From an uncultured Thermoanaerobaculia bacterium (lineage in GTDB: Bacteria > Acidobacteriota > Thermoanaerobaculia > Multivoradales > Multivoraceae), in NCBI GenBank assembly GCA_951812325.1, contig OX638294.1:1278859-1342858 (forward strand): a stretch of DNA of 64,000 nucleotides, written 5' to 3'. Below are positions 1 to 64,000 of this stretch, piece after piece; position 1 is the stretch's first letter; every line of letters starts with the position of its first letter. The translations under genes and the position numbers were made by a program. Below the pieces are notes generated by a model. It did no database searches. It had not been told where the DNA came from and saw only the letters and a program-made list of their open reading frames with translations.

Positions 1-557
1 GCGCCGTCGCGAAGCACCTCGACCTGGCGCAGCGCGATTGCCGGAATCACCGCCAGGTCCGGGCCCTGGGCGCCGATCGAGACGGCGTCTCCGTGCCAGT
101 GGATCACTGCGGCCCGGTGCCGGCGCCTGCCGTTGACCAGCACCAGGGTGTGGTCGGGCGCCAGGTTGCGGAGATAGGCCGGCCGAACGATCGACGACGC
201 GTCGCTGATCGGCTGCATGCTCACGTTGTAGGAGGGCGCGAGGTTGCGCACCAGGTTCGCCACGTCCGTATCGCCCTGGGAGAGGAAGTCCTCGCCGGTC
301 AGCACGTCGACCGGCACCATCGACTCGGCGACGGACCGACCCTCGCCGCGGCTGCCGACGACGACGATCGCCTCGTTGAAGGTGGCCGTCTCTGCGCCCT
401 CGCCGTCCGCGGGTTCCTCGGCCTGGGCTTCCTGGGCCGAAACAGGCGCCGCAGCCAGCGCCACCGCCGCGGCTGCGGCCAGCAGCAGGCCGGGGATCGA
501 CTTCCACGGTTGGTCGGGTCCCGAACGGACCTGCCTGATCGTGACCGCCTGATTCAT
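1..557 (-). CDS. TonB-dependent outer-membrane receptor, 5' part (gene runs off the left edge); paralog of the 1164..3851 receptor
   Basis: Reverse-complement translation from ATG at 555-557: MNQAVTIRQV...signal peptide...ATFNEAIVVVGSRGEGRSV...PISDASSIVRPAYLRNLAPDHTLVLVNGRRRH...QVEVLRDGA. TonB box, plug domain and N-terminal region closely match the plus-strand receptor. GAAGGAAG SD upstream. Confidence 0.8.
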   Translation of the reverse strand, partial: MNQAVTIRQVRSGPDQPWKSIPGLLLAAAAAVALAAAPVSAQEAQAEEPADGEGAETATFNEAIVVVGSRGEGRSVAESMVPVDVLTGEDFLSQGDTDVANLVRNLAPSYNVSMQPISDASSIVRPAYLRNLAPDHTLVLVNGRRRHRAAVIHWHGDAVSIGAQGPDLAVIPAIALRQVEVLRDG

Positions 558-745
558 GCTTCCTTCAATTTCCATCCCGATCCTCCATCCCGACAAGAAA
601 GTGATCTTTCCGCAGCCAGACCCGCCCCCGCACGCCGGCGGACGGCATGGCGGGCGCGGAACCTACACACGTCGGTTGAAAGACGCAAGCCTCCCTGGCC
701 CAGGAGAAGTGTCCGCCGGCAGACTACGTGCCCGAGCCACGGTCT

Positions 746-957
746 GCGCACCTGTGCACGCCCGGAATCTGCGTGACCCCGACCTGGAGCCACATGTCGA
801 ACGTCGCGCGCCTGCGCACGCCGGGAATCTGCATTCTTGCTCCGGCTGGTACACGGACAGCGCACCGCGCACCTGCGCACGCCCGGAATCTGCTGGCACT
901 ACGGCGAGGCCGCCGGGGGGGGGCTGCGCGCGCACCTGTGCACGCCCGGAAATCTGC
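746..957. repeat. Four copies of an imperfect 27-bp direct repeat GCGCACCTG(T/C)GCACGCCCGGAATCTGC at ~61-bp period (746-772, 806-832, 867-893, 929-957), in the divergent intergenic region between the two TonB-receptor genes
   Basis: Read directly in the sequence. Repeat-to-repeat spacing 60-62 bp with ~34-bp unique spacers. Confidence 0.85.
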
Positions 958-1163
958 TACAGTCCGGGAGGCGGGAAGCGGCCCAATGCGAAGTCTCACT
1001 TCACGATGGTTCCCCGGCAGCCGGCGGCAGAAGTCCGCGTCGAACCTGGAGCAGCGCCGGGAACGGTCGGGTATACTGCCGCCTTCAGCCACGGGGCGCC
1101 AAACCGGCCTCGCTGGTACACGCTGACGCACGGCCATATCAACTGATCCCTTAGGAGTCACTC

Positions 1164-3851
1164 GTGAAGAAACCTCAATCCGGTTTGCCCCTGCTGTTGT
1201 CCCTTGCTTTTATCCTGCTCGCCCTCTGTATGGGCGCGCCGCTTCCGGCCCAGGAAGCGGAATCTCAGGACGAGAGCGAAGCGGCTGAAGAAACACCCGC
1301 GTTCGGCGAGGCGATCGTCGTTGTCGGCACCCGCACCGAGGGCCGCACCGTCACCGCATCTCCGGTGCCGGTCGACGTGATTCCCTCGACCGAGCTGGTC
1401 AGCCAGGGAAACAACGACCTGACGAACCGGATCAGGTCCGTCGTCCCGTCCTACAACGTCGGCACACAGCCGATCAGCGATGCGGCGACCCTGGTCCGGC
1501 CGGCCAACCTGCGCGGTCTGGCGCCGGACCACACCCTGATTCTCGTCAACGGCAAGCGTCGCCATCGCGCCGCGGTCATCGCCTGGCTCGGGAACGGGAT
1601 CTCGGACGGCTCCCAGGGGCCGGACATTTCCGTCATCCCGGCCATCGCCCTGCGACAGGTCGAGGTGCTTCGAGACGGCGCCTCCGCCCAGTACGGCTCC
1701 GACGCAATCGCCGGCGTGCTCAACTTCCAGCTCAAGGACGCGAGTTCCGGCGGCAGCATCGAGATCCGTTCCGGGCAGTTCCAGGACTCGAACCCCGGCT
1801 CAGACTCGGGCTTCGGCGGCCAGTACACCTTCGCCGGCGACAAGGGCATGTCCTACGCCGTGGCTGCGAACCTCGGCATGCCGATGGGCGACAACGGCTT
1901 CTTCAACCTGAGCATGGAGTACGGCGCCGCCGACCCGACCAGCCGCAGTGTGCAGCGGAACGATGCAATCGCGATCATCAACGCCGGCAACTCGATGATC
2001 CGCAACCCGGCCCAGGTCTGGGGTTCGCCCCTGCTCGAGGATGACATCAAGCTGTTCGCCAACTTCGGCAGCCTGTTCGACAACGGCACCCAGTTCTACG
2101 GTCACGCGAACTACGCCAGCCGGACGACGACGGGCGGCTTCTACTTCCGCAACCCGCACACGCGGTCCGGCGTCTTCAGCAATGACGGCGGAGGCTCCAT
2201 CCTGGTCGGCGACCGGCTGTGGGCCAGCACCGGTATGCCGAACGCCGGAGGCTGTCCCGCGCTCGGGGTCACCGGCCACGTGCCGGATCCGGCGGCCCTC
2301 GCCGCTATCGAGGCGGATCCGAACTGCTTCACCCTCTACTCGCGCTTCCCCGGCGGTTTCACGCCCCAGTTCGGAGGCGACCTGACGGACTCGTCGATCG
2401 TCGCCGGCCTCCGCGGCTATCTCGACAGCGGGATGACGTGGGACCTCAGCGTCAACGTCGGCAACAGCGAGGTCGACCAGTTCATCTACAACACGGTGAA
2501 CGCATCCCTCGGCTACGACACGCCAACCTCGTTCAACCCCGGCATCTACGAGCAGACGGACACGAACGTCAACTTCGACATCACATATCCGGTCAGGGAC
2601 AACGTGAGCCTCGCCGCGGGGGTCGAGTGGCGGAACGAGCAGTTCCGGATCGGCGCCGGCGATCCGGCTTCCTGGGAGATCGGTCCCTATGCCGTGCAGG
2701 GGTTCGGCTCCGGCTCGAACGGCTTCAACGGCTACCGGCCCGAGAACTCGGGAACCTGGGACCGCGCGAACGTCGCGATCTACGGCGACGTCGAGGTCGA
2801 CTCGCCGGATGAAAGGGGAACCTTCACCGCGGCGCTCAGGGTCGAGGACTTCGACGGCTTCGGCAACACGATCAACGCGAAGGTGTCCGGCCGCCGTCAG
2901 GTTTCCGACGTCGTGTCGCTGCGCGCCGCGGCCAGCACCGGCTTCCGGGCGCCGACACCCGGCCAGCAGAACGCGTTCAATGTGACGACGGCCTTCGATC
3001 CGGAGACGGGCGGTCTGTCGAACAGCGGCACCGTGCCTTCGACCTCGGCGCCGGCGGCTCTGCGAGGCGGCGAGGACCTTCAGCCCGAAGATGCGATGAA
3101 CTTCTCGGCCGGTCTGGTCGTCGACAGAGGCGAGTTCACCCTGACGGCCGACATCTTCCACATCGCCGTGGACGACCGGCTCGCCGTGTCCGAGACGTTC
3201 CGTCAGTGCGCCCTCATCCAGGAAGCGAACTGCGTGACGGACGCGGAGATCGAGGAGTTGCTTGCGGGCGGCTTCGTCGAGGCGCGGAACCTGAAGAACT
3301 TCCGGTTCTTCGTCAACGACTTCGCGACCGAGACGCAGGGTCTCGACGTGGTGGGCACCTGGGCGCCGCCGGAGCTCGGCGGCGACACGACCTTCAGCCT
3401 CGTGTTCAACTACACGAAGACGGAGGTCACGGACCACAACCCCGACACCGTCGGTCCGTTCCGTATCGCGACGATCGAGCAGGGCCTGCCGGAGTTCCGC
3501 TACAACATCTCGATGAACCACAGCGCCGAGCGCTGGTCCCTGATGACCCGCGTGAACTACTTCGACGGCTGGTGGGACAGCGAGGACGCGCAGAACCTCC
3601 TCGGGCGGAACGACGCGCCGATGTACCCGGACTACAGCGGCGAGTTCCTGCTCGACGTCGAATTCGGCATTCCGCTGCCGCACTCCACTTCGATCGCCAT
3701 CGGCGTGCAGAACCTGTTGAACACCTACCCGGACGTGAACCCCGGCGGCGCCGACGCAGTCGGCAACCAGTACGGCCAGTTCTCACCGTTCGGCTTCAAC
3801 GGGGCCTACTACTACGTTCGCTTCAACTACGCCTGGGGCCAGAACTTCTAG
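1164..3851 (+). CDS. TonB-dependent outer-membrane receptor (895 aa), GTG start
   Basis: Signal peptide MKKPQSGLPLLLSLAFILLAL. TonB-box/plug region (AIVVVGTRTEG, DTLILVNGKRRH, RQVEVLRDGASAQYGSDAIAGVLNF). Beta-barrel with C-terminal ...YAWGQNF ending in aromatic F. AGGAG SD 7 nt before GTG. Confidence 0.9.
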   Translation: MKKPQSGLPLLLSLAFILLALCMGAPLPAQEAESQDESEAAEETPAFGEAIVVVGTRTEGRTVTASPVPVDVIPSTELVSQGNNDLTNRIRSVVPSYNVGTQPISDAATLVRPANLRGLAPDHTLILVNGKRRHRAAVIAWLGNGISDGSQGPDISVIPAIALRQVEVLRDGASAQYGSDAIAGVLNFQLKDASSGGSIEIRSGQFQDSNPGSDSGFGGQYTFAGDKGMSYAVAANLGMPMGDNGFFNLSMEYGAADPTSRSVQRNDAIAIINAGNSMIRNPAQVWGSPLLEDDIKLFANFGSLFDNGTQFYGHANYASRTTTGGFYFRNPHTRSGVFSNDGGGSILVGDRLWASTGMPNAGGCPALGVTGHVPDPAALAAIEADPNCFTLYSRFPGGFTPQFGGDLTDSSIVAGLRGYLDSGMTWDLSVNVGNSEVDQFIYNTVNASLGYDTPTSFNPGIYEQTDTNVNFDITYPVRDNVSLAAGVEWRNEQFRIGAGDPASWEIGPYAVQGFGSGSNGFNGYRPENSGTWDRANVAIYGDVEVDSPDERGTFTAALRVEDFDGFGNTINAKVSGRRQVSDVVSLRAAASTGFRAPTPGQQNAFNVTTAFDPETGGLSNSGTVPSTSAPAALRGGEDLQPEDAMNFSAGLVVDRGEFTLTADIFHIAVDDRLAVSETFRQCALIQEANCVTDAEIEELLAGGFVEARNLKNFRFFVNDFATETQGLDVVGTWAPPELGGDTTFSLVFNYTKTEVTDHNPDTVGPFRIATIEQGLPEFRYNISMNHSAERWSLMTRVNYFDGWWDSEDAQNLLGRNDAPMYPDYSGEFLLDVEFGIPLPHSTSIAIGVQNLLNTYPDVNPGGADAVGNQYGQFSPFGFNGAYYYVRFNYAWGQNF

Positions 3852-4003
3852 CTCTAGCGCTTCAACCACGCCCGGGGCCGGAGCTTCCAGGTTCCGGCCT
3901 CAACGGCCACCCTTCACCCGGCGGCGGTCCTTGACCCCGCCGGGTGAACTGTTTCCGGACCGCGGACAAAGCCGGCCCGGACCGATCCGGGGAGAAGGCC
4001 GGC

Positions 4004-4150
4004 TCACCCGGCAGCAGGTTGGAAGACCTCTGCCGGTCGCTCCCGCTCCAGGCTCTGCAACAGCCAGTACCGCCGGTAGAGCTCGTTCGTCTCGTACAGT
4101 TCCTCGTGGCTGCCCGCGGTGACCAGCCGGCCCTGGTCGAGCACCTGGGA
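4004..4150 (-). pseudogene. Orphan C-terminal fragment (~45 aa) of an ABC exporter ATP-binding protein
   Basis: Minus-strand translation VLDQGRLVTAGSHEELYETNELYRRYWLLQ... matches the conserved C-terminal end of MsbA-type ABC ATPases (LDxGRIVEqGTHeEL...GlYarlwqlQ). Upstream in-frame sequence is low-complexity with no Walker motifs. Confidence 0.5.
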
Positions 4151-4275
4151 TGCCCGGCCAGAAGCAGGACGGTTCCGGCGCCCAAGGGCCGTGGATATGG
4201 CCGTGCCAGCCCCACCCGTCGACGGAACGGAACCCGCGCGGAGGAGCTTTCCTCCTCCATTCCGCCTCTTCGCTC

Positions 4276-5748
4276 TCACTTCCCGACCGAAAGCGTGATC
4301 ACGAGGTCGGGCCGTTCAGGATCCGCCGCGACGGCGTTGAAGACCTCCACGTCCATCGACAGTCTCACCGTGACGGCCACCGAGCCGTACTGAACCTGTT
4401 CCGGGATGCTCCGCCCGACGCGGCCAGAAGCAGCTCCCGACGCCACGACGGCCTCGGCGGGGGTTTGCCCGGACCGGTGCAGAGCGATGCCAACGTTCAC
4501 CGCTCTGCTGACCTGGCGACCGTGCATCGCAAGCTCCACCTCGAGTTCGACCTGGCCGCGCCGCCGGCGCCGCGCCACTTCCAGGCGCTCGATCGTCACT
4601 CCTTCGCACAGGTACGGCGCCGTGTCCCGGGTGATCCAGGCGTAGTCCCTGGGCAGCGCCTCGACCGGCCCCAACGGCAGGCGCAGCACCATGGGCGATG
4701 CCATGGCGATCCGCTCGATCCGATCCGCATCGCTTGCGCGCGCCGAAGCCGCCGTCACCTCGCCCGCGGCTGGAGCCGGCCCCTCGGGACCCGCAGTCGC
4801 GGGCTCAGCCGCTGCCAGGGCCGCCTCGCGTTCGACGGCTGCGGGTTCCGGCGCGTCAGCGGGCTCAGCCGCCGCCAGGCCCGCCGCGCGTTCGGGGGCT
4901 GTCGGTTCCGGCGCGTCAGCAGGCTCAGACGCTGCCGGGACCGTCGCGGGTTCGGGGGCTGCGAGCTCCGGCGCCGGTGCGACCGGCGCGCGCACCGGCG
5001 CCGAGGCCGTCGCCAGTGCCGCAGGTTCCTCCGAGGCAGACGGTGATTCGACCAGGGCCGTCTCCAGTTCCGCCGGCGAACCCGGGCTGGACGAGTCCGA
5101 CACGCCGCGCCCCATCGGATCGTAGTAGTACTCGGAGAACCCCTCGATGGTCATCGACCGGTCGTCCGCTTCACCCTGCAGGGAGAAGCCGCCGACGTGG
5201 GCCACTCGGCCACCCGCAACCGGAGTCAGGCGCTCACTCCAGGACGCCGGCGGTCCGTTGGCGGTGACGCGCTCGCCCCTGAGGACGAGGGCGCCCCCTT
5301 CGACGCTTCCCGACGATCGGACCACCATGCCCCGATTCGAAACGCTGAACCGCCGCCACACGCCCGCCGCCCGATCGAACGTACTGTAGGTGCGGCCCGA
5401 CTCGCCCCCTTCGAGCGCCCAGGTCTCGGCGACCAGGCAACCCCCTTCGAGCTTCTCCACCCGGCTGCGGCCGAACACGGCGCCGCCGGTCTCGTCCGCG
5501 GCCCCATCGCCGCCGGACACGAGCCTCCATTCGCCGAGCAGAAAGTCCAGGGCGCGATAGGCCTCGTCCTCGCAGGCGCCCCGGGTCTGCGCCGCGAGCG
5601 GCCACGTCACAGTGAACCCGGTGACACCCAGCACCAGCGCCAACACCCACCGGGCGGGTTTCGTTGGTCGGCGCCCATCGCCATCTTCGGCCGTGACTTC
5701 GTCGCGCGGCGCGAGGGCCCACCGGCCCGGATTCGTCGGTCGTTTCAT
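4276..5748 (-). CDS. Hypothetical secreted protein (490 aa) with Ala/Pro/Glu-rich tandem repeats, co-operonic with the NCS2 permease
   Basis: ATG at 5746-5748 with GAAGGAGGT SD. Signal-peptide-like WVLALVLGVTGFTVTWPLAAQ. Three exact-period 60-bp tandem units at 4801-4980 encode APEPA/AAAEPA repeats. No recognisable family. Confidence 0.6.
   Translation of the reverse strand: MKRPTNPGRWALAPRDEVTAEDGDGRRPTKPARWVLALVLGVTGFTVTWPLAAQTRGACEDEAYRALDFLLGEWRLVSGGDGAADETGGAVFGRSRVEKLEGGCLVAETWALEGGESGRTYSTFDRAAGVWRRFSVSNRGMVVRSSGSVEGGALVLRGERVTANGPPASWSERLTPVAGGRVAHVGGFSLQGEADDRSMTIEGFSEYYYDPMGRGVSDSSSPGSPAELETALVESPSASEEPAALATASAPVRAPVAPAPELAAPEPATVPAASEPADAPEPTAPERAAGLAAAEPADAPEPAAVEREAALAAAEPATAGPEGPAPAAGEVTAASARASDADRIERIAMASPMVLRLPLGPVEALPRDYAWITRDTAPYLCEGVTIERLEVARRRRRGQVELEVELAMHGRQVSRAVNVGIALHRSGQTPAEAVVASGAASGRVGRSIPEQVQYGSVAVTVRLSMDVEVFNAVAADPERPDLVITLSVGK
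4801..4980. repeat. 3 x 60-bp tandem repeat inside the hypothetical protein gene
   Basis: Units 4801-4860, 4861-4920, 4921-4980 are near-identical (gggctcagccgc(t/c)gccag...ggcgcgtcagc). Confidence 0.8.
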
Positions 5749-5760
5749 CCACTACCTCCT

Positions 5761-7056
5761 TCAAGTGCCGAGAAGAACCACCTTGGCGACGAACAGAACG
5801 GCAAGGACCGCAACGGCCGGACGAATCTCGCTGAACCGGCCGGAAAGCAGCTTGATCGCGGTGTAGGTGATGAAGCCCGCCGCGATGCCGTGGGCGATCG
5901 AGAAACTGAAGGGAATCGTGATCGCCAGTACGACCGCGGGCACGTATTCCGTCGCGTCGCTCCAGTCGATCCCTGTCATGTTCCGGATCATCACGCTGGC
6001 CACGAAGAGCAGGGCGGCCGCGGCGGCGAACGACGGGATCGTTGCCGCAAGAGGCGACAGGAACAGGGTCAGCAGGAAGAGGGCCGAGACCGTGACCGCC
6101 GTCAGGCCGGTGCGCCCACCAGCCTTCACCCCTGCCGCGCTTTCGATGTAGCTCGTGACCGACGACGTGCCCAGGACCGCACCGGCCACCGAAGCGCCGG
6201 AATCCACGATCACCGCCCGCCGGAGCCGGGGCAGGTTGCCCGCCCGGTCGAGCATGCCGCCCTCCCTGGCCACCGCGATCAGAGTGCCCGAGGTGTCGAA
6301 GACATCGGTGAACAGGAAGGCGAGGACGATTCCGAAGAATGCGGCGTCGAACGCGGCGACGACGTCCAACTGTCCGAACGTGGGGGCCAGCGAGGGAACG
6401 GTCGCCACCGCTCCCTGCCAGCTGGTCTCACCGATGAGGATGCCGACCAGGGTCACGGCGAGCATGCCGATCAGCACCGCTCCGGCCTTCTTCAGGGCGT
6501 CCAGGGCCGCGATGAGCACCAGCCCGCTGATCGCGAGCACGACGCTCCAGGAGGTCACGTCCCCGAGTCCGACGAGAGTCGCGTCGTCGGCGACGACGAG
6601 TCCGGCGTTCTCCATCGCGACGAGGGCGAGAAAGTAGCCGATGCCGGCCGCCGTCGCCATCTTCAGCGATCGCGGAAAGGCGTTGACGATCCAGGCCCGG
6701 ATCGGCAGTACGGAGATGATCAGGAAGCAGACGCCCGAGATGAACAGCGCGCCCAGGGCGACCTCCCAGGAATGCCCCATCCCCAACACGACGCCGTAGG
6801 TGAAAAACGCATTGATGCCCATGCCGGGCGCGAGCGCGATCGGGTAGTTCGCGTACAGCCCCATCGCCGCGCTGGCGATCGCCGCCGATAGACAGGTGGC
6901 GACGAACACCGCCCCGCGGTCCATCCCCGCCTCGCCGAGAATCTGCGGGTTGACGACGGCGACATAGGCCATCGTCATGTAGGTCGTCACGCCGGCAACG
7001 ATCTCCCGCCTCGCCGTTGTCCGGTGCTGGTCGAGGCGGAAGAGGCGGTTCAGCAT
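5761..7056 (-). CDS. NCS2-family nucleobase permease (adenine/guanine/hypoxanthine, AzgA/PbuG-like), ~431 aa from ATG 7054-7056; the track ORF extends to 7167 but that part is unlikely to be coding
   Basis: MLNRLFRLDQHRTTARREIVAGVTTYMTMAYVAVVNPQIL... multi-TM protein with the typical AzgA-family N-terminus and motifs. Stop overlaps the RBS of the downstream hypothetical gene. Confidence 0.85.
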   Translation of the reverse strand: MLNRLFRLDQHRTTARREIVAGVTTYMTMAYVAVVNPQILGEAGMDRGAVFVATCLSAAIASAAMGLYANYPIALAPGMGINAFFTYGVVLGMGHSWEVALGALFISGVCFLIISVLPIRAWIVNAFPRSLKMATAAGIGYFLALVAMENAGLVVADDATLVGLGDVTSWSVVLAISGLVLIAALDALKKAGAVLIGMLAVTLVGILIGETSWQGAVATVPSLAPTFGQLDVVAAFDAAFFGIVLAFLFTDVFDTSGTLIAVAREGGMLDRAGNLPRLRRAVIVDSGASVAGAVLGTSSVTSYIESAAGVKAGGRTGLTAVTVSALFLLTLFLSPLAATIPSFAAAAALLFVASVMIRNMTGIDWSDATEYVPAVVLAITIPFSFSIAHGIAAGFITYTAIKLLSGRFSEIRPAVAVLAVLFVAKVVLLGT

Positions 7057-7253
7057 CGTGGCGTGGCCCGGGGGCCGGTTCCGGGCTGGGTCGGCCAGAC
7101 GGCAAACTATCAGCACGAACCGGCCGCCGCCGGTCGTCCGCCGCCTCCTGGTCGGCATCCGCTCCAACTCCCGGCCCTGGATTTCGTCAAGGTCCAGTAG
7201 AGACCCGACCGGGACCAGCCCATCAAGGACCAGGCGAAAGGGAGTTCAGTACA

Positions 7254-7760
7254 ATGCAGAGGACCGTAGTAGAGTCGGACCTGGCAGCCACGAGGCGGAG
7301 CTTGACGGAGGCCGGCTTCGATGACAGACAGGCTCAAACGTTGGTCGACGTGACCGGGACCGCCGCTCAGCAGCGCACGCTCCAGGCCGACGTCGCCGGG
7401 TTGAAGAACGAGGTGGCGCTGCGCAACGAGCGCGTCGACGGTCTCCGAGGCGAGTTCAAGGCCTTTCGCGGCGAGATCGTCGCACGCCTTGAAGCCTCGG
7501 AGGAACGCGTCAAGAACGAGATCGCCGAACTCCGCACGGACATGCAGAGCGGAATCACCGAACTCCGCGCGGAAACGCAGAGCGATATCGCCGAACTACG
7601 CACGGAAATGAGAAGCGGGTTCGCCGCAGTGCACGGGCGGATCGACAGCCTGGAGGAGCGGTTGAAGCTGATGCTCTGGTTCCTCGGAATCGGCCTGACG
7701 CTCTACACGGGCACGACCATCTCCCTGATGGTCCTCCTGTTCCGCAACGTTCTGTCGTGA
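7254..7760 (+). CDS. Coiled-coil protein with C-terminal transmembrane anchor, DUF1640-like (168 aa)
   Basis: ATG 7254 preceded by AAAGGGAG SD. N-terminal LTEAGFDDRQAQTLVDV motif typical of DUF1640, repeated AELRTxMxSGIxELR heptads, C-terminal LMLWFLGIGLTLYTGTTISLMVLLF helix. Confidence 0.6.
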   Translation: MQRTVVESDLAATRRSLTEAGFDDRQAQTLVDVTGTAAQQRTLQADVAGLKNEVALRNERVDGLRGEFKAFRGEIVARLEASEERVKNEIAELRTDMQSGITELRAETQSDIAELRTEMRSGFAAVHGRIDSLEERLKLMLWFLGIGLTLYTGTTISLMVLLFRNVLS

Positions 7761-7844
7761 GCTCCGTTGCCGACCTCAAAGGGGGTTAGCTCCAGGTTTC
7801 CTGTGCGTGCGTACCGGGCGTGCCCACCGGCCAACTGGCGCCGC

Positions 7845-10800
7845 TCACTCCCTGACCGGCCTGACCACGAACAGGAGATCTCCCTGGTTCACCACCTGGC
7901 CGTTCACCGCGTTGACCCGCATCACCTCGTACCGGGCGCCGCGGGCAAACAGATCGCCGCCGGCATCGATCGACGCCAGGGACACCGGACGGAAGAGCTT
8001 CATCGCCTCGATCAGGCACAGCGTCTTCTCCGTCCCCAGAATGTCCCCGACGCGGACGAAGGGCGGATCGTTCGGCGACGACGCGGCATAGAAGAGCCCG
8101 CCGGACGGCGCCCCGACCTTCAACTCGTCACTGCCCTCGATCTCGACCTCGGCGCGGTCCATCGTCGCGGCCACGCCGGCGGAACGTTCGACTTCGCGCA
8201 CCAGTTCGTCGGCTCGAGTGCGGGACAGGAAGCCCGGCAGGTACCGCGTGTCGTACTCCCCGGTGCGGAACTGCTCGTCGTCGAGCACGCGCCGTAGCAA
8301 CGGGAGGTTCGTGCATACGCCCTCGACGGTGACCTCTTCCAGGTAGGAGCGCAGGCGATCGATCGTGTCCGCGCGGTCCCTGCCGTGACAGACGACCTGC
8401 GCCACCAGACTGTCGTAGTACGGCGAGACCACCGTTCCCGTGTCGATCGCTGCCAGGACGTCGATGTCGGAGCGTCGCGGGAACTCGCAGCGGCTCACCG
8501 TCCCCGGCGACGGCAGCAGATCGAGCCCGCCCGGCGTGACGACGACGCGCTCGGCATTGATCCGGACCTCCATCGCATAGCCGTCCTCGGCATCCGGAGC
8601 TTCGGCGATCCGCGCCCCGCCGGCAATCTCGAACTGCGCCTTGACGATGTCCGTTCCACTGACCAGCTCGGTCACCGGGTGCTCGACCTGAAGCCGCGTG
8701 TTCATCTCCATGAAGTAGAGCTTCCGGTCCTCGAGGTCGAAGATGAACTCCACGGTGCCCGCCCCGACATAGCCGATCTCCGCGGCGATCGCCGCGGCAT
8801 GGCGGAAGCTCTGGTCGCGCAGCGCCTCCGGCAACGCCGTCGATCCCGACTCCTCGATCAGCTTCTGGTTGTTCCGCTGCACGCTGCAGTCGCGCAGGCC
8901 CAGCACGCGCACCGTACCGTGCTGGTCGCAGAGCACCTGCACCTCGACATGGCGCAGCGACACGATGCACTTCTCGAGATAGCAATCCGCATTGCCGAAG
9001 GCGCTCTCCGCCTCGATCCGGATGCGGGCGAAGGCCTCCCGAAAGTCCTCCGCCCGGTCGACGCGGCGAATACCCTTGCCTCCGCCCCCGTGAACCGCCT
9101 TGAGCATCACCGGGAAGCCGATCGACTCGGCCACCTCGAGCGCCGTATCGGCGTCGGTCAGGATCCCCTCGCTGCCGGGAACAACCGGTACACCGACCTG
9201 CACGGCGGTCTGGATCGCGTTCGACTTGTTGCCCATCCGCCGCATCGCCTCGCCGGTCGGGCCGATGAAGTTCAGACCGTGGCCCCGGCACAGATCCGCG
9301 AAGGAAGCGCTCTCGGACAGGAAGCCGATCCCCGGATGCAGCGCGTCGACCGCTTCTCGCTCCGCGACACGGATTACCGAGTGGCCGTTCAGGTAGCTCT
9401 CGTCGGGTGTGCTGCCGCCGATGCAGACCAGGCTGTCGCGTTCCCGCAGCATCGCCGCCGCCGGCGACTCGACATCCGGGTCCGACTGGACCAGAACCAC
9501 TTCGATGCCGGACCGCTGAGCGACGCGAACCAGCTTGACCGCGGTGCAACCCCGGGCGTGGATCAAGGCACGGCGCACCGGACGCGGCGCCACAGCCGGC
9601 GCCGGCTGGACGACCTCCGTCTCGCGGCGACGCCGGCGCCCGGACAGGAACTCGACCCGCCGCTCCTCCTCCAGCAGGCGCCGGAGAATGTCCTCGACCG
9701 TCTCCTCCGGCACCGGGATCTGCGAATCGACCTGCCGCAACTGATCGTCCAGTTCCTCGCCGAAGGGATGCTGCACGAGGCCGTGCATCGAGCCCTCGAT
9801 CTCGCTCAGGTAGTTCGAGAGAGTCGAAGCCATCGGCAGATGGGAGGGAACGACGATCTGCCCGGCGAAAGGCATGTTCGTGCCCGAGAAGTAGTAGGTC
9901 TGGACCAGGGGATGGGTGACCAGACTTGCCTGGGCGCCGCCGGTGCAGTCGCCGTAGCCGAAGCAGATCACCGGCAGGTCGTTGTCCCGAACGAAGCGCG
10001 TGATCCGATCATTGACGATCGGCATCGAGAACAGGGCGCCGGCGCCTTCCTTGGTGAGCATGCCGCCCGAGGAAATGAAACAGACGACAGGCAGACGCTC
10101 CTCCGCGGAGCGGAGCAGGAGCTTGCAGAACTTCTCCGCGCTCGCCATGTCGAACGAACCGGCCTGGAACGCGAGGTTGGAAACCAGGACGCCGACCCGG
10201 TTCCCCGCGGCGCCGCCGTCTTCTCCGTCGGCCAGGGCGCCGGTCCGGATCCGGGCCAGAGCCGCCACCGTCCCGCAGGGAGTGACTCCCTGAGCGAGCG
10301 CCCGCTCGATCGACACCCGTAGTCCCGGGAAGCTCACCGGATCGGCCGTCATCCGGTCCGCTTCGAGCTCCTGCACGTCGTGGAAGAACCGATCCAGGAT
10401 CGCCTGAGGCCGGCGCGGCGTGTTCCGCTTCTGCTCGGCCAGTACGTCCTCGAGCAACAGGTCGCGGTAGGCCGCGTCGAGACGGTTCCAGAAGTCCTTG
10501 ATGCCGATGTTGCGCGGCGAGATGCGGCCGTCGTAGCTGCGGATTCCCTGCTCGTCCTCGTAGAAGTTCGGCAGCAGGCGTTCGAACAGGAAGGTCACCA
10601 GGCCGAAGAGCGGCTCCGAGATTCGAGGCATCTGGAGCCGCTTCCACTCGGCCACCGCCTTGAGCTGACGGCCGCGCCGCGGGTGCCGGGCAAAGTGTCT
10701 CAACCAGTAGCGGAACTGCCTGCGCAGACGCGCCTCGGCCTCCTCCGCCGCTTCACCCTCGAGGCCCGCCGTCAGCTCCCCCATCGCCGCGTCCAGCGAG

Positions 10801-12503
10801 TGACGCAGGAGGAGGCGGACCGACTCGCGCGCAATCACGTTCTCTTCGCGCGCCTCGCTGGCAATCTCGCGCAGGTGCAGGAAGATGTGGTCGTAGAGCC
10901 GGTCGAAGCAGATGAAGTTCTCGGACTCGCGCCGGAACAGCCGCAGAAGCTGCGGCTCGAGGATCACGTCGAGCACAGTGAGGTCGGCGGCCTGGGAAAC
11001 CGGCCCCGGTCCGGAGGCCGCGCGCCCTCCTTCGAGCCCCTCCTCCTCGACCGTCCGAATGACCGTCAGCAGTCGCCCGAAGTTGTCCTCCGCCCCGTCC
11101 TTCCACTGGTTGTACAGATGGAATCCGTACTCCAGCAGCAGTTCGTCCCGGGCGCGGTTGAAGCTGTACTCGCGGCTGCCGAGCAGGAGGGAGGCGAGCC
11201 TGCCCCGTGCTTCGTGCAGCGAGTCCCGCGCGGCCGCGTACCGCTTGTAGGTCCGGCTCAGGACGCCGTCGTAGCGAACCGCCAGTGGATTGTCGAACCA
11301 GCGTTCGAACGAGACCCGGCGCTGCCGCTCCCGGCGCGCCCGGGCCGCTCCGGCCGGCACTTCAGCCGCGGCCAGCCGGCCGTAGCCCGACACCGTCTTC
11401 GAGCTCAGGCGGCGGCGCAGTCCCAGGTAGCGCAGGTAACGGAAGGCGACGCCGAACACGTTCGCCTGCTCGGCCGGGCTGTGCAGGCGCGACAGAGGGG
11501 CGAACTCCTCGAGCAGGGACAGACTGCGGGAGGGGTCGACGTACCGCCGGGTGTTGCGGCGGTAGTGCTCGAACACCGCCGGTTCGTCACGCACGAACAC
11601 CTTCGCCCGCTGCTCGACCAGCGCGATCGACGACGTGACCGCAGCCTCGAAGCAGGCCAACCGGTCGCCGCCCTCGCCGGGAACGAAGTCGATCACGCCG
11701 TCGAGATAGCCCTGCTCGTAGAGCTCGTACGCCGACACGCCGACCGCTTTCGCGCACTCCTGCCAGGAAAGGTCGTAACGGCGGACAATATTCGCCAGGC
11801 CGCGGGGCTGGATCGTGTTGAAGACGCCGTCCCGCACCGACAGCAGCACGTTCGTCGTCGCCAGCGGGATGGCGCCGCCCGAGTAGCCGTTGCCGAGCAC
11901 GACGCCGACGGTCGGCGCGTGAAGCTGCGCCATCTCGGCGATCAACCGCGAAATCGCGTGGGCCTGGTTGCCGCGGTTCGCCATCTCGCCCGCGTCCGCT
12001 CCCGGTGTGTCCATCAGGGCAACGATCGGCAGGTTCCGCGCCGCCCAGGAGCGGATCACGTCCACCGCCAGACCGTGGTGCTCCGGCGTCCACACGCCGT
12101 TCTGCACCGAGCGTTCCTGCGCCAGCACGCCGAACCGCCGTGTGTGACCGTCGATCCCGGCCTCGAACACGGCTGCGTAGAGCGGCCCATGGTGACGCTC
12201 TTCGACCAGATCCCAGCTCGTCGCGGCCAGGACTGCACGGGTACCGACACGGCTCGGGTCCTCGGCCGGGGCCACCGTTCGGCGAACGTACTCGTCGACC
12301 TCCAGTCCGGCGAGTCGCTTGAGTGTCTGGCGAATGCGCCGCTTGGAGATCAGACCGCCGATCCGCCCGCTGCCGGCGGCGACATGCGGATCGCGGGACT
12401 CCGGAAACAGCGAGAAGGCCCGCGCCCGCTGCTCCGCGTCGCGGAACAGGGGGTCGACCGCTCCCCGCGAAGGTTCCGCCTGACTCTTGAGCAGAATCGT
12501 CAT
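7845..12503 (-). CDS. Single-polypeptide biotin-dependent (acyl-/acetyl-CoA) carboxylase, 1552 aa. Domain order: CT-alpha-like (AccA), long helical linker, CT-beta-like (AccD), biotin carboxylase (AccC), biotin carboxyl carrier domain (AccB)
   Basis: AccA-like LMDTPGADAG...GNGYSGGAIP. AccD-like LPVVCFISSGGMLTKEG...CFGYGDCTGGAQAS. BC motifs MLKAVHGGGGKGIRRV and EMNTRLQVEHPVTE. C-terminal biotinyl motif EAMKLF. Confidence 0.9.
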   Translation of the reverse strand: MTILLKSQAEPSRGAVDPLFRDAEQRARAFSLFPESRDPHVAAGSGRIGGLISKRRIRQTLKRLAGLEVDEYVRRTVAPAEDPSRVGTRAVLAATSWDLVEERHHGPLYAAVFEAGIDGHTRRFGVLAQERSVQNGVWTPEHHGLAVDVIRSWAARNLPIVALMDTPGADAGEMANRGNQAHAISRLIAEMAQLHAPTVGVVLGNGYSGGAIPLATTNVLLSVRDGVFNTIQPRGLANIVRRYDLSWQECAKAVGVSAYELYEQGYLDGVIDFVPGEGGDRLACFEAAVTSSIALVEQRAKVFVRDEPAVFEHYRRNTRRYVDPSRSLSLLEEFAPLSRLHSPAEQANVFGVAFRYLRYLGLRRRLSSKTVSGYGRLAAAEVPAGAARARRERQRRVSFERWFDNPLAVRYDGVLSRTYKRYAAARDSLHEARGRLASLLLGSREYSFNRARDELLLEYGFHLYNQWKDGAEDNFGRLLTVIRTVEEEGLEGGRAASGPGPVSQAADLTVLDVILEPQLLRLFRRESENFICFDRLYDHIFLHLREIASEAREENVIARESVRLLLRHSLDAAMGELTAGLEGEAAEEAEARLRRQFRYWLRHFARHPRRGRQLKAVAEWKRLQMPRISEPLFGLVTFLFERLLPNFYEDEQGIRSYDGRISPRNIGIKDFWNRLDAAYRDLLLEDVLAEQKRNTPRRPQAILDRFFHDVQELEADRMTADPVSFPGLRVSIERALAQGVTPCGTVAALARIRTGALADGEDGGAAGNRVGVLVSNLAFQAGSFDMASAEKFCKLLLRSAEERLPVVCFISSGGMLTKEGAGALFSMPIVNDRITRFVRDNDLPVICFGYGDCTGGAQASLVTHPLVQTYYFSGTNMPFAGQIVVPSHLPMASTLSNYLSEIEGSMHGLVQHPFGEELDDQLRQVDSQIPVPEETVEDILRRLLEEERRVEFLSGRRRRRETEVVQPAPAVAPRPVRRALIHARGCTAVKLVRVAQRSGIEVVLVQSDPDVESPAAAMLRERDSLVCIGGSTPDESYLNGHSVIRVAEREAVDALHPGIGFLSESASFADLCRGHGLNFIGPTGEAMRRMGNKSNAIQTAVQVGVPVVPGSEGILTDADTALEVAESIGFPVMLKAVHGGGGKGIRRVDRAEDFREAFARIRIEAESAFGNADCYLEKCIVSLRHVEVQVLCDQHGTVRVLGLRDCSVQRNNQKLIEESGSTALPEALRDQSFRHAAAIAAEIGYVGAGTVEFIFDLEDRKLYFMEMNTRLQVEHPVTELVSGTDIVKAQFEIAGGARIAEAPDAEDGYAMEVRINAERVVVTPGGLDLLPSPGTVSRCEFPRRSDIDVLAAIDTGTVVSPYYDSLVAQVVCHGRDRADTIDRLRSYLEEVTVEGVCTNLPLLRRVLDDEQFRTGEYDTRYLPGFLSRTRADELVREVERSAGVAATMDRAEVEIEGSDELKVGAPSGGLFYAASSPNDPPFVRVGDILGTEKTLCLIEAMKLFRPVSLASIDAGGDLFARGARYEVMRVNAVNGQVVNQGDLLFVVRPVRE

Positions 12504-12759
12504 AAACCGCTTACTCTACTCGCTTTCCGGTCGCTCTTCCGCTCGGGTCGGGCCGATTTCCGCCAGCGTCGCCGGGCTCGGCGCCCTGTAGCGGTAGCGG
12601 TTCGCGAGCAGTTCGCGCTGGAGGTCGGCGTCGAGCCCGGCATCCCGCGGAAACGACTCGGCGATCGTCCTCGCCCCACCGGCGGCTGCCGGCGCGAATG
12701 CGAAGCGTACGTCCATCCCGGCCTCCCCTCTGTCGATTCCGCCCGCGACTGCCTACACT

Positions 12760-13698
12760 ATGCCTCCGAAGGCCCCCGAAGGCCCCCAAGGCCCGCCGGG
12801 ACATGAACGTCCTGCCAACCATCGAGTATCTCCTGTATCTCCTGACTGCATTGTGGACTTTCTTCCAGGCATCGTCGGTTCCTTCGCCGACCCGGCGGCC
12901 GAGAACCCGACGGTGGAGATGGTCGAGGCGGCATTCCGCCATCACGGCCTGCACTGGCGCTACCTGAACTGCGAAGTGCCGCCCGATCTGCTGGCCGACG
13001 CGGTCGCTGGCGCCCGCGCGATGGGCTGGGCAGGCTTCAACTGCTCGCTCCCGCACAAGGTCGCCGTGATCGAGCACCTCGACGGCCTCGGCGAGTCGGC
13101 CCGCCTGATCGGGGCGGTGAACTGCGTCGTCCGTGACGACGAAAGCCGCTTCATCGGCCAGAACACGGACGGCAAGGGCTTCCTCCGCTCCCTCGAGGAG
13201 ATCACGCCAGCGGCCGGAAAGCGGGCGTTGATCTTCGGCGCCGGCGGCGCCGCGCGGGCGATCGCGGTGGAACTCGCCCTGGCTGGGGCCAGCTCGATCA
13301 CTGTCGTCAATCGGACGAGCGAACGCGGCGAGGAACTCGCGGCCCACATCGGCAGCCACACCGCGACCCGCGCCCGGTTCGAACCCTGGCGCGGCGTCTA
13401 CCGGATCGCCGCGGCGGTCGACATCCTGATCAACGCGACCTCGATCGGTCTGTTCCCGCATGTCGACGAGGAACTGCCGTTCGACCCAGGCACGCTCCTG
13501 CCCGCGATGGTGGTCGCCGACGTGATTCCGAATCCCCCGAAGACGCGCCTGCTCCAGGCGGCGGCGAAGCGCGGCTGCACGGTGCTCGACGGCCTCGGCA
13601 TGCTGGTCAACCAGGGAGTCGACGGGATCCGCTACTGGACGGGAGTCGACGTCGACCCTCGGGTCATGCGAGCCCGCCTGGAGGCGATCTTCGGCTGA
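12760..13698 (+). CDS. aroE: Shikimate/quinate dehydrogenase family protein (AroE-like); start uncertain (ATG 12760 or GTG ~12853)
   Basis: NTDGKGF...ALIFGAGGAARAIAVELALAGASSITVVNRTSERGEEL (NADP-binding GAGGA Rossmann) and the substrate-domain N/D motifs of the AroE family. Confidence 0.75.
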   Translation: MPPKAPEGPQGPPGHERPANHRVSPVSPDCIVDFLPGIVGSFADPAAENPTVEMVEAAFRHHGLHWRYLNCEVPPDLLADAVAGARAMGWAGFNCSLPHKVAVIEHLDGLGESARLIGAVNCVVRDDESRFIGQNTDGKGFLRSLEEITPAAGKRALIFGAGGAARAIAVELALAGASSITVVNRTSERGEELAAHIGSHTATRARFEPWRGVYRIAAAVDILINATSIGLFPHVDEELPFDPGTLLPAMVVADVIPNPPKTRLLQAAAKRGCTVLDGLGMLVNQGVDGIRYWTGVDVDPRVMRARLEAIFG

Positions 13699-15029
13699 AG
13701 CCGGTCGAGCAGCACGGCGGCCAAAATCAGGGCCCCGAACACGACCTTCTGCTCGTAGGACGCGACCCCCGCGATGTTCAGGCCGTTCTGGATGACGGCG
13801 ATGATCATCGCGCCGATCAGGGTGCCCGAGATGCGGCCTCGACCGCCCGCCAGACTCGCTCCGCCGACCACGACGGCCGCGATCACCTGGAGTTCGTAGA
13901 GCTCGCCCGCGTTGGGCCGGCCGCCTTCGAACCGGGAAGCGTCGACGATGCCTGCCAGCCCGGCGAACGCTCCGCACAGACAGTAGACGGCGAGCAGGAC
14001 CGCGGTCACTGGCACACCCGACAGCCGCGCCGCTTCCGGGTTGCCGCCCACGGCGTAGACGTAGCGCCCGAACATGGTCCGCGTCATCAGCAGGTGAGCG
14101 GCCACGAAGAGGAAGAGCATCAGCAGGATCGGATTCGGCACGCCCAACGCGGAACCGTTGCCAAGCCAGGCGAAGGCGGGCGCTCCAACGCGCACCGCCT
14201 CGGGCGTGCCCTCGGCGCCGCCGCCCACGAGGCGTCGCTGGTGACCGACAGCGAGAATCAGGGCCAGGCCGCGCGCCAGCATCATCAGACCCAGAGTGGC
14301 GACGAAGGGCGGCACCCGGAAGGCGGCGACCATCGTCCCGCTCAGCAGACCGCCCAGGGCAGCGGCCGCCACGCCAAGAAGCATCGCCGCCAGCAGGCCG
14401 GCCGGCGAGGCCGCGGCGCCGCCGAACCACTCCTGCGCCGTCACCGCGGCGATCACGCCGGCCAGCGCCAGCAGGCTGCCGACCGAGAGGTCGATGCCCG
14501 CGGTCAGGATCACCAGGGTCATGCCGAGCGCGATGATCGCGATGTCCGCGTTCTGGTTCACCACGTTGAGCAGGTTGCGCGGGGTCAGGAAGGTTGGCCA
14601 GGAGTAGCTCCCCGGCGCCACGACCGGCGCTCCGGCCGACCGCACCGGGCCCCACTCCGACGCGATCCGGTGGGTGGCGATCGCGTCGACCGAACCGCCG
14701 GCGCGGGCAATCCGCTCGAACTCCAGCCGCACATCCCGCGGCTGGCCAAACACCCGGCCGGCGATCGGGGCGCCGGCGGCCGCGAGGCCACGCTCGATCG
14801 CCGCCGCGAACGCCCGGTCGACCGCCGTGTCCCGCACGACGACGAGCACCTCGCACGGGACGGGGCACACCTCCAGTACCTGGCGGGCGACCGCGGCGCC
14901 GGCGCGCTTCGTGATCGGATTCTGTTCACGCCAGGTCGCCGCGCTCGATATCAGGCAGAGGAGAAGCAGCACGACGACCGAGAGTCGGCGGCCCGCCAGG
15001 TCGACCAGACCCGACAACAGGCGACGCAT
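13632..15029 (-). CDS. Sugar ABC transporter permease (RbsC/AraH family) with an N-terminal ~190-aa extension; likely start MRRLLSG at 15027-15029, not the track start at 15185
   Basis: NLLNVVNQNADIAIIALGMTLVILTAGIDLSVGS... ten-TM branched/ribose-type permease core. Last gene of the SBP-ATPase-permease operon. Confidence 0.8.
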   Translation of the reverse strand: MRRLLSGLVDLAGRRLSVVVLLLLCLISSAATWREQNPITKRAGAAVARQVLEVCPVPCEVLVVVRDTAVDRAFAAAIERGLAAAGAPIAGRVFGQPRDVRLEFERIARAGGSVDAIATHRIASEWGPVRSAGAPVVAPGSYSWPTFLTPRNLLNVVNQNADIAIIALGMTLVILTAGIDLSVGSLLALAGVIAAVTAQEWFGGAAASPAGLLAAMLLGVAAAALGGLLSGTMVAAFRVPPFVATLGLMMLARGLALILAVGHQRRLVGGGAEGTPEAVRVGAPAFAWLGNGSALGVPNPILLMLFLFVAAHLLMTRTMFGRYVYAVGGNPEAARLSGVPVTAVLLAVYCLCGAFAGLAGIVDASRFEGGRPNAGELYELQVIAAVVVGGASLAGGRGRISGTLIGAMIIAVIQNGLNIAGVASYEQKVVFGALILAAVLLDRLQPKIASRRARMTRGSTSTPVQ

Positions 15030-15054
15030 CCGGCCACGGACCGGCTGGGCCGTC

Positions 15055-15108
15055 TCCTCAGGCAACGGAGGCTCCTCAGGCAACGGAGGCTCCTCAGGCA
15101 ACGGAGGG
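15055..15108. repeat. 3 x 18-bp tandem repeat CTCCTCAGGCAACGGAGG in the ATPase-permease intergenic spacer
   Basis: Three perfect consecutive 18-mers read directly. They overlap the last 13 nt of the ATPase gene and the leader of the permease gene. Confidence 0.85.
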
Positions 15109-16632
15109 CTCCTCCGACGGACCGACACCCGCCGCGATCCGCAGAACGCCGGCCGGATCGGCGCCCGCCGGGTCCGCGATCTCACCCCGGATCCGCCCCT
15201 CGTGCATGACCAGGACGCGGTCGCTCATGCCCAGAACCTCCTCCAGCTCCGAGCTGATCAGCAGCACGGCCTTGCCTTTCGACGCCATGCGGCGGATCCA
15301 CTCGTGGATCTCGTACCGGGCCCCGACATCGATTCCCCTGGTCGGTTCGTCGCAGAGCACGACCTTCGCGCCGCGTTCGAGCCACTTGGCGATCACGACC
15401 TTCTGCTGATTGCCGCCCGACAGGGTGGCCACCCGCTGGCCGGATCGAGCGAGCCGGATGTCGAGCTGCCCCCGCCATCGGTCGAAGGCGCGCCCCTCGC
15501 GACGGCGATCGACCATGCCTCGAAAGCGACGGAAGCGATCCAGATTGGGAAGCGCGAAGTTGGCCCGCGCACTTTCCGTCAACACCAGGCCGTGGCCTCT
15601 GCGATCCTCCGGCAGCAAGCAGATACCGGCGGCGATCGCCTGGCGCGGCGACCGCGGGTCGAGCCGCCTGCCGTCGAGCCAGACCTCGCCGCGGTCGCGC
15701 GCTGCGGCGCCGAAGACCAGGCGCGCGACCTCGCTGCGGCCGGCGCCCACCAGGCCCGCGAGCCCCAGGACTTCGCCGCGGCGGATGCTGAAGGACACGT
15801 CGCGGACACGGTGTCCCGCCGACAGCCCCTTGATCTCGAGCCGGGGTTCCCCGAGCTCCTCGTGGAGACGAGGCGGAAACTCCGCGCTCAGGCGCCGGCC
15901 CACCATCGCCTCGATCAGCGCATCGCGATCGAGCGGCGCGAGGCCGCCGCCGCCCGCGGCCGGGAGGCGCCGGTCGATGCTGTGCACGAGTTCGCCGTCG
16001 CGCAGCACGGCGACCCGGTCGGCGACCGCCTCGATCTCCTCCAGTCGGTGGCTGACGTAAATCGCGGCCGCTCCGCGACCCGCGAGTTCGCGCACCTGGC
16101 GCAGCAGAGCGCGCGCCTCGCGCGGAGACAGCGCCGCAGTCGGCTCGTCCAGGATCAGCAGCCGGGGTCCCAGCGCCAGCGCCTTCGCGATCTCCACCGC
16201 CTGGCGCGCGCCGAGCGACAGCCCAAAGCAGGAGGCGCCCGGGTCGATGTCGATCTCCAGCAATCCGAGCAGCCGGCGCGCCTCGCGCTCTTCCCGGCGC
16301 CGGCGGACCAGGCCTCGCCGGGACCAGCCGGCGCCGAGAAAGAGATTCTCGCGGACACTCAACTGCGGGATCAGACTGAGTTCCTGGTGGATCACCGCGA
16401 TCCCCCGCCGGCGCGCCTCCGCCGGCGAATCGAACGCCGCGGGTTCGCCATCAAGCTCGATCCAACCGCCGTCCGGACGTTCGGCGCCCGAGACGACCCG
16501 GATCAGGGTGCTCTTGCCGGCGCCGTTCTCTCCGACCAGGCCCAGCACCTCGCCGGCGCCCACGGCAAGGCTGACGCCGCGAAGGGCGTCCACGCCCGGA
16601 TAGCTCTTCGAGGTCCGGTGAAGTTCGAGCAA
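15094..16632 (-). CDS. Sugar ABC transporter ATP-binding protein with two nucleotide-binding domains (RbsA/MglA type)
   Basis: GENGAGKSTL and second Walker A GLVGAGRSE, LSGGNQQKV signature, two Walker B DEPT motifs. Confidence 0.9.
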   Translation of the reverse strand: MLELHRTSKSYPGVDALRGVSLAVGAGEVLGLVGENGAGKSTLIRVVSGAERPDGGWIELDGEPAAFDSPAEARRRGIAVIHQELSLIPQLSVRENLFLGAGWSRRGLVRRRREEREARRLLGLLEIDIDPGASCFGLSLGARQAVEIAKALALGPRLLILDEPTAALSPREARALLRQVRELAGRGAAAIYVSHRLEEIEAVADRVAVLRDGELVHSIDRRLPAAGGGGLAPLDRDALIEAMVGRRLSAEFPPRLHEELGEPRLEIKGLSAGHRVRDVSFSIRRGEVLGLAGLVGAGRSEVARLVFGAAARDRGEVWLDGRRLDPRSPRQAIAAGICLLPEDRRGHGLVLTESARANFALPNLDRFRRFRGMVDRRREGRAFDRWRGQLDIRLARSGQRVATLSGGNQQKVVIAKWLERGAKVVLCDEPTRGIDVGARYEIHEWIRRMASKGKAVLLISSELEEVLGMSDRVLVMHEGRIRGEIADPAGADPAGVLRIAAGVGPSEEPSVA

Positions 16633-16640
16633 CTGGCTGC

Positions 16641-17633
16641 TTACGGGCCCTGGTCGAGCGTCGGGTCCCGCTCCGCGTCCGCCTGCCGGTAGAGCCGGGT
16701 GGGGATCAGGTGGACGCGCTCGAAGTCCTCGCCGTCGAGATAGCTCACGATGTTCTGCACCGTCATGAGCCCCATTTGATCCGGATACTGGATCGGATCG
16801 GCGTAGATCTTCCCCTCCCGGATCGCCTGCCTGCCCGCCAACTCGCCGTCGAAACCCACGATCCTCACCTGGTCCGCCCGTCCCGCCTGCTCGAGCGCGG
16901 TCCGGGCCCCAAGCGCGGAGGGGTCGTTGATCGCGAACACGCCGGCGAGGTCCGGGTGGGCCTGGATGCCGTCCGCCATCGCCCGGTACCCCTCGTCACG
17001 AAGGCCGCCGCCCTCGAGTTCGGCGACGATCTCGATCCGGCCGTCCGAGCGGTCGCTGTTGTACTCCTCGATCGCCCGGCGGAAGCCGTCCACGCGCAGC
17101 ACGCAGGAGTTTGCCTGCTTGAAGTGCAGGATCAGGACTTCGCCGCCCGCCTCGCCGAGCGCTTCGATCATCGCCTCGCCCGCGAGCAGACCGCCCTGGT
17201 AGTTGTCCGTGCCGACGTGACCCGCGATCTCGACGCCCTCGGCGACGGCCTGCAGGTCGGACGTGAACACCGGCACACCCGCTTCGTTGGCCCTCCGCAC
17301 CGCCGGACCGATCGCGATCCGGTCGACGGGATTGAGCACGATCGCGGCCACGCCGGAGGCCAGGAAGTTGTCGACCTGCTGCGACTGGAGATTCACGTCC
17401 CGATCGGCATCGGACACGACGACCTCGAAGCCGTGGCGTTCGGCCTCCTCGGTCATCGTGTCCGCGATGATCTTGAAGAACGGGTTCGTCAGCGTCATCG
17501 CCGAAAAGCCGATCGTGCCGCGAGCGGCGACGCCGTCGCGCCCTTCGACCGCGCCCGTTTCCGCGCCGCCCCCGCACCCGCCGAGCACAAAGAAGAGCGC
17601 CACCGCCGCGACCCCGGTCAGCGCACGCTTCAC
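16641..17633 (-). CDS. Sugar ABC transporter periplasmic substrate-binding lipoprotein (RbsB-like); GTG start at 17631-17633
   Basis: (V)KRALTGVAAVALFFVLGGCGG lipobox. PBP type-I fold motifs (AIVLNPVD..., VGFDG...). GGAGAGGGGA SD before GTG. Confidence 0.85.
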   Translation of the reverse strand: MKRALTGVAAVALFFVLGGCGGGAETGAVEGRDGVAARGTIGFSAMTLTNPFFKIIADTMTEEAERHGFEVVVSDADRDVNLQSQQVDNFLASGVAAIVLNPVDRIAIGPAVRRANEAGVPVFTSDLQAVAEGVEIAGHVGTDNYQGGLLAGEAMIEALGEAGGEVLILHFKQANSCVLRVDGFRRAIEEYNSDRSDGRIEIVAELEGGGLRDEGYRAMADGIQAHPDLAGVFAINDPSALGARTALEQAGRADQVRIVGFDGELAGRQAIREGKIYADPIQYPDQMGLMTVQNIVSYLDGEDFERVHLIPTRLYRQADAERDPTLDQGP

Positions 17634-17823
17634 GATCCCCTCTCCATCATTCCGACCTCCCCGCATCTGACGGCAACTGGTGAACGACAGATTGTGACAC
17701 GCGTCCCCGGCCGAATCGGCCCGGGTCGGGCCGATCCCGTCGTTGCCATTGACTTACGCCCTGTTCCCGCTTAGAGTCAGGAAGACGAGCGCGAGCCCCG
17801 ATGCCGGGGGGAGCGGAGACGCG

Positions 17824-18558
17824 ATGGCCGACCACAGCACGATCGAATGGACCGATGCCACCTGGAACCCCGTGATCGGCTGCACCAGGGTCAGCGCCGG
17901 CTGCGCCCACTGCTACGCGGAACGGTTCACCGAACGGTTCCGCGGCGTACCCGGGCACCCCTTCGAGCACGGCTTCGACCTTCGTCTCGTGCCGGCCCGG
18001 CTCGATCAGCCGCGACGCTGGCGGCGGCCGCGCCGTATCTTCGTCAACTCGATCAGCGATCTCTTCCATCCGAACGTCCCGGAAACCTACATCGCCGAGG
18101 TCGGCCACGTCATGCGCGATGTCGAGCGGCATACCTACCAGGTCCTGACCAAACGCCACGACCGGATGCGTCGTCTCCTGGCCGGAGAACTCTCCTGGAT
18201 GGGAGACCTGCCGAACGTCTGGTTCGGAGTCAGCGTCGAGAACCGCCGCCAGGGCCTGCCGCGGCTGGACGCCCTCCGCGCGACGCCGGCCGCCGTCCGG
18301 TTCGCCTCCATCGAACCGCTACTCGAGGACCTGGGCGACTTCGACCTCAGCTCCATCGACTGGGTCATCGCCGGCGGCGAGAGCGGCCCCGGCGCCCGCC
18401 CGATGCGCGAGGACTGGGTTCTGGGCATCCTCCATCAATGCCGCCGCCAGGGTGTGCCGTTCTTCTTCAAGCAATGGGGCGGCGTCCGCAAGAGCCGCAA
18501 CGGCCGTCTGTTGCAGGGCAGGACCTACGACGAGATTCCCGGGCAACTGGCCGGTTGA
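17824..18558 (+). CDS. Three-Cys-motif protein of the phage Gp37/Gp68 family (PF07505/DUF5131), copy A, 244 aa from ATG 17824
   Basis: MADHSTIEWTDATWNPVIGCTRVSAGCAHCYAERF... (C-x6-C-x2-C). ~80% identical to the minus-strand copy at 35591..36316. Confidence 0.8.
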   Translation: MADHSTIEWTDATWNPVIGCTRVSAGCAHCYAERFTERFRGVPGHPFEHGFDLRLVPARLDQPRRWRRPRRIFVNSISDLFHPNVPETYIAEVGHVMRDVERHTYQVLTKRHDRMRRLLAGELSWMGDLPNVWFGVSVENRRQGLPRLDALRATPAAVRFASIEPLLEDLGDFDLSSIDWVIAGGESGPGARPMREDWVLGILHQCRRQGVPFFFKQWGGVRKSRNGRLLQGRTYDEIPGQLAG

Positions 18559-18575
18559 AGTCAGGGTCAGGGGCG

Positions 18576-18815
18576 ATGAGTCAAGAACGCTTCGGCGGCA
18601 GCTGGACCAGGACGAAGCTCAACGTCCTGCAGCAATACCTGCAGGCGTACACGACCGCCCTCAAGAACCAGCCCTTTCGACTCTGGTACGTCGACGCCTT
18701 CGCAGGAACCGGCACCGTTCATCTGACTTCGGTCCGAGACTCCTTGCAGAGTCCGCGGAGCTCAAACTCGTGCAAGACGTCCATCGCCCTCCGCCGCAAG
18801 TTCCGTCGTTGCTAG
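18576..18815 (+). pseudogene. Truncated N-terminal fragment (80 aa) of the three-Cys-motif partner protein TcmP
   Basis: MSQERFGGSWTRTKLNVLQQYLQAYTTALKNQPFRLWYVDAFAGTGTV... aligns with the N-terminus of the full-length partner at 34483..35577 (WKGYGPFQQVKHELIDAYLKAW...VVYFDTHAGRGSY), then terminates after 80 codons. Confidence 0.6.
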
Positions 18816-18894
18816 CGCCAGCATCCGTGTCCAGTTCTCTTGACGAGACTCTAGCAGCCGCAGCCCTCCGGCCTGGCCGGATAGAGTCGCGGCA

Positions 18895-20787
18895 ATGACC
18901 GAGACCGGAACGACCTCGCAACCGGCTGCGGCGCCGCCCCTGCTTCAGATCCGGGAGCTGCGCACGTACTTCCACGGCAAGCGGGAAACCGTCCGCGCGG
19001 TCGACGACATTGACCTCACGATCGAGGAGGGCGAAACGCTCGGGCTGGTCGGCGAGTCGGGCTCGGGCAAGTCGGTCACCTCGCTGTCGGTCATGCGCCT
19101 GCTCGAGAGCACGGCGAACATCGAGAGCGGCGAGATCTCCTACTTCGGGCGCGACCTGGTCCACCTCCCCAGCCGGGACATGCGCGACCTGCGCGGCAAG
19201 GACATCGGGATGATCTTCCAGGAGCCCGGCACCTCGCTGAACCCGGTCTTCCGGGTCGGCGACCAGGTGGGCGAAGCGCTCCGGGTCCATCTTGGAATGA
19301 GCCGGAAGGAGGCGCGACAACGGACGATCGGGCTGTTCGAGGAGGTCGGCATCCCGGAACCCGAGCGCCGCATCGACAGCTATCCGCACGAGATGTCGGG
19401 CGGCCAGAAGCAGCGCGTGATGATCGCGATGGCCCTGTCCTGCAATCCGAGACTGCTGATCGCCGACGAGCCGACGACCGCCCTCGACGTCACGATCCAG
19501 GCGCAGATCCTCGACCTGATCCGGCGCCTTCGCGACGAGCGCGGCATGTCCATCCTCTTCATCAGCCACGACCTGGGCGTGATCGCGGAGATCGCGGACC
19601 GGATCGCGGTCATGTTCCGGGGCCGGATCGTCGAGCGCGGATCCGTCACCGGGGTGTTCAACAACCCGCAGCACCCCTACACGAAGGGGCTGCTTGCCTG
19701 CCGCCCCCACCTCGACCGGGACTTCCGGCGTCTGCCGACCGTCGCCGATTTCATGGACGTCGACGAGGTCGGCGACGGCGGCGAGATCCGGATCACCGAG
19801 CGCGACCTGAGCGCGGAGGCTCTGGGCGATCTCGTCGGACGCGGACGCGGACGCCTGCTCCACCCGCAGCCCGCCCTGGAGAGCCTCGGGTACGCGGAGG
19901 ATCCCGGGCCCGGAGACGTGATCGACCAGGACGCGGCGCCGCTGCTGACGGTGCGCGACCTCAAGGTCTACTACCCGATCAAGAGCGGTTTCCTGCGCCG
20001 TCAGGTCGGCGAGGTCAAGGCGGTCGACGGCATCTCCTTCGACGTCTACTCGGGCCAGACGCTGGGCCTCGTCGGCGAGTCCGGCTGCGGCAAGACGACC
20101 ACCGGGCTGGCGCTGCTGCGGCTGATCGACATCACCGGCGGCAGGGTCCATTTCGACGACCAGGATGTGACCGGAATTCCCGCCAGCCGCCTGCGCGCCC
20201 TCCGCGGGCAGATGCAGATCATCCTCCAGGATCCCTACTCGTCGCTGAATCCCCGGATGACGGTCGAGGCGATGCTCACCGAAGCGATGGCGATCCACAA
20301 GATCGGCGCCGGGCGGCGCGACCGCCGCGACCGCGCCGCCCGTCTGCTGGAAGAAGTCGGCATGGAAGCCGATCACCTGCGCCGCTACCCGCACGAGTTC
20401 TCCGGCGGCCAGCGCCAGCGCGTATCGGTGGCACGGGCGCTGGCGGTGCAGCCGGAGCTGATCATCTGCGACGAATCCGTGTCGGCGCTGGATGTCTCGG
20501 TGCAGGCACAGGTGCTCAACCTGCTCAAGGACCTCCAGGAAGAGCACGGCCTGACCTACATCTTCATCAGCCACGACCTGTCCGTGGTCAAGTTCATGTC
20601 CGACATGATGGCGGTGATGCTCGACGGCAAGATCGTCGAGCAGGGGCCGTCCGAGGCGATCTACAGGACGCCACGGGAGGAGTACACCCGCAGCCTGATC
20701 GAGGCCGTGCCGGACGACACGATCGCCAACATCGAACGCCGGCAGCACGAACGCCGGGAAGCCCGCACCCTCCGTCACGCGAATTGA
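18895..20787 (+). CDS. ABC transporter ATP-binding protein with duplicated ATPase domains (oligopeptide/dipeptide DppD-DppF/GsiA type)
   Basis: Two Walker A sites ([16 protein letters not shown]), two LSGGQ(K/R)QRV signatures, peptide-transporter C-terminal tails. Confidence 0.9.
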
Positions 20788-20809
20788 CACCCAGCCGGCG
20801 ACAACGGTC

Positions 20810-22195
20810 ATGACGACCAGCAGCACGAGCCGTTTCCCAGAGGCCCTGGTGCTGATCTTCGCCATGATCGTGGCGGCGCAGGTCCTCACTTACGTCCTGC
20901 CCGCCGGCGAGTACGAGCGCGATGGCCGGCAGGTGCTGGCCGGCACCTACCACGCCGTCGAAGCAGCGTCCTTGCCTTGGCACGCCGCCCTGACCAAGGT
21001 GCCCAGGGGCCTCGAGGCGGCCGGCGAGATCATCTTCTTCGTCTTCCTGGTCGGCGGCGCGATCGGGGTCATCCGCGCCACGGGCGCAATCGACGCGGCG
21101 ATCGGGCGCGCAATCAGCACGCTCGGGGGCCGACCGATCCTGCTGGTCGGCGGGATGACGGCCCTGTTCGCGGTCGGCTCGTCGACGATCGGCATGGCCG
21201 AGGAGTACATGCCCTTCGTGCCCATCCTGGTCGCGATGTGCATCGCCCTGAAGATGGACGCCGTGGTGGCCTTGGGCATGGTCTACCTCGGCGCCGGGAT
21301 CGGCTACGGCGCCGCGGCAATCAACCCGTTCACGGTGATGATCGCCAAGGACATCGCCGGCCAGGATCCGGGTACCGGTTTCGGGCTCAGGTGGGCGCTG
21401 TTGGCGGTCATGCTCCTCGTCGCCGTCCACCACCTGCTCCGGTACGCGCGGCGCATCGCCGCCGATCCCGAACGGAGCCTGGTCCGGGACGTCGACTACG
21501 GCGGCGGCGGCCACGAACTGACCGCGGCCGAGCTGACGCCGGCACGACTCGGCATCCTCGCCGCGTTCACCGCGATGATCGGCATCTTCATCTGGGGCGT
21601 GAACGTCCACGGCTGGTACCTGGTCGAACTCGCCGCGCTGTTCCTCGGCGTGACGATCATCGCCGCCGCCCTCGGCCGCGTGTCGCCGAACCGCACCGCG
21701 CGAGCGTTCACGACCGGCGCCGCCGAACTGACCGGCACGGCGCTGCTGATCGGTTTCGCGCGCACGATCGAGGTCGTGCTCTCCGACGCGCGGGTCATCG
21801 ACACCGTGATCCACGGCATCGCCTCGTTGCTACAGAAGGCCGAGGGCCTGGGCGCGGGCGCCGCGGTCGTCTCGGCCTGGGGCATGCTCTTGGTCCAGAG
21901 CGTGTGCAACTTCCTGATCCCCTCGGGCAGCGGGCAGGCCTACGTCACGATGCCGATCATGGCGCCGCTCGCGGACCTCACGGGGGTCGGCCGCGAGACC
22001 TCGGTGCTCGCCTACCAGCTCGGCGACGGCCTGATGAACCTGATCGTGCCGACGAACGCCCTGCTGATGGGCATGCTGCTCCTGGCCCGCATCCCGTACC
22101 AGCGCTGGCTGCGCTTCATCCTGCCCGCCATCGTCAAGCTCTATCTGGTCGCGATGGCCGTGCTGGCGGTCGCCGCCCTGATGCGCTTCGAGTAG
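20810..22195 (+). CDS. YfcC/DcuC-family integral membrane transporter (461 aa)
   Basis: Multi-TM protein with YfcC-family motifs (IFFVFLVGGAIGVI..., NFLIPSGSGQAYVTMPIMAPLADL). Confidence 0.75.
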   Translation: MTTSSTSRFPEALVLIFAMIVAAQVLTYVLPAGEYERDGRQVLAGTYHAVEAASLPWHAALTKVPRGLEAAGEIIFFVFLVGGAIGVIRATGAIDAAIGRAISTLGGRPILLVGGMTALFAVGSSTIGMAEEYMPFVPILVAMCIALKMDAVVALGMVYLGAGIGYGAAAINPFTVMIAKDIAGQDPGTGFGLRWALLAVMLLVAVHHLLRYARRIAADPERSLVRDVDYGGGGHELTAAELTPARLGILAAFTAMIGIFIWGVNVHGWYLVELAALFLGVTIIAAALGRVSPNRTARAFTTGAAELTGTALLIGFARTIEVVLSDARVIDTVIHGIASLLQKAEGLGAGAAVVSAWGMLLVQSVCNFLIPSGSGQAYVTMPIMAPLADLTGVGRETSVLAYQLGDGLMNLIVPTNALLMGMLLLARIPYQRWLRFILPAIVKLYLVAMAVLAVAALMRFE

Positions 22196-22257
22196 TCGCC
22201 GGGCGCGCCTGCGGTCTCCTTGGCTCGCACGGCTACGACCCGCTACGCTCGCGCCAA

Positions 22258-25200
22258 GTGACGCCCCACGCGACGACTTCGTCAACCTACGGCGACGAAC
22301 TCCCGGAACACGACCCGGAGGTCGGTCAACTCGTCCATGTCCGTAGCCGCCGCTGGCTGGTCGAGCACGTCCGGCCCGGCGAGAGGCCCGGCGAATCCTC
22401 GATCGTCCGCCTCGCCTGCGCCGAAGACGACGCCCAGGGCGAGGAGATCGAGGTCTTCTGGAAGGTCGAGATCGACCGGCGCATCCTGAAGCAGGAAGGC
22501 TGGGGCGAACTCGCCGCGAGAGGCTTCGACACGCCGCCCCGGTTCGCCGCCTTCCTCCACACGCTGCGCTGGAACTGCGTCACCGCCACCGACCCCGACC
22601 TGTTCCAGGCGCCCTTCCGTGCCGGCATCAAGCTGGACGCCTACCAGATGGAGCCGCTGCGCAAGGCGCTCCGAATGCCGCGGGTCAACCTCTTCATCGC
22701 CGACGACACCGGCCTGGGGAAGACGATCGAGGCCGGCCTGATCGCCCGCGAACTCCTGCTCCGCAAGAAGGTCCGGACGATCGTCGTCTCCGCGCCGAGT
22801 TCCGTCCTCGAACAGTGGCAGGCCGAGATGGAGGAGCGCTTCGGACTGCTGTTCGAGATCCTCGACCGCGCGTACTTCACCCGCATTCGGCGCGAGCGCG
22901 GCTTCGGCGTCAACCCCTGGAAGACCCACAGCCGCTTCCTGGTCTCCCACAACCTGCTCCGGGATCCGACGTACGCCGATCCGATGCGGGCCTGGCTCGG
23001 CCCGGTGCTCCGCGGCAGCCTGTTTATTCTCGACGAAGCACACCACGCGGCGCCTTCGAGCGGCGGACGATACGGCATCGAGTCGAAGTTCACTCGCGCG
23101 ATTCGGGACCTGAGCCACCGCTTTGAGCACCGCCTCTTCCTCTCCGCGACGCCGCACAACGGCCACTCGAACAGCTTCTCCACCCTCCTGGAGCTGCTCG
23201 ACCCCCATCGATTCACACGCGGCGTCGGCGTACGCAGCGAGTCGCTGGATGCGGTCATGGTGCGCAGGCTCAAGGAGGACATCCGCGAAGTCCAGGGCGG
23301 GTTCCCGCAGCGCAACGTCGTGCCCGTCCGAATCGACAATCTGCCCGCCAATCAGCCGGAGCTCGAACTGTCTCGTCTGCTCGACGAGTATCGGACGGCC
23401 CGCGCTGAGAGATTCAGGAAGGCGACCAGCAGCGTCCAGGCTGCCTCCGGCCTGCTCGTCGTCGGCCTGCAGCAGCGCCTGCTGTCGTCCATCGAGGCGT
23501 TCGCGGTCAGCCTGCGGACCCACCGCCAGACGGTCGCTCGGCAGCGCGACCAGGAACTCCAACAACAGGCCGGCGCCGCCACGACCACCCGCGCCAGGAC
23601 GGAAGCTCAACTCTTCGTCTCGGCATCCGGGGCAACCGGCGCCGACGGCGACCAGGAGGACGAAGCAGCGTGGACCTCGGAGGAAGCCGAACGGGAAGAA
23701 GCGCGCCAGATCGAGACGATCACCGCCGCGACGGAAGCCGCCGCGACCTCGCTCGTTGGCGCCGCAACCGCCGAAGCGCCGGACGAGAGGCTCTGGCTAC
23801 GCGAGAAGGCCCTCCTGGACCGCATGGAGCAGGTCGCCGCGCAAGCCCGTGGCCGGCCCGACGCCAAGACGCGCCGCCTCGTCGACTGGATTCGCGAGAA
23901 CCTCTGCCCCGACCTCCCGCCGCTCGGAACGGCGTTGCCGCCAGGTACGCCGCCACCGCGCTGGAACAACCGGCGGCTGCTGATCTTCACGGAGAACCGC
24001 GTGGGCACGAAGCGCTACCTCCGCAACATGCTGGAGAGCGCCATCGCCTGCTCCGACCGAGCCGAGAATCGCATCGTCACCATCGACGGCCACACCCGCG
24101 GCGCCGCCCGGCGCGAGATCCAGCGCCGGTTCAACGCCGAGCCCGAAAACGACCCGCTGCGCATCCTCCTGGCGACCGACGCCGCCCGCGAGGGACTGAA
24201 CTTCCAGGCCCACTGCACGGACCTGTTCCACTTTGACCTGCCATGGAATCCCGGCCGCATCGAGCAGCGGAACGGTCGCATCGACCGGAAGCTCCAGCCG
24301 GCCAGCGAAGTCAACTGCCACTACTTCGTTCTGCCTCAGCGGGCCGAGGACCGCGTACTGGAGGTCCTCGTCGAGAAGACGGAGACGATCCGAAAGGAAC
24401 TCGGAAGCCTGTCCAGGGTGATCGACGACCGGATCGAACGTCGCCTGAAGAGCGGCGGCATACCCCACGGCACGGTCGACCGACTCGCGGCCCGGATCGC
24501 GGCAGCCGATCTCCAGGTCGAGCGCAAACGCGTCGCCGCCGAGGAACTGGAGAGCGCCCGCCAGCGCCGAAGCGACCTCCAGGGCCAGATCAACCGCTGC
24601 CAGACCCTGCTCCAGAACTCGCGAAAGTGGGTTCAGTTCGACGTCGAGCCGTTCCGGGATGCACTTTCCTGTTCACTCGAGCTGCTGGGCGCAAAGCCGC
24701 TGCAAGCGACGCGGAACGAGAGGCGCGAAACGAGGTGGACCTTCCCCGCCCTCGACGGCCAGACCTCCGCCGACCCCACCTGGGCACGTACGCTCGACTC
24801 CCTGCGCCGGCCGCGGCGGCGCAATCAGAAGCTCACCGACTGGCGCAAGGAGGAGCCGCCCCGCCCCATCGTGTTCGAAGACGCCGGCGTACTGACCGAC
24901 GAGACGGTCCACCTGCATCTCGAACAACGGGTAGCGCAGCGGCTCCTCGCGCGCTTTCGCTCCCAGGGCTTCCTTCACCACGACTTGTCGCGCGCCTGTC
25001 TCGCCCAGGCCGTCGACTCGATCCCCAGAGTCGTCCTTCTCGCCCGGCTGTCTCTCTACGGCAGCGGCGCCGAGCGCCTGCACGAGCAGGTCATCACCGT
25101 GGCCGCCCGCTGGGTCGAGCCGTCGCGCCGCACGGCGCCGCTTAAGGCCTACGCCCGTCACGCGGAACAACGGACGCTCGACCTGCTTGAAGTGTCCCTT

Positions 25201-25635
25201 GCCGGAACGAGTGGACGACCGGTGAACGAGGTGGTAGCGCAGAGGCTCCTGAACGCCGCAGCGCGCGACATCGAGGAACTGCGTCCTCAGCTCGAACCAC
25301 GAAGCCGGGAACTCGCCGCAGTCGCGACGAAGCGGCTCCAGGAGCGCGGCGAGCGAGAGTCTCGTGAACTGCGCGCGATTCTGAAACAGCAGCGCCAGCG
25401 GGTCCGCGACGAACTGCAACTGAGAGACAACCAGTTCGTTCAGCGCACACTCGCCTTCAACCGCGGCGAAGAGCGGCAGTTGCGGGCCGACATGCGTTCC
25501 TGGCGCACGCGACTGGAGCAATTCGACTGCGACTTGGAGCACGAACCCCAACGCATTCGCAACTTCTACGAGGTCCGCGTAGCGCCGCCCGTCGAACCGC
25601 TGGGCATCGTCTACCTATGGCCGGAGACGAACTGA
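22258..25635 (+). CDS. drmD: SNF2-family helicase, DISARM drmD-like (~1125 aa; start tentative GTG 22258)
   Basis: SNF2 N-terminal motifs LDAYQMEPL, ADDTGLGKTIEAG, DEAHHAA, SATPHNG. Helicase C motifs LLATDAAREGLNFQ...FDLPWNPGRIEQRNGRIDR. Long C-terminal coiled-coil extension. Directly upstream of the methyltransferase. Confidence 0.8.
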   Translation: MTPHATTSSTYGDELPEHDPEVGQLVHVRSRRWLVEHVRPGERPGESSIVRLACAEDDAQGEEIEVFWKVEIDRRILKQEGWGELAARGFDTPPRFAAFLHTLRWNCVTATDPDLFQAPFRAGIKLDAYQMEPLRKALRMPRVNLFIADDTGLGKTIEAGLIARELLLRKKVRTIVVSAPSSVLEQWQAEMEERFGLLFEILDRAYFTRIRRERGFGVNPWKTHSRFLVSHNLLRDPTYADPMRAWLGPVLRGSLFILDEAHHAAPSSGGRYGIESKFTRAIRDLSHRFEHRLFLSATPHNGHSNSFSTLLELLDPHRFTRGVGVRSESLDAVMVRRLKEDIREVQGGFPQRNVVPVRIDNLPANQPELELSRLLDEYRTARAERFRKATSSVQAASGLLVVGLQQRLLSSIEAFAVSLRTHRQTVARQRDQELQQQAGAATTTRARTEAQLFVSASGATGADGDQEDEAAWTSEEAEREEARQIETITAATEAAATSLVGAATAEAPDERLWLREKALLDRMEQVAAQARGRPDAKTRRLVDWIRENLCPDLPPLGTALPPGTPPPRWNNRRLLIFTENRVGTKRYLRNMLESAIACSDRAENRIVTIDGHTRGAARREIQRRFNAEPENDPLRILLATDAAREGLNFQAHCTDLFHFDLPWNPGRIEQRNGRIDRKLQPASEVNCHYFVLPQRAEDRVLEVLVEKTETIRKELGSLSRVIDDRIERRLKSGGIPHGTVDRLAARIAAADLQVERKRVAAEELESARQRRSDLQGQINRCQTLLQNSRKWVQFDVEPFRDALSCSLELLGAKPLQATRNERRETRWTFPALDGQTSADPTWARTLDSLRRPRRRNQKLTDWRKEEPPRPIVFEDAGVLTDETVHLHLEQRVAQRLLARFRSQGFLHHDLSRACLAQAVDSIPRVVLLARLSLYGSGAERLHEQVITVAARWVEPSRRTAPLKAYARHAEQRTLDLLEVSLAGTSGRPVNEVVAQRLLNAAARDIEELRPQLEPRSRELAAVATKRLQERGERESRELRAILKQQRQRVRDELQLRDNQFVQRTLAFNRGEERQLRADMRSWRTRLEQFDCDLEHEPQRIRNFYEVRVAPPVEPLGIVYLWPETN

Positions 25636-25693
25636 TGAGCGGCGTGCGACAGGTGGCAGGGTTCGCGTCATCAGCACGGCGCCGCCCGTAGCG

Positions 25694-28600
25694 ATGCCGA
25701 AGCTCGACGCGAACACAAGAGCCCACCTCGAGTGGCTCGGCTTCGTCCGGCCGACCGGCCTCGTGGTGTCGCCGCCGGCGCTCAACAAGGCCGGCGCCGT
25801 GCTGGAACGGGCCGATCGGGAGGGCCAGCGGCTGCTTCGCGACGCGGTATCCGAGCGGGAGTTCAAGCCCGGCGAAGGTCGCCAGCCCTGGCTGCCCGCC
25901 TTCGAGGACTTCGCCCGCTCGGTCCTCGGCTGGCGCTTCTCTCCCGAGGGCTACGCGGGCGGGAGCGCGGCGCCGATTCCCGACGAACTGAGCCTTCACC
26001 TTCCGGACTGCGGCGAGACCCTGAGACCCGACTTCGCGGTCCGCGAACGAAGCCCGAACGAGGATGGCTCGCGCTGGCAACTGCTCGTGCAGACCGTCGA
26101 ACCGGGCCTGAGCTTCGACCGCGCGGTCTCCGGCGCCGGCAAGCTGGAAGCCTCCCCGCACAGCCGCATGGAACGCCTTCTGCGAGCGAAGGCGGTTCCC
26201 GCCGGGCTGCTGTTCAACGGCCGCGCCTTGCGCCTCGTCTCGGCGCCGCGCGGCGAGACTTCCGGCTGGACCGACTTCCAACTCGCCGACATGCTGCTTG
26301 TGGCGGGCCGCCCGATCTGCACCGCCCTGCGCCTGCTCCTGAACGAGCAGCGGCTGCTCGCCTTGCCCAGGCGCCAACGACTGGCCGCGCTCCTGGCGGA
26401 CAGCCGCAAGTACCAGAACGAGGTCAGCGAACGCCTGGCCGAGCAGGTCCTGCATGCCCTCTACGAACTGCTGCGCGGCTTCCAGGCGGCGCACGACGCG
26501 TCGAGAAAGGAACTCCTGGGCGACCAGTTGCGCGAGGATCCGGGCGGCATCTACCACGGCCTTCTCACCGTGGTGCTGCGCCTGGTTTTCCTGCTCTACG
26601 CCGAAGAGCGCGATCTCCTCTCCGAAGAGGCAACCTTCGTCCGCCACTACTCCCTGGCCAGTCTCCACGACCGGCTGCGGGCCGACGCGGCGCTCCACCC
26701 CGACACGATGGACCAGCGCTACGGCGCCTGGGCCCAGTTGCTGGCGCTGTTTCGCATGATCCACAACGGCGCCGCAGCCGCCGACCTCCGCCTTCCGCCC
26801 CGGCACGGCGTGCTCTTCGATTTCGACCGCTTTCCGTTCCTGGAAGGTCGGCCCCCGGGAAGCGTGGCCCAGAACCACGAGCGCGTCGCGGCGCCGCTCG
26901 TGTCCGACGGCACGGTCCATCGCGCTCTGGAGAAGCTCCTCGTGCTCGACGGCGACCGCCTCTCCTACCGCGCGCTGGACGTCGAGCAGATCGGCTCCGT
27001 CTACGAAACGATGATGGGCTTCCGCCTCGAACGCGCCGAGGGACCTTCGTGCGCGATCAAGCCAGCCAAAAGGCACGGCGCGCCCGCCACGGTGAACCTG
27101 GCAGCGCTGCTCGAAAAACCAGTCGATCGGCGCGTCCGCTGGTTTCGCGAACGGACCGACCGCAGGCTGACCGACAAGGCCGCGAAGGCGCTACGGAACG
27201 CCCGGACGATCGACGAACTTCACGCCGGCCTCGACCGCGTGATCGACCGCGCCGCGACCCCCGACCTGGCGCCGAAGGGCCACATGATCCTCCAACCGAG
27301 CGATGAACGCCGACGCTCGGGCTCGCACTACACGCCGCGCGAACTCACCGAACCGATCGTCCGGGACACCCTGGAACCGATCCTCGACCGGCTGCGAGAG
27401 CAAGCCGCGGGAAGCGCGGGCCAGGAACCGGCAACACCGCCAGACCTGTCGGCGCCCGCTGAACACGGATCGCGAGTACGTAGCCCACGTCATCAGGGAC
27501 CGGCAACAGCGCCCGACCTGTCGGCGCGCGGGCCTTCCGGCCCGCATCCAGCTCCGACGACAAAAGCGCCTCGGCCGGAACAGATCCTCGGACTCAAGGT
27601 CTGCGACCCGGCGATGGGCTCCGGCGCCTTCCTCGTCGAATCCTGCCGTCAACTCGGCGACGCCCTGGTCGACTCCTGGCACGCCCACGACGCGGCGCCG
27701 CCCATCCCGCCCGACGAAGACGAAGCCGTCCACGCCCGGCGTCTCGTCGCCCGCAACTGCCTCTACGGCGTGGATCGGAACGCCGTCGCCGTGGACCTGG
27801 CGAAGCTCTCGCTCTGGCTGACGACGCTCGCCAGGGACCATCCCCTGACGTTCCTCGACCACGCGCTTCGCCACGGCGATTCCCTGGTCGGCCTGGCGCC
27901 GGAACAGATCCAGGCCTTCCACTGGAAGGGCAAGGAGAAGCGCTTCCAGGCCGGCATCGAGACGACCTGGATTCGAGAGCAGGTCGAGAAGGCGTTGCGC
28001 CTGAGACGGGCGATCCAGGAGGCGCGCGACGACACGCCGGACTGGGTACTGCGCGATCGGCTGGACCAGGCGGAGGACGAACTGGCTCGGGTCAAGCGGA
28101 ACGGCGACCTCGTCGTTGCGGCCTTCTTCGAACGCCAGAAGCCCGGCGAGCGTGAAGCCCTGCGCCGGTCGTTCGCCGCCGAACTTCAGTTCGAGACTGC
28201 GAGCGGCTCAGGGGGCAAGCCATCGTCCCGGCCGGGCGAAGACGAACAAGCATCCGTTCCGGCTTCCGTCTCGGGTCACTCCGGCAGTTCCGGCAGCATC
28301 CGCGCCTCCCCCTCGAACGCGATCTCGACGATCGGTTGGCTGGAGGAATTCCGAAACGGCGACCCGCCACTGGCGCCGTTTCACTGGGCAATCGAGTACC
28401 CCGAGGTCTTCCTGCTTGAAGAGCGCGAGAATTCCGGCTTCGACGCGGTCGTGGGGAACCCGCCGTTCGCCGGCAAGAACACGATCGGCAACGCGAACGT
28501 ACCGGGCTACAAGGCTTGGCTGAAGCAGCTCCACGAAGAAAGCCACGGCAACGCGGACCTTGTCGCCCACTTCTTCAGGCGCGCGTTCACGCTGGTTCGC

Positions 28601-29977
28601 GAAGGCGGCGCCTTCGGCCTGATCGCCACGAACACGATCGCCCAGGGCGACACGCGCTCGACCGGATTGCGCTTCATCTGCAAGCACGGCGGGGAGATCT
28701 TCCGCGCCCGAAGACGGGTCAAGTGGCCCGGTCTGGCCGCCGTCGTCGTCAGCGTCGTGCATCTGCACCGCGGTCCCTGGCATGGTCCGCGGATGCTCGA
28801 CGGCGTGACGCAACCGAAGATCACGGCCTTCCTGTTTCACCGCGGCGGGCACGAGGATCCTGCGCGGCTCACCGAGAACGCCGGCAAGAGCTTCCAGGGC
28901 AGCATCGTCCTCGGCATGGGTTTCACCTTTGACGACACGGACACGAAGGGCGTGGCGACGCCGCTTGCCGAGATGAACCGCCTGATCGAACAGGACCCGA
29001 AGAACCGGGAGGCGATCTTCCCGTACATCGGCGGTAAAGAGGTCAACGCCAGTCCGATTCACGCTCACCATCGGTACGTCATCAACTTCCACGACTGGCC
29101 GCTGCGCCGCGAGGACCGCGGTGACCGAAGCCAGCGCTGGGCAACCGCTCCGAAGGAGCAACGCAAACAGTGGCTGCGCGAAGGAGGCGTGCCGGTCGAC
29201 TATCCGGATCCGGTTGCGGCGGACTGGCCGGAGCTGCTGGCGATCGTTGAGGAGCGGGTCAAGCCTGAGAGAGCCGAGAAGAACGACGCCGTGGCCAGGA
29301 GGCTATGGTGGCAGTTCCTTCGGCCCCGCCCGGAACTCCAGGGTGCCATCGCCGGCCTCGACCGCGTGTTGGCGATCTCGCGCGTCACCCAGCATGTGGG
29401 TTTCGCCTACCTACCAGCCGGCAAGGTCTATGCCGACCGTCTCATCATCTTCCCCTCCCCCACCCACGCCGCGTTCTGCGCCCTCCAGTCCCGCCCCCAC
29501 GAACTCTGGGCGCGCTTCTTCGGTTCCTCTCTGGAGGACCGACTCACGTACACGCCCTCCGACTGCTTCGAGACCTTCCCCTTCCCAGAGAACTGGGAGA
29601 CTCACTCCGACCTTGAAGTCGCCGGCGCCGCGTACCACGGTTTCCGAGCCGACCTGATGCTCCGGAGCGACGAGGGCCTGACGAAGACGTACTACCGCTT
29701 TCATGACCCCGAGGAGCAGAGTTCGGGCATCACCCGGCTCCGCGAGCTCCACTCGGCCATGGACCGTGCCGTCCTCGCCGCCTACGGCTGGACCGACATC
29801 GGCACGGCCTGCGAGTTCCTCCTCGACTACGAGATCGACGAAGAGACCTGGGGCAAAAGGAAGAAGCCCTACCGCTACCGCTGGCCCGACGAAGTCCGCG
29901 ACGAGGTGCTCGCCCGCCTCCTCGAACTCAACGCCCAACGCGCCGCCGAGGAGAAGCGCAGCGGTTCCCGCCGATGA
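25694..29977 (+). CDS. drmMI: Eco57I/PglX-type N6-adenine DNA methyltransferase, DISARM drmMI-like (1427 aa)
   Basis: HYTPRELTEPIV (motif X), ILGLKVCDPAMGSGAFLVE (motif I), NCLYGVDRNAVAVDLAKLSLWL, VVGNPPFAGK (motif IV NPPF), C-terminal KKPYRYRWPDEVRDEVLARLLELN typical of this family. Confidence 0.85.
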   Translation: MPKLDANTRAHLEWLGFVRPTGLVVSPPALNKAGAVLERADREGQRLLRDAVSEREFKPGEGRQPWLPAFEDFARSVLGWRFSPEGYAGGSAAPIPDELSLHLPDCGETLRPDFAVRERSPNEDGSRWQLLVQTVEPGLSFDRAVSGAGKLEASPHSRMERLLRAKAVPAGLLFNGRALRLVSAPRGETSGWTDFQLADMLLVAGRPICTALRLLLNEQRLLALPRRQRLAALLADSRKYQNEVSERLAEQVLHALYELLRGFQAAHDASRKELLGDQLREDPGGIYHGLLTVVLRLVFLLYAEERDLLSEEATFVRHYSLASLHDRLRADAALHPDTMDQRYGAWAQLLALFRMIHNGAAAADLRLPPRHGVLFDFDRFPFLEGRPPGSVAQNHERVAAPLVSDGTVHRALEKLLVLDGDRLSYRALDVEQIGSVYETMMGFRLERAEGPSCAIKPAKRHGAPATVNLAALLEKPVDRRVRWFRERTDRRLTDKAAKALRNARTIDELHAGLDRVIDRAATPDLAPKGHMILQPSDERRRSGSHYTPRELTEPIVRDTLEPILDRLREQAAGSAGQEPATPPDLSAPAEHGSRVRSPRHQGPATAPDLSARGPSGPHPAPTTKAPRPEQILGLKVCDPAMGSGAFLVESCRQLGDALVDSWHAHDAAPPIPPDEDEAVHARRLVARNCLYGVDRNAVAVDLAKLSLWLTTLARDHPLTFLDHALRHGDSLVGLAPEQIQAFHWKGKEKRFQAGIETTWIREQVEKALRLRRAIQEARDDTPDWVLRDRLDQAEDELARVKRNGDLVVAAFFERQKPGEREALRRSFAAELQFETASGSGGKPSSRPGEDEQASVPASVSGHSGSSGSIRASPSNAISTIGWLEEFRNGDPPLAPFHWAIEYPEVFLLEERENSGFDAVVGNPPFAGKNTIGNANVPGYKAWLKQLHEESHGNADLVAHFFRRAFTLVREGGAFGLIATNTIAQGDTRSTGLRFICKHGGEIFRARRRVKWPGLAAVVVSVVHLHRGPWHGPRMLDGVTQPKITAFLFHRGGHEDPARLTENAGKSFQGSIVLGMGFTFDDTDTKGVATPLAEMNRLIEQDPKNREAIFPYIGGKEVNASPIHAHHRYVINFHDWPLRREDRGDRSQRWATAPKEQRKQWLREGGVPVDYPDPVAADWPELLAIVEERVKPERAEKNDAVARRLWWQFLRPRPELQGAIAGLDRVLAISRVTQHVGFAYLPAGKVYADRLIIFPSPTHAAFCALQSRPHELWARFFGSSLEDRLTYTPSDCFETFPFPENWETHSDLEVAGAAYHGFRADLMLRSDEGLTKTYYRFHDPEEQSSGITRLRELHSAMDRAVLAAYGWTDIGTACEFLLDYEIDEETWGKRKKPYRYRWPDEVRDEVLARLLELNAQRAAEEKRSGSRR

Positions 29978-30121
29978 GAAGCCGGGACCGCCCCAGGTCC
30001 AGGGCCGATCACGTCGCGGGCCCGCTTTGCAGTCACCGCTGCCCGTGTGAGAGAGTTGTCCGCAGCAAGCCGACCGGCCCACCAGCGCCGACTCCTCCCC
30101 CACCTTCCCGCGCACCCCGCC

Positions 30122-31117
30122 ATGACTAGCGGCAAGCTCTTGCGCCAACTCATCGTCTCGGGCGCCGATGGCGACCTCGCTGCATTCCGTGCCGCCGCGG
30201 ACGACGTGATCGCCGACGAGCGGCAGAAGCAACACCACCTCCTGGCGAACGACCTCGAGTCCATTCTCTATGGCCGCACTCTCGCTCCCACGTCGCCTGG
30301 CCTGCGGAGGCTCGCCCAGGCGGTGCCCGAAGATCGAGAGCGTGGTTTGGCCTTGCTGTCACTGCGCGAGCCCGTCCGTGGAATGGAGGACGTTGTTCTC
30401 TCAAGCTCAAACCGCACCATCGTCCGGGCCGTCCTTCACGAGCAGAACCGCGAGGAACTGCTTCAAGCGCACGGGCTCCGGCCCGTCGATCGTCTCCTGT
30501 TGTGCGGACCGCCCGGCTGCGGCAAGACGCTGACCGCAGAGGTCATCGCAAATGAGCTCGGCAGACCTCTCGCCATCGTCCGGGTCGACAGCGTCGTGTC
30601 TTCTTTCCTCGGTGAAACCGCAGCCAATCTACGTCGCGTCTTTGACTTCATCGAAACGACGCCGACAGTAGCAGTCTTCGACGAGTTCGACGCCTTGGGC
30701 AAGGAGCGGGACGACTCCTCGGAACACGGCGAGCTGCGCCGGGTTGTCAACGCGGTGCTGCAGATGCTTGACGCATACGACGGCCGCAGCCTCATCGTCG
30801 CCGCCACCAATCACCAATCCATGCTCGACTCGGCCGTCTGGCGCCGTTTTGAGGAGATCCTCTATCTGAGGCTGCCGACCGCAACGCAGATTCGGGAGCT
30901 CCTCCGCGTCAAGCTGCGCGGCGTACGCCGAGCCTTCGACATCGACACGGTCGCCGTTGAGTCGCTCTTCCCTAATAGTACGCACGCCGACGTCGAGCGC
31001 GTGCTTCGCCGAGCCGTCAAGGAAATGGTCCTGAGCGGTGAAGGTCGCCTTGGCCTGAACCACATCCGCGGGGCCGTGCGCCGAGAGAAGGCGCGGCGTC
31101 AACCTGGGCGCATTTGA
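30122..31117 (+). CDS. ietA: AAA+ ATPase, IetA-like (332 aa from ATG 30122)
   Basis: LLCGPPGCGKT Walker A, VAVFDEFDAL Walker B, AATN sensor 1. Immediately followed by an S8 peptidase gene (IetAS architecture). Confidence 0.75.
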   Translation: MTSGKLLRQLIVSGADGDLAAFRAAADDVIADERQKQHHLLANDLESILYGRTLAPTSPGLRRLAQAVPEDRERGLALLSLREPVRGMEDVVLSSSNRTIVRAVLHEQNREELLQAHGLRPVDRLLLCGPPGCGKTLTAEVIANELGRPLAIVRVDSVVSSFLGETAANLRRVFDFIETTPTVAVFDEFDALGKERDDSSEHGELRRVVNAVLQMLDAYDGRSLIVAATNHQSMLDSAVWRRFEEILYLRLPTATQIRELLRVKLRGVRRAFDIDTVAVESLFPNSTHADVERVLRRAVKEMVLSGEGRLGLNHIRGAVRREKARRQPGRI

Positions 31118-31126
31118 GTCAGGCCA

Positions 31127-33490
31127 TTGCAGCAGCGCCTCTTCGACCACACACAAATGCGCCCGCACCTGCGCCTCAACCGAGAGCGACCAACCACGGA
31201 GCGCCGCCGGCCTGGCGGATTCCCTCCTTCCCCGCCTCCGCCACAGGATCCGCAGGTCCACGGAGCCTCGCTGCACCAGAAACTGCGTTCCGCACGCGAA
31301 AAGGCCGCCGCGGCTCTCGGCGGCTACGACCAGCGACGATTGATCAAGCTCAAGCTGGCAACGCAAGTATCGCCGGAGGCTCTCGCCCGGATTTCGCCCG
31401 GGATGGAGGCAGTAAGCCAGGAGGGCGAGAAGCTGATTCTCTACTTTGCGACCGACGATGCGCTGGAGACGTTTGAGGCGAAACTCTCAAGTCTCAGCCA
31501 GGGCGAGGCGGTAACGCGCAAGGACCTGCTCTACGCTCTCAGCGACATCGATCATTGGAGCGAGGACGACCGCACTGGCCGGAGCCTCAAGCAGCACGGT
31601 CTGCCACCGGGCAAATCGGTAACGCTCGATGTGGAGCTATGGCCGTTGGACAGCCCGCAGGCCCCAACGCTTGCCACTTTCTCCGAGTGGTTGAAGGAAC
31701 GTGGCGGCAAGGTCCTGGACAAGGTGAAGAAGGCCTACCTTGTGCTGTGCCGTGTCCGTTGCGACCGCGCTGTTGCCAGCGACCTGCTTCGACACCGGGA
31801 CGTTCGCACAATCGAACTTCCTCCGCGTCTGGCCCTGCCCCGGGAGATTCTCAGCGCCGATGTCCAGAACATTCCCGAGGTTGAAGCGCCACTGACCGAT
31901 GCACCCGCTATCGTGGTTCTCGACTCCGGCCTCGCTTCCGGACACCCTCTGCTCGCACCCGCCGTGGGAGATTCCCAGAGCTTCCTGCCGGGCAGGTCGG
32001 CAGCCGACGAACACGGCCACGGTACGCTGGTCTCGGGCATCGCCCTGTACGGCGACGTAGCGAAAGGACTGCGCGCCCAGAACCTTGTCCCGGAACTGCG
32101 TCTCTTCAGCGGACGGATACTGGACGAAAAGAACCAGAGCAACGAGCCCCTCGTCGAGAACCAGATCGAAGACGCGGTCCGCTACTTCGCGGATCACTAC
32201 GGCTGCCGCGTGTTCAACCTCTCCTACGGCGATCCCAACAGGTCCTACGAAGGCGGCAGGATCACGGGCCTTGCTGTGACGCTGGATGCGCTGAGTCGAG
32301 AACTCGGTGTGCTGTTCGTTGTACCCACCGGCAACTACGAAGGCGGCCCTGCGGGGCCGGGAGACTGGCGAGAAGACTACCCTGACTATTTGTCTGAGTC
32401 GAGTGCCCGCCTTCTCGACCCGGCCCCCGCCTTGAATGCCCTCACCGTCGGAAGTCTGGCACGTTGGGAGAAAACGATTCAGGCCGAAAGCTATTCAGAC
32501 GATCCCGCCTACCAGCCCATAGCGCGAACCGACGAACCGTCCCCGTTTACCAGAAGCGGCCCTTCGGTGAGAGGCGCGATCAAACCGGATCTCGTCGACT
32601 ACGGTGGCAATCGAGCCGTTGATCTGCGGACGGGAAGCGAACTCACCGTCGGCAGGGCCGGCATCGGCGAACGCTCGACATCTCGCGACTTCGCGGCCGG
32701 CTCGCCATTCGCCGAGGGCTGCGGAACAAGCTTCGCCGCTCCGCGAGTCGCGCATGTTGCCGCGCGCCTGCTGAGGGAGCTTCCAGGCGCAAGCGCCAAT
32801 CTCTGCCGCGCTCTCCTCGTCGCGCACGCGCGGACTCCGCTCGCCTGCGCTGAGCTCTTCTCAGATGACCGCGCCGCCCTCCGCCGAATCACCGGCTACG
32901 GTCTGATCGACCGCTCCGCTCTCTACCGTTCGCCCGACGATTGCGTCTCGCTCTGGGCGACGGAGTCGATGACCAACAATCGGCACCACTTCTACGAGCT
33001 GCCGGTCCCGGATGAGTTCTGGTCTTCAGGTCGCCGCGAGCGGAGGATCACCGTTGCTCTTGCCTACTTTCCCGCTGTGAGGACGACGCGCATCGACTAC
33101 CGCGCGGCGAAAATCAGCTTCAAGTTGGTACAGGCTCAGTCGCTCGACGAAGTCGCCAGCTGGTTCAGCGCGGTGGAAGACAATCCGGGAGCAGCACCGG
33201 TTGCCGAGCTGCCCACGGGAAGGAACATCACGGAGCAAAACCGCTCAAAGGGAACAGTGCAGGCTTCGAGTTGGACCTTTACTGTAGCGAACCGATCCAG
33301 AAAGGAAGGAGCCTGGTTCGTGGTCGTCACGCGCAACGATCCCGCGTGGGGGCAGAACATCTCCAACGAACATGAAGAATACGCTCTCGTAGCCACGATC
33401 GCGGATCGGCAATTTGCCGAGGCGCGACTCTATTCGCAGATCCAGGTCAGACTCCGACAACGCGCTCGAGCTCGAGCGAGCGACCGTTGA
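31127..33490 (+). CDS. ietS: Subtilisin-like S8 serine peptidase, IetS-like (787 aa)
   Basis: Catalytic triad motifs VVLDSG (Asp), HGHGTLVSG (His), GTSFAAPRVAH (Ser). Large N- and C-terminal non-catalytic domains. Confidence 0.8.
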   Translation: MQQRLFDHTQMRPHLRLNRERPTTERRRPGGFPPSPPPPQDPQVHGASLHQKLRSAREKAAAALGGYDQRRLIKLKLATQVSPEALARISPGMEAVSQEGEKLILYFATDDALETFEAKLSSLSQGEAVTRKDLLYALSDIDHWSEDDRTGRSLKQHGLPPGKSVTLDVELWPLDSPQAPTLATFSEWLKERGGKVLDKVKKAYLVLCRVRCDRAVASDLLRHRDVRTIELPPRLALPREILSADVQNIPEVEAPLTDAPAIVVLDSGLASGHPLLAPAVGDSQSFLPGRSAADEHGHGTLVSGIALYGDVAKGLRAQNLVPELRLFSGRILDEKNQSNEPLVENQIEDAVRYFADHYGCRVFNLSYGDPNRSYEGGRITGLAVTLDALSRELGVLFVVPTGNYEGGPAGPGDWREDYPDYLSESSARLLDPAPALNALTVGSLARWEKTIQAESYSDDPAYQPIARTDEPSPFTRSGPSVRGAIKPDLVDYGGNRAVDLRTGSELTVGRAGIGERSTSRDFAAGSPFAEGCGTSFAAPRVAHVAARLLRELPGASANLCRALLVAHARTPLACAELFSDDRAALRRITGYGLIDRSALYRSPDDCVSLWATESMTNNRHHFYELPVPDEFWSSGRRERRITVALAYFPAVRTTRIDYRAAKISFKLVQAQSLDEVASWFSAVEDNPGAAPVAELPTGRNITEQNRSKGTVQASSWTFTVANRSRKEGAWFVVVTRNDPAWGQNISNEHEEYALVATIADRQFAEARLYSQIQVRLRQRARARASDR

Positions 33491-33775
33491 CCAATATGCC
33501 GCCCTCAACCTCGCCCTTCCCGTTCAACCGCCACCGTCTCGCCGCCTCTGATCTTCTCGGAGTCCGTTCCGGCACAACATCGAGGCCCGGGCCGACAAGC
33601 GCGGGCAAGTGACGGCGTTCATTTTCGACAGCCTGACCGTCATGCCGCGCCCCGTCCCCCACAGCGAACTCAAGAGGCTGGATTGCGTCGGTCCCGCGAA
33701 CTACGTTGCGGCAGAACCGATTTCACACGATCAACTCCTGAGGATCGTTCAGGCGGGCTTCGGAGAATCGGGCTC

Positions 33776-34264
33776 ATGATCGACATCCTCATGTCGATCA
33801 AGCCGCCGTACGTCGACATGATCGTCTCCGGCTCCAAGACGGTCGAGATCCGGAAGCGAGCTGTCCGGGTACCAGCCGGAGCAAGAATCTGGATCTACGC
33901 AACCAGTCCACGGCGGCAGGTAGTCGCATCCGCCCGGCTCGAAGAAGTCGCCCTCGACACGGGGGGCGAGATCTGGCGCACCTTCGGCGACCGGGCCGGC
34001 ATCGACCGCCTCGACTTCAACGCCTACGTTGGAGACAGCAGACTCGTCGCCGCACTATCCCTGACCGACGTCACCGCACTCGCCGCGCCACTATGCCCTC
34101 GCAGCGAGACGCCGGCATTCCGCCCGCCGCAGTCCTACTCGTTCCTTCGTGATGCCGAACTTCTGGCAGCCTTGGAGGCAAGGCATAGCACAGAGCGTTC
34201 AGCAGACGAGAACCAGATCAGTCCTCCGGCGCAACCAACCGAAACGGCCTTCGCAACCCCGTAG
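33776..34264 (+). CDS. ASCH (PUA-like) domain protein, ~162 aa from ATG 33776
   Basis: MIDILMSIKPPYVDMIVSGSKTVEIRKRAV...IWIYAT matches the ASCH beta-barrel N-terminus. Confidence 0.6.
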   Translation: MIDILMSIKPPYVDMIVSGSKTVEIRKRAVRVPAGARIWIYATSPRRQVVASARLEEVALDTGGEIWRTFGDRAGIDRLDFNAYVGDSRLVAALSLTDVTALAAPLCPRSETPAFRPPQSYSFLRDAELLAALEARHSTERSADENQISPPAQPTETAFATP

Positions 34265-34482
34265 ATCGGGCCGTGGACTCCCGGTCCACGAGGTCCGGCG
34301 CAACTCCTCACGCTCCGCCGTCGTGCTACCGTCGCTCCGACAGCCATCGTCCCCCGGTCCGCCTGGGCCACACAGTTGCGGATCGACTGCGCTGCCGGCT
34401 CGAACTCGCGAGCCAGTTGGTCCGGGGTTGACTGCCGAGATCTTTTCGAACAATGAAGCCGCTGGAAATTCCAAGAAACTCC

Positions 34483-35577
34483 CTAATGAAACAAGGCCTC
34501 CTGCTTCGGGAGAAGCGACAGTGAGCCTCCGCGCCGCCTGAGCCGCTTTTGCTGCTTTAGTTCCGCCTCTACATCTCCAAGGTGCTTCCACCTCCAGATC
34601 TTCGAGCGCAGCTCCTCCTTCAGGACGTCCCTCAAGACCGGCCCCGCCTGGAGCCTGGCCACCAACCACTGACGCAGCGGCGCCAGATCGGGCTTCTCTT
34701 CGATCAAAAGGAACTGGTTCGGGTTCTCGGATCGCCGCACGCTCATGCTGCCGCCGGGGCAAACCGTCCAGACACACTCCTTCATCAGGTCCCGTCCGTC
34801 ATCGTGATTCGTCAGATGGAGCAGAAAGAAGCGCACCGCATCGCCACCCGAGACCATCCGCACATGGGTCCACCACTTCGCGCCTACTCGATCAGCCAGC
34901 AGCTTCGCGCCCTGGTCGGCCCTCTCAACCATCGTTTCGCCCCGGATGTTCCGCCACGCATCGCCTCCGAAGAGCCGGTCGAGATTCTCGGCCTGACCGT
35001 GTCCAGCTTTGAGCTCCTGGTGCATCGCCATGTCGAGTTCGCGCCACATCACGTTGACGAAGAGCTCGACGCGCTCAAACTCCATGATCTCCGCGAGCAG
35101 GTCGCCCGGCAAACTGAAGCCATACGGATCCACGAAGAAAAAGGCAGGCGCCATTTGTTGACCCGCTGACTTCAGGGCATCGACCCCCCGGCGCAACACC
35201 TCGAACGCGTCGCCCGGCTCGACATCGACGACGATCCGGCGGGGCAGATCTTCAATCCGCTCAACCTCTCCCCTCAGCTCGGACGCATTCTGTTCATCCA
35301 GCTCCAGAAACACGAACCGGAACTCGGAGTTCTCCAAGAGCTGGTCTCTCGCCGTGTGGTCAAGCAGCGTCCTCAGCGCCACGAGTGGCGAACCGGGATT
35401 GTCGCCTGCATAGCTACCACGCCCGGCGTGAGTGTCGAAGTACACGACTTTGCCGGACCACAAGCCGAGTTTGGGAAACCAGGCTTTCAGGTAGGCGTCA
35501 ATCAGCTCGTGCTTGACCTGCTGGAAAGGACCGTAGCCTTTCCAATGATCCGGCCGTGGATCGCCGACTCCGTTCAC
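34483..35577 (-). CDS. Three-Cys-motif partner protein TcmP (full length, ~364 aa), probable GTG start at 35575-35577, 12 nt after the upstream gene's stop
   Basis: N-terminus HWKGYGPFQQVKHELIDAYLKAW...VVYFDTHAGRGSYAG and FFFVDPYGF motif. Located directly downstream of the Gp37/Gp68 gene (the pairing that defines this family). Confidence 0.7.
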   Translation of the reverse strand: MNGVGDPRPDHWKGYGPFQQVKHELIDAYLKAWFPKLGLWSGKVVYFDTHAGRGSYAGDNPGSPLVALRTLLDHTARDQLLENSEFRFVFLELDEQNASELRGEVERIEDLPRRIVVDVEPGDAFEVLRRGVDALKSAGQQMAPAFFFVDPYGFSLPGDLLAEIMEFERVELFVNVMWRELDMAMHQELKAGHGQAENLDRLFGGDAWRNIRGETMVERADQGAKLLADRVGAKWWTHVRMVSGGDAVRFFLLHLTNHDDGRDLMKECVWTVCPGGSMSVRRSENPNQFLLIEEKPDLAPLRQWLVARLQAGPVLRDVLKEELRSKIWRWKHLGDVEAELKQQKRLRRRGGSLSLLPKQEALFH

Positions 35578-35590
35578 AGCCCTCGGGTCC

Positions 35591-36316
35591 TCAGTTCGCC
35601 GGGAACTCGTCGTAAGTCCTACCCTTGAGCAGGCGCCCATTCAGATGCTTCCGCGGCCCTCCCCACTGCTTGAAGAAGAAGGGGACGTCATCTCGCCGGC
35701 ACTGAAGCAGGACATTGATCACCCACGCTTCCAGCATGGGCCGCGCTCCGGGACCGCTCTCGCCGCCGACGATGACCCAGTCGATGCCCGTCAGGTCGAA
35801 CTTCTCCAGATCCTCAAGGAGCGGTTCGATTGAGGCAAAGCGAACCGCTGCCGGCGTCTGCCGTAACGCCTGCAGCCGCGGCAAGCCCTGCCGTCGGTTC
35901 TCGACGCTCACTCCAAACCAGACGTTCGGCAACTCACCCATCCAGGAAAGAGGCCCCACAAGAAGCTCGTGCATTCGCTCGTGTCTCTTCGTGAGCACCT
36001 GGTAGGTGTGCCGCTGGACTTCGCTCATCACCCGGCCCACCTCGGCGATGTAGCTCACGGGAACCTGCGGATGGAAGAGGTCGCTCATCGAGTTCACGAA
36101 CACGCGGCGAGGCAGACGCCAGCGACGCGGCTGATCGAGCTTGGCCGGTACCAGGCGAAGGTCGAAACCCTGCTCGAAGGGGTGCCTCGGGACGCCACGG
36201 AAGCGCTCCGAGAAGCGCTCTGCGTAGCAATGTGCGCAGCCTGCACTGACCTTCGTGCAGCCGAGCACCGGGTTCCAGGTCGCGTCGGTCCATTCGATCG
36301 GACTCTTCTCTGACAT
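35591..36316 (-). CDS. Three-Cys-motif protein of the phage Gp37/Gp68 family (PF07505/DUF5131), copy B, 241 aa
   Basis: MSEKSPIEWTDATWNPVLGCTKVSAGCAHCYAERF...FFFKQWGG. Full-length paralog of copy A. Confidence 0.85.
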   Translation of the reverse strand: MSEKSPIEWTDATWNPVLGCTKVSAGCAHCYAERFSERFRGVPRHPFEQGFDLRLVPAKLDQPRRWRLPRRVFVNSMSDLFHPQVPVSYIAEVGRVMSEVQRHTYQVLTKRHERMHELLVGPLSWMGELPNVWFGVSVENRRQGLPRLQALRQTPAAVRFASIEPLLEDLEKFDLTGIDWVIVGGESGPGARPMLEAWVINVLLQCRRDDVPFFFKQWGGPRKHLNGRLLKGRTYDEFPAN

Positions 36317-36483
36317 GCAGGCTCTCCAGGTGCCGGGCCTAACGCATCGCCAAGCCCAGCCCGTTATACAGGATCATGCATGAAAGCGCAAATCGGGCGT
36401 AAACGGAGCCGCACCATCTTCACCCGTCAACCTCGACCAACTCTGGCCTTTTCGCTTCACTATCCGCCTGCGCTCGGGCCGAA

Positions 36484-36790
36484 TCAGTGCCCGAGCCTTC
36501 TCGACAGGGAGTCCCGCTCGACCGTCAACTCCCCGATCCTCGCGTGCGAGTCCCTGATCCTTTCCTCGTGGTCACGGCGACGCTCCGGCCCCGGCCGAGA
36601 AGGTCTCCTGCATCCCCTCGACCGCCGTCCCCTTCCAACTGCCGACCTGGTCCGGGTGAACGCCGTGCCGCGACGCAATCGCCGAAATCGGCTTCCCCTC
36701 GCGCAGCGCCTCAAGCGCCACCTTCGACTTGAAAGCCGCCGTGAACTTCGGACGCTTCCTCTTCCTCCTGGCTACTCCTCTCGGTTGAGG
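36484..36790 (-). mobile_element. Remnant of an IS3-family transposase orfA (HTH part), frameshifted, no start codon and no orfB
   Basis: Minus-strand translation RPKFTAAFKSKVALEALREGKPISAIASRHGVHPDQVGSWK... then frameshift, then ...ERIRDSHARIGELTVERDSLSRRLGH (IS3 OrfA C-terminal leucine-zipper motif LHAKIGQLTVENDFL). Confidence 0.6.
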
Positions 36791-36910
36791 AGTACACCTT
36801 AGCCACCTGTCCAGTTCTTCGGGACCACCTCATCGTTCAGGTTCGGACGCGAAGAGTGAGGTGGTGAGCGCGGTTGACGCCCGCCGCACCAATGTGTGAC
36901 ATTCGTGCAC

Positions 36911-37150
36911 ATGGAACAGATCGGCATTCGCGAACTCCATCTGAAGACCGGCGAGTGGGTGCGGCGAGCCGCCAGAGGACGGGGCGTCGTCGTCACGGAG
37001 CGTGGCCGCCCGGTGGCTTCGCTTGTACCGTTCCGCGACGACGCACTGGGGGTTTCCTTCGCCGACCGTCAACTGCTGCCCGAGTTCGAGGCCCTGCCGG
37101 AGATCCGCGGCGACTCGGCCGCCGGTATCTCGGAGGACCGGGACCGCTAG
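36911..37150 (+). CDS. Phd/YefM-family type II antitoxin (79 aa)
   Basis: MEQIGIRELHLKTGEWVRRAARGRGVVVTERGRPVASLVPF classic Phd/YefM N-terminus. Stop TAG overlaps the GTG of the downstream PIN fragment (taGTG). Confidence 0.8.
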   Translation: MEQIGIRELHLKTGEWVRRAARGRGVVVTERGRPVASLVPFRDDALGVSFADRQLLPEFEALPEIRGDSAAGISEDRDR

Positions 37151-37268
37151 TGGCGTACTTCGACACCGCCTATCTGGTCAAGTGCTACGTGAAGGAGGAA
37201 GGGTGGGACAGCGTCCGAGCGTTGGCTGCCGAGCGCGGATGGGTTGCCTGCTCGGTGTTTGGGCGCCC
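37150..37268 (+). pseudogene. Truncated VapC (PIN-domain) toxin, N-terminal ~35 aa only
   Basis: VAYFDTAYLVKCYVKEEGWDSVRALAAERG matches the VapC N-terminus including the first catalytic Asp (FDT). Downstream sequence in this frame is low-complexity and ends at 37374 (75 codons, versus ~130 for an intact PIN toxin). Confidence 0.5.
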
Positions 37269-37397
37269 GACGCTCTCAAGGTCGACCTCGTCGGCCCCGG
37301 CGCCGGCCACGAACTCGCTCGCGAGCGGCTGCCCGCAAGCGAAGCGCCCTCGAAGTGGTCTCGCCGCTTCCTGATTCCATCCCGCACGCCGCCGGTT
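37269..37397 (+). pseudogene. Decayed 5' fragment of a second drmA allele (43 codons)
   Basis: Frame +1 of 37002 reads DALKVDLVGPGAGHELARERLPASEAPSKWSRRFLIPSRTPPV, compared with DrmA residues 20-63 EAIELDLIGPWRGHELARERLPIFEAPSNWYLTGFLIPTGTPPE (about 24/43 identical; nucleotide identity ~70%). Confidence 0.55.
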
Positions 37398-37591
37398 ACG
37401 CGGGCTCAACTCCTGCCGCCAACCGTCAGACAGCCATCGTTGCTGCCCCCCAACGACTAGACTCGCCGCATGAGCGGGCGAGACCTCAGGAGCCCCAAGC
37501 CGACTGTGAGGCGCCTGGTTCACCGCACCGCCTCCAGTCAGTCGGTCGTCAGAGCCCGGCGGTCCCGCCAGCGCGGCCCCAGAGAGCCAGC

Positions 37592-38797
37592 GTGACCGCC
37601 GACCGCCGCCTGTTGACTCGCGTTGCGCTCCGCAACTACAAGAGCATCGCCGCATGCGACGTGTCACCAGCGAAGCTGTGCTTCCTCGTGGGTCCGAACG
37701 GCTCCGGCAAGAGCAACTTCCTCGACGCGCTTCGGTTCATCGCCGAGTCTCTTCGGTCTTCGATGGATCAGGCGCTGCTCGCACGCGGAGGCATCAACGA
37801 GGTGCGGCGGCGCTCTGGTGGCCACCCGACGCACTTCACCATCCGTGTCGAGTTCGCCCTCGACGCATCGCGAGGCCACTATGCGTTCACTGTCGGGTCC
37901 AAACGCCAGGCCCGCTACCAGGTCCAGCGCGAAGAGTGTCTCGTCGTACCGACGAACGGGCAGAGCGCTCACTTCTTCAAGGTCGAGAGCGGGCGGGTTA
38001 CCAAGACGACCCTCTCGCCAGCGCCAGCGGCACTGCCCGATCGCCTGTACCTTGTCAATGTCTCCGGTCTTGAGGCGTTTCGGCCCGTCTACGACGCCCT
38101 CTCGAGGACTGGCTTCTACAACCTGAACCCGGCAGCCATACGCGACCTTCAGCCGCCCGACACGGGCGAACTCCTCAAGCGGGACGGGAGCAACATCGCA
38201 AGTGTCCTGGCCAACCTCGCCACCAGTTCGCCTCCGTCGATGCGGAGGATCGAGGAGTACCTCGGGACCGTCGTTCCTGGCATGGCGGGCGTCGGTCGTC
38301 ATCGGCTCGGTCCCAGAGAGACGCTCGAGTTCCGGCAGGAGGTGCGCGGTGCCGAGCATCCCTGGCGCTTCCTCGCCAACAACATGTCCGACGGAACGCT
38401 TCGCGCACTCGGCCTGCTCGTCGCGCTCTTTCAGGGCGCGAGCAACGGCGCCGCAGGGCCCGGACTGGTGGGCATCGAAGAGCCGGAAGTCGCGCTTCAC
38501 CCCGCAGCCGTGGAAGTCCTCATCGATGCGCTGCTTGACGCTGCTGAACACGCCCAGATACTTGTCACGAGCCACAGCACCGAACTGCTCGATCACCCGG
38601 AAATTCGGGACGACTCCATCCTTGCCGTGGTAGCAGAGCACGGCGAGAGCCGCATCGGTCCGCTGGACGAGGTCGGGCGGTCGGCGTTGAAGAAGCACCT
38701 CTTCACCGCCGGCGAACTGCTCAGAATGCACCAACTCGATCCGGATCCAGTGCTCTCGAAACCCGGGCAAATCAGGCTCTTCGGCCCCGAGCCCTGA
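37592..38797 (+). CDS. Solitary AAA_21/ABC-type ATPase (OLD/PtuA/AriA-like), ~401 aa from GTG 37592
   Basis: LTRVALRNYKSI...FLVGPNGSGKSNFLDALRFI Walker A, LVGIEEPEVALHP Walker B, ILVTSHS D-loop/H-loop. No nuclease partner gene adjacent. Confidence 0.75.
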   Translation: MTADRRLLTRVALRNYKSIAACDVSPAKLCFLVGPNGSGKSNFLDALRFIAESLRSSMDQALLARGGINEVRRRSGGHPTHFTIRVEFALDASRGHYAFTVGSKRQARYQVQREECLVVPTNGQSAHFFKVESGRVTKTTLSPAPAALPDRLYLVNVSGLEAFRPVYDALSRTGFYNLNPAAIRDLQPPDTGELLKRDGSNIASVLANLATSSPPSMRRIEEYLGTVVPGMAGVGRHRLGPRETLEFRQEVRGAEHPWRFLANNMSDGTLRALGLLVALFQGASNGAAGPGLVGIEEPEVALHPAAVEVLIDALLDAAEHAQILVTSHSTELLDHPEIRDDSILAVVAEHGESRIGPLDEVGRSALKKHLFTAGELLRMHQLDPDPVLSKPGQIRLFGPEP

Positions 38798-38937
38798 CCG
38801 TGCTCAAGATCGCCTCCATACCAGGCCAGATTCACCGCTGCCTTCGACCTGAGCGCCGCGCGGTCGGCGCCCTCGTTCGACAAGCTGTGGCGTGACGTAA
38901 CCTCCCTGCTCGTTCCGCCGGCAACGATCATCTCCGA

Positions 38938-41900
38938 ATGAGCGAACCGAACAACCACGACGCTGCGGCCGTGACGTCTCTCGATGTCCGCCGGACCCTC
39001 GTCGAAGCGATCGAACTCGACCTCATCGGCCCATGGCGAGGTCACGAGCTTGCGCGGGAGCGGCTGCCGATCTTCGAGGCGCCATCCAACTGGTACCTCA
39101 CCGGCTTCCTGATTCCGACCGGAACGCCGCCGGAACTGAGCCGGGACGACGAGCAGGACGACGGCGGGCCTGACGAGACGCCCGAGCGACCCGGCCTCGC
39201 CGAGGAATCGACGGAGGGCCGGATGGCAGCGAAGAAGCTCTTCTTCCCTTCCTCGATGGGGCTGAGCTTCCTCGCAACCGCGGACAGCCGGCTCGATGTC
39301 TCCGTTCGCTGGGGCGACTACGAACTGGTCGCAACCGCCACCGATGCTGTGGAAGGCGACGGCGGCAACGACAAGGCCGGGGCGCAATACTGGCAGCGGA
39401 GCGCCAGGGAGGAAGCCGTAGAGATCGCCCCGCAGACGGCGGAGCGGCCTGTCCACGACGTGCCCGGCTCGGGCGGGCTGAGGCTTCACGTCGAGCAGAG
39501 GCCCATCTCCGAGATCGCCTCCATCCCCGAAGGCACGCGGGCTGTCAGCGTGTTCCTCGTGAACGAGCGGGAGCCTGCGACTTCGCTCCAGGACACCGAG
39601 CCGACCTACGCGTTCCAGGCCGAAGTCGAGATCCGCAGCGAACAGCCGTTCGTGCCGAGACCGGACCCACGCTCGGCGGAGACCGATGACTGGGATGAAC
39701 AGGTCGCGGCCCTTCACTACCTGGACGCCCCGAGCTACGCCACCGGTCACAACGTCGGCGCCACCTGGGACGTCGACAGCGACGGGAAGTGCCGGAAGAT
39801 CCGCACGACCTGGATGCCCCGGGCGGAGGTCGAGAAGACGGAGACCAGCCAACCGGACGGGGTCGACCTGTCGATGGACCGGCTCGGCCAGCTTGCCGGC
39901 GCCGACGATGCGGACAGGACCCTGCGACCGCTCGTCGCCGCTTACCGCGAGTGGATCAACGAACAGCGCAGGGCGCTCGAGGAAGTTCCCGAAGAGCACG
40001 CGGAGACCGCGGTCGAACTCCTCGATCAGGCTGAGTTCGCCGCCTCGCGGATGGAGCGAGGGATCGCGACGCTTCAAGGCGACGAACAGGCGCTCGACGC
40101 CTTCCGCCTGGCGAATCGCGCCGTGGCCCAGGCTCTTCGGCGCCGAACCCCTGAGGTCTTCGAAGATGCGGCGCCCCGATGGCGGGCATTCCAGCTCGCC
40201 TTCATCCTGCTGAACCTCGCGCCGCTCGCGGACCCCGCCGACCCGCACCGGGAGATGGTCGACCTGCTCTTCTTTCCCACCGGCGGCGGCAAGACGGAGG
40301 CCTACCTGGGTCTCGCCGCCTTCGCGATCGTGCTGAGGCGGCTCCGGAACCCGGAGGCGGGCGGGCGGGCAGGCGCGGGCGTCTCTGTTGTCATGCGCTA
40401 CACGCTGAGGCTGCTGACCCTCGATCAACTCTCGCGCGCCGCGGGCCTGATCTGCGCGCTGGAACTGGAGCGGGCCGACGCGCCCGAGCGCTACGGCGAG
40501 TGGCCGTTCGAGATCGGCCTGTGGGTCGGCAGGGCGGCGACACCGAACCACATGGGGCGAAAGGGCGCCGAACCGCCCGGTTCCGCCCGCCAGAAGGTGC
40601 GGCGCTTCCAGGCGAAACCCTGCTACGAGCCGTCACCCGTCCCCATTGAGGACTGCCCCTGGTGCGGTACGAAGTTCAAGCCCGGCTCCTTCACGCTGCA
40701 ACCGAACGACGACACGCCGACCAACCTGCGCGTGATCTGCGCAAACTGGGAGTGCGAGTTCTCCGGCGACCGCGCGCTCCCCATCGTCGCCGTCGACGAG
40801 CCGTTGTACCGCCGCCTGCCCTGTTTTCTCGTTGCCACGGTGGACAAGTTCGCGGCCCTGCCGTGGGAGGCCCGCGCCGGCGCGCTCCTCGGCGGCGCCG
40901 ACCGACACGATGCGGAGGGCTTCTACGGCGCGGCGGCGCCGAGCCGGGGCCGGCCGCTGCCCTCGCCCCTGCCGCCGCCCGACCTCATCGTCCAGGACGA
41001 ACTCCACCTGATCTCCGGACCCCTGGGATCGATGGCCGGCCTCTACGAGACGGCGGTCGAGGCGCTGGCGCTCCGCGGTTCCGGCAGCCGCGGCGCGAAG
41101 CCGAAGATCGTCGCCTCGACCGCGACCACCCGGCGGGCGCAGGAACAGATCCGGGCCCTCTTCGGCCGTCAGATGACCCGCGTCTTCCCGCCGCCCGGGC
41201 CCTCGCGGCGCGACTCGTTCTTCTCCCAGGTCGTGCCGGCGAGCATGAAGCCGGCTCGGCTATACCTCGGCATCGCGTCGCCGGGCAGGAATGCGAAGGT
41301 CCAGATGCGGCGCGTTCTGCTGCCGCTGATGGCGGCGGCGCAGCAGGCCTTCCGGAACGCGGGCGGCCACGACAACGAGAACAACGCCGCCGACCCGTAC
41401 ATGACGGTGCTTGCCTACTTCAACAGCCTTCGCGAACTCGGCGGTGCGCGGCGCATCGTCGAGGAGGAGGTCCAGAACACGCTGGGCCGCTACGGAGCAA
41501 GGCGCAGACTGAACCAGGAGAGGAGGTACTTCCGCGATCGCGGGCGTCTCTACGAGCCGCTGGAGTTGACCTCCCGGGTCTCGACGGCCCAGGTTGCCGC
41601 TGCGCGACGGCGGCTTGGTCAGCCTTTCCATGCGACGGACCGGGTCGACGTGGCCCTGGCGACGAACATGATCTCCGTCGGCCTCGACATCCAGCGACTC
41701 GGGCTCATGGTCGTCATGGGTCAGCCGAAGACGACCGCCGAGTACATCCAGGCGACCAGCCGGGTCGGCCGCGCAGACGCGAAGCCCGGTCTCGTCATCA
41801 CCCTGCTCAACGCCCACAAGCCGCGCGACCGCTCCCACTACGAACGCTTCCGGCACTACCACGAGACCTTCTACCGCGCGGTCGAGGCTGGAAGCGTCAC

Positions 41901-42360
41901 GCCGTTCGCGGCCCGGGCGTTGGACCGGGGAATGGCCGGAACCCTCGTCGCGCTCGCTCGGCACGCGGAACCGTCTCTGACGCCGGCCACCGCTCCGCCA
42001 GGGCTCGCCGAGGTCCGCGCGCAGCTCGAGGCACTGCTCCTCGATGCGTTCTCCGAGCGGCTCAGCCGCCAGAACATGCCGGAAGCCGAGCGGGAAGAGA
42101 AGCTCGGCTCGGTTCGTCGGCGCGTAGGCGACCTGCTCGACTCCTGGCAGTACGTCGTGGACGACTATCGGGACACCGGCACCGCGGTGAAGTACCAGCA
42201 GTACGAGCGGGAGCAGGGCAAACCACTGCTCCGCGAGATGTTGGACACGGACTTCGAGTCACCCCATCACAAGAAGTTCCGAGTCAACCGCTCGCTTCGT
42301 GACGTGGAGCCCCAAGTGAACCTGTTCATCACGAAGCCGGCCGGCGGCGGAGCGGATTGA
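38938..42360 (+). CDS. drmA: DISARM drmA-like helicase (1140 aa)
   Basis: Helicase motif I LLFFPTGGGKTEAYLG, motif II VQDELHLISGP (DExH), zinc-ribbon DCPWCGTKFKP, helicase C motifs (QATSRVGRADAKPGLVI). 4-nt overlap with the following DUF1998 gene. Confidence 0.8.
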   Translation: MSEPNNHDAAAVTSLDVRRTLVEAIELDLIGPWRGHELARERLPIFEAPSNWYLTGFLIPTGTPPELSRDDEQDDGGPDETPERPGLAEESTEGRMAAKKLFFPSSMGLSFLATADSRLDVSVRWGDYELVATATDAVEGDGGNDKAGAQYWQRSAREEAVEIAPQTAERPVHDVPGSGGLRLHVEQRPISEIASIPEGTRAVSVFLVNEREPATSLQDTEPTYAFQAEVEIRSEQPFVPRPDPRSAETDDWDEQVAALHYLDAPSYATGHNVGATWDVDSDGKCRKIRTTWMPRAEVEKTETSQPDGVDLSMDRLGQLAGADDADRTLRPLVAAYREWINEQRRALEEVPEEHAETAVELLDQAEFAASRMERGIATLQGDEQALDAFRLANRAVAQALRRRTPEVFEDAAPRWRAFQLAFILLNLAPLADPADPHREMVDLLFFPTGGGKTEAYLGLAAFAIVLRRLRNPEAGGRAGAGVSVVMRYTLRLLTLDQLSRAAGLICALELERADAPERYGEWPFEIGLWVGRAATPNHMGRKGAEPPGSARQKVRRFQAKPCYEPSPVPIEDCPWCGTKFKPGSFTLQPNDDTPTNLRVICANWECEFSGDRALPIVAVDEPLYRRLPCFLVATVDKFAALPWEARAGALLGGADRHDAEGFYGAAAPSRGRPLPSPLPPPDLIVQDELHLISGPLGSMAGLYETAVEALALRGSGSRGAKPKIVASTATTRRAQEQIRALFGRQMTRVFPPPGPSRRDSFFSQVVPASMKPARLYLGIASPGRNAKVQMRRVLLPLMAAAQQAFRNAGGHDNENNAADPYMTVLAYFNSLRELGGARRIVEEEVQNTLGRYGARRRLNQERRYFRDRGRLYEPLELTSRVSTAQVAAARRRLGQPFHATDRVDVALATNMISVGLDIQRLGLMVVMGQPKTTAEYIQATSRVGRADAKPGLVITLLNAHKPRDRSHYERFRHYHETFYRAVEAGSVTPFAARALDRGMAGTLVALARHAEPSLTPATAPPGLAEVRAQLEALLLDAFSERLSRQNMPEAEREEKLGSVRRRVGDLLDSWQYVVDDYRDTGTAVKYQQYEREQGKPLLREMLDTDFESPHHKKFRVNRSLRDVEPQVNLFITKPAGGGAD

Positions 42361-44204
42361 TGGCCAAGGCCAAGGGAACAGGTGCGCCTACCGGCAGCAT
42401 TCGCCGCAGTCAGGTCATCACGACCTACGGACCGGGCGCACTGATCGACCTGCCCCACGACTCCGCCATCGTCGGCGGGCTGGATTTCTGGCCATGGCAT
42501 GGTTCTCTCGAGCCCATCGACGAACCCAGGCTGAGCACCAGGCTGCGCAGCCTGACGGGCGGCGCGCTGCCGGCCCTCCACGCCCCGCCCGCCGCTTCGG
42601 ACCGGCCCGGCGACGTCTCGGCCGGCATCGAGGCGCCCCGGTTTCCCGAGTGGTTCGTCGTGCAGCGGGAGGAGTCCTCAACCGACCATGAGGGCGGCCG
42701 CCGTTCGCGCCGCCTGGTTCACCGCAAGTCGCTCGACGAACGACGTAGACACAAGAACCTGGTCCATGGCGGCCAGCCGGTCGTCGCGATCCGCTTCGTG
42801 CGCGGCTGCCCGCGCGGCCATGTCGACGACATCGACTGGTGGAGCTTTGTCCACCGCGGCGTCAGGGACTGCCAGGGCGAACTGGGAATCGAGGAACAGG
42901 GCACCGGCGGAGACCTCTCGAACCTCTTCGTTCGCTGCAGTTGCGGCAACTCGCGGGGTCTGCACGAAGCCAAGGAGATGGACGACCGGCCGCTCGGTCA
43001 CTGCAGCGGCGCCCGACCGTGGCTGGGCCGACACGCCAACGAGGAGTGCGGCGAGCCGGCGCGGCTGCTGATCCGGACCGCGACGAACGCGTGGTTTCCG
43101 CAGATCGTCACGGTGCTGTCGCTGCCGAAGCCGAGCGAGGCGGTCGACGGCATCGTCGCCGAACTGTGGGACGACCTGGAGATCGTCACCGAGCCGGGCG
43201 AACTTCGGTTCCTGAAGAAGAAGCCGAGAATCGCGGCCGCCCTGCACGGCGTCGACGACGCCGACGTGTTGGCGGCAATCGAACGCCGGAAGGCGGGCGA
43301 CCTGGACGACCGACCAGTCAAGTTCGCCGAACTGGACGCCCTGCTGACGGCGCCGGAAGGCTACGACGACGACGTGCCGATCGACGACCGATTCCACGCC
43401 CGGCGCCTGCCGGAGTCAGTATGGAGGGAGGGCGCACGGTCCTTCGCGGACCGGATAGCTGCCGTCGTGCAGGTTCACCGCCTGCGCGAGGTTTCGGCAC
43501 TCACCGGTTTCACCCGCTTCGAGGCGCCGACACCGGACATCCTGGGGGAGGTCGACACGGATGTGGAGCGCGCCGCGCTCGCGCTGGAGCCCGCCTGGTT
43601 CCCGGCCGTGGAGAACCGCGGCGAAGGCGTCTTCGTCCAGTTGGCGACCACAGCCGTTGCGGAGTGGTGCGGCCGCGAGGATGTCCGGACGCGCTGCGCC
43701 ACTCTGGCCGCGGGCCACGAGCGCCGTGAAGCGGAACGACCGCCGGGTGCGAAGCGGCGGCCGTTTCCGGGCGGCCCCTACATTCTCCTGCACACGCTGT
43801 CCCACCTGCTGATCACGTCCCTGGCGCTGCGCTGCGGCTATCCCGCGGCATCGATTCGGGAGCGCGTCTACGTCGACGAAGCCGAGAAGAGGTACGGACT
43901 CCTCCTCTACACCGCGAGCGCCGACGCCGAGGGAACGCTGGGCGGCCTCGTACAGCAGGCCCGGAGCATCAAAGAGCATCTCCGCCACGCTCTCCTCCTC
44001 GGCCAACTCTGTTCGAACGACCCGGTCTGTGCCCACCACCGACCCGACCACAGCGCCGAGAAACGGTGGCTTCACGGCGCCGCCTGCCACGGCTGCACGC
44101 TGATCGCCGAGACCTCCTGCGAGATGCGCAACGACCATCTCGACCGCAGCCTGGTGGCGCGGATCATCGGCGGCGGCGCGGGCTTCTTCGGTCCGATCGA
44201 GTGA
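42357..44204 (+). CDS. drmB: DISARM drmB-like DUF1998 protein (615 aa)
   Basis: C-terminal DUF1998 signature LLHTLSHLLI...ACHGCTLIAETSCEMRNDHLDRSLV (Cys cluster plus N-x2-LDR) and internal Cys-rich zinc-binding region (RGCPRGH...CSCGNSRGLHEAKEMDDRPLGHC). Confidence 0.85.
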   Translation: MMAKAKGTGAPTGSIRRSQVITTYGPGALIDLPHDSAIVGGLDFWPWHGSLEPIDEPRLSTRLRSLTGGALPALHAPPAASDRPGDVSAGIEAPRFPEWFVVQREESSTDHEGGRRSRRLVHRKSLDERRRHKNLVHGGQPVVAIRFVRGCPRGHVDDIDWWSFVHRGVRDCQGELGIEEQGTGGDLSNLFVRCSCGNSRGLHEAKEMDDRPLGHCSGARPWLGRHANEECGEPARLLIRTATNAWFPQIVTVLSLPKPSEAVDGIVAELWDDLEIVTEPGELRFLKKKPRIAAALHGVDDADVLAAIERRKAGDLDDRPVKFAELDALLTAPEGYDDDVPIDDRFHARRLPESVWREGARSFADRIAAVVQVHRLREVSALTGFTRFEAPTPDILGEVDTDVERAALALEPAWFPAVENRGEGVFVQLATTAVAEWCGREDVRTRCATLAAGHERREAERPPGAKRRPFPGGPYILLHTLSHLLITSLALRCGYPAASIRERVYVDEAEKRYGLLLYTASADAEGTLGGLVQQARSIKEHLRHALLLGQLCSNDPVCAHHRPDHSAEKRWLHGAACHGCTLIAETSCEMRNDHLDRSLVARIIGGGAGFFGPIE

Positions 44205-44561
44205 CGATGTACCGGGCCGCACAAAACAGCAATCCAGGAGGTTGCCGGATCCGCCTGCCTTCTCGCGGAAACCGCCTGGCCGCAAACCGACAGGCGTGAA
44301 GGACCAGGCATTCAACGCTCAGGTCGAACTTCCGGCGCATTTCCGGAACTCGCTCGCGGCCGCGCTGGACGCCGGTTTGCTCCGGTTCGACTTCACCGCG
44401 GCTCCAGGTAGAGTTCCGCCACGAAGTTGTCCCGGTCGTCGAGTCGTTCGAGCGGCGTCACGGCCGCTACGCCAACAGCCCGGCCGCCGCCGACGCGCGC
44501 CGCGAACGGAGGGAAGGCCGCGGGACCGGCCCGGAACACGACCAGGGAACAAAGGAGAACG

Positions 44562-44930
44562 ATGTCCTATCTCGCCTACAAACTGCTGCATGTACTGGGA
44601 GCTCTGCTCGTTCTGGCAGCGGCCGGCGGCGTCGCCGTTCATGCCGCGACGGGCGGTCGGCGCGAAGACAACGACCTGCGCGGCGTCCTCGCTTCCATGC
44701 ACGGCGTCGGCCTGCTCCTGAGCGTCGTCACCGGCTTCGGGCTGCTTGCCTCGCTTGGAGCAGGCATGCCGCCCCCCTGGGCCTGGGCGAAGCTCGTCAT
44801 CTGGCTGTTCTTCGGGGCCGCGCTCACCCTGCCCTACCGGAACACGTCGCTGGCCCGGGCACTGGTCGTGGCCCTGCCGCTGCTGGCCGCGATCGCCTCC
44901 TACCTGGCGCTCTACAAGCCATTCCAGTAG
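44562..44930 (+). CDS. Small membrane protein (122 aa), unknown function
   Basis: ATG 44562 with AAAGGAGA SD. Four predicted TM helices (LLHVLGALLVLAAAGGV..., LLLSVVTGFGLLASL..., LVIWLFFGAALTL..., LVVALPLLAAIASYLAL). Confidence 0.55.
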   Translation: MSYLAYKLLHVLGALLVLAAAGGVAVHAATGGRREDNDLRGVLASMHGVGLLLSVVTGFGLLASLGAGMPPPWAWAKLVIWLFFGAALTLPYRNTSLARALVVALPLLAAIASYLALYKPFQ

Positions 44931-45194
44931 CCCGCGCGCCCAGAGCCCTGGTCACCCCTTCGTCAGCGACTCGTCGGACCGACATCCGCTGTCGATTGCG
45001 GAATAGCCGCCAAGACGAACCAGCCCGGGAATCCGACCGTAACCCTGGTTGTTGGCTAGCGTACACAAGGTCGGGTCCGTGCCCTAAAGGGGCAAGGCAC
45101 GAATCCGGTCGGCGCCGGGCGGAGCGAGCGTGTCGCACCGCCCGGCGCCATTCTGGGCCGGCGGATCGGGAACCGCAGTTCAGGCTCAGCGGAA

Positions 45195-46091
45195 TCAGAG
45201 GAAGACGCAGGTCGGACACCCACCCCTGTCCTGCGCAAGCCGACGGTCCGTCTCACTCTGGTAGACGGGCTCAGCGGAACGCTCTGTCCGCGCATCGCCG
45301 CCGAGCATCGCCTCCCGCTTCCACTCGTCGTCATCCGACCAGCGCCAGGGCAGAATCTTCACGGCCCCCGGCCTGTCCAGCTCCTCGACCGCGGCGAGCG
45401 CCGCGGCCACGATCTCCCGCTGCAGGACAACATCCCGCGGCTTGCCGGCCGTGTGACCCAACGGGTAGTCGAGAAACGCCGCGCGAGGCGGATTGACCGC
45501 CCGCGTGATCGAGAGCGCCGAACTCATCGACAGGGTCGGAATGCCGTCCGCCTCGACCTGGCGCGCGATCAGTCCCACGGACTGATGGCAAACCGGTCAC
45601 ACCGGGACCAGCAGGGCCAGGTCGACCTGGTCCGCGGCCAGGCGGCGGCTGATCTCCGGCGCCAGCGTCTCGCGCACCCGGCGCGCCGAGTAGATGCCGC
45701 CCATGAACGCGTAGGCGCGCGGCGACACGTCCCCGATCACGCCCGCTGTCGCCAGCGAGCGCAGTGGGTCGACCGGGAAGACGACGTTCGGATCGATCCG
45801 CGCGTCCGTCCGGTCGTAGGCGAAGTGACTCGTCCGCAGTTCGGCCGCCGGCACGCTGCTGTCGATCACCCGCAGCGACACATCGTCGCGATGGTGGAAG
45901 GCGATCTGTCCCGCCCGGTAGACGCCGCCCGAAGCCACCAGGCCGACCCGGCACTCCCTGAGCGGTCTCGCCAGCCGCGTCCACGGCGGCGGCGTCCCAT
46001 GGTGAACCCATCGGTAGGGTTCGTGTCCCAGGCTCGAGTACAGGTCGCGCGTGCGGACGATGTGGTCGACCGGCGGTCTTCGTGTTCCCAT
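45195..46091 (-). CDS. Putative selenoprotein of the glycine/sarcosine/betaine/D-proline reductase protein B family (GrdB/PrdB-like), ~298 aa with in-frame UGA (selenocysteine) at 45597-45599
   Basis: Track ORFs 45597..46091 and 45195..45578 are in the same frame, separated only by TGA plus 6 codons. Joined product reads ...FPVDPLRSLATAGVIGDV...AFMGG...ALLVPV-U-PVCHQS...VEADGIPTLSMSSALSITRAV... with a U-x-x-C redox motif and PrdB/GrdB-family blocks on both sides of the UGA. Stable hairpin 11 nt 3' of the UGA. Confidence 0.65.
45568..45586 (-). ncRNA. SECIS-like mRNA hairpin 11 nt downstream of the in-frame UGA (mRNA AUCAGUCC-GUG-GGACUGAU, 8-bp stem)
   Basis: Reverse complement of 45561-45602 reads GUG UGA CCGGUUUGCC AUCAGUCC GUG GGACUGAU CGCG. 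Confidence 0.5.
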
Positions 46092-46249
46092 GCTCCGGAT
46101 TCTGCCTCACTCCGGCCGCGGCGACCAACCGAAGTCATGGCGATGCGCGGCGGGTCGGCCATCCCGGTCCTTACCGCCTCGCTGTTGCGGGTGCTGTTGC
46201 GAGTGCGCGAGAACCGGCTGGAACCCGCAGCGACCGATAGGATGCCTGC

Positions 46250-46819
46250 ATGCACACGAAAAACAGGACCCAGCAGCAGGAGAACCCGGATCCGGGCTCT
46301 CCACCGGTGGCCGGACAGTCCGCGGAAGAAGTCACGCAACCCTCGAGCGGTGCGGCGCGGACTTCGGCTCCGGGCCGCGAGGACGAAGTGTTCACTCGTT
46401 CGGAGTCCGCGTGGCGCGACCGACTCGGCGAGACCGGGTTCCGCGTCCTGCGCAAGGAGGCGACCGAGCCCGCCTTCACCTCGCCACTGAACGGGGAACA
46501 TCGGAACGGCGTCTTCGTTTGCGCCGGTTGCGGCGCCGAGCTGTTCCGGTCGGAGTCGAAGTACGACAGCGGCACCGGCTGGCCGAGCTTTTTCGACCCG
46601 ATCCCCGGCGCGGTCGCAACGAAACGCGACTTCAAGATGCTCGTGCCCCGAACCGAGTACCACTGCTCCCGATGCGGCGGACATCAGGGACACGTGTTCG
46701 GCGACGGTCCGGCGCCGACGGGCCTGCGCTACTGCAACAACGGGGTCGCCCTGCGCTTCCGGCCGACGGAGGAAGAGGGCGACCCGGCCAGCGCTCCCGA
46801 CCCTGGCAAGGAGGACTGA
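46250..46819 (+). CDS. msrB: Peptide-methionine (R)-S-oxide reductase MsrB with N-terminal extension
   Basis: GVFVCAGCGAELFRSESKYDSGTGWPSF...EYHCSRCGGHQGHVFGDGP...RYCNNGVALRF (zinc CxxC pairs and catalytic Cys of SelR/MsrB). Confidence 0.85.
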   Translation: MHTKNRTQQQENPDPGSPPVAGQSAEEVTQPSSGAARTSAPGREDEVFTRSESAWRDRLGETGFRVLRKEATEPAFTSPLNGEHRNGVFVCAGCGAELFRSESKYDSGTGWPSFFDPIPGAVATKRDFKMLVPRTEYHCSRCGGHQGHVFGDGPAPTGLRYCNNGVALRFRPTEEEGDPASAPDPGKED

Positions 46820-46822
46820 ACC

Positions 46823-48436
46823 ATGTCGACTATCGCAAACACCCGCCTCGGCACAGCCGGGGCTCTGGCGGCCCTCGCACTGACGCTGGCCTGCAGCGCC
46901 GGCGAGTCGGTCGAGCCCCTGACTCCGACGGTGGCGACGGAACCCGGAGTCGTCGAAGGAACCCGGCTCGACTCGGGAATCCTCGCGTTCAGGGGCATTC
47001 CCTACGCCGCCCCTCCGGTCGGCGAGCTGCGTTGGCAAGCGCCCCGACCTGTCCCGGCCTGGGAAGGATCCCGCGACGCGACCGGATTCTCCCCGACCTG
47101 CTGGCAACCGCTGTCACCGCCGGGCTCCTTCTACGCCTCCGGCCAGATCGAGCGCAGCGAAGACTGCCTCTACCTGAACGTCTGGACCGGCGCGGACCAC
47201 GCTGAAGCCGCCCTTCCCGTCATGGTCTGGATACACGGCGGAGGTCTCCGGACGGGCGCCGGCAGCACGGTGCTCTACGACGGCGAGAGTCTGGCCAGCC
47301 GCGGTGTCGTCCTGGTGACGATCAACTACCGGCTCGGACCGATGGGCTTTCTCGCTCATCCGGAATTGTCGGCCGAGAACGAAGCGGGAGTGTCGGGAAA
47401 CTACGGCATCCTCGACCAGATCGCGGCACTGCGGTGGGTGCAGGCGAACATCGCCGGCTTCGGCGGCGACCCCGCCCGGGTGACGATCTTCGGCGAGTCC
47501 GCCGGTTCCTGGAGTGTGAACTACCTGACCGCGACCCCTCTCGCGGCAGGCCTCTTCCAGCGCGCGATCGGCCACAGCGGCGGCATCTTCTGGCCCATGC
47601 CGAAGCTCGCTGACGCGGAATCCGAAGGCGCCGGCGTGGCCGAGCGGCTCGGCGCCAGCGACCTGGCAGCGATGCGGGCGGCCTCCGTCGAGGAAGTCTA
47701 TCGGGCGGCCAACGAGTCCGAAGCGATCCAGTTCGTCGGCTTGAACGACGGTCACGTGTTCCCGCGCGACATCTACGACCTGTTCGCTGCCGGCGAGCAG
47801 AACGACGTGGACACGATCGTCGGCTTCAACAGCGACGAAGGCACGGCGCTGTTCGCCGGCGCCGGCGGCACGACGATCGACGGGTACCGCGAGACTCTCG
47901 CCGCGACCTACGGTGACCACGCGGACGCGATGTTCGCGGTCTATCCGGCCGCCAGCGACGAGGAGGCTCACGAAGCGGCCTACCAGAACCAGGCCGACCG
48001 CTTCTTCGCGTGGCAGATGCGAACCTGGGCCCGGCTGCAGAGCAGCACCGGCTCCAGACCTGTCCGCATGTACTTCTTCTCCCGCGTCCCGCCCTGGGAC
48101 GAAGCCGACCAGTACGGCTCGTACCACGCGGCCGAGATCATCTACGCCTTCGACAACCTCCGGAAGAGCGGCGAGACCCGTGACGAGATCGGTCCCTTCA
48201 ATCACGCATGGGACGACACCGACCGGGCGCTCGCCAGCACGATGGCGGACTACTGGGTGAACTTCGCCGGCACCGGCGACCCGAACGGCGACAGCCTGCC
48301 CCACTGGCCGGTCTACGACCCGGACGCCGACGGAGTGCTCGAACTGGGAGACGAGATCGGCGTCATCCAGGGACTCCTGAAGGACCGCCTGGACACGTTC
48401 GACGCCTACTACGAAGACCTGCGCAGCGACGGCTGA
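46823..48436 (+). CDS. Type-B carboxylesterase/lipase family protein (para-nitrobenzyl esterase-like), secreted/lipoprotein
   Basis: Signal peptide with LTLAC lipobox-like site, EDCLYLNVW, VMVWIHGGGL oxyanion hole, GESAGS nucleophile elbow. Confidence 0.9.
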   Translation: MSTIANTRLGTAGALAALALTLACSAGESVEPLTPTVATEPGVVEGTRLDSGILAFRGIPYAAPPVGELRWQAPRPVPAWEGSRDATGFSPTCWQPLSPPGSFYASGQIERSEDCLYLNVWTGADHAEAALPVMVWIHGGGLRTGAGSTVLYDGESLASRGVVLVTINYRLGPMGFLAHPELSAENEAGVSGNYGILDQIAALRWVQANIAGFGGDPARVTIFGESAGSWSVNYLTATPLAAGLFQRAIGHSGGIFWPMPKLADAESEGAGVAERLGASDLAAMRAASVEEVYRAANESEAIQFVGLNDGHVFPRDIYDLFAAGEQNDVDTIVGFNSDEGTALFAGAGGTTIDGYRETLAATYGDHADAMFAVYPAASDEEAHEAAYQNQADRFFAWQMRTWARLQSSTGSRPVRMYFFSRVPPWDEADQYGSYHAAEIIYAFDNLRKSGETRDEIGPFNHAWDDTDRALASTMADYWVNFAGTGDPNGDSLPHWPVYDPDADGVLELGDEIGVIQGLLKDRLDTFDAYYEDLRSDG

Positions 48437-48744
48437 AGGCGAGCGGACGAGTCGGGAACGACACCACGCCACGGGCCTGACGGCTCCGCCCGCCCGGGCG
48501 CCGCCGTCGGTCGCTGTTGGCGGCGTTCCCGCTCGAAGGCGGCGAGCCGGGCCTCCCGATTCATCGCGTCGGGATGGCCGAGAAGAGCCGAAACTCCGGT
48601 GTCGCCGCCCCCCGGCGTGCTGTTTGTGCTAGCGTTCCGCTTCCATGGCAGTGGGTGCAGAGCTCACGCAGCGAACCAGGATGCGCCTGTAGTTCTCGAG
48701 CGTTGATTGATGTGGAACCCCGAAGCCGAGACCAGGAGCAGCAG

Positions 48745-49008
48745 ATGGCAGTGAGAATCTACGTGGGCAACCTGCCCTTCGACACAACGGAAGAGGCGGT
48801 GCGCAACCTTTTTTCCTCACACGGCGACGTTTCCGAAGTTTCGCTGATCAACGACCGCGAGACAGGACGCCCCCGGGGTTTCGGGTTCGTGGAGATGGCG
48901 AGCGGCGGACAGGAGGCGATCGCAGCATTGGATCAGCAGCAGTTCGGCGGCCGAACTCTCCGCGTCAACGAGGCGAGACCTCGCGAGGAGCGCCGGCCCC
49001 GCTGGTAG
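48745..49008 (+). CDS. RRM-domain RNA-binding protein (87 aa)
   Basis: MAVRIYVGNLPFDTTEEAVRNLF (RNP2), RPRGFGFVEM (RNP1). AGGAG SD 7 nt upstream of ATG 48745. Confidence 0.85.
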   Translation: MAVRIYVGNLPFDTTEEAVRNLFSSHGDVSEVSLINDRETGRPRGFGFVEMASGGQEAIAALDQQQFGGRTLRVNEARPREERRPRW

Positions 49009-49030
49009 CAGCTACGCCAGATCACTGAGG

Positions 49031-49068
49031 CCGCGCCACACCGAGGGTGTGGCGCGTCGCCTCGCTTT
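49031..49068 (+). terminator. Rho-independent terminator-like hairpin after the RRM protein gene (11-bp GC-rich stem CGCGCCACACC/GGTGTGGCGCG, GAG loop, followed by a TTTT run)
   Basis: Read directly at 49031-49055, with CGCTTTTCGG at 49059-49068. Confidence 0.6.
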
Positions 49069-49347
49069 TCGGTGCGCCGCCTCGCCTTTGGTGCGCCATC
49101 GGCGCGCCGGGGGCGTCGCTACTAACCTTGGTGTCCTGACTCACCGGGTTGATCTGCGGTACCCGGCGTGCGGTACCCGGCGTGGCGCCCCATCGGGGAA
49201 CCACTCGGGAACCTGGCTCTCGCGGGGCGCTGTGCCGCCTCTGCGGGGCGGCGCCGTCGCCACTTCCCGGTTGGGTGCGGCGCCGCCGGCCACCCGCGTG
49301 CGTGCCCTGCCCGCATCGCTTGCGTGCGCCTGCCCGCTCCGGGTGCG

Positions 49348-50076
49348 CTACATCACCGGGTTGAAGACCTGCGTCACGGCAAGATCGGGCTGGGGCGAAG
49401 CCCTCAGTTCGAGGATCTGGTCCCGGACGCCGCCCTTCGTCATCTCGAAGGAGGCGTTCACCCGCTCCGGCGCGTCCCAGAGCACCACCGCGAATTCCCC
49501 GTTCTTCTCGACGACGCCGGTCGCCGAGAAGGAGCCGTCGCCTGAGGTGAACAGGGCCTCGCCTCCCCCCTTGACCGGCTTGCCCCGCTTGTTCTCGACC
49601 CGGCCGACAAGCACGGTGCGAACGCCCTTGGCCTCCATCGACTCGCCCTCCCGGAAAAGGATCGGGAAGACCTGCTGTGCGCCGTCCCGCTGGACCGCGA
49701 CACGGGCAACGACCGACCGATAGCCCTCGCGCTCGAAGGTGATGCGAAGCACGATCCCCTCATAGTCGTCGCGACTGAGGACCCGTCCCATGTTCCGCAG
49801 CAGGTAGGTGCCGGTCTTGCGTCCCTTGGCGCGCAGCCTGGGCGCCGGCATGTTGTCGTTCTGGTACCAGATGTCCACATCCGACATCGGGTTGCCGCTC
49901 GAATCGAGGATCGTGCCGAGCACGCGCGTGTTGTCCCGGCCGCCCACCGCGCCCGTGACATCGCCGCCACGAAGGTCGGCGCCCACGTTGGCCGCGCCCG
50001 GGTCCTGCCCCAGCGTCGGGCCGGCGATGAACAGCGTCGGAACGAGCAGCATCCCAAACAGGCCCTTCTTGATCAT
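49348..50076 (-). CDS. Secreted hypothetical protein with carboxypeptidase-regulatory-like beta-sandwich domain (242 aa from ATG 50074-50076)
   Basis: MIKKGLFGMLLVPTLFIAGPTLGQ signal peptide. GGAGG SD 8 nt upstream. GTILDSSGNPMSDVDIW resembles CarbopepD_reg-like domains. Confidence 0.55.
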   Translation of the reverse strand: MIKKGLFGMLLVPTLFIAGPTLGQDPGAANVGADLRGGDVTGAVGGRDNTRVLGTILDSSGNPMSDVDIWYQNDNMPAPRLRAKGRKTGTYLLRNMGRVLSRDDYEGIVLRITFEREGYRSVVARVAVQRDGAQQVFPILFREGESMEAKGVRTVLVGRVENKRGKPVKGGGEALFTSGDGSFSATGVVEKNGEFAVVLWDAPERVNASFEMTKGGVRDQILELRASPQPDLAVTQVFNPVM

Positions 50077-50310
50077 TGCGTAGCACCTCCGAGGCAGGTT
50101 TCCGATGTCCACGGGAATGAGCCGTGCAGCTTATCAGCACCATTCCGGTACGCCGGGAGCCAGGCGCCGGCCGTCGCGCAGCAGGCGGCGCGGCGCGAGG
50201 TCCCGGTCAGGTGGAGGCTCGCTTCCGCGGCTGCGGAGCAGCCTGCGCCAGGTGCGCCGCCGACCTGCCCGCCGGTGCGCGGCGGCTTCCGGCGGCGTTA
50301 GGATGACCCG

Positions 50311-51765
50311 ATGCCGGCACCCGAACCCGATCCGGCTGCGTGGCCGCGGCCGCGGCAGATGCTGGCAGTGGCCGCGATCGGCATCGCGGCGGCACTGCTC
50401 GTTCTGCGCTGGACGACGCCGGCAGAGCCCGCCGGGATGGCGCACAGTCCTGCCGCCCCCGCGCCGCCGGCCCTGCCACCAAGATCGGAGCCGACGCCCG
50501 TCGCTCCACTCCCGACCCGGCTCAGCGAGGCGCTCGATCTGATGGCGGACGGCAGACTGCGCGAGGCCCAGCGCCTGATGGTGGATTTCCGTCGCGGACC
50601 GGACGCCGCGGCGCTGCCCCCCGAGCACCGCGAGACGATGGCGGCCGTGCTCGCCAGGCTCGCCGACGACCCGGTTCTCGCGGCCGCGCTGGAACTGGAG
50701 AGGGGCTTCGCCGATGCGGACCTGAAGCGCCTGCGACTCACTCTCGGTTCTCTCACGCGCCAGCAGATGATCGCCCTGCGGCGCGATCCGCAGGCAGCTC
50801 GCCGGATCGACGACGCACGCCGTCTGGCAGCCGAAGTCGATGCGATCGAAGCCCGACTCGGCAGCGACCGGTTGGCGGCCCTGCGTCTGGCCCAGGATTT
50901 CCGGCGCCGTCACCCCCGGTTTGCCGCCGCCCTCGACTTCGAACGCCGGGCCGTCACTGCGATCGACGAAACGGCCGGGCGCCTGATCGCGGCGAATCGC
51001 CTCGACGAGGCCAGGGCTCTGCTGCTGGAACTCAAGCTTCTACGTCCCGGCGACGCGGCTGAGAGCCCCCGCGTCGAGGCCAGGCTGGCAGCCATCGACG
51101 AGGTGTTCAAGCGGCGCAACGATCTCGAGGCCACGGTCCGGGAGCTCGAGATCCTGGGTTGGGAACGGCCGCACGAGGCGCTGGACCTTCTGGCCGGCAT
51201 GGAGCGCACCGCGGCGAACCGGGACCGTTTCGCCCAGCTGGAGTCCACCCTGACCATGTTGATGGAGGACCTCGACGCGAGCGGACCCGAAGTCGAGGTC
51301 CTGGTCCCGGAGCGACCGGAGGCAACCGCGGGCGTCTACGAACGTGACGAGGACGTCGTCGTTCGGGTCCGCGCCAGTGACGACTACGAAGTGGTCACGG
51401 TGCGGTTCCTCTGGCGCTGGTTCGATCGGGATGCCGCCGGCGAGGTCGTCGAGGCGCCGCTCAGGGCGGCCGCCCGGATACCCTCGTCGGAAGCGGCGGC
51501 AGCAATCCCGTCGGGTGCAACCGGTCCGCGCTCGGGGGCAGCTGCCGGGGCGCCCTCGGCGGAGGCGACAGGCACGGTCGGCACGCAGCCGGCCCCGCTC
51601 GAGCTGGAGGCCAGGATCACCGTCGCCCAGCACCAGGGAAGGAACCTGCAGTTCTGGGCCGAGGCGGTCGACCGCGGCGGGCGCACGGCAAGAAGCGACG
51701 AGATTGAGCTCCGGCCGGAGCGACGCGGTTTTCTGCGCCGCCTCGGCCTCCGCCGCAACCGGTGA
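50311..51765 (+). CDS. Hypothetical membrane-anchored protein (484 aa), unknown function
   Basis: N-terminal TM helix MLAVAAIGIAAALLVL, Arg/Ala/Leu-rich helical repeats, consistent GC3 codon bias. No recognisable family. Confidence 0.5.
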   Translation: MPAPEPDPAAWPRPRQMLAVAAIGIAAALLVLRWTTPAEPAGMAHSPAAPAPPALPPRSEPTPVAPLPTRLSEALDLMADGRLREAQRLMVDFRRGPDAAALPPEHRETMAAVLARLADDPVLAAALELERGFADADLKRLRLTLGSLTRQQMIALRRDPQAARRIDDARRLAAEVDAIEARLGSDRLAALRLAQDFRRRHPRFAAALDFERRAVTAIDETAGRLIAANRLDEARALLLELKLLRPGDAAESPRVEARLAAIDEVFKRRNDLEATVRELEILGWERPHEALDLLAGMERTAANRDRFAQLESTLTMLMEDLDASGPEVEVLVPERPEATAGVYERDEDVVVRVRASDDYEVVTVRFLWRWFDRDAAGEVVEAPLRAAARIPSSEAAAAIPSGATGPRSGAAAGAPSAEATGTVGTQPAPLELEARITVAQHQGRNLQFWAEAVDRGGRTARSDEIELRPERRGFLRRLGLRRNR

Positions 51766-52008
51766 CTCCCGCTGCCGGGACAACCCGGATCGCGCTTCCA
51801 CCCATCTCTGAATCGTGCGCCCGATGACTCGCACCCGCCCGCCGCGCAGCCTCGTCGCGCCCTGCCGGACGGGCGCCTGACCAGCTGCCGGCCGAAGAGG
51901 AAGCCCACTGGGCCGCCACCGTCAAGGCGCAAACGCGCGATCGGCGCCAAACGGTGCGACACGGACGGCTTCCGGGGACTGCTCAGCGGCAGCCCCTCGG
52001 ACGCTGGT

Positions 52009-53274
52009 ATGCTCGCGCCCGTGGCCGACGGAACCAGGACGGGAGAGGATCTCGATGAGCCGGCTGCCCTGGCGGGAATCCCGCAACATCCGGTCGAGAC
52101 GACGGACCGGGATTTCCGCGGTCTCGGCCTCGAACCGGCGATTCTCGAAGTAGTCGCCCGCATCGGTTTCGAGCACCCGACGCCAATCCAGGCTGCGGTG
52201 ATTCCGGACGCCGTCGCCGGTACGGATCTGATCGGTCTGGCCGAAACCGGCTCGGGCAAGACGGCCGCCTTCGTGCTGCCGATCGTGCAGCGCCTGGGAC
52301 GCGGCAACGGCGTGCGGGCGTTGATCGTCTCTCCCACCCGCGAGATCGCCCTGCAGACGAAGGCCTTCCTGGACCTGTTCCGGAAGAGTCGACTGCGCGT
52401 GAACTCCGCCTGTCTGATCGGCGGCGTGAAGATCGGCCCCCAGTTCGACCAGCTCCGCAGCGACCCCGACGTGCTCGTGGTCACGCCGGGACGGTTGCTC
52501 GACCACGTGGAGCGCGGTACGGCGAGCCTGAGCGGAGTCGAGGAGCTGGTCCTGGACGAGGCCGACCACATGCTGGACCTCGGATTCATGCCCCAGATCC
52601 AGCGCATCGTGAACCAACTGCCGAAGAAGCGGCACACGATGCTCTTCTCAGCCACCATGCCGCCGCCGATCGAGCGGCTGGCGCAGCGCTACATGAACGA
52701 TCCGGTCCGCATGGACCTGTCGCCGAAGGGCGCCGCATCGGGGATTGAACATCGCCTCTACCTGGTCGACGAGAGGGACAAGAAGAGCTGCGCCCTGGCC
52801 CTTCTCGACACGGTGCCCGGCTCGACCCTGGTGTTCACCAAGCGCAGATCCGACGCCGAGTGGCTCTGCAGGGTTCTGGAGCGCGGAGAGCACAGCGTCG
52901 CGCGCATCCACTCCGACCGCTCGCAGAGCCACCGGGTCGCGGCTCTCGAGAGCTTCCGGGCCGGGCGGCACCGCATCCTGGTGGCCACGAACATCGCGGC
53001 CCGCGGCATCGATGTCCAGGGCATCGAGCACATCCTGAACTACGACCTCCCCGACACGCCCGAGGACTACATCCACCGCGCCGGGCGCACCGCCCGCGGC
53101 GCCGCCGAAGGCGTCGTGTCGTCCATCGGCACCTGGCTCGACAAGTCGCTCGTCAGGCAGATCGAGACCGCGCTCGGACACCCCCTGCCCCGATGCGAGG
53201 CGGACGGAGTGGCCCCCTACCGCGAAATGCGTTCCCTCCAGGAACGCCGCAAGCGTTCGCCGCTGCGCCGGTAG
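52009..53274 (+). CDS. DEAD-box ATP-dependent RNA helicase (RhlE-like)
   Basis: PTPIQAAVIP (Q motif/Ia), AETGSGKTAAF (I), DEADHMLD (II), SAT (III), HRAGRTARG (VI). Confidence 0.85.
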   Translation: MLAPVADGTRTGEDLDEPAALAGIPQHPVETTDRDFRGLGLEPAILEVVARIGFEHPTPIQAAVIPDAVAGTDLIGLAETGSGKTAAFVLPIVQRLGRGNGVRALIVSPTREIALQTKAFLDLFRKSRLRVNSACLIGGVKIGPQFDQLRSDPDVLVVTPGRLLDHVERGTASLSGVEELVLDEADHMLDLGFMPQIQRIVNQLPKKRHTMLFSATMPPPIERLAQRYMNDPVRMDLSPKGAASGIEHRLYLVDERDKKSCALALLDTVPGSTLVFTKRRSDAEWLCRVLERGEHSVARIHSDRSQSHRVAALESFRAGRHRILVATNIAARGIDVQGIEHILNYDLPDTPEDYIHRAGRTARGAAEGVVSSIGTWLDKSLVRQIETALGHPLPRCEADGVAPYREMRSLQERRKRSPLRR

Positions 53275-53384
53275 AGAGCCGCCCAACCCGTCGCAGACTC
53301 CGTGTTCGGCCCCGGCCCCCACCTCACCGGGACCTCGCGCCGCCGCGCCCGCCCGGCTGCGCTCGGCGGCGCAGGCTCCCGGCC

Positions 53385-55010
53385 GTGATTCCCATCCCGG
53401 ACCTCCTCAACCGGGAGCCCTTCCTCGGCATCGACGAGAAGGCCCTGTCCGACCTGCTGGGTCTCGCCATTCTCGGTCGCGAGATCGGCACCGAGTTCCA
53501 CGATCTGATGGCGGAGGCCGAAGTCACGCCTGAAGCCGCCTGGCGGCCGGAGTTCTTCGAAGACGATCTGTTCGTCGACCGCCTGATCGACGAGAGTTTC
53601 GAGCTGCGCATCGACGGCGTCCACTACCCGATCAACGAGCGTTTTCTGCGCCGCGCCCTGACCGCCGCGCCGACCGACCCGGAGACGACCCTGTTCCGCC
53701 AGCAGGTGCTGCGCGAACTGGACAGCGACGAGAATGTGCTCGCCGCGGCCGAACGTCTCTACCGCGAGCTGTTCGGTCTCCTCTCGCTGCACCGCATGCC
53801 CCGCTACCAGAGCGTCCTCGATACGGCCTCCCACAACCTGGACATCCTCAAGCAGAGCCGACTGGTCATCGACCTGATGCACGACCTCTTCGAGACCGCG
53901 CGCTCCGGACTCCGGCGACTGCACGAAGGCGCCGCCGCGATCCGCGAAACGGAAGAGTACGCGACCCTGGCCGCCCTGCTCGACTACGAAAGTCGGCTCG
54001 CCGAACTGAACCTCGACATCACGGTCGGCGGCGACGGGCGCATCCGCGGCCTCGAGGTGCGGTCGCTCGAGGAGTGTCGCGACAACCCCTTCTGGACCCG
54101 GCCGATCAACCGACTCTGGAGCCGAGTGCGACTCGGCATCGGCGGCCACTCGATGAGCAACCGGGAACTCCTGAACCGCGTCGTCGAGCGGGTCTACGTC
54201 TCCCTGTCGCCCGCCCTGATTCCCCTGGTCCAGATGCTCGGCCAACTGGAGCTGTATCTCGCCGCCCGGGCTCTTAGGGACCGCGCCGCCGAACGCGGCC
54301 TGTCGATGTGCATTCCCGAGATCAGGCCGGATCACGACGGCGGCCCCGCCCTCGAGTGCGAAGACCTGTTCAACCCGCTGCTGTTGAGCCAGGAGCAGGC
54401 GCCCGTGCCGTGTACCGTGCGAACGGCCGGCAGAGTGCCGATCACGGTAGTCACCGGACCCAACTCGGGCGGCAAGACACGGTTGATCCAGGCCATCGCG
54501 CTGGCTCAACTGCTGGGCCAGTCCGGCCTCTACGCACCGTGCAGACGCGCGCGGCTGCGCGTTCAGCAGGGTCTGTTCGTGTCCCTGATCGAGCGCGAGA
54601 GCGCGGATCAGGTCGAGGGCCGCCTGGGGCGTGAACTCGTGCGGATCAGGACCCTGTTCGAGGAGATGGAGCATGGCTCGATGGTGGTCCTCGACGAACT
54701 GTGCTCGGGCACCAACCCCTCGGAGGGCATCGAGGTCTTCACCCTGGTGCTCCAGCTCCTCCGGCGGGTCCAGCCCGTGGCCTACGTGACCACCCACTTC
54801 CTGGACCACGCCCGCGCTCTCCAGGACAACCACGCGGAACTGGGGCTCGAGTTCCTCCAGGTGCAACTCGACGATGAGCGCCGGAGCACCTATCAGTTCG
54901 TCGAAGGCGTCGCCCGCACCTCCCTGGCCGCCCTCACCGCGGAACGGCTCGGCGTCACCTTCGAGAACCTGTCGGCCGCCGTGGACGATCGGCAGGCCGT
55001 GGCCGGTTAG
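53385..55010 (+). CDS. MutS-related ABC ATPase domain protein lacking the mismatch-recognition domains (~541 aa, start tentative GTG 53385)
   Basis: TGPNSGGKTRLIQAIALAQLLGQSGLYAP (MutS Walker A region), MVVLDELCSGTNPSEG (Walker B), TTHF. N-terminal 300 aa is unique helical sequence. Confidence 0.6.
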   Translation: MIPIPDLLNREPFLGIDEKALSDLLGLAILGREIGTEFHDLMAEAEVTPEAAWRPEFFEDDLFVDRLIDESFELRIDGVHYPINERFLRRALTAAPTDPETTLFRQQVLRELDSDENVLAAAERLYRELFGLLSLHRMPRYQSVLDTASHNLDILKQSRLVIDLMHDLFETARSGLRRLHEGAAAIRETEEYATLAALLDYESRLAELNLDITVGGDGRIRGLEVRSLEECRDNPFWTRPINRLWSRVRLGIGGHSMSNRELLNRVVERVYVSLSPALIPLVQMLGQLELYLAARALRDRAAERGLSMCIPEIRPDHDGGPALECEDLFNPLLLSQEQAPVPCTVRTAGRVPITVVTGPNSGGKTRLIQAIALAQLLGQSGLYAPCRRARLRVQQGLFVSLIERESADQVEGRLGRELVRIRTLFEEMEHGSMVVLDELCSGTNPSEGIEVFTLVLQLLRRVQPVAYVTTHFLDHARALQDNHAELGLEFLQVQLDDERRSTYQFVEGVARTSLAALTAERLGVTFENLSAAVDDRQAVAG

Positions 55011-55131
55011 CGCTGGCACGGTACGCCCGGCGCGGGCAGGATGCCGCGAACGTCTGTCGCCGCGGCCCGGGTGCAACCCCTGCCGGTGCAGGGTGTATTG
55101 TCGAACCCGCTCAAGACAAGGAGGATCCGAA

Positions 55132-55881
55132 TTGGACATCTTCGTCGCCGAACTGGTCGGCACCGCGCTCTTGATCATCCTCGGCGATGGCGTGGTCGCC
55201 AACGTCGTGCTCGCCCGCACGAAGGGGAACGACAGCGGCTGGATCGTCATCGCGACGGGCTGGGGTCTGGCCGTCGCGCTCGCGGTCTACTGCGTCGGCC
55301 GGATCAGCGGCGCTCACATCAACCCGGCGGTGAGCACCGGGTTGTGGGCCATCGGCGAACTCGACGCCGCCCTGCTGCCGACCTACATCGGCGCTCAGAT
55401 GCTCGGCGCCTTCCTCGGCGCGGTCGTCGTCTGGCTCACCTACCGCCCGCACTGGAGCGCCACCTCCGACCAGGCGGCCAAGCTGGGCGTGTTCTGCACG
55501 GCGCCGGAGATCCCCGGGCGCCGCGGCGCGAACTTCATCACCGAGGTGGTGGGCGCCGCGGTGCTGGTGTTCGGCGTGCTCGCGATAGCCGCCAACGCCT
55601 CGGAGCTCTCAGGCGGCGGAATCGACCTTTCGGCCGTCTTCGCCACCGGCATCAACCCGTTGCTGGTCGGTTTCCTGGTCTGGGCGATCGGCCTGTCCCT
55701 GGGCGGCCCCACGGGCTACGCGATCAACCCGGCACGCGACCTCGGACCGCGCATCGCCCATGCCGTGCTGCCGATCCCCGGCAAGGGCGGCTCCGACTGG
55801 GGCTACGCGTGGGTACCGATCCTGGGTCCGTTGACCGGGGGCATCCTCGGCGCGCTGGCCTTCCAGGGCCTCGGCTGGTAA
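55132..55881 (+). CDS. glpF: Aquaglyceroporin GlpF (MIP family), TTG start after AAGGAGGA SD
   Basis: Two NPA boxes (HINPAVS, AINPARD), six TM helices. Confidence 0.85.
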   Translation: MDIFVAELVGTALLIILGDGVVANVVLARTKGNDSGWIVIATGWGLAVALAVYCVGRISGAHINPAVSTGLWAIGELDAALLPTYIGAQMLGAFLGAVVVWLTYRPHWSATSDQAAKLGVFCTAPEIPGRRGANFITEVVGAAVLVFGVLAIAANASELSGGGIDLSAVFATGINPLLVGFLVWAIGLSLGGPTGYAINPARDLGPRIAHAVLPIPGKGGSDWGYAWVPILGPLTGGILGALAFQGLGW

Positions 55882-55896
55882 GCGGGCCGCAGTCAG

Positions 55897-57384
55897 ATGA
55901 GCTACATCCTCGCCCTGGACCAGGGCACCACCTCCAGCCGCACCATCCTGTTCGAGCGCCGGGGAACCGCCGCTTCCTCCGCCCAGGAAGAATTCCCGCA
56001 GCTCTACCCCTCCCCCGGCCATGTCGAGCACGATCCGGAGGCGATCTGGAGCACCCAGCTCGCCACGGCGCGCGCCGCCATCCGGAAGGCCGGTGCGGAG
56101 GCCTCGGACCTCGAAGCGATCGGCATCGCCAACCAGCGCGAGACCGTCGTGCTCTGGGAGCGCGACAGCGGCAAGCCGGTCGCCAACGCGATCGTCTGGC
56201 AGAGCCGCATCACCGCGCCGCTCTGCGAGCAGCTCAAGGAGAAGGGCCACGAGGACCTGTTCCGCGCCAGAACCGGCCTCGTGCTCGACCCCTACTTCTC
56301 CGGCACCAAGATCGCCCACCTGCTGGACGAGCACGACCTGCACGCGCGGGCGGCGCGGGGCGAGATCCTGGCCGGCACGATCGACAGCTTCCTGCTCTGG
56401 CGGCTGACCGGCGGCGAGGTCCACGCCACGGATGCGAGCAACGCCTCCCGCACCCTGCTGTTCGACATCCACAAGCTGGACTGGGACGACGAGTTGCTCG
56501 AGATTCTGCGGGTGCCGCGGGCCATGCTGCCCGAGGTCCGGGATTCGAGCGGCGACTTCGGTCACACGGAGGAGAGCCTGTTCGGTCGGCGGATCCCGAT
56601 CGCCGGCATCGCGGGCGACCAGCAGGCTGCGACCTTCGGGCAGGGCTGCTTCGAGCCCGGAACGTGCAAGAACACCTACGGCACCGGCTGCTTCATCCTG
56701 ATGAACACGGGCAGCCGGGCCGTGGCCTCCGACAACGGTCTGCTCTCGACCGTCGGCTGGGTGCTCGACGGGCAGCCCACCTACTGCCTCGAGGGCTCGG
56801 TCTTCGTCGGCGGCGCGGCGGTGCAGTGGTTGCGGGACGGCCTCGGCCTGATCGAGAGTTCCGAGCAGATCGAGAAGCTCGCCGCGAGCGAGGAGGACAG
56901 CGGCGGGGTCTACCTCGTGCCCGCCTTCGTCGGCCTCGGCGCGCCGTACTGGGATCCCTACGCGAGGGGCCTCCTGATCGGCCTGGAGCGGTCCACCACT
57001 GCCGGCCATGTGGCCCGGGCCACAGTCGAATCGATGGCGTATCAGAGCCTCGACGTCGTCCGCGCGATGGAAGCCGACGCTGGCGCCAGCATGACCGGTC
57101 TGCGGGTCGACGGAGGCGCCGCGGTCAACAACGCACTGATGCAGTTCCAGGCCGACCTGCTGGGTACCGGGGTCCAGCGGCCAGTGGTCGGCGAAACGAC
57201 GGCGCTGGGCGCCGCCTACCTGGCCGGCCTGGCGGTCGGCTTCTGGGCCGACCAGGACGACGTGTCCAGGAACTGGGCGCTCGACCGCGAGTTCGAACCG
57301 CGGTCCACGCCGGAAGAGCGCGAACGCCTCGCCGCCGGCTGGCAACGGGCGGTCGAGAGGTCGCGCGGCTGGGCCGAGCCGTAG
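55897..57384 (+). CDS. glpK: Glycerol kinase GlpK
   Basis: [19 protein letters not shown]..., [20 protein letters not shown], full-length FGGY carbohydrate kinase. Directly downstream of glpF. Confidence 0.95.
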
Positions 57385-57485
57385 CTGCGGTACGCTCTCG
57401 CTCTTTCGACAATCCCGGACCGGCTTCGTCGCGGGCAGCACCCGGCGGCGCCACAAGAGCACCGGACAAGCGCCCGGAGAACCTG

Positions 57486-58313
57486 ATGACCGATGTAGCC
57501 GCTCGCCCCCGCCTGACCGTCGACATCGAGGCCGGCGTCGCCGACGTGCGTCTTGACCGCGCCGACAAGCTGAACGCGCTCGACCATGCGATGTTCGACG
57601 GTCTGGCCGCCACCGCCCGCGAACTTGCCGACGATTCATCGGTGCGCGCGGTCGTGCTCTCCGGCAACGGCCGCGCCTTCTGCGCCGGCCTCGACTTCGG
57701 CAGCTTCCGCGCCATGCAGCAGAGCGGCAGCGGAGAGTCCTCCACGCGCGAACTGGTCCAGCGGACCGACGAGAACCCCGCCAATCGCGCTCAGTTCGCG
57801 GCCTGGGGCTGGCATGCGCTGCCGGTTCCGGTCATCGCGGCGGTCCACGGCGTGACCTACGGCGGCGGCTTCCAGATCGCGCTTGGCGCCGATCTGCGCA
57901 TCGTCCATCCGGAAGCCCGGCTCTCCGTGCGCGAGATCGTCTGGGGTCTGATCCCCGACATGGCCGGCCCGCAGTTGCTGCGGCACGTCGTGCGCTCCGA
58001 CATCGCCAAGGAGCTGACCTTCACCGGCCGCGTGATCAGCGGCGTCGAGGCCGCCGAACTCGGACTCGTCACCCGGCTGTCCGAACAGCCGCTCGATGAC
58101 GCTCTCGACCTCGCGCGGGAGATCGCGGGCAACTCGCCGCACGCGATCCGCGCGGCAAAGCAGGTCCTCGACAGGGCAAGGACGGTTGGCGTCCGCGAGG
58201 GACTCGAGACCGAGGAGCGGCTGCAGCTCGGCCTGATCGGCTCGCCCAATCAGGTCGAGGCGGTGACCGCCAACATGGAGAAGCGAGCACCCGGCTTCGC
58301 CGACGTCGACTGA
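57486..58313 (+). CDS. Enoyl-CoA hydratase/isomerase (crotonase) family protein
   Basis: VVLSGNGRAFCAGLDF, AAVHGVTYGGGFQIALGADLRI, EIVWGLIPDMAG crotonase-fold signatures. Confidence 0.85.
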   Translation: MTDVAARPRLTVDIEAGVADVRLDRADKLNALDHAMFDGLAATARELADDSSVRAVVLSGNGRAFCAGLDFGSFRAMQQSGSGESSTRELVQRTDENPANRAQFAAWGWHALPVPVIAAVHGVTYGGGFQIALGADLRIVHPEARLSVREIVWGLIPDMAGPQLLRHVVRSDIAKELTFTGRVISGVEAAELGLVTRLSEQPLDDALDLAREIAGNSPHAIRAAKQVLDRARTVGVREGLETEERLQLGLIGSPNQVEAVTANMEKRAPGFADVD

Positions 58314-58326
58314 CCCGGGCGCCGGG

Positions 58327-60567
58327 CTACGACTCCAGGTGCCAGCTGTGGTGGGGCTGGAGCAGCTCCCGCTGCGAGTCGCGCGGCGCCTCGCCGCTCG
58401 CCGGTCGGAGCCGGGTGTAGGTGCCGTCCGACTCCAGGCGCCGGCAGTTCGCGGTATCCGCCAGAAGCGGCGCCAGGATGTCGCGCAGCGCGCACCGGCG
58501 CAGGCGCTGATCGAGGATCGGGCACAACAGCTCGACCCGTCCGTTCAGATTGCGCGGCATGATGTCCGCGCTGCCGGTAAACAGCTCCTCGTCGCCGCCG
58601 TTCCGGAAGTAGTAGAAGCGCGAGTGCTCCAGGAAACGGCCTACGATCGAGGTCACCGAGATGTTCTCGGACAGGCCCGGCACACCTGGTCTCAGACAAC
58701 AGATCCCCCGCACCTGGAGGAGGACCTCGACGCCCGCCTGTGACGCGCGATAGAGCGCGTCGATGCACTCGCGGTCGACCAGCGAGTTCATCTTGAAGAT
58801 GAGCCGACCGCCGCCCTCGCGGCGATGGCTCTCGATCTCCCGGTCGATCCGGCGGATCAACTCCGGCCGCATCTGCACCGGCGCCACCAGCAACCGGCTG
58901 TAGCTCTGCTCGCGGGCATAGCCGGTGATCGAGTTGAAGAGCTTCGCCACGTCCGAGGCGATCTCGGCGTCGTCGGTCAGCAGGCCGATGTCGGTGTAGA
59001 TGCGCGCCGTGACCGGGTTGTAGTTCCCGGTCGCGAGATGCACGTAGGAGTGCAGCCTGCCGGACTCCCGGCGCACCACGAGACACATCTTGGCGTGGGT
59101 CTTGAGTCCCATCACGCCGTACACGACGTGGACGCCGGCGGCTTCCAGCGCCCGGGCCCAACCGATGTTGTGCTCCTCGTCGAAGCGGGCCTTCAACTCG
59201 ACCAGAACCGAGACCTGCTTGCCGTTATCGCGCGCCTCCATCAGCGCCTCGACGACGGGTGAGTTGGCGCCCACCCGGTAGAGCGTCTGCTTGATCGCGA
59301 TCACATCGGGGTCGGCGGCCGCTTCCCGCAGCAGCCGCACAACCGGCGAGAAGCTGTCGTACGGGTGGTACAGCAGATGGTCGCGGCGCCGGATCGCGCG
59401 GAACACGGATTCGTCCCCCAGCAGCGACGCCTGGCGGAACGGCGCGCCGTCGCGCAGTTCCGGACGATCGAGGAAGGCGATCTCGCTCAGGTCCGCCAGG
59501 CCCAACGGCGAGGGAAGGGTGTCGACCTGGAATGGGGCCAGCCCCATGTTCCGCTCCAGGATCGATCGGATCTTCTTGGGCGTATCCTCCCGCACCTCGA
59601 GCCGCACGACGGAGCCGAAGTGCCGCTGGCCAACGACCTCCACGATCGCGGTCAACAGATCGTCCGCCTCGTCCTCCTCGATCTCCAGGTCGGCATCGCG
59701 CGTGACCCGGAAGGTGTAGGCGGCCGCGATCTCGAGGCCCGGGAAGAGCAGGTCGAGATTCGCCGCGATCAGCTCCTCGATCCAGACGAACTTGCCGCGG
59801 CTCGACTCATCCAGGCCGAGCTCGTCCCGGCCGCCGCCCGGCGCCCTGACCAGGCGCGGCAGGAGCGGCGGAACCTTGACGCGGGCGAAGCGCTGGCCCT
59901 GGTTCCCGTCGTCGATGACCACCGCCAGGTTCAGGCTCAGGTTCGAGACGTGCGGAAAGGGGTGGCCGGGATCGAACGCGAGCGGAGTCAGAACCGGGAA
60001 GATCTCGCGGTCGAAGTAGGCGCGCAGTTTGCGTTGCTTCTTGTCGGAGAGGTCATCATGGGAGATGATCTCGATGCCGGCGTCCCGGAGCTTGGGCAAC
60101 AGGTCGTCATGCCAGCAGCTGTAGGCCAGTTCGCGTTCACGCCGGAGGTGCGTACGGATGCCGGCCAACTGCTCGGAAGGCGTCATGCCGTCCGGCGGCG
60201 CTTCCAGGGCCCCGCGCTCCAACTGCCGGCACAGCCCCGAGACCCGCACCATGAAGAACTCGTCCAGATTGCTGCCGTAGATCGACAGGAACTTGACCTG
60301 TTCCAGCAGCGGATGACGAGGATCGCACGCTTCCTCCAGCACCCGGCTGTTGAACTGCAGCCAGCTCAACTCCCGGTTGATGTAGTGCTCGGGCAACCCC
60401 GGCGTGACCGCCGGCGGCCTCGCCTCCGGCGGCCTCTCCGGTTCCACCGCGCCAGCGGGCGCGCACGCCGGCGGATGCGAACAGCGCGCCGCGGCGGGCG
60501 TCTCCGGAACCGCCGCAAGCGGCGGCTCAGTCAGATTCCCAGCTGCTGCAGACCCCGGATTCGCCAC
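58327..60567 (-). CDS. ppk: Polyphosphate kinase 1 (PPK1); annotated start gives ~60-aa N-terminal extension, true start may be internal
   Basis: YINRELSWLQFNSRVLEEA N-terminal motif, two PLD-like HKD catalytic motifs (GLKTHAKMCLVVRRE / LATGNYN). Full-length PPK1 architecture. Confidence 0.9.
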   Translation of the reverse strand: MANPGSAAAGNLTEPPLAAVPETPAAARCSHPPACAPAGAVEPERPPEARPPAVTPGLPEHYINRELSWLQFNSRVLEEACDPRHPLLEQVKFLSIYGSNLDEFFMVRVSGLCRQLERGALEAPPDGMTPSEQLAGIRTHLRRERELAYSCWHDDLLPKLRDAGIEIISHDDLSDKKQRKLRAYFDREIFPVLTPLAFDPGHPFPHVSNLSLNLAVVIDDGNQGQRFARVKVPPLLPRLVRAPGGGRDELGLDESSRGKFVWIEELIAANLDLLFPGLEIAAAYTFRVTRDADLEIEEDEADDLLTAIVEVVGQRHFGSVVRLEVREDTPKKIRSILERNMGLAPFQVDTLPSPLGLADLSEIAFLDRPELRDGAPFRQASLLGDESVFRAIRRRDHLLYHPYDSFSPVVRLLREAAADPDVIAIKQTLYRVGANSPVVEALMEARDNGKQVSVLVELKARFDEEHNIGWARALEAAGVHVVYGVMGLKTHAKMCLVVRRESGRLHSYVHLATGNYNPVTARIYTDIGLLTDDAEIASDVAKLFNSITGYAREQSYSRLLVAPVQMRPELIRRIDREIESHRREGGGRLIFKMNSLVDRECIDALYRASQAGVEVLLQVRGICCLRPGVPGLSENISVTSIVGRFLEHSRFYYFRNGGDEELFTGSADIMPRNLNGRVELLCPILDQRLRRCALRDILAPLLADTANCRRLESDGTYTRLRPASGEAPRDSQRELLQPHHSWHLES

Positions 60568-60639
60568 GATAACCGCTGACTCTACAACACTTCCGGCTCC
60601 AACCCGACAGCCGGACGCGCCCCCCCGGTCGGGCCGCGG

Positions 60640-62631
60640 TCAGGAAGCGGGGCGCCTCCTGACCACGACGAACGTCACGTCATCGGCCGGGACGCCGCCC
60701 GGGGAGAGTTCCTCGACCCAGCTCTCGAACTCGGCCATCGCGGCGGCAGCGGGGCGCTGGCCGACCTCGCGCCAGCGATCCGCGACAGCCGGATAGCCCA
60801 CCGGCTCGTCGCCCGCATCCAGCATCTCGGGAAGACCGTCACTCATCAGGAGCGCCGCGTCGCCGGGATCGAGCCGGACCTGCCGCGCCTCGTAGGAGGC
60901 ACGCGCCATCGTGCCCAGCGGCACGCCGGCACTCATGATCTCCTCGACCGCGCCGGAAGGAGAACGACTCACGAGGACCGGCGGCATGCCGGCGGAAGCC
61001 AGGTCGAGCACTCCCTCGTGATATCGCGCCAGGACCAGCGCCATCGCCCGCCGGCCGAGGTTCATCGACCGGATGGTCGCCGTCGCATGGGACAGGAACG
61101 CCGCCAGATCAAGACCCAGGTCCGCCGACGCGAGCAACGTCTTGACCACCGTGACCATGGTGCCCGCGCGCGCGCCGTGGCCGGTGGCGTCGCCCACCGC
61201 GATGATCAGGGAACCGTCGTGCCGGGGCCTGAAGTCGTAGTAGTCGCCCCCAACCTCGGACGCCGTGCGCAGGAACACCGCGATCTCGAGGTCGGAATGC
61301 TCCGGCAGCGCCCCGGGCAGCAACGAGAGCTGGAATCGCCGGGCTTCCTCCAACTCCACCGTCTGCCTCTCGTTCTCCGCTTCCAGCAGACGCCGGCCCA
61401 CCTCCTGCTGACGACGGAGCCGTTCCTGGTCGAGCAACTGCCGACGGCTCTTCTCCTGGTCGCGAGCCATCCGGTTGAAGGCTTCGCCGAGCTTGCCCAC
61501 TTCGTCACGCCCACCCAGGCGCGCCCGCGCCGCCGCGTCGCCCCGGGCCAGACGGTCGACCTGTCTGGTCAGGTGGCTGAGCCGGCGCGTGAGGCGATTG
61601 GCGAGCGGGGCGGCAGCAAGCAGGGACAGGCTCATCAGGCCGACGCCCATGCCGAAGTTGCGGAGCGAGGCAGCGCGCATCTCGGCCAGGGAGGCGCCGA
61701 TCGGACGCGCGATGCCATAGGTGAGATCACCTTCCGCGGCGGCCTGGATGACCACCACCCAGTCGGACATGCCCCGCCAGAGTTCCTCGTCCCCCTGGGC
61801 CAGCGCTTCAAGGAGCCGCTGTCCCCCGGGACACCGCACTTCCCGGAGCAAATCCAGCTCCTCGGGCTCGGAGGTGTAGACCTCGCCTTCCGCGTCGGTC
61901 GCGAACGGAACCGCGCCATCACGACGCGGGATCCGGCGCAGGACATCCCGCATCAGGCGCTCAGGCCGGACGGCGGCCTCCAGGTGGCCAACCAGGCGAC
62001 CGTCCCGATGTACGGGGGTCGAGATCGCGCCGCCGAGCGTTCGAGCCAGCCTGTCCCGTGCTTCGCGCGCCCGCTCGACATCCTCCACGACCCTCGCTGC
62101 CGTCGCCTCGCGCGCCGATTGCGGTTCGCCGGAAGCGCGACCACCCGGCAACCGATCCGGGCGGTCTCGCCGCGACCAGAAGATCCGGGCTTCCCGCGCA
62201 CCCGACCCGGGCGCGCCGCGGCCGCCGTCGGCCGAGTTCCCGGTCTCCTTCCCGGTCTCCCGCTGGTCCTGGCCGGGAGCCAACGGAGCCGACGGCGCCA
62301 TCGGGACGAGCTCGAGCGCATCGAAGAAGTCCGCGTCAGCGCCCAGGCTGCCCTGGATGAGCTCGGCGAGCGCGTCCCGGTCGACGTACCGGGGGTCGTC
62401 GAAGGGCAGCAGCGTGCCAAGTCGTCCCACGTCCAGGCGCAGGTCCTCGCGCGCGCGGGCCAGTCCGATCGAGATCTGCCTTGCGACTTCCACCGACTCG
62501 GCGCGCACCGCCGCGCGAAACGCCTTCGCCGAGGACACGTAGGAGTAGCCGACGATGCCTCCCAGGGGAAGAACCGCCAGCACCAGAAAGGCCAGAATGA
62601 GTTGGCTTCGCAGCTTCATCGTTCTCGTCAA
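60640..62631 (-). CDS. Membrane sensor with HAMP domain and PP2C/SpoIIE-type serine phosphatase domain (RsbU-like)
   Basis: N-terminal TM, HAMP (LTRQVDRLARGD...LGEAFNRMAR), SpoIIE/PP2C motifs (GGDYYDF, AVGDATGHGARAG, DGLPE). Confidence 0.85.
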   Translation of the reverse strand: MTRTMKLRSQLILAFLVLAVLPLGGIVGYSYVSSAKAFRAAVRAESVEVARQISIGLARAREDLRLDVGRLGTLLPFDDPRYVDRDALAELIQGSLGADADFFDALELVPMAPSAPLAPGQDQRETGKETGNSADGGRGAPGSGAREARIFWSRRDRPDRLPGGRASGEPQSAREATAARVVEDVERAREARDRLARTLGGAISTPVHRDGRLVGHLEAAVRPERLMRDVLRRIPRRDGAVPFATDAEGEVYTSEPEELDLLREVRCPGGQRLLEALAQGDEELWRGMSDWVVVIQAAAEGDLTYGIARPIGASLAEMRAASLRNFGMGVGLMSLSLLAAAPLANRLTRRLSHLTRQVDRLARGDAAARARLGGRDEVGKLGEAFNRMARDQEKSRRQLLDQERLRRQQEVGRRLLEAENERQTVELEEARRFQLSLLPGALPEHSDLEIAVFLRTASEVGGDYYDFRPRHDGSLIIAVGDATGHGARAGTMVTVVKTLLASADLGLDLAAFLSHATATIRSMNLGRRAMALVLARYHEGVLDLASAGMPPVLVSRSPSGAVEEIMSAGVPLGTMARASYEARQVRLDPGDAALLMSDGLPEMLDAGDEPVGYPAVADRWREVGQRPAAAAMAEFESWVEELSPGGVPADDVTFVVVRRRPAS

Positions 62632-63500
62632 CCCGATCGCGGTTCGCCGTCTTCCCGATTCGTTCCGGCCCCGGCAGTCGGCTGCCGCACCGGTCTGCCG
62701 TCCTTGCGCCGGCCCGCCAACGAACTGACGACGCCGTGAAGCGCCCTCACCTCGTGCTCCCTGAGCTCCGCACGGTGCAGGATACTCCGCAGGTTGCGGA
62801 CCATGATGCCGCGCTTCTCCACCACCCGCAGGAAGCCGGAGTCGTCGAGTTCCTGTTCAAGGTGCTCGAAGAGATTCACGAGCTGCGCCGCGGTGGCTGG
62901 CGGCGGCGTCGACTTCGGACCGGCCGCCGCCGCCCGCCGGCCTGCTTCCGCCTCGAACCAGGCGTGGCAGACCAGCAGCACGGCCTGCGCCAGGTTGAGC
63001 GACGAGTACGCCGGGTTCAGGGGAATGTGGACGATGTGCGACGCCAGGGCGACATCGTCGTTGTCGAGTCCGGCCCGCTCGGGACCGAACAGCACCCCGG
63101 TGCGGAGCCCCCGACTCGCGCAGTCCCGCATCCCGGCCGCCAGCTCACGTGGGCCGATCGCCGGCTTGAGCAGATCGCGGCGGCGCGCGGTCGTCGCGTA
63201 GACCCGGTGCAGATCGGCGACTGCGCCGGCCGTCGTCTCGAACACCGAGGCCCGGTCGACGAGTTCCCGCGAAGCTCCGGTCGCCATGGCCCGCGCGCGC
63301 TCGTTCGGCCAACCCTCGCGCGGCGCCACCAGGCGCAACCCGGTCAGTCCGCAGTTCAGCATCGCCCGGGCCGCCGCACCGATGTTCTCGCCCATCTGGG
63401 GACCCACCAGAACGATCACCGGTCGTGTTGAAGGCGCAGGAAGCCGCCGCCCGCCGGCAGCGGCTCCGACCCCCTTCGCGTCTGTTCCCCTGCCAGTCAT
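62628..63500 (-). CDS. trmJ: SpoU/TrmH-family RNA 2'-O-methyltransferase, TrmJ-like (~290 aa from ATG 63498-63500; track ORF extends further upstream but that part is not coding-like)
   Basis: VIVLVGPQMGENIGAAARAMLNCGL, GVLFGPERAGL, IPLNPAYSSLNLAQAVLLVCHA SPOUT motifs. 4-nt overlap with the downstream phosphatase gene start. Confidence 0.75.
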   Translation of the reverse strand: MTGRGTDAKGVGAAAGGRRLPAPSTRPVIVLVGPQMGENIGAAARAMLNCGLTGLRLVAPREGWPNERARAMATGASRELVDRASVFETTAGAVADLHRVYATTARRRDLLKPAIGPRELAAGMRDCASRGLRTGVLFGPERAGLDNDDVALASHIVHIPLNPAYSSLNLAQAVLLVCHAWFEAEAGRRAAAAGPKSTPPPATAAQLVNLFEHLEQELDDSGFLRVVEKRGIMVRNLRSILHRAELREHEVRALHGVVSSLAGRRKDGRPVRQPTAGAGTNREDGEPRSG

Positions 63501-63527
63501 CGCGCCTTCCCCGCGTAGGCTACACAG

Positions 63528-64000
63528 ATGACTGCAGCGCGCCTGGCGGACCGCCTTCCCGAAACCGCGGGGACGATCTCTCCCGACAACATCCTGGAAC
63601 GGTTCCTCGACCGGGTCGCCGAGCTCGGGTTCGAGCTCTTCCCCGCTCAGGAAGAGGCGCTGCTGGAACTCATCGCCGGACGCCACGTGGTCCTCGATAC
63701 GCCGACCGGTTCCGGCAAGTCCCTGGTCGCGATGGCTCTTCTGTTCAAGTGCCTCTGCGAAGGCCGCAAGGGCTTCTACACGGCGCCGGTCAAGGCCCTT
63801 GCCTCGGAGCAGTTCTTCCGCATGTGCGACGACTTCGGCGCCGAGCGGGTGGGCATGCTGACGGGCGACGCGAGCATCAACCCGGAAGCGCCGATCGTCT
63901 GCTGCACTGCCGAGGTGCTCGCCAACATGGCCCTCCGCCGGGGTGCGACGCTGCCGGTGGACTACGTGGTCATGGACGAGTTCCACTACTACTCGGATCC
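63528..64000 (+). CDS. Ski2/HelY/Lhr-like DEAD/DEAH-box helicase, N-terminal part (runs off the right edge)
   Basis: [10 protein letters not shown]...[34 protein letters not shown] (motif I), [12 protein letters not shown] (Ia), [12 protein letters not shown] (Ib), [11 protein letters not shown] (II, DEFH). Confidence 0.7.

What the first reader, a model, noticed from the sequence alone, without database searches (positions are those of the whole stretch)
45195..46091. Probable selenocysteine-containing GrdB/PrdB-family reductase: in-frame UGA flanked by a UxxC motif and followed by a SECIS-like hairpin
Two track ORFs on the minus strand are in the same frame and separated only by TGA (45597-45599) plus 6 codons. 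The joined protein has conserved GrdB/PrdB-like blocks on both sides (FPVDPLRSLATAGVIGDV...AFMGG before the UGA; U-PVCHQS...VEADGIPTLSMSSALSITRAV after it). The U-P-V-C spacing is the selenoprotein redox motif. 11 nt after the UGA the mRNA forms an 8-bp hairpin (AUCAGUCC GUG GGACUGAU) at the position where a bacterial SECIS sits. Automated annotation would split or truncate this gene. msrB, a family that is itself sometimes a selenoprotein, lies just downstream on the opposite strand, but here it has Cys.
Basis: partly seen in the sequence, partly recalled or inferred. Interest (0 to 1): 0.7.

Follow-up and report, generated by a model that had tools for sequence, protein, structure and literature searches.

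The report
Split gene is a PrdB-like selenoprotein
Two adjacent reading frames are really one gene whose internal UGA almost certainly encodes selenocysteine; it belongs to a PrdB-like selenoprotein family known from marine metagenomes since 2005, so it is a sound but unsurprising find that automated annotation routinely cuts in two.

Summary
On the minus strand, 45195-46091 is one 298-codon frame with a single TGA (45597-45599). An 8-bp hairpin begins at the 11th nucleotide after it.

- **Same TGA elsewhere.** All 80 closest homologous loci, from at least seven phyla, carry TGA at this codon. More distant full-length homologues carry Cys or Thr there.
- **Hairpin under RNA-level selection.** Nucleotide sequence is conserved against codon bias (Gly GGA 95% versus 13% background). 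There are two compensatory pair changes. A Thr-form nested in the Sec clade keeps the peptide but has lost the hairpin.
- **Translation past the UGA.** The post-UGA half is under purifying selection (dN/dS 0.21-0.33).
- **No code reassignment.** TGA is the commonest ordinary stop in the window.

The protein is homologous to D-proline reductase PrdB over PrdB's full length. It scores below the PrdB equivalog cut-off and has no prdA or other conserved partner, so it is an orphan PrdB-like thiol/selenol oxidoreductase of unknown substrate.

The family was listed as an abundant marine selenoprotein in 2005 and 2008, so this is a new member of a known kind.

I could not check selA/B/C/D; none is in the window.

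One possibly new detail: a C-terminal CxxC tail occurs in 78 of 81 Sec-forms and in no Cys- or Thr-form.

The parts
45195..46091 (-). Complete selenoprotein gene: 298 codons (Sec at residue 165) plus the terminal TGA stop at 45195-45197. It encodes a PrdB-like protein.
   Evidence: Single frame with one internal TGA. TIGR04483 aligns residues 33-252 to model positions 16-235 of 238. The start Met and N-terminus (M-x-T-R-R-P-P-V-D-H) are conserved in the closest relatives.
45597..45599 (-). In-frame UGA, read as selenocysteine (U165).
   Evidence: TGA at the same codon in 80 of 80 related loci. Cys in 46 and Thr in 6 more distant full-length homologues. It is the only in-frame TGA in the window flanked on both sides by coding-like sequence.
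45588..45599 (-). U-P-V-C redox motif (UxxC).
   Evidence: xPVCHQ is invariant in the Sec-, Cys- and Thr-forms. UxxC is the motif listed for the PrdB selenoprotein family (PMC1088965, PMC2398784).
45568..45586 (-). Core SECIS-like hairpin AUCAGUCC-GUG-GGACUGAU: 8 bp with a 3-nt loop G-U-N. It starts 10 nt after the UGA and is encoded within H-Q-S-V-G-L-I.
   Evidence: Folds in the window sequence. 98% of cells are paired across 78 distinct sequences, against 24-41% when the partners are slid. There are two compensatory pairs, UA to CG in 12 sequences and GC to AU in 4. Codon choice runs against background. The hairpin is lost in the Thr-form L081 although the peptide is kept.
45565..45589 (-). 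Hairpin extended by two further pairs (G-C, C/U-G) across a 1-nt internal loop on each side.
   Evidence: RNAalifold consensus, columns 20/44 and 21/43, paired in 81 of 81 sequences. A third pair, 19/45, forms in 63 of 78.
45207..45218 (-). C-terminal C-P-T-C (CxxC) tail motif, residues 292-295, three residues from the C-terminus. Candidate second redox centre.
   Evidence: Present in 78 of 81 Sec-forms, 15-18 residues after the conserved YQ motif. Absent from 46 of 46 Cys-forms and 6 of 6 Thr-forms and from the more distant full-length Cys-forms. Its function is inferred only.

Best explanation
The region 45195-46091 (minus strand) is one gene for a 298-residue selenoprotein.

**How the UGA is decoded.** During translation the UGA at 45597-45599 is decoded as selenocysteine. 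The mRNA hairpin that starts 10 nt downstream (45568-45586, loop G-U-N) serves as the bacterial SECIS element. It recruits SelB-GTP carrying Sec-tRNA(Sec) to the ribosome. SelB binding is inferred from the general bacterial mechanism.

**What the product is.** The protein is homologous over its whole PrdB-equivalent length to the selenoprotein subunit PrdB of D-proline reductase, and to the C-terminal part of GrdB. The Sec sits in a U-P-V-C motif directly after the beta-strand LLVPV.

**Most likely function (inferred).** It is most likely a stand-alone or unlinked-partner thiol/selenol oxidoreductase.
- The selenolate attacks a substrate.
- Cys168 resolves the adduct as a selenenyl-sulfide.
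- The C-terminal CxxC tail (C292/C295), or a thioredoxin-type reductant, then re-reduces the active site.

It is probably not a proline reductase, and its substrate is unknown.

**Shown versus inferred.**
- Shown: one reading frame, homology, conservation of the TGA, selection on the hairpin, and purifying selection past the UGA.
- Inferred: actual Sec insertion, SelB binding, and the chemistry.
For: **Frame and motif.** One frame with a single internal TGA and a U-P-V-C motif.

**Homology.** PrdB homology spans both sides of the UGA: TIGR04483 E = 2.2e-48, residues 33-252. Pfam GRDB scores 40.8 bits against a cut-off of 22.

**The TGA in homologues.**
- The same TGA is present in 80 of 80 loci from Acidobacteriota, Gammaproteobacteria, Binatia, Chloroflexi, Myxococcota, Gemmatimonadota and Methylomirabilota.
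- 67 of the 120 best database proteins stop exactly at [LM]VP[VA].
- About 129 of the 150 best representatives for the C-terminal half are orphan C-terminal fragments.
- More distant full-length homologues carry Cys (46) or Thr (6) at this position.

**The hairpin.**
- 98.1% of cells are paired, against 24-41% for slid controls.
- There are two compensatory pairs, in 16 cells; none of 500 shuffles reaches this.
- RNAalifold recovers the same helix.
- Codons run against background: GGA 77 of 81 versus 13%; UCC 80 of 81 versus 20%; CAU 69 of 81 versus 34%; Leu NUG 81 of 81 versus 59%. The flanking Pro, Val, Cys, Ala and Arg codons vary freely.
- Natural control: Thr-form P0002 (locus L081) is nested in the Sec clade. 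It has ACA at the position and the same HQSVGLIAR peptide, but GGC and CUC codons and no hairpin.

**Translation past the UGA.** dN/dS after the SECIS is 0.21-0.33, against 0.13-0.27 before the UGA, in comparisons of the window with 15 relatives.

**Genetic code.** TGA terminates 17 of 28 window genes, so there is no code reassignment.

**Literature.**
- The PrdB family with UxxC was listed with 42 Sec and 1 Cys sequences in the Sargasso Sea and 235 Sec and 110 Cys in GOS (PMC1088965, PMC2398784).
- Bacterial SECIS elements have a small apical loop containing G (PMC1088965).
- In true PrdB, Sec attacks the substrate alpha-carbon, and the U151C variant is inactive (PMC11229817).
Against: - **Sec machinery not found.** No selA, selB or selD appears among the window ORFs I scanned. 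There is no tRNA-Sec in the window or in L001-L060. tblastn with E. coli SelD and SelA sequences recalled from memory found nothing in 1 Mb of related loci.
- **Weak single-sequence signal.** The hairpin alone is weakly significant on this one sequence (z = -1.5). No Rfam SECIS family matches it.
- **Tail role is untested.** The tail-relay idea rests on a correlation that could be plain shared ancestry, because the Sec clade is monophyletic.
Confidence: 0.88

Rival explanations
1. The TGA is a genuine stop. The locus is a pseudogene, or it holds two separate small genes (164 aa and 127 aa), and nothing is recoded.
For: Gene callers treat it this way. P0001 and 66 similar database entries end at the TGA. 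No Sec machinery was seen in the window.
Against: - The same TGA is kept in 80 of 80 loci across phyla, with no frameshifts or further stops.
- The downstream 133 codons are under purifying selection (dN/dS 0.21-0.33).
- They align to the C-terminal half of PrdB and of the full-length Cys-forms.
- The catalytic xPVCHQ motif would be split between the two products.
- Hairpin codons are held against codon bias.
Confidence: 0.03
2. The UGA is read through, but not as selenocysteine. Possibilities are near-cognate Trp, Cys or Arg insertion, or a local reassignment, with the hairpin acting only as a read-through stimulator.
For: The Sec machinery is unverified for this genome. Two database entries show W at the position (P0064, P0123), which probably reflects gene calling under a TGA=Trp code. 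Cys-forms are functional in other lineages.
Against: - TGA is the main ordinary stop in the window (17 of 28 genes).
- The position aligns with a redox Cys in homologues, the classic Sec/Cys pair.
- The hairpin has the position and the G-containing small loop of bacterial SECIS elements (PMC1088965).
- The family is an established selenoprotein family (PMC1088965, PMC2398784).
- A single-step change from TGA to TGC or TGT would give Cys directly, yet TGA is retained in all 80 loci.
Confidence: 0.04
3. This rival concerns function only. The gene encodes the bona fide PrdB subunit of a D-proline reductase, or a GrdB-type glycine, sarcosine or betaine reductase, and works with a pyruvoyl PrdA or GrdE partner encoded elsewhere.
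For: The best NCBIfam hit is TIGR04483 PrdB over nearly the full model. JGI names many homologues 'D-proline reductase (dithiol) PrdB'. The selenoproteome literature files the family under PrdB (PMC1088965, PMC2398784).
Against: - It scores 164.8 bits against the equivalog cut-off of 300. The Grd models score 54-59 bits against cut-offs of 602-800.
- No PrdA/GrdE-type family appears in any window protein I scanned.
- No neighbour is conserved across the 80 loci. Synteny (msrB, carboxylesterase, a membrane protein) exists only within the Acidobacteriota clade.
- The protein has an extra ~30-aa N-terminus and a ~45-aa C-terminal extension with a CxxC that the 238-position PrdB model does not cover.
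- Neighbours of related forms are CoA-transferase, CoA-ligase, enoyl-CoA hydratase and nitroreductase genes, not prd genes.
Confidence: 0.1

Closest known systems
Marine 'proline reductase PrdB' selenoprotein family (Zhang, Fomenko & Gladyshev 2005, Sargasso Sea; Zhang & Gladyshev 2008, GOS)
   Same: Pfam07355-type protein with a UxxC motif and Sec/Cys pairs. It has many more Sec- than Cys-forms in marine data and occurs in non-clostridial bacteria (PMC1088965, PMC2398784). The window gene fits this description and comes from a marine-type Acidobacteriota lineage.
   Different: I could not align the published sequences here, so membership is judged from the description only. Those papers treat the family as PrdB. 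In the passages I searched for PrdB and proline reductase, they mention neither the lack of a PrdA partner nor the C-terminal CxxC tail.
D-proline reductase subunit PrdB (Clostridium sticklandii, Clostridioides difficile; NCBIfam TIGR04483)
   Same: Homologous over model positions 16-235 of 238. Sec lies in a UxxC motif at the equivalent place: U165 here, U151 in C. difficile (PMC11229817). The Sec is presumably the nucleophile and the nearby Cys the resolving residue.
   Different: It scores below the equivalog cut-off (164.8 versus 300). No prdA, prdC or prdH context was found. It carries extra N- and C-terminal extensions, including a CxxC tail. The host is not a Stickland fermenter.
Glycine/sarcosine/betaine reductase selenoprotein B (GrdB/GrdF/GrdH; Pfam PF07355, TIGR01917/01918)
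   Same: Shares the C-terminal ~160-residue region and the Sec position. It passes the Pfam GRDB gathering score.
   Different: It lacks the ~260-residue N-terminal part of GrdB, since the match starts at model position ~262. It has U-P-V-C-H-Q, without the third Cys of the UxxCxxC motif described for GrdB (PMC13188914). There is no grdA or grdE nearby, and the scores are far below the cut-offs.
Cys- and Thr-containing paralogues named 'glycine/sarcosine/betaine reductase selenoprotein B family protein' or left hypothetical (for example P0005, P0028, P0033, P0061)
   Same: 42-53% identical over the full length, with the same xPVCHQ motif and the conserved YQxExD block. The AlphaFold model of P0005 is confident: pLDDT 93.7, a Rossmann-like alpha/beta fold.
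   Different: They have Cys or Thr instead of Sec, no SECIS hairpin and no C-terminal CxxC tail. Some sit in operons with a family III CoA-transferase and a nitroreductase.
Escherichia coli fdhF-type bacterial SECIS (SelB-binding hairpin just 3' of the UGA)
   Same: A hairpin inside the coding sequence, roughly 10 nt after the UGA, with a small apical loop carrying conserved G and U. This comparison rests on my own knowledge of the fdhF minimal SECIS plus PMC1088965 for the G-in-loop rule.
   Different: The sequence is unrelated. The loop has only 3 nt (G-U-N), or 5 if the closing C-G pair opens, and there is no obvious bulged U. No Rfam family matches. SelB binding was not tested.

Membership tests
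Bacterial selenoprotein gene (UGA recoded by SECIS and SelB) | In-frame UGA with the coding sequence continuing in the same frame | tested here: met
   One frame of 298 codons with a single TGA. Post-UGA dN/dS is 0.21-0.33. It is the only such TGA in the window.
Bacterial selenoprotein gene (UGA recoded by SECIS and SelB) | The UGA aligns with Cys (or Sec) in homologues | tested here: met
   46 Cys-forms and TGA in 80 of 80 closer loci.
Bacterial selenoprotein gene (UGA recoded by SECIS and SelB) | Stem-loop immediately 3' of the UGA with a small G-containing apical loop, conserved as a structure | tested here: met
   An 8-bp stem 10 nt after the UGA, with G and U of the loop invariant. 98% of cells are paired, with two compensatory pairs and a codon-bias violation. 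The hairpin is lost in the Thr-form.
Bacterial selenoprotein gene (UGA recoded by SECIS and SelB) | selA, selB, selC (tRNA-Sec) and selD present in the genome | not testable with these tools
   None is in the 64-kb window or in the flanks of related loci.
Bacterial selenoprotein gene (UGA recoded by SECIS and SelB) | Selenium shown in the polypeptide (75Se labelling or mass spectrometry) | not testable with these tools
   This needs an experiment.
GrdB/PrdB superfamily (Pfam PF07355 GRDB) | Score above the Pfam gathering threshold | tested here: met
   40.8 bits against 22, E = 2.2e-10, residues 78-162. The model ends three residues before the Sec, and the C-terminal half has no Pfam match.
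D-proline reductase PrdB proper (NCBIfam TIGR04483, equivalog) | Score at or above the curated equivalog cut-off (300 bits) | tested here: not met
   164.8 bits.
D-proline reductase PrdB proper (NCBIfam TIGR04483, equivalog) | Encoded with prdA (pyruvoyl proprotein) and other prd genes (PMC11229817) | tested here: not met
   No such family appears in the window proteins I scanned. No neighbour is conserved across the 80 loci. A partner elsewhere in the genome is not excluded.
D-proline reductase PrdB proper (NCBIfam TIGR04483, equivalog) | Sec in a UxxC motif at the PrdB active-site position | tested here: met
   U165-P-V-C168 lies within the region aligned to TIGR04483. The motif is as listed in PMC13188914.
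Glycine/sarcosine/betaine reductase protein B (TIGR01917, NF040794, NF040795) | Full-length (~430 aa) match above cut-off, a UxxCxxC motif, and grdA/grdE context | tested here: not met
   54-59 bits against cut-offs of 602-800. Only model positions ~262-425 match. The motif is UPVCHQ with no third Cys, and there are no grd neighbours.
Marine 'PrdB' selenoprotein family of Zhang & Gladyshev | pfam07355 homology, UxxC with a Sec/Cys pair, and a bacterial SECIS | tested here: met
   compared with the descriptions in PMC1088965 and PMC2398784. I made no direct sequence comparison with their entries.

The most novel reading that the evidence does not exclude
The Sec-containing clade is not a proline or glycine reductase subunit. 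On this reading it is a distinct, self-contained selenoenzyme with two redox centres:
- the U-x-x-C active site;
- a clade-specific C-terminal C-x-x-C tail.

The tail would act either as a built-in electron or substrate relay, playing the part that GrdA or PrdC and thioredoxin play for the clostridial enzymes, or together with UxxC as a four-ligand Se/S metal site.

The tail is gained and lost together with Sec. The weak association of family members with acyl-CoA genes hints at an organic-acid or thioester substrate in aerobic marine bacteria.
Probability: 0.3. Interest if true: 0.5.

Novelty: new member of a known kind. Interest (0 to 1): 0.3.

Why it matters
**Annotation.** The gene is a clean, well-controlled example of a selenoprotein that pipelines cut in two.
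- 67 of the 120 nearest database proteins are N-terminal stumps.
- About 129 of the 150 nearest representatives of the C-terminal half are orphan fragments.

The family is therefore systematically mis-represented in protein databases, and the Pfam model itself stops just before the Sec.

**Biology.** The result indicates that a Candidatus Multivorans-type Acidobacteriota genome uses selenocysteine. It adds one more lineage to a very widespread but functionally uncharacterised PrdB-like family.

**Follow-up handles.** Two small points could make the family's unknown chemistry easier to approach:
- the perfect association between Sec and a C-terminal CxxC tail;
- a natural Sec-to-Thr revertant that has lost both the hairpin and the tail.

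None of this overturns current understanding.

Tried and rejected
**Looking for the Sec machinery.**
- ARAGORN on the window and on 60 loci found no tRNA-Sec.
- Pfam scans of 36 window ORFs found no SelA, SelB or SelD.
- tblastn with E. coli SelD and SelA sequences recalled from memory found nothing in any locus.

**Trying to reach the source genome.**
- Exact-protein look-ups for P0001 and for the carboxylesterase were not on record.
- The cluster listing gave no accession.
- I considered finding SelD clusters whose longest contig is 4,634,923 bp. I dropped the idea because no close query was available and only 120 hits are listed.

**RNA family searches.** Rfam at gathering score and at E <= 10 gave no SECIS family. 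The only hit was a chance c-di-GMP match on the other strand.

**Structure.**
- The PDB sequence search found no homologue.
- I modelled the Cys-form P0005 instead (pLDDT 93.7).

**Neighbourhood clustering for a conserved partner.** None was found across phyla.

**Readings I rejected.**
- Pseudogene.
- TGA reassignment: TGA ends 17 of 28 genes.
- msrB as a functional partner: the synteny is clade-limited.

**Literature.** Searches for 'PrdB-like' and 'Candidatus Multivorans' returned nothing.
Full report
**1. Observation**

On the minus strand, the ORF 45597..46091 (164 aa) ends in TGA at 45597-45599. The ORF 45195..45578 lies in the same frame. Six codons (P V C H Q S) sit between the TGA and the GTG at which the ORF lister starts the second ORF.

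Translating 46091 to 45195 gives 298 codons with one internal stop...DQVDLALLVPV*PVCHQSVGLIARQVEADGIPTLSMSSALSITRAV....

The RNA AUCAGUCC-GUG-GGACUGAU (45586 to 45568) folds as a perfect 8-bp hairpin. In the 76-nt context it extends into a longer helix that includes the UGA.

Two details of the finding need correcting:
- The spacer between UGA and the stem is 10 nt.
- msrB (46250-46819, +) is upstream of the gene and divergent from it. It does have Cys (RYCNNG).

Taken alone, the hairpin is only mildly unusual:
- z = -1.5 for the 76-nt fold.
- 21 perfect 8-bp hairpins occur in the window.
- 7 of 1296 TGA triplets have one starting 5-20 nt downstream.

However, this is the only TGA in the 64 kb flanked in frame by coding-like sequence on both sides (GC3 > 0.8).

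**2. Family**

I scanned the protein with Cys written at the UGA position.
- It matches NCBIfam TIGR04483 (D-proline reductase PrdB) with E = 2.2e-48. Residues 33-252 align to model positions 16-235 of 238, so the match spans both sides of the UGA.
- That score, 164.8 bits, is below the 300-bit equivalog cut-off.
- The GrdB, GrdF and GrdH models match only their last ~160 positions, at 54-59 bits.
- Pfam GRDB passes its gathering score but covers only residues 78-162. It ends three residues before the Sec.

**3. Homologues**

A search of 5.8 billion proteins gave two classes of hit.
- About 164-residue proteins, 60-100% identical and covering 55% of the query. P0001 is the exact N-terminal ORF, on a 4,634,923-bp contig.
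- About 290-315-residue full-length proteins, 41-56% identical.

In the alignment the full-length proteins carry C, or in six cases T, at the UGA position, followed by the invariant PVCHQ.

All 67 short proteins end at [LM]VP[VA], which is exactly at the TGA.

A scan of one genome per species returned 80 loci, 56-87% identical.
- The closest are MAGs named Candidatus Multivorans or Thermoanaerobaculia (Acidobacteriota).
- The rest are Gammaproteobacteria, Binatia, Chloroflexi, Myxococcota, Gemmatimonadota and Methylomirabilota, plus the cultured Thioalkalivibrio sp. HK1.
- All 80 have TGA at the same codon, followed by PVCHQSVGL[IV]AR.

A HMMER search of 1.84 billion representatives with the post-UGA 133 residues found 747 relatives. 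About 129 of the best 150 are short C-terminal fragments that begin 2, 7 or 24 residues after the Sec. These are ORFs called downstream of the TGA. The family is therefore cut in two on a large scale in the databases.

**4. The hairpin is a selected RNA element**

I aligned 81 sequences (78 distinct) over 75 nt without gaps.

*Pairing and covariation.*
- The 8-bp stem plus three outer pairs is paired in 98.1% of cells.
- With the 3' partners slid by 1-3 columns, only 24-41% of cells pair.
- Pair 24/40 switches from U-A to C-G in 12 sequences. This is His CAU to CAC together with Ile AUC to Val GUC.
- Pair 27/37 switches from G-C to A-U in 4 sequences. This is Gln CAG to CAA together with Leu CUG to UUG.
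- None of 500 shuffles reaches the observed number of double changes.

RNAalifold independently predicts the same helix plus two outer pairs.

*Codon usage at the hairpin, against usage in the rest of the same genes.*

| Codon in hairpin | Observed | Background |
|---|---|---|
| Gly GGA | 77 of 81 | 13% |
| Ser UCC | 80 of 81 | 20% |
| His CAU | 69 of 81 | 34% |
| Leu CUG or UUG | 81 of 81 | 59% |

The flanking Pro, Val, Cys, Ala and Arg codons vary freely.

*A natural control.* The Thr-form P0002 (locus L081) falls inside the Sec clade in a neighbour-joining tree.
- It has ACA at the position and the identical peptide HQSVGLIAR.
- Its codons are GGC and CUC, so the hairpin is gone.
- The nucleotide conservation is therefore tied to the UGA, not to the peptide.

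The loop is G-U-N with G and U invariant. This fits the published rule of a small apical loop containing G (PMC1088965).

No Rfam family matches the element.

**5. The UGA is translated through in this lineage**

I compared the window pairwise with 15 Acidobacteriota relatives.
- dN/dS is 0.13-0.27 for the 164 codons before the UGA.
- dN/dS is 0.21-0.33 for the 120 codons after the SECIS.

TGA is the commonest ordinary stop in the window, ending 17 of 28 genes, so a genome-wide reassignment is excluded.

**6. What could not be shown**

The window holds no tRNA. None of the 36 ORFs I scanned is a SelA, SelB or SelD. The flanks of the related loci hold none either. I could not reach the rest of the genome. 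Presence of the Sec machinery is therefore inferred from the evolutionary evidence and was not observed.

**7. Is it a proline or glycine reductase?**

Probably not.
- The score is below the equivalog cut-off.
- There is no PrdA/GrdE-type neighbour in the window.
- No neighbour is conserved across the 80 loci.

The arrangement msrB-carboxylesterase (divergent, upstream) and a 167-aa membrane protein (downstream) is conserved only in the 24 Acidobacteriota loci.

Neighbours of related forms give a weak acyl-CoA theme, which I treat as no more than a lead:
- The Cys-form P0005 overlaps an upstream family III CoA-transferase gene and is followed by a nitroreductase.
- The Thr-form follows an NDP-forming CoA ligase.
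- In the Sec loci, an enoyl-CoA hydratase occurs in 10, a luciferase-like monooxygenase in 9 and an acyl-CoA dehydrogenase in 6.

True PrdB needs PrdA's pyruvoyl group. Its Sec151 attacks the substrate alpha-carbon, and the U151C variant is inactive (PMC11229817).

There is no solved structure:
- The PDB sequence search was empty.

**8. A detail that may be new: the C-terminal CxxC tail**

The window protein ends ...GGCPTCVFL.
- A CxxC motif lies 15-18 residues after the conserved YQ motif and 1-14 residues (one case 18) from the C-terminus in 78 of 81 Sec-forms.
- The three exceptions: one has CxxxC, one has a single Cys, and one has no Cys in its tail.
- None of the 46 Cys-forms or 6 Thr-forms has it. 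Neither do the more distant full-length Cys-forms.
- Of the orphan C-terminal fragments that reach the YQ motif, 35 of 48 have it.
- In the seven Sec-forms I inspected, U+3 and this pair are the only Cys positions shared by all.
- The Thr-form nested in the Sec clade has lost it.

Because the Sec clade is monophyletic, the association may be plain ancestry. It also suggests a second redox centre that re-reduces the Se-S bond, or a four-ligand site. I could not model the tail.

**9. Comparison with what is known, and verdict**

'Proline reductase PrdB' with a UxxC motif is listed among the most abundant marine selenoprotein families.
- Sargasso Sea: 42 Sec and 1 Cys sequences (PMC1088965).
- GOS: 235 Sec and 110 Cys sequences (PMC2398784).

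It is carried over into recent reviews under TIGR04483 (PMC9312934, PMC13188914).

The window gene is a new member of that known kind, in a lineage for which I found no literature.

The novelty is low. The remaining uncertainty concerns the Sec machinery, the substrate and the partner.

Noticed in passing
window 22200-44400: A 22-kb anti-phage defence island. It holds DISARM class 1 genes: DrmD 22201-25632, DrmMI 25694-29977, DrmA 38938-42360 and DrmB 42357-44204. Embedded in it are IetA/IetS (30047-33490), a PDC-M30A-like gene (34483-35640, minus strand) and an HEC-01A ATPase (37244-38797) (PADLOC). Synteny with the closest relatives (L005, L032, L001) jumps from window ~44399 to ~22199, so the island is an insertion specific to this genome. 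It ends about 800 bp downstream of the selenoprotein gene.
   Followed up: partly
window 45207-45218 (minus strand); loci L001-L080: A C-terminal CxxC tail is present in 78 of 81 Sec-forms and in none of the 52 Cys- or Thr-forms. It may be a second redox centre coupled to Sec. It was not mentioned in the passages of the selenoproteome papers that I searched.
   Followed up: partly
L081 4001-5044 (protein P0002): A Thr-form (ACA codon) nested within the Sec clade. It keeps the HQSVGLIAR peptide but has lost both the hairpin (GGC and CUC codons) and the CxxC tail. It follows an NDP-forming CoA-ligase gene and is flanked by transposase genes. Five further Thr-forms make a separate clade.
   Followed up: partly
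protein databases; Pfam PF07355: The family is mis-annotated systematically. 67 of the 120 nearest proteins are N-terminal stumps ending at the TGA. About 129 of the 150 nearest representatives of the C-terminal half are orphan fragments. Two entries (P0064, P0123) show W at the Sec position, probably from gene calling under a TGA=Trp code. The Pfam GRDB model stops three residues before the Sec, and the C-terminal half has no Pfam family.
   Followed up: partly
window 46250-48436 (+) and 44427-44930 (+): msrB (SelR domain, with Cys in RYCNNG) and a carboxylesterase are transcribed divergently from the selenoprotein gene. A 167-aa membrane protein lies convergent downstream. This arrangement is conserved in all 24 Acidobacteriota loci and in none of the other phyla.
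   Followed up: yes
L082-L084 (protein P0005); L024-L080: There is a weak acyl-CoA theme around family members. The Cys-form P0005 overlaps an upstream family III CoA-transferase gene by 4 nt and is followed by a nitroreductase. In the Sec loci, an enoyl-CoA hydratase occurs in 10, a luciferase-like monooxygenase in 9 and an acyl-CoA dehydrogenase in 6.
   Followed up: partly
window 17743-18558 (+) and 35591-36316 (-): Two DUF5131 genes, with E = 4e-96 and 5e-94. The second lies inside the defence island.
   Followed up: no
window 7845-12503 (-): A 1552-aa fusion protein with carboxyltransferase (ACCA/Carboxyl_trans) domains at the N-terminus and biotin carboxylase domains at the C-terminus. 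It looks like a single-chain acyl-CoA carboxylase-like enzyme.
   Followed up: no
window 45564-45566 (minus-strand alignment column 42-45), L001-L023: Ile at the 3' foot of the hairpin uses the rare codon AUA in 21 of 81 sequences, against 2.7% background. Almost all of these are in the Multivorans clade. The third base is the unpaired nucleotide between the 8-bp stem and the outer pairs. This may be a clade-specific SECIS feature.
   Followed up: no
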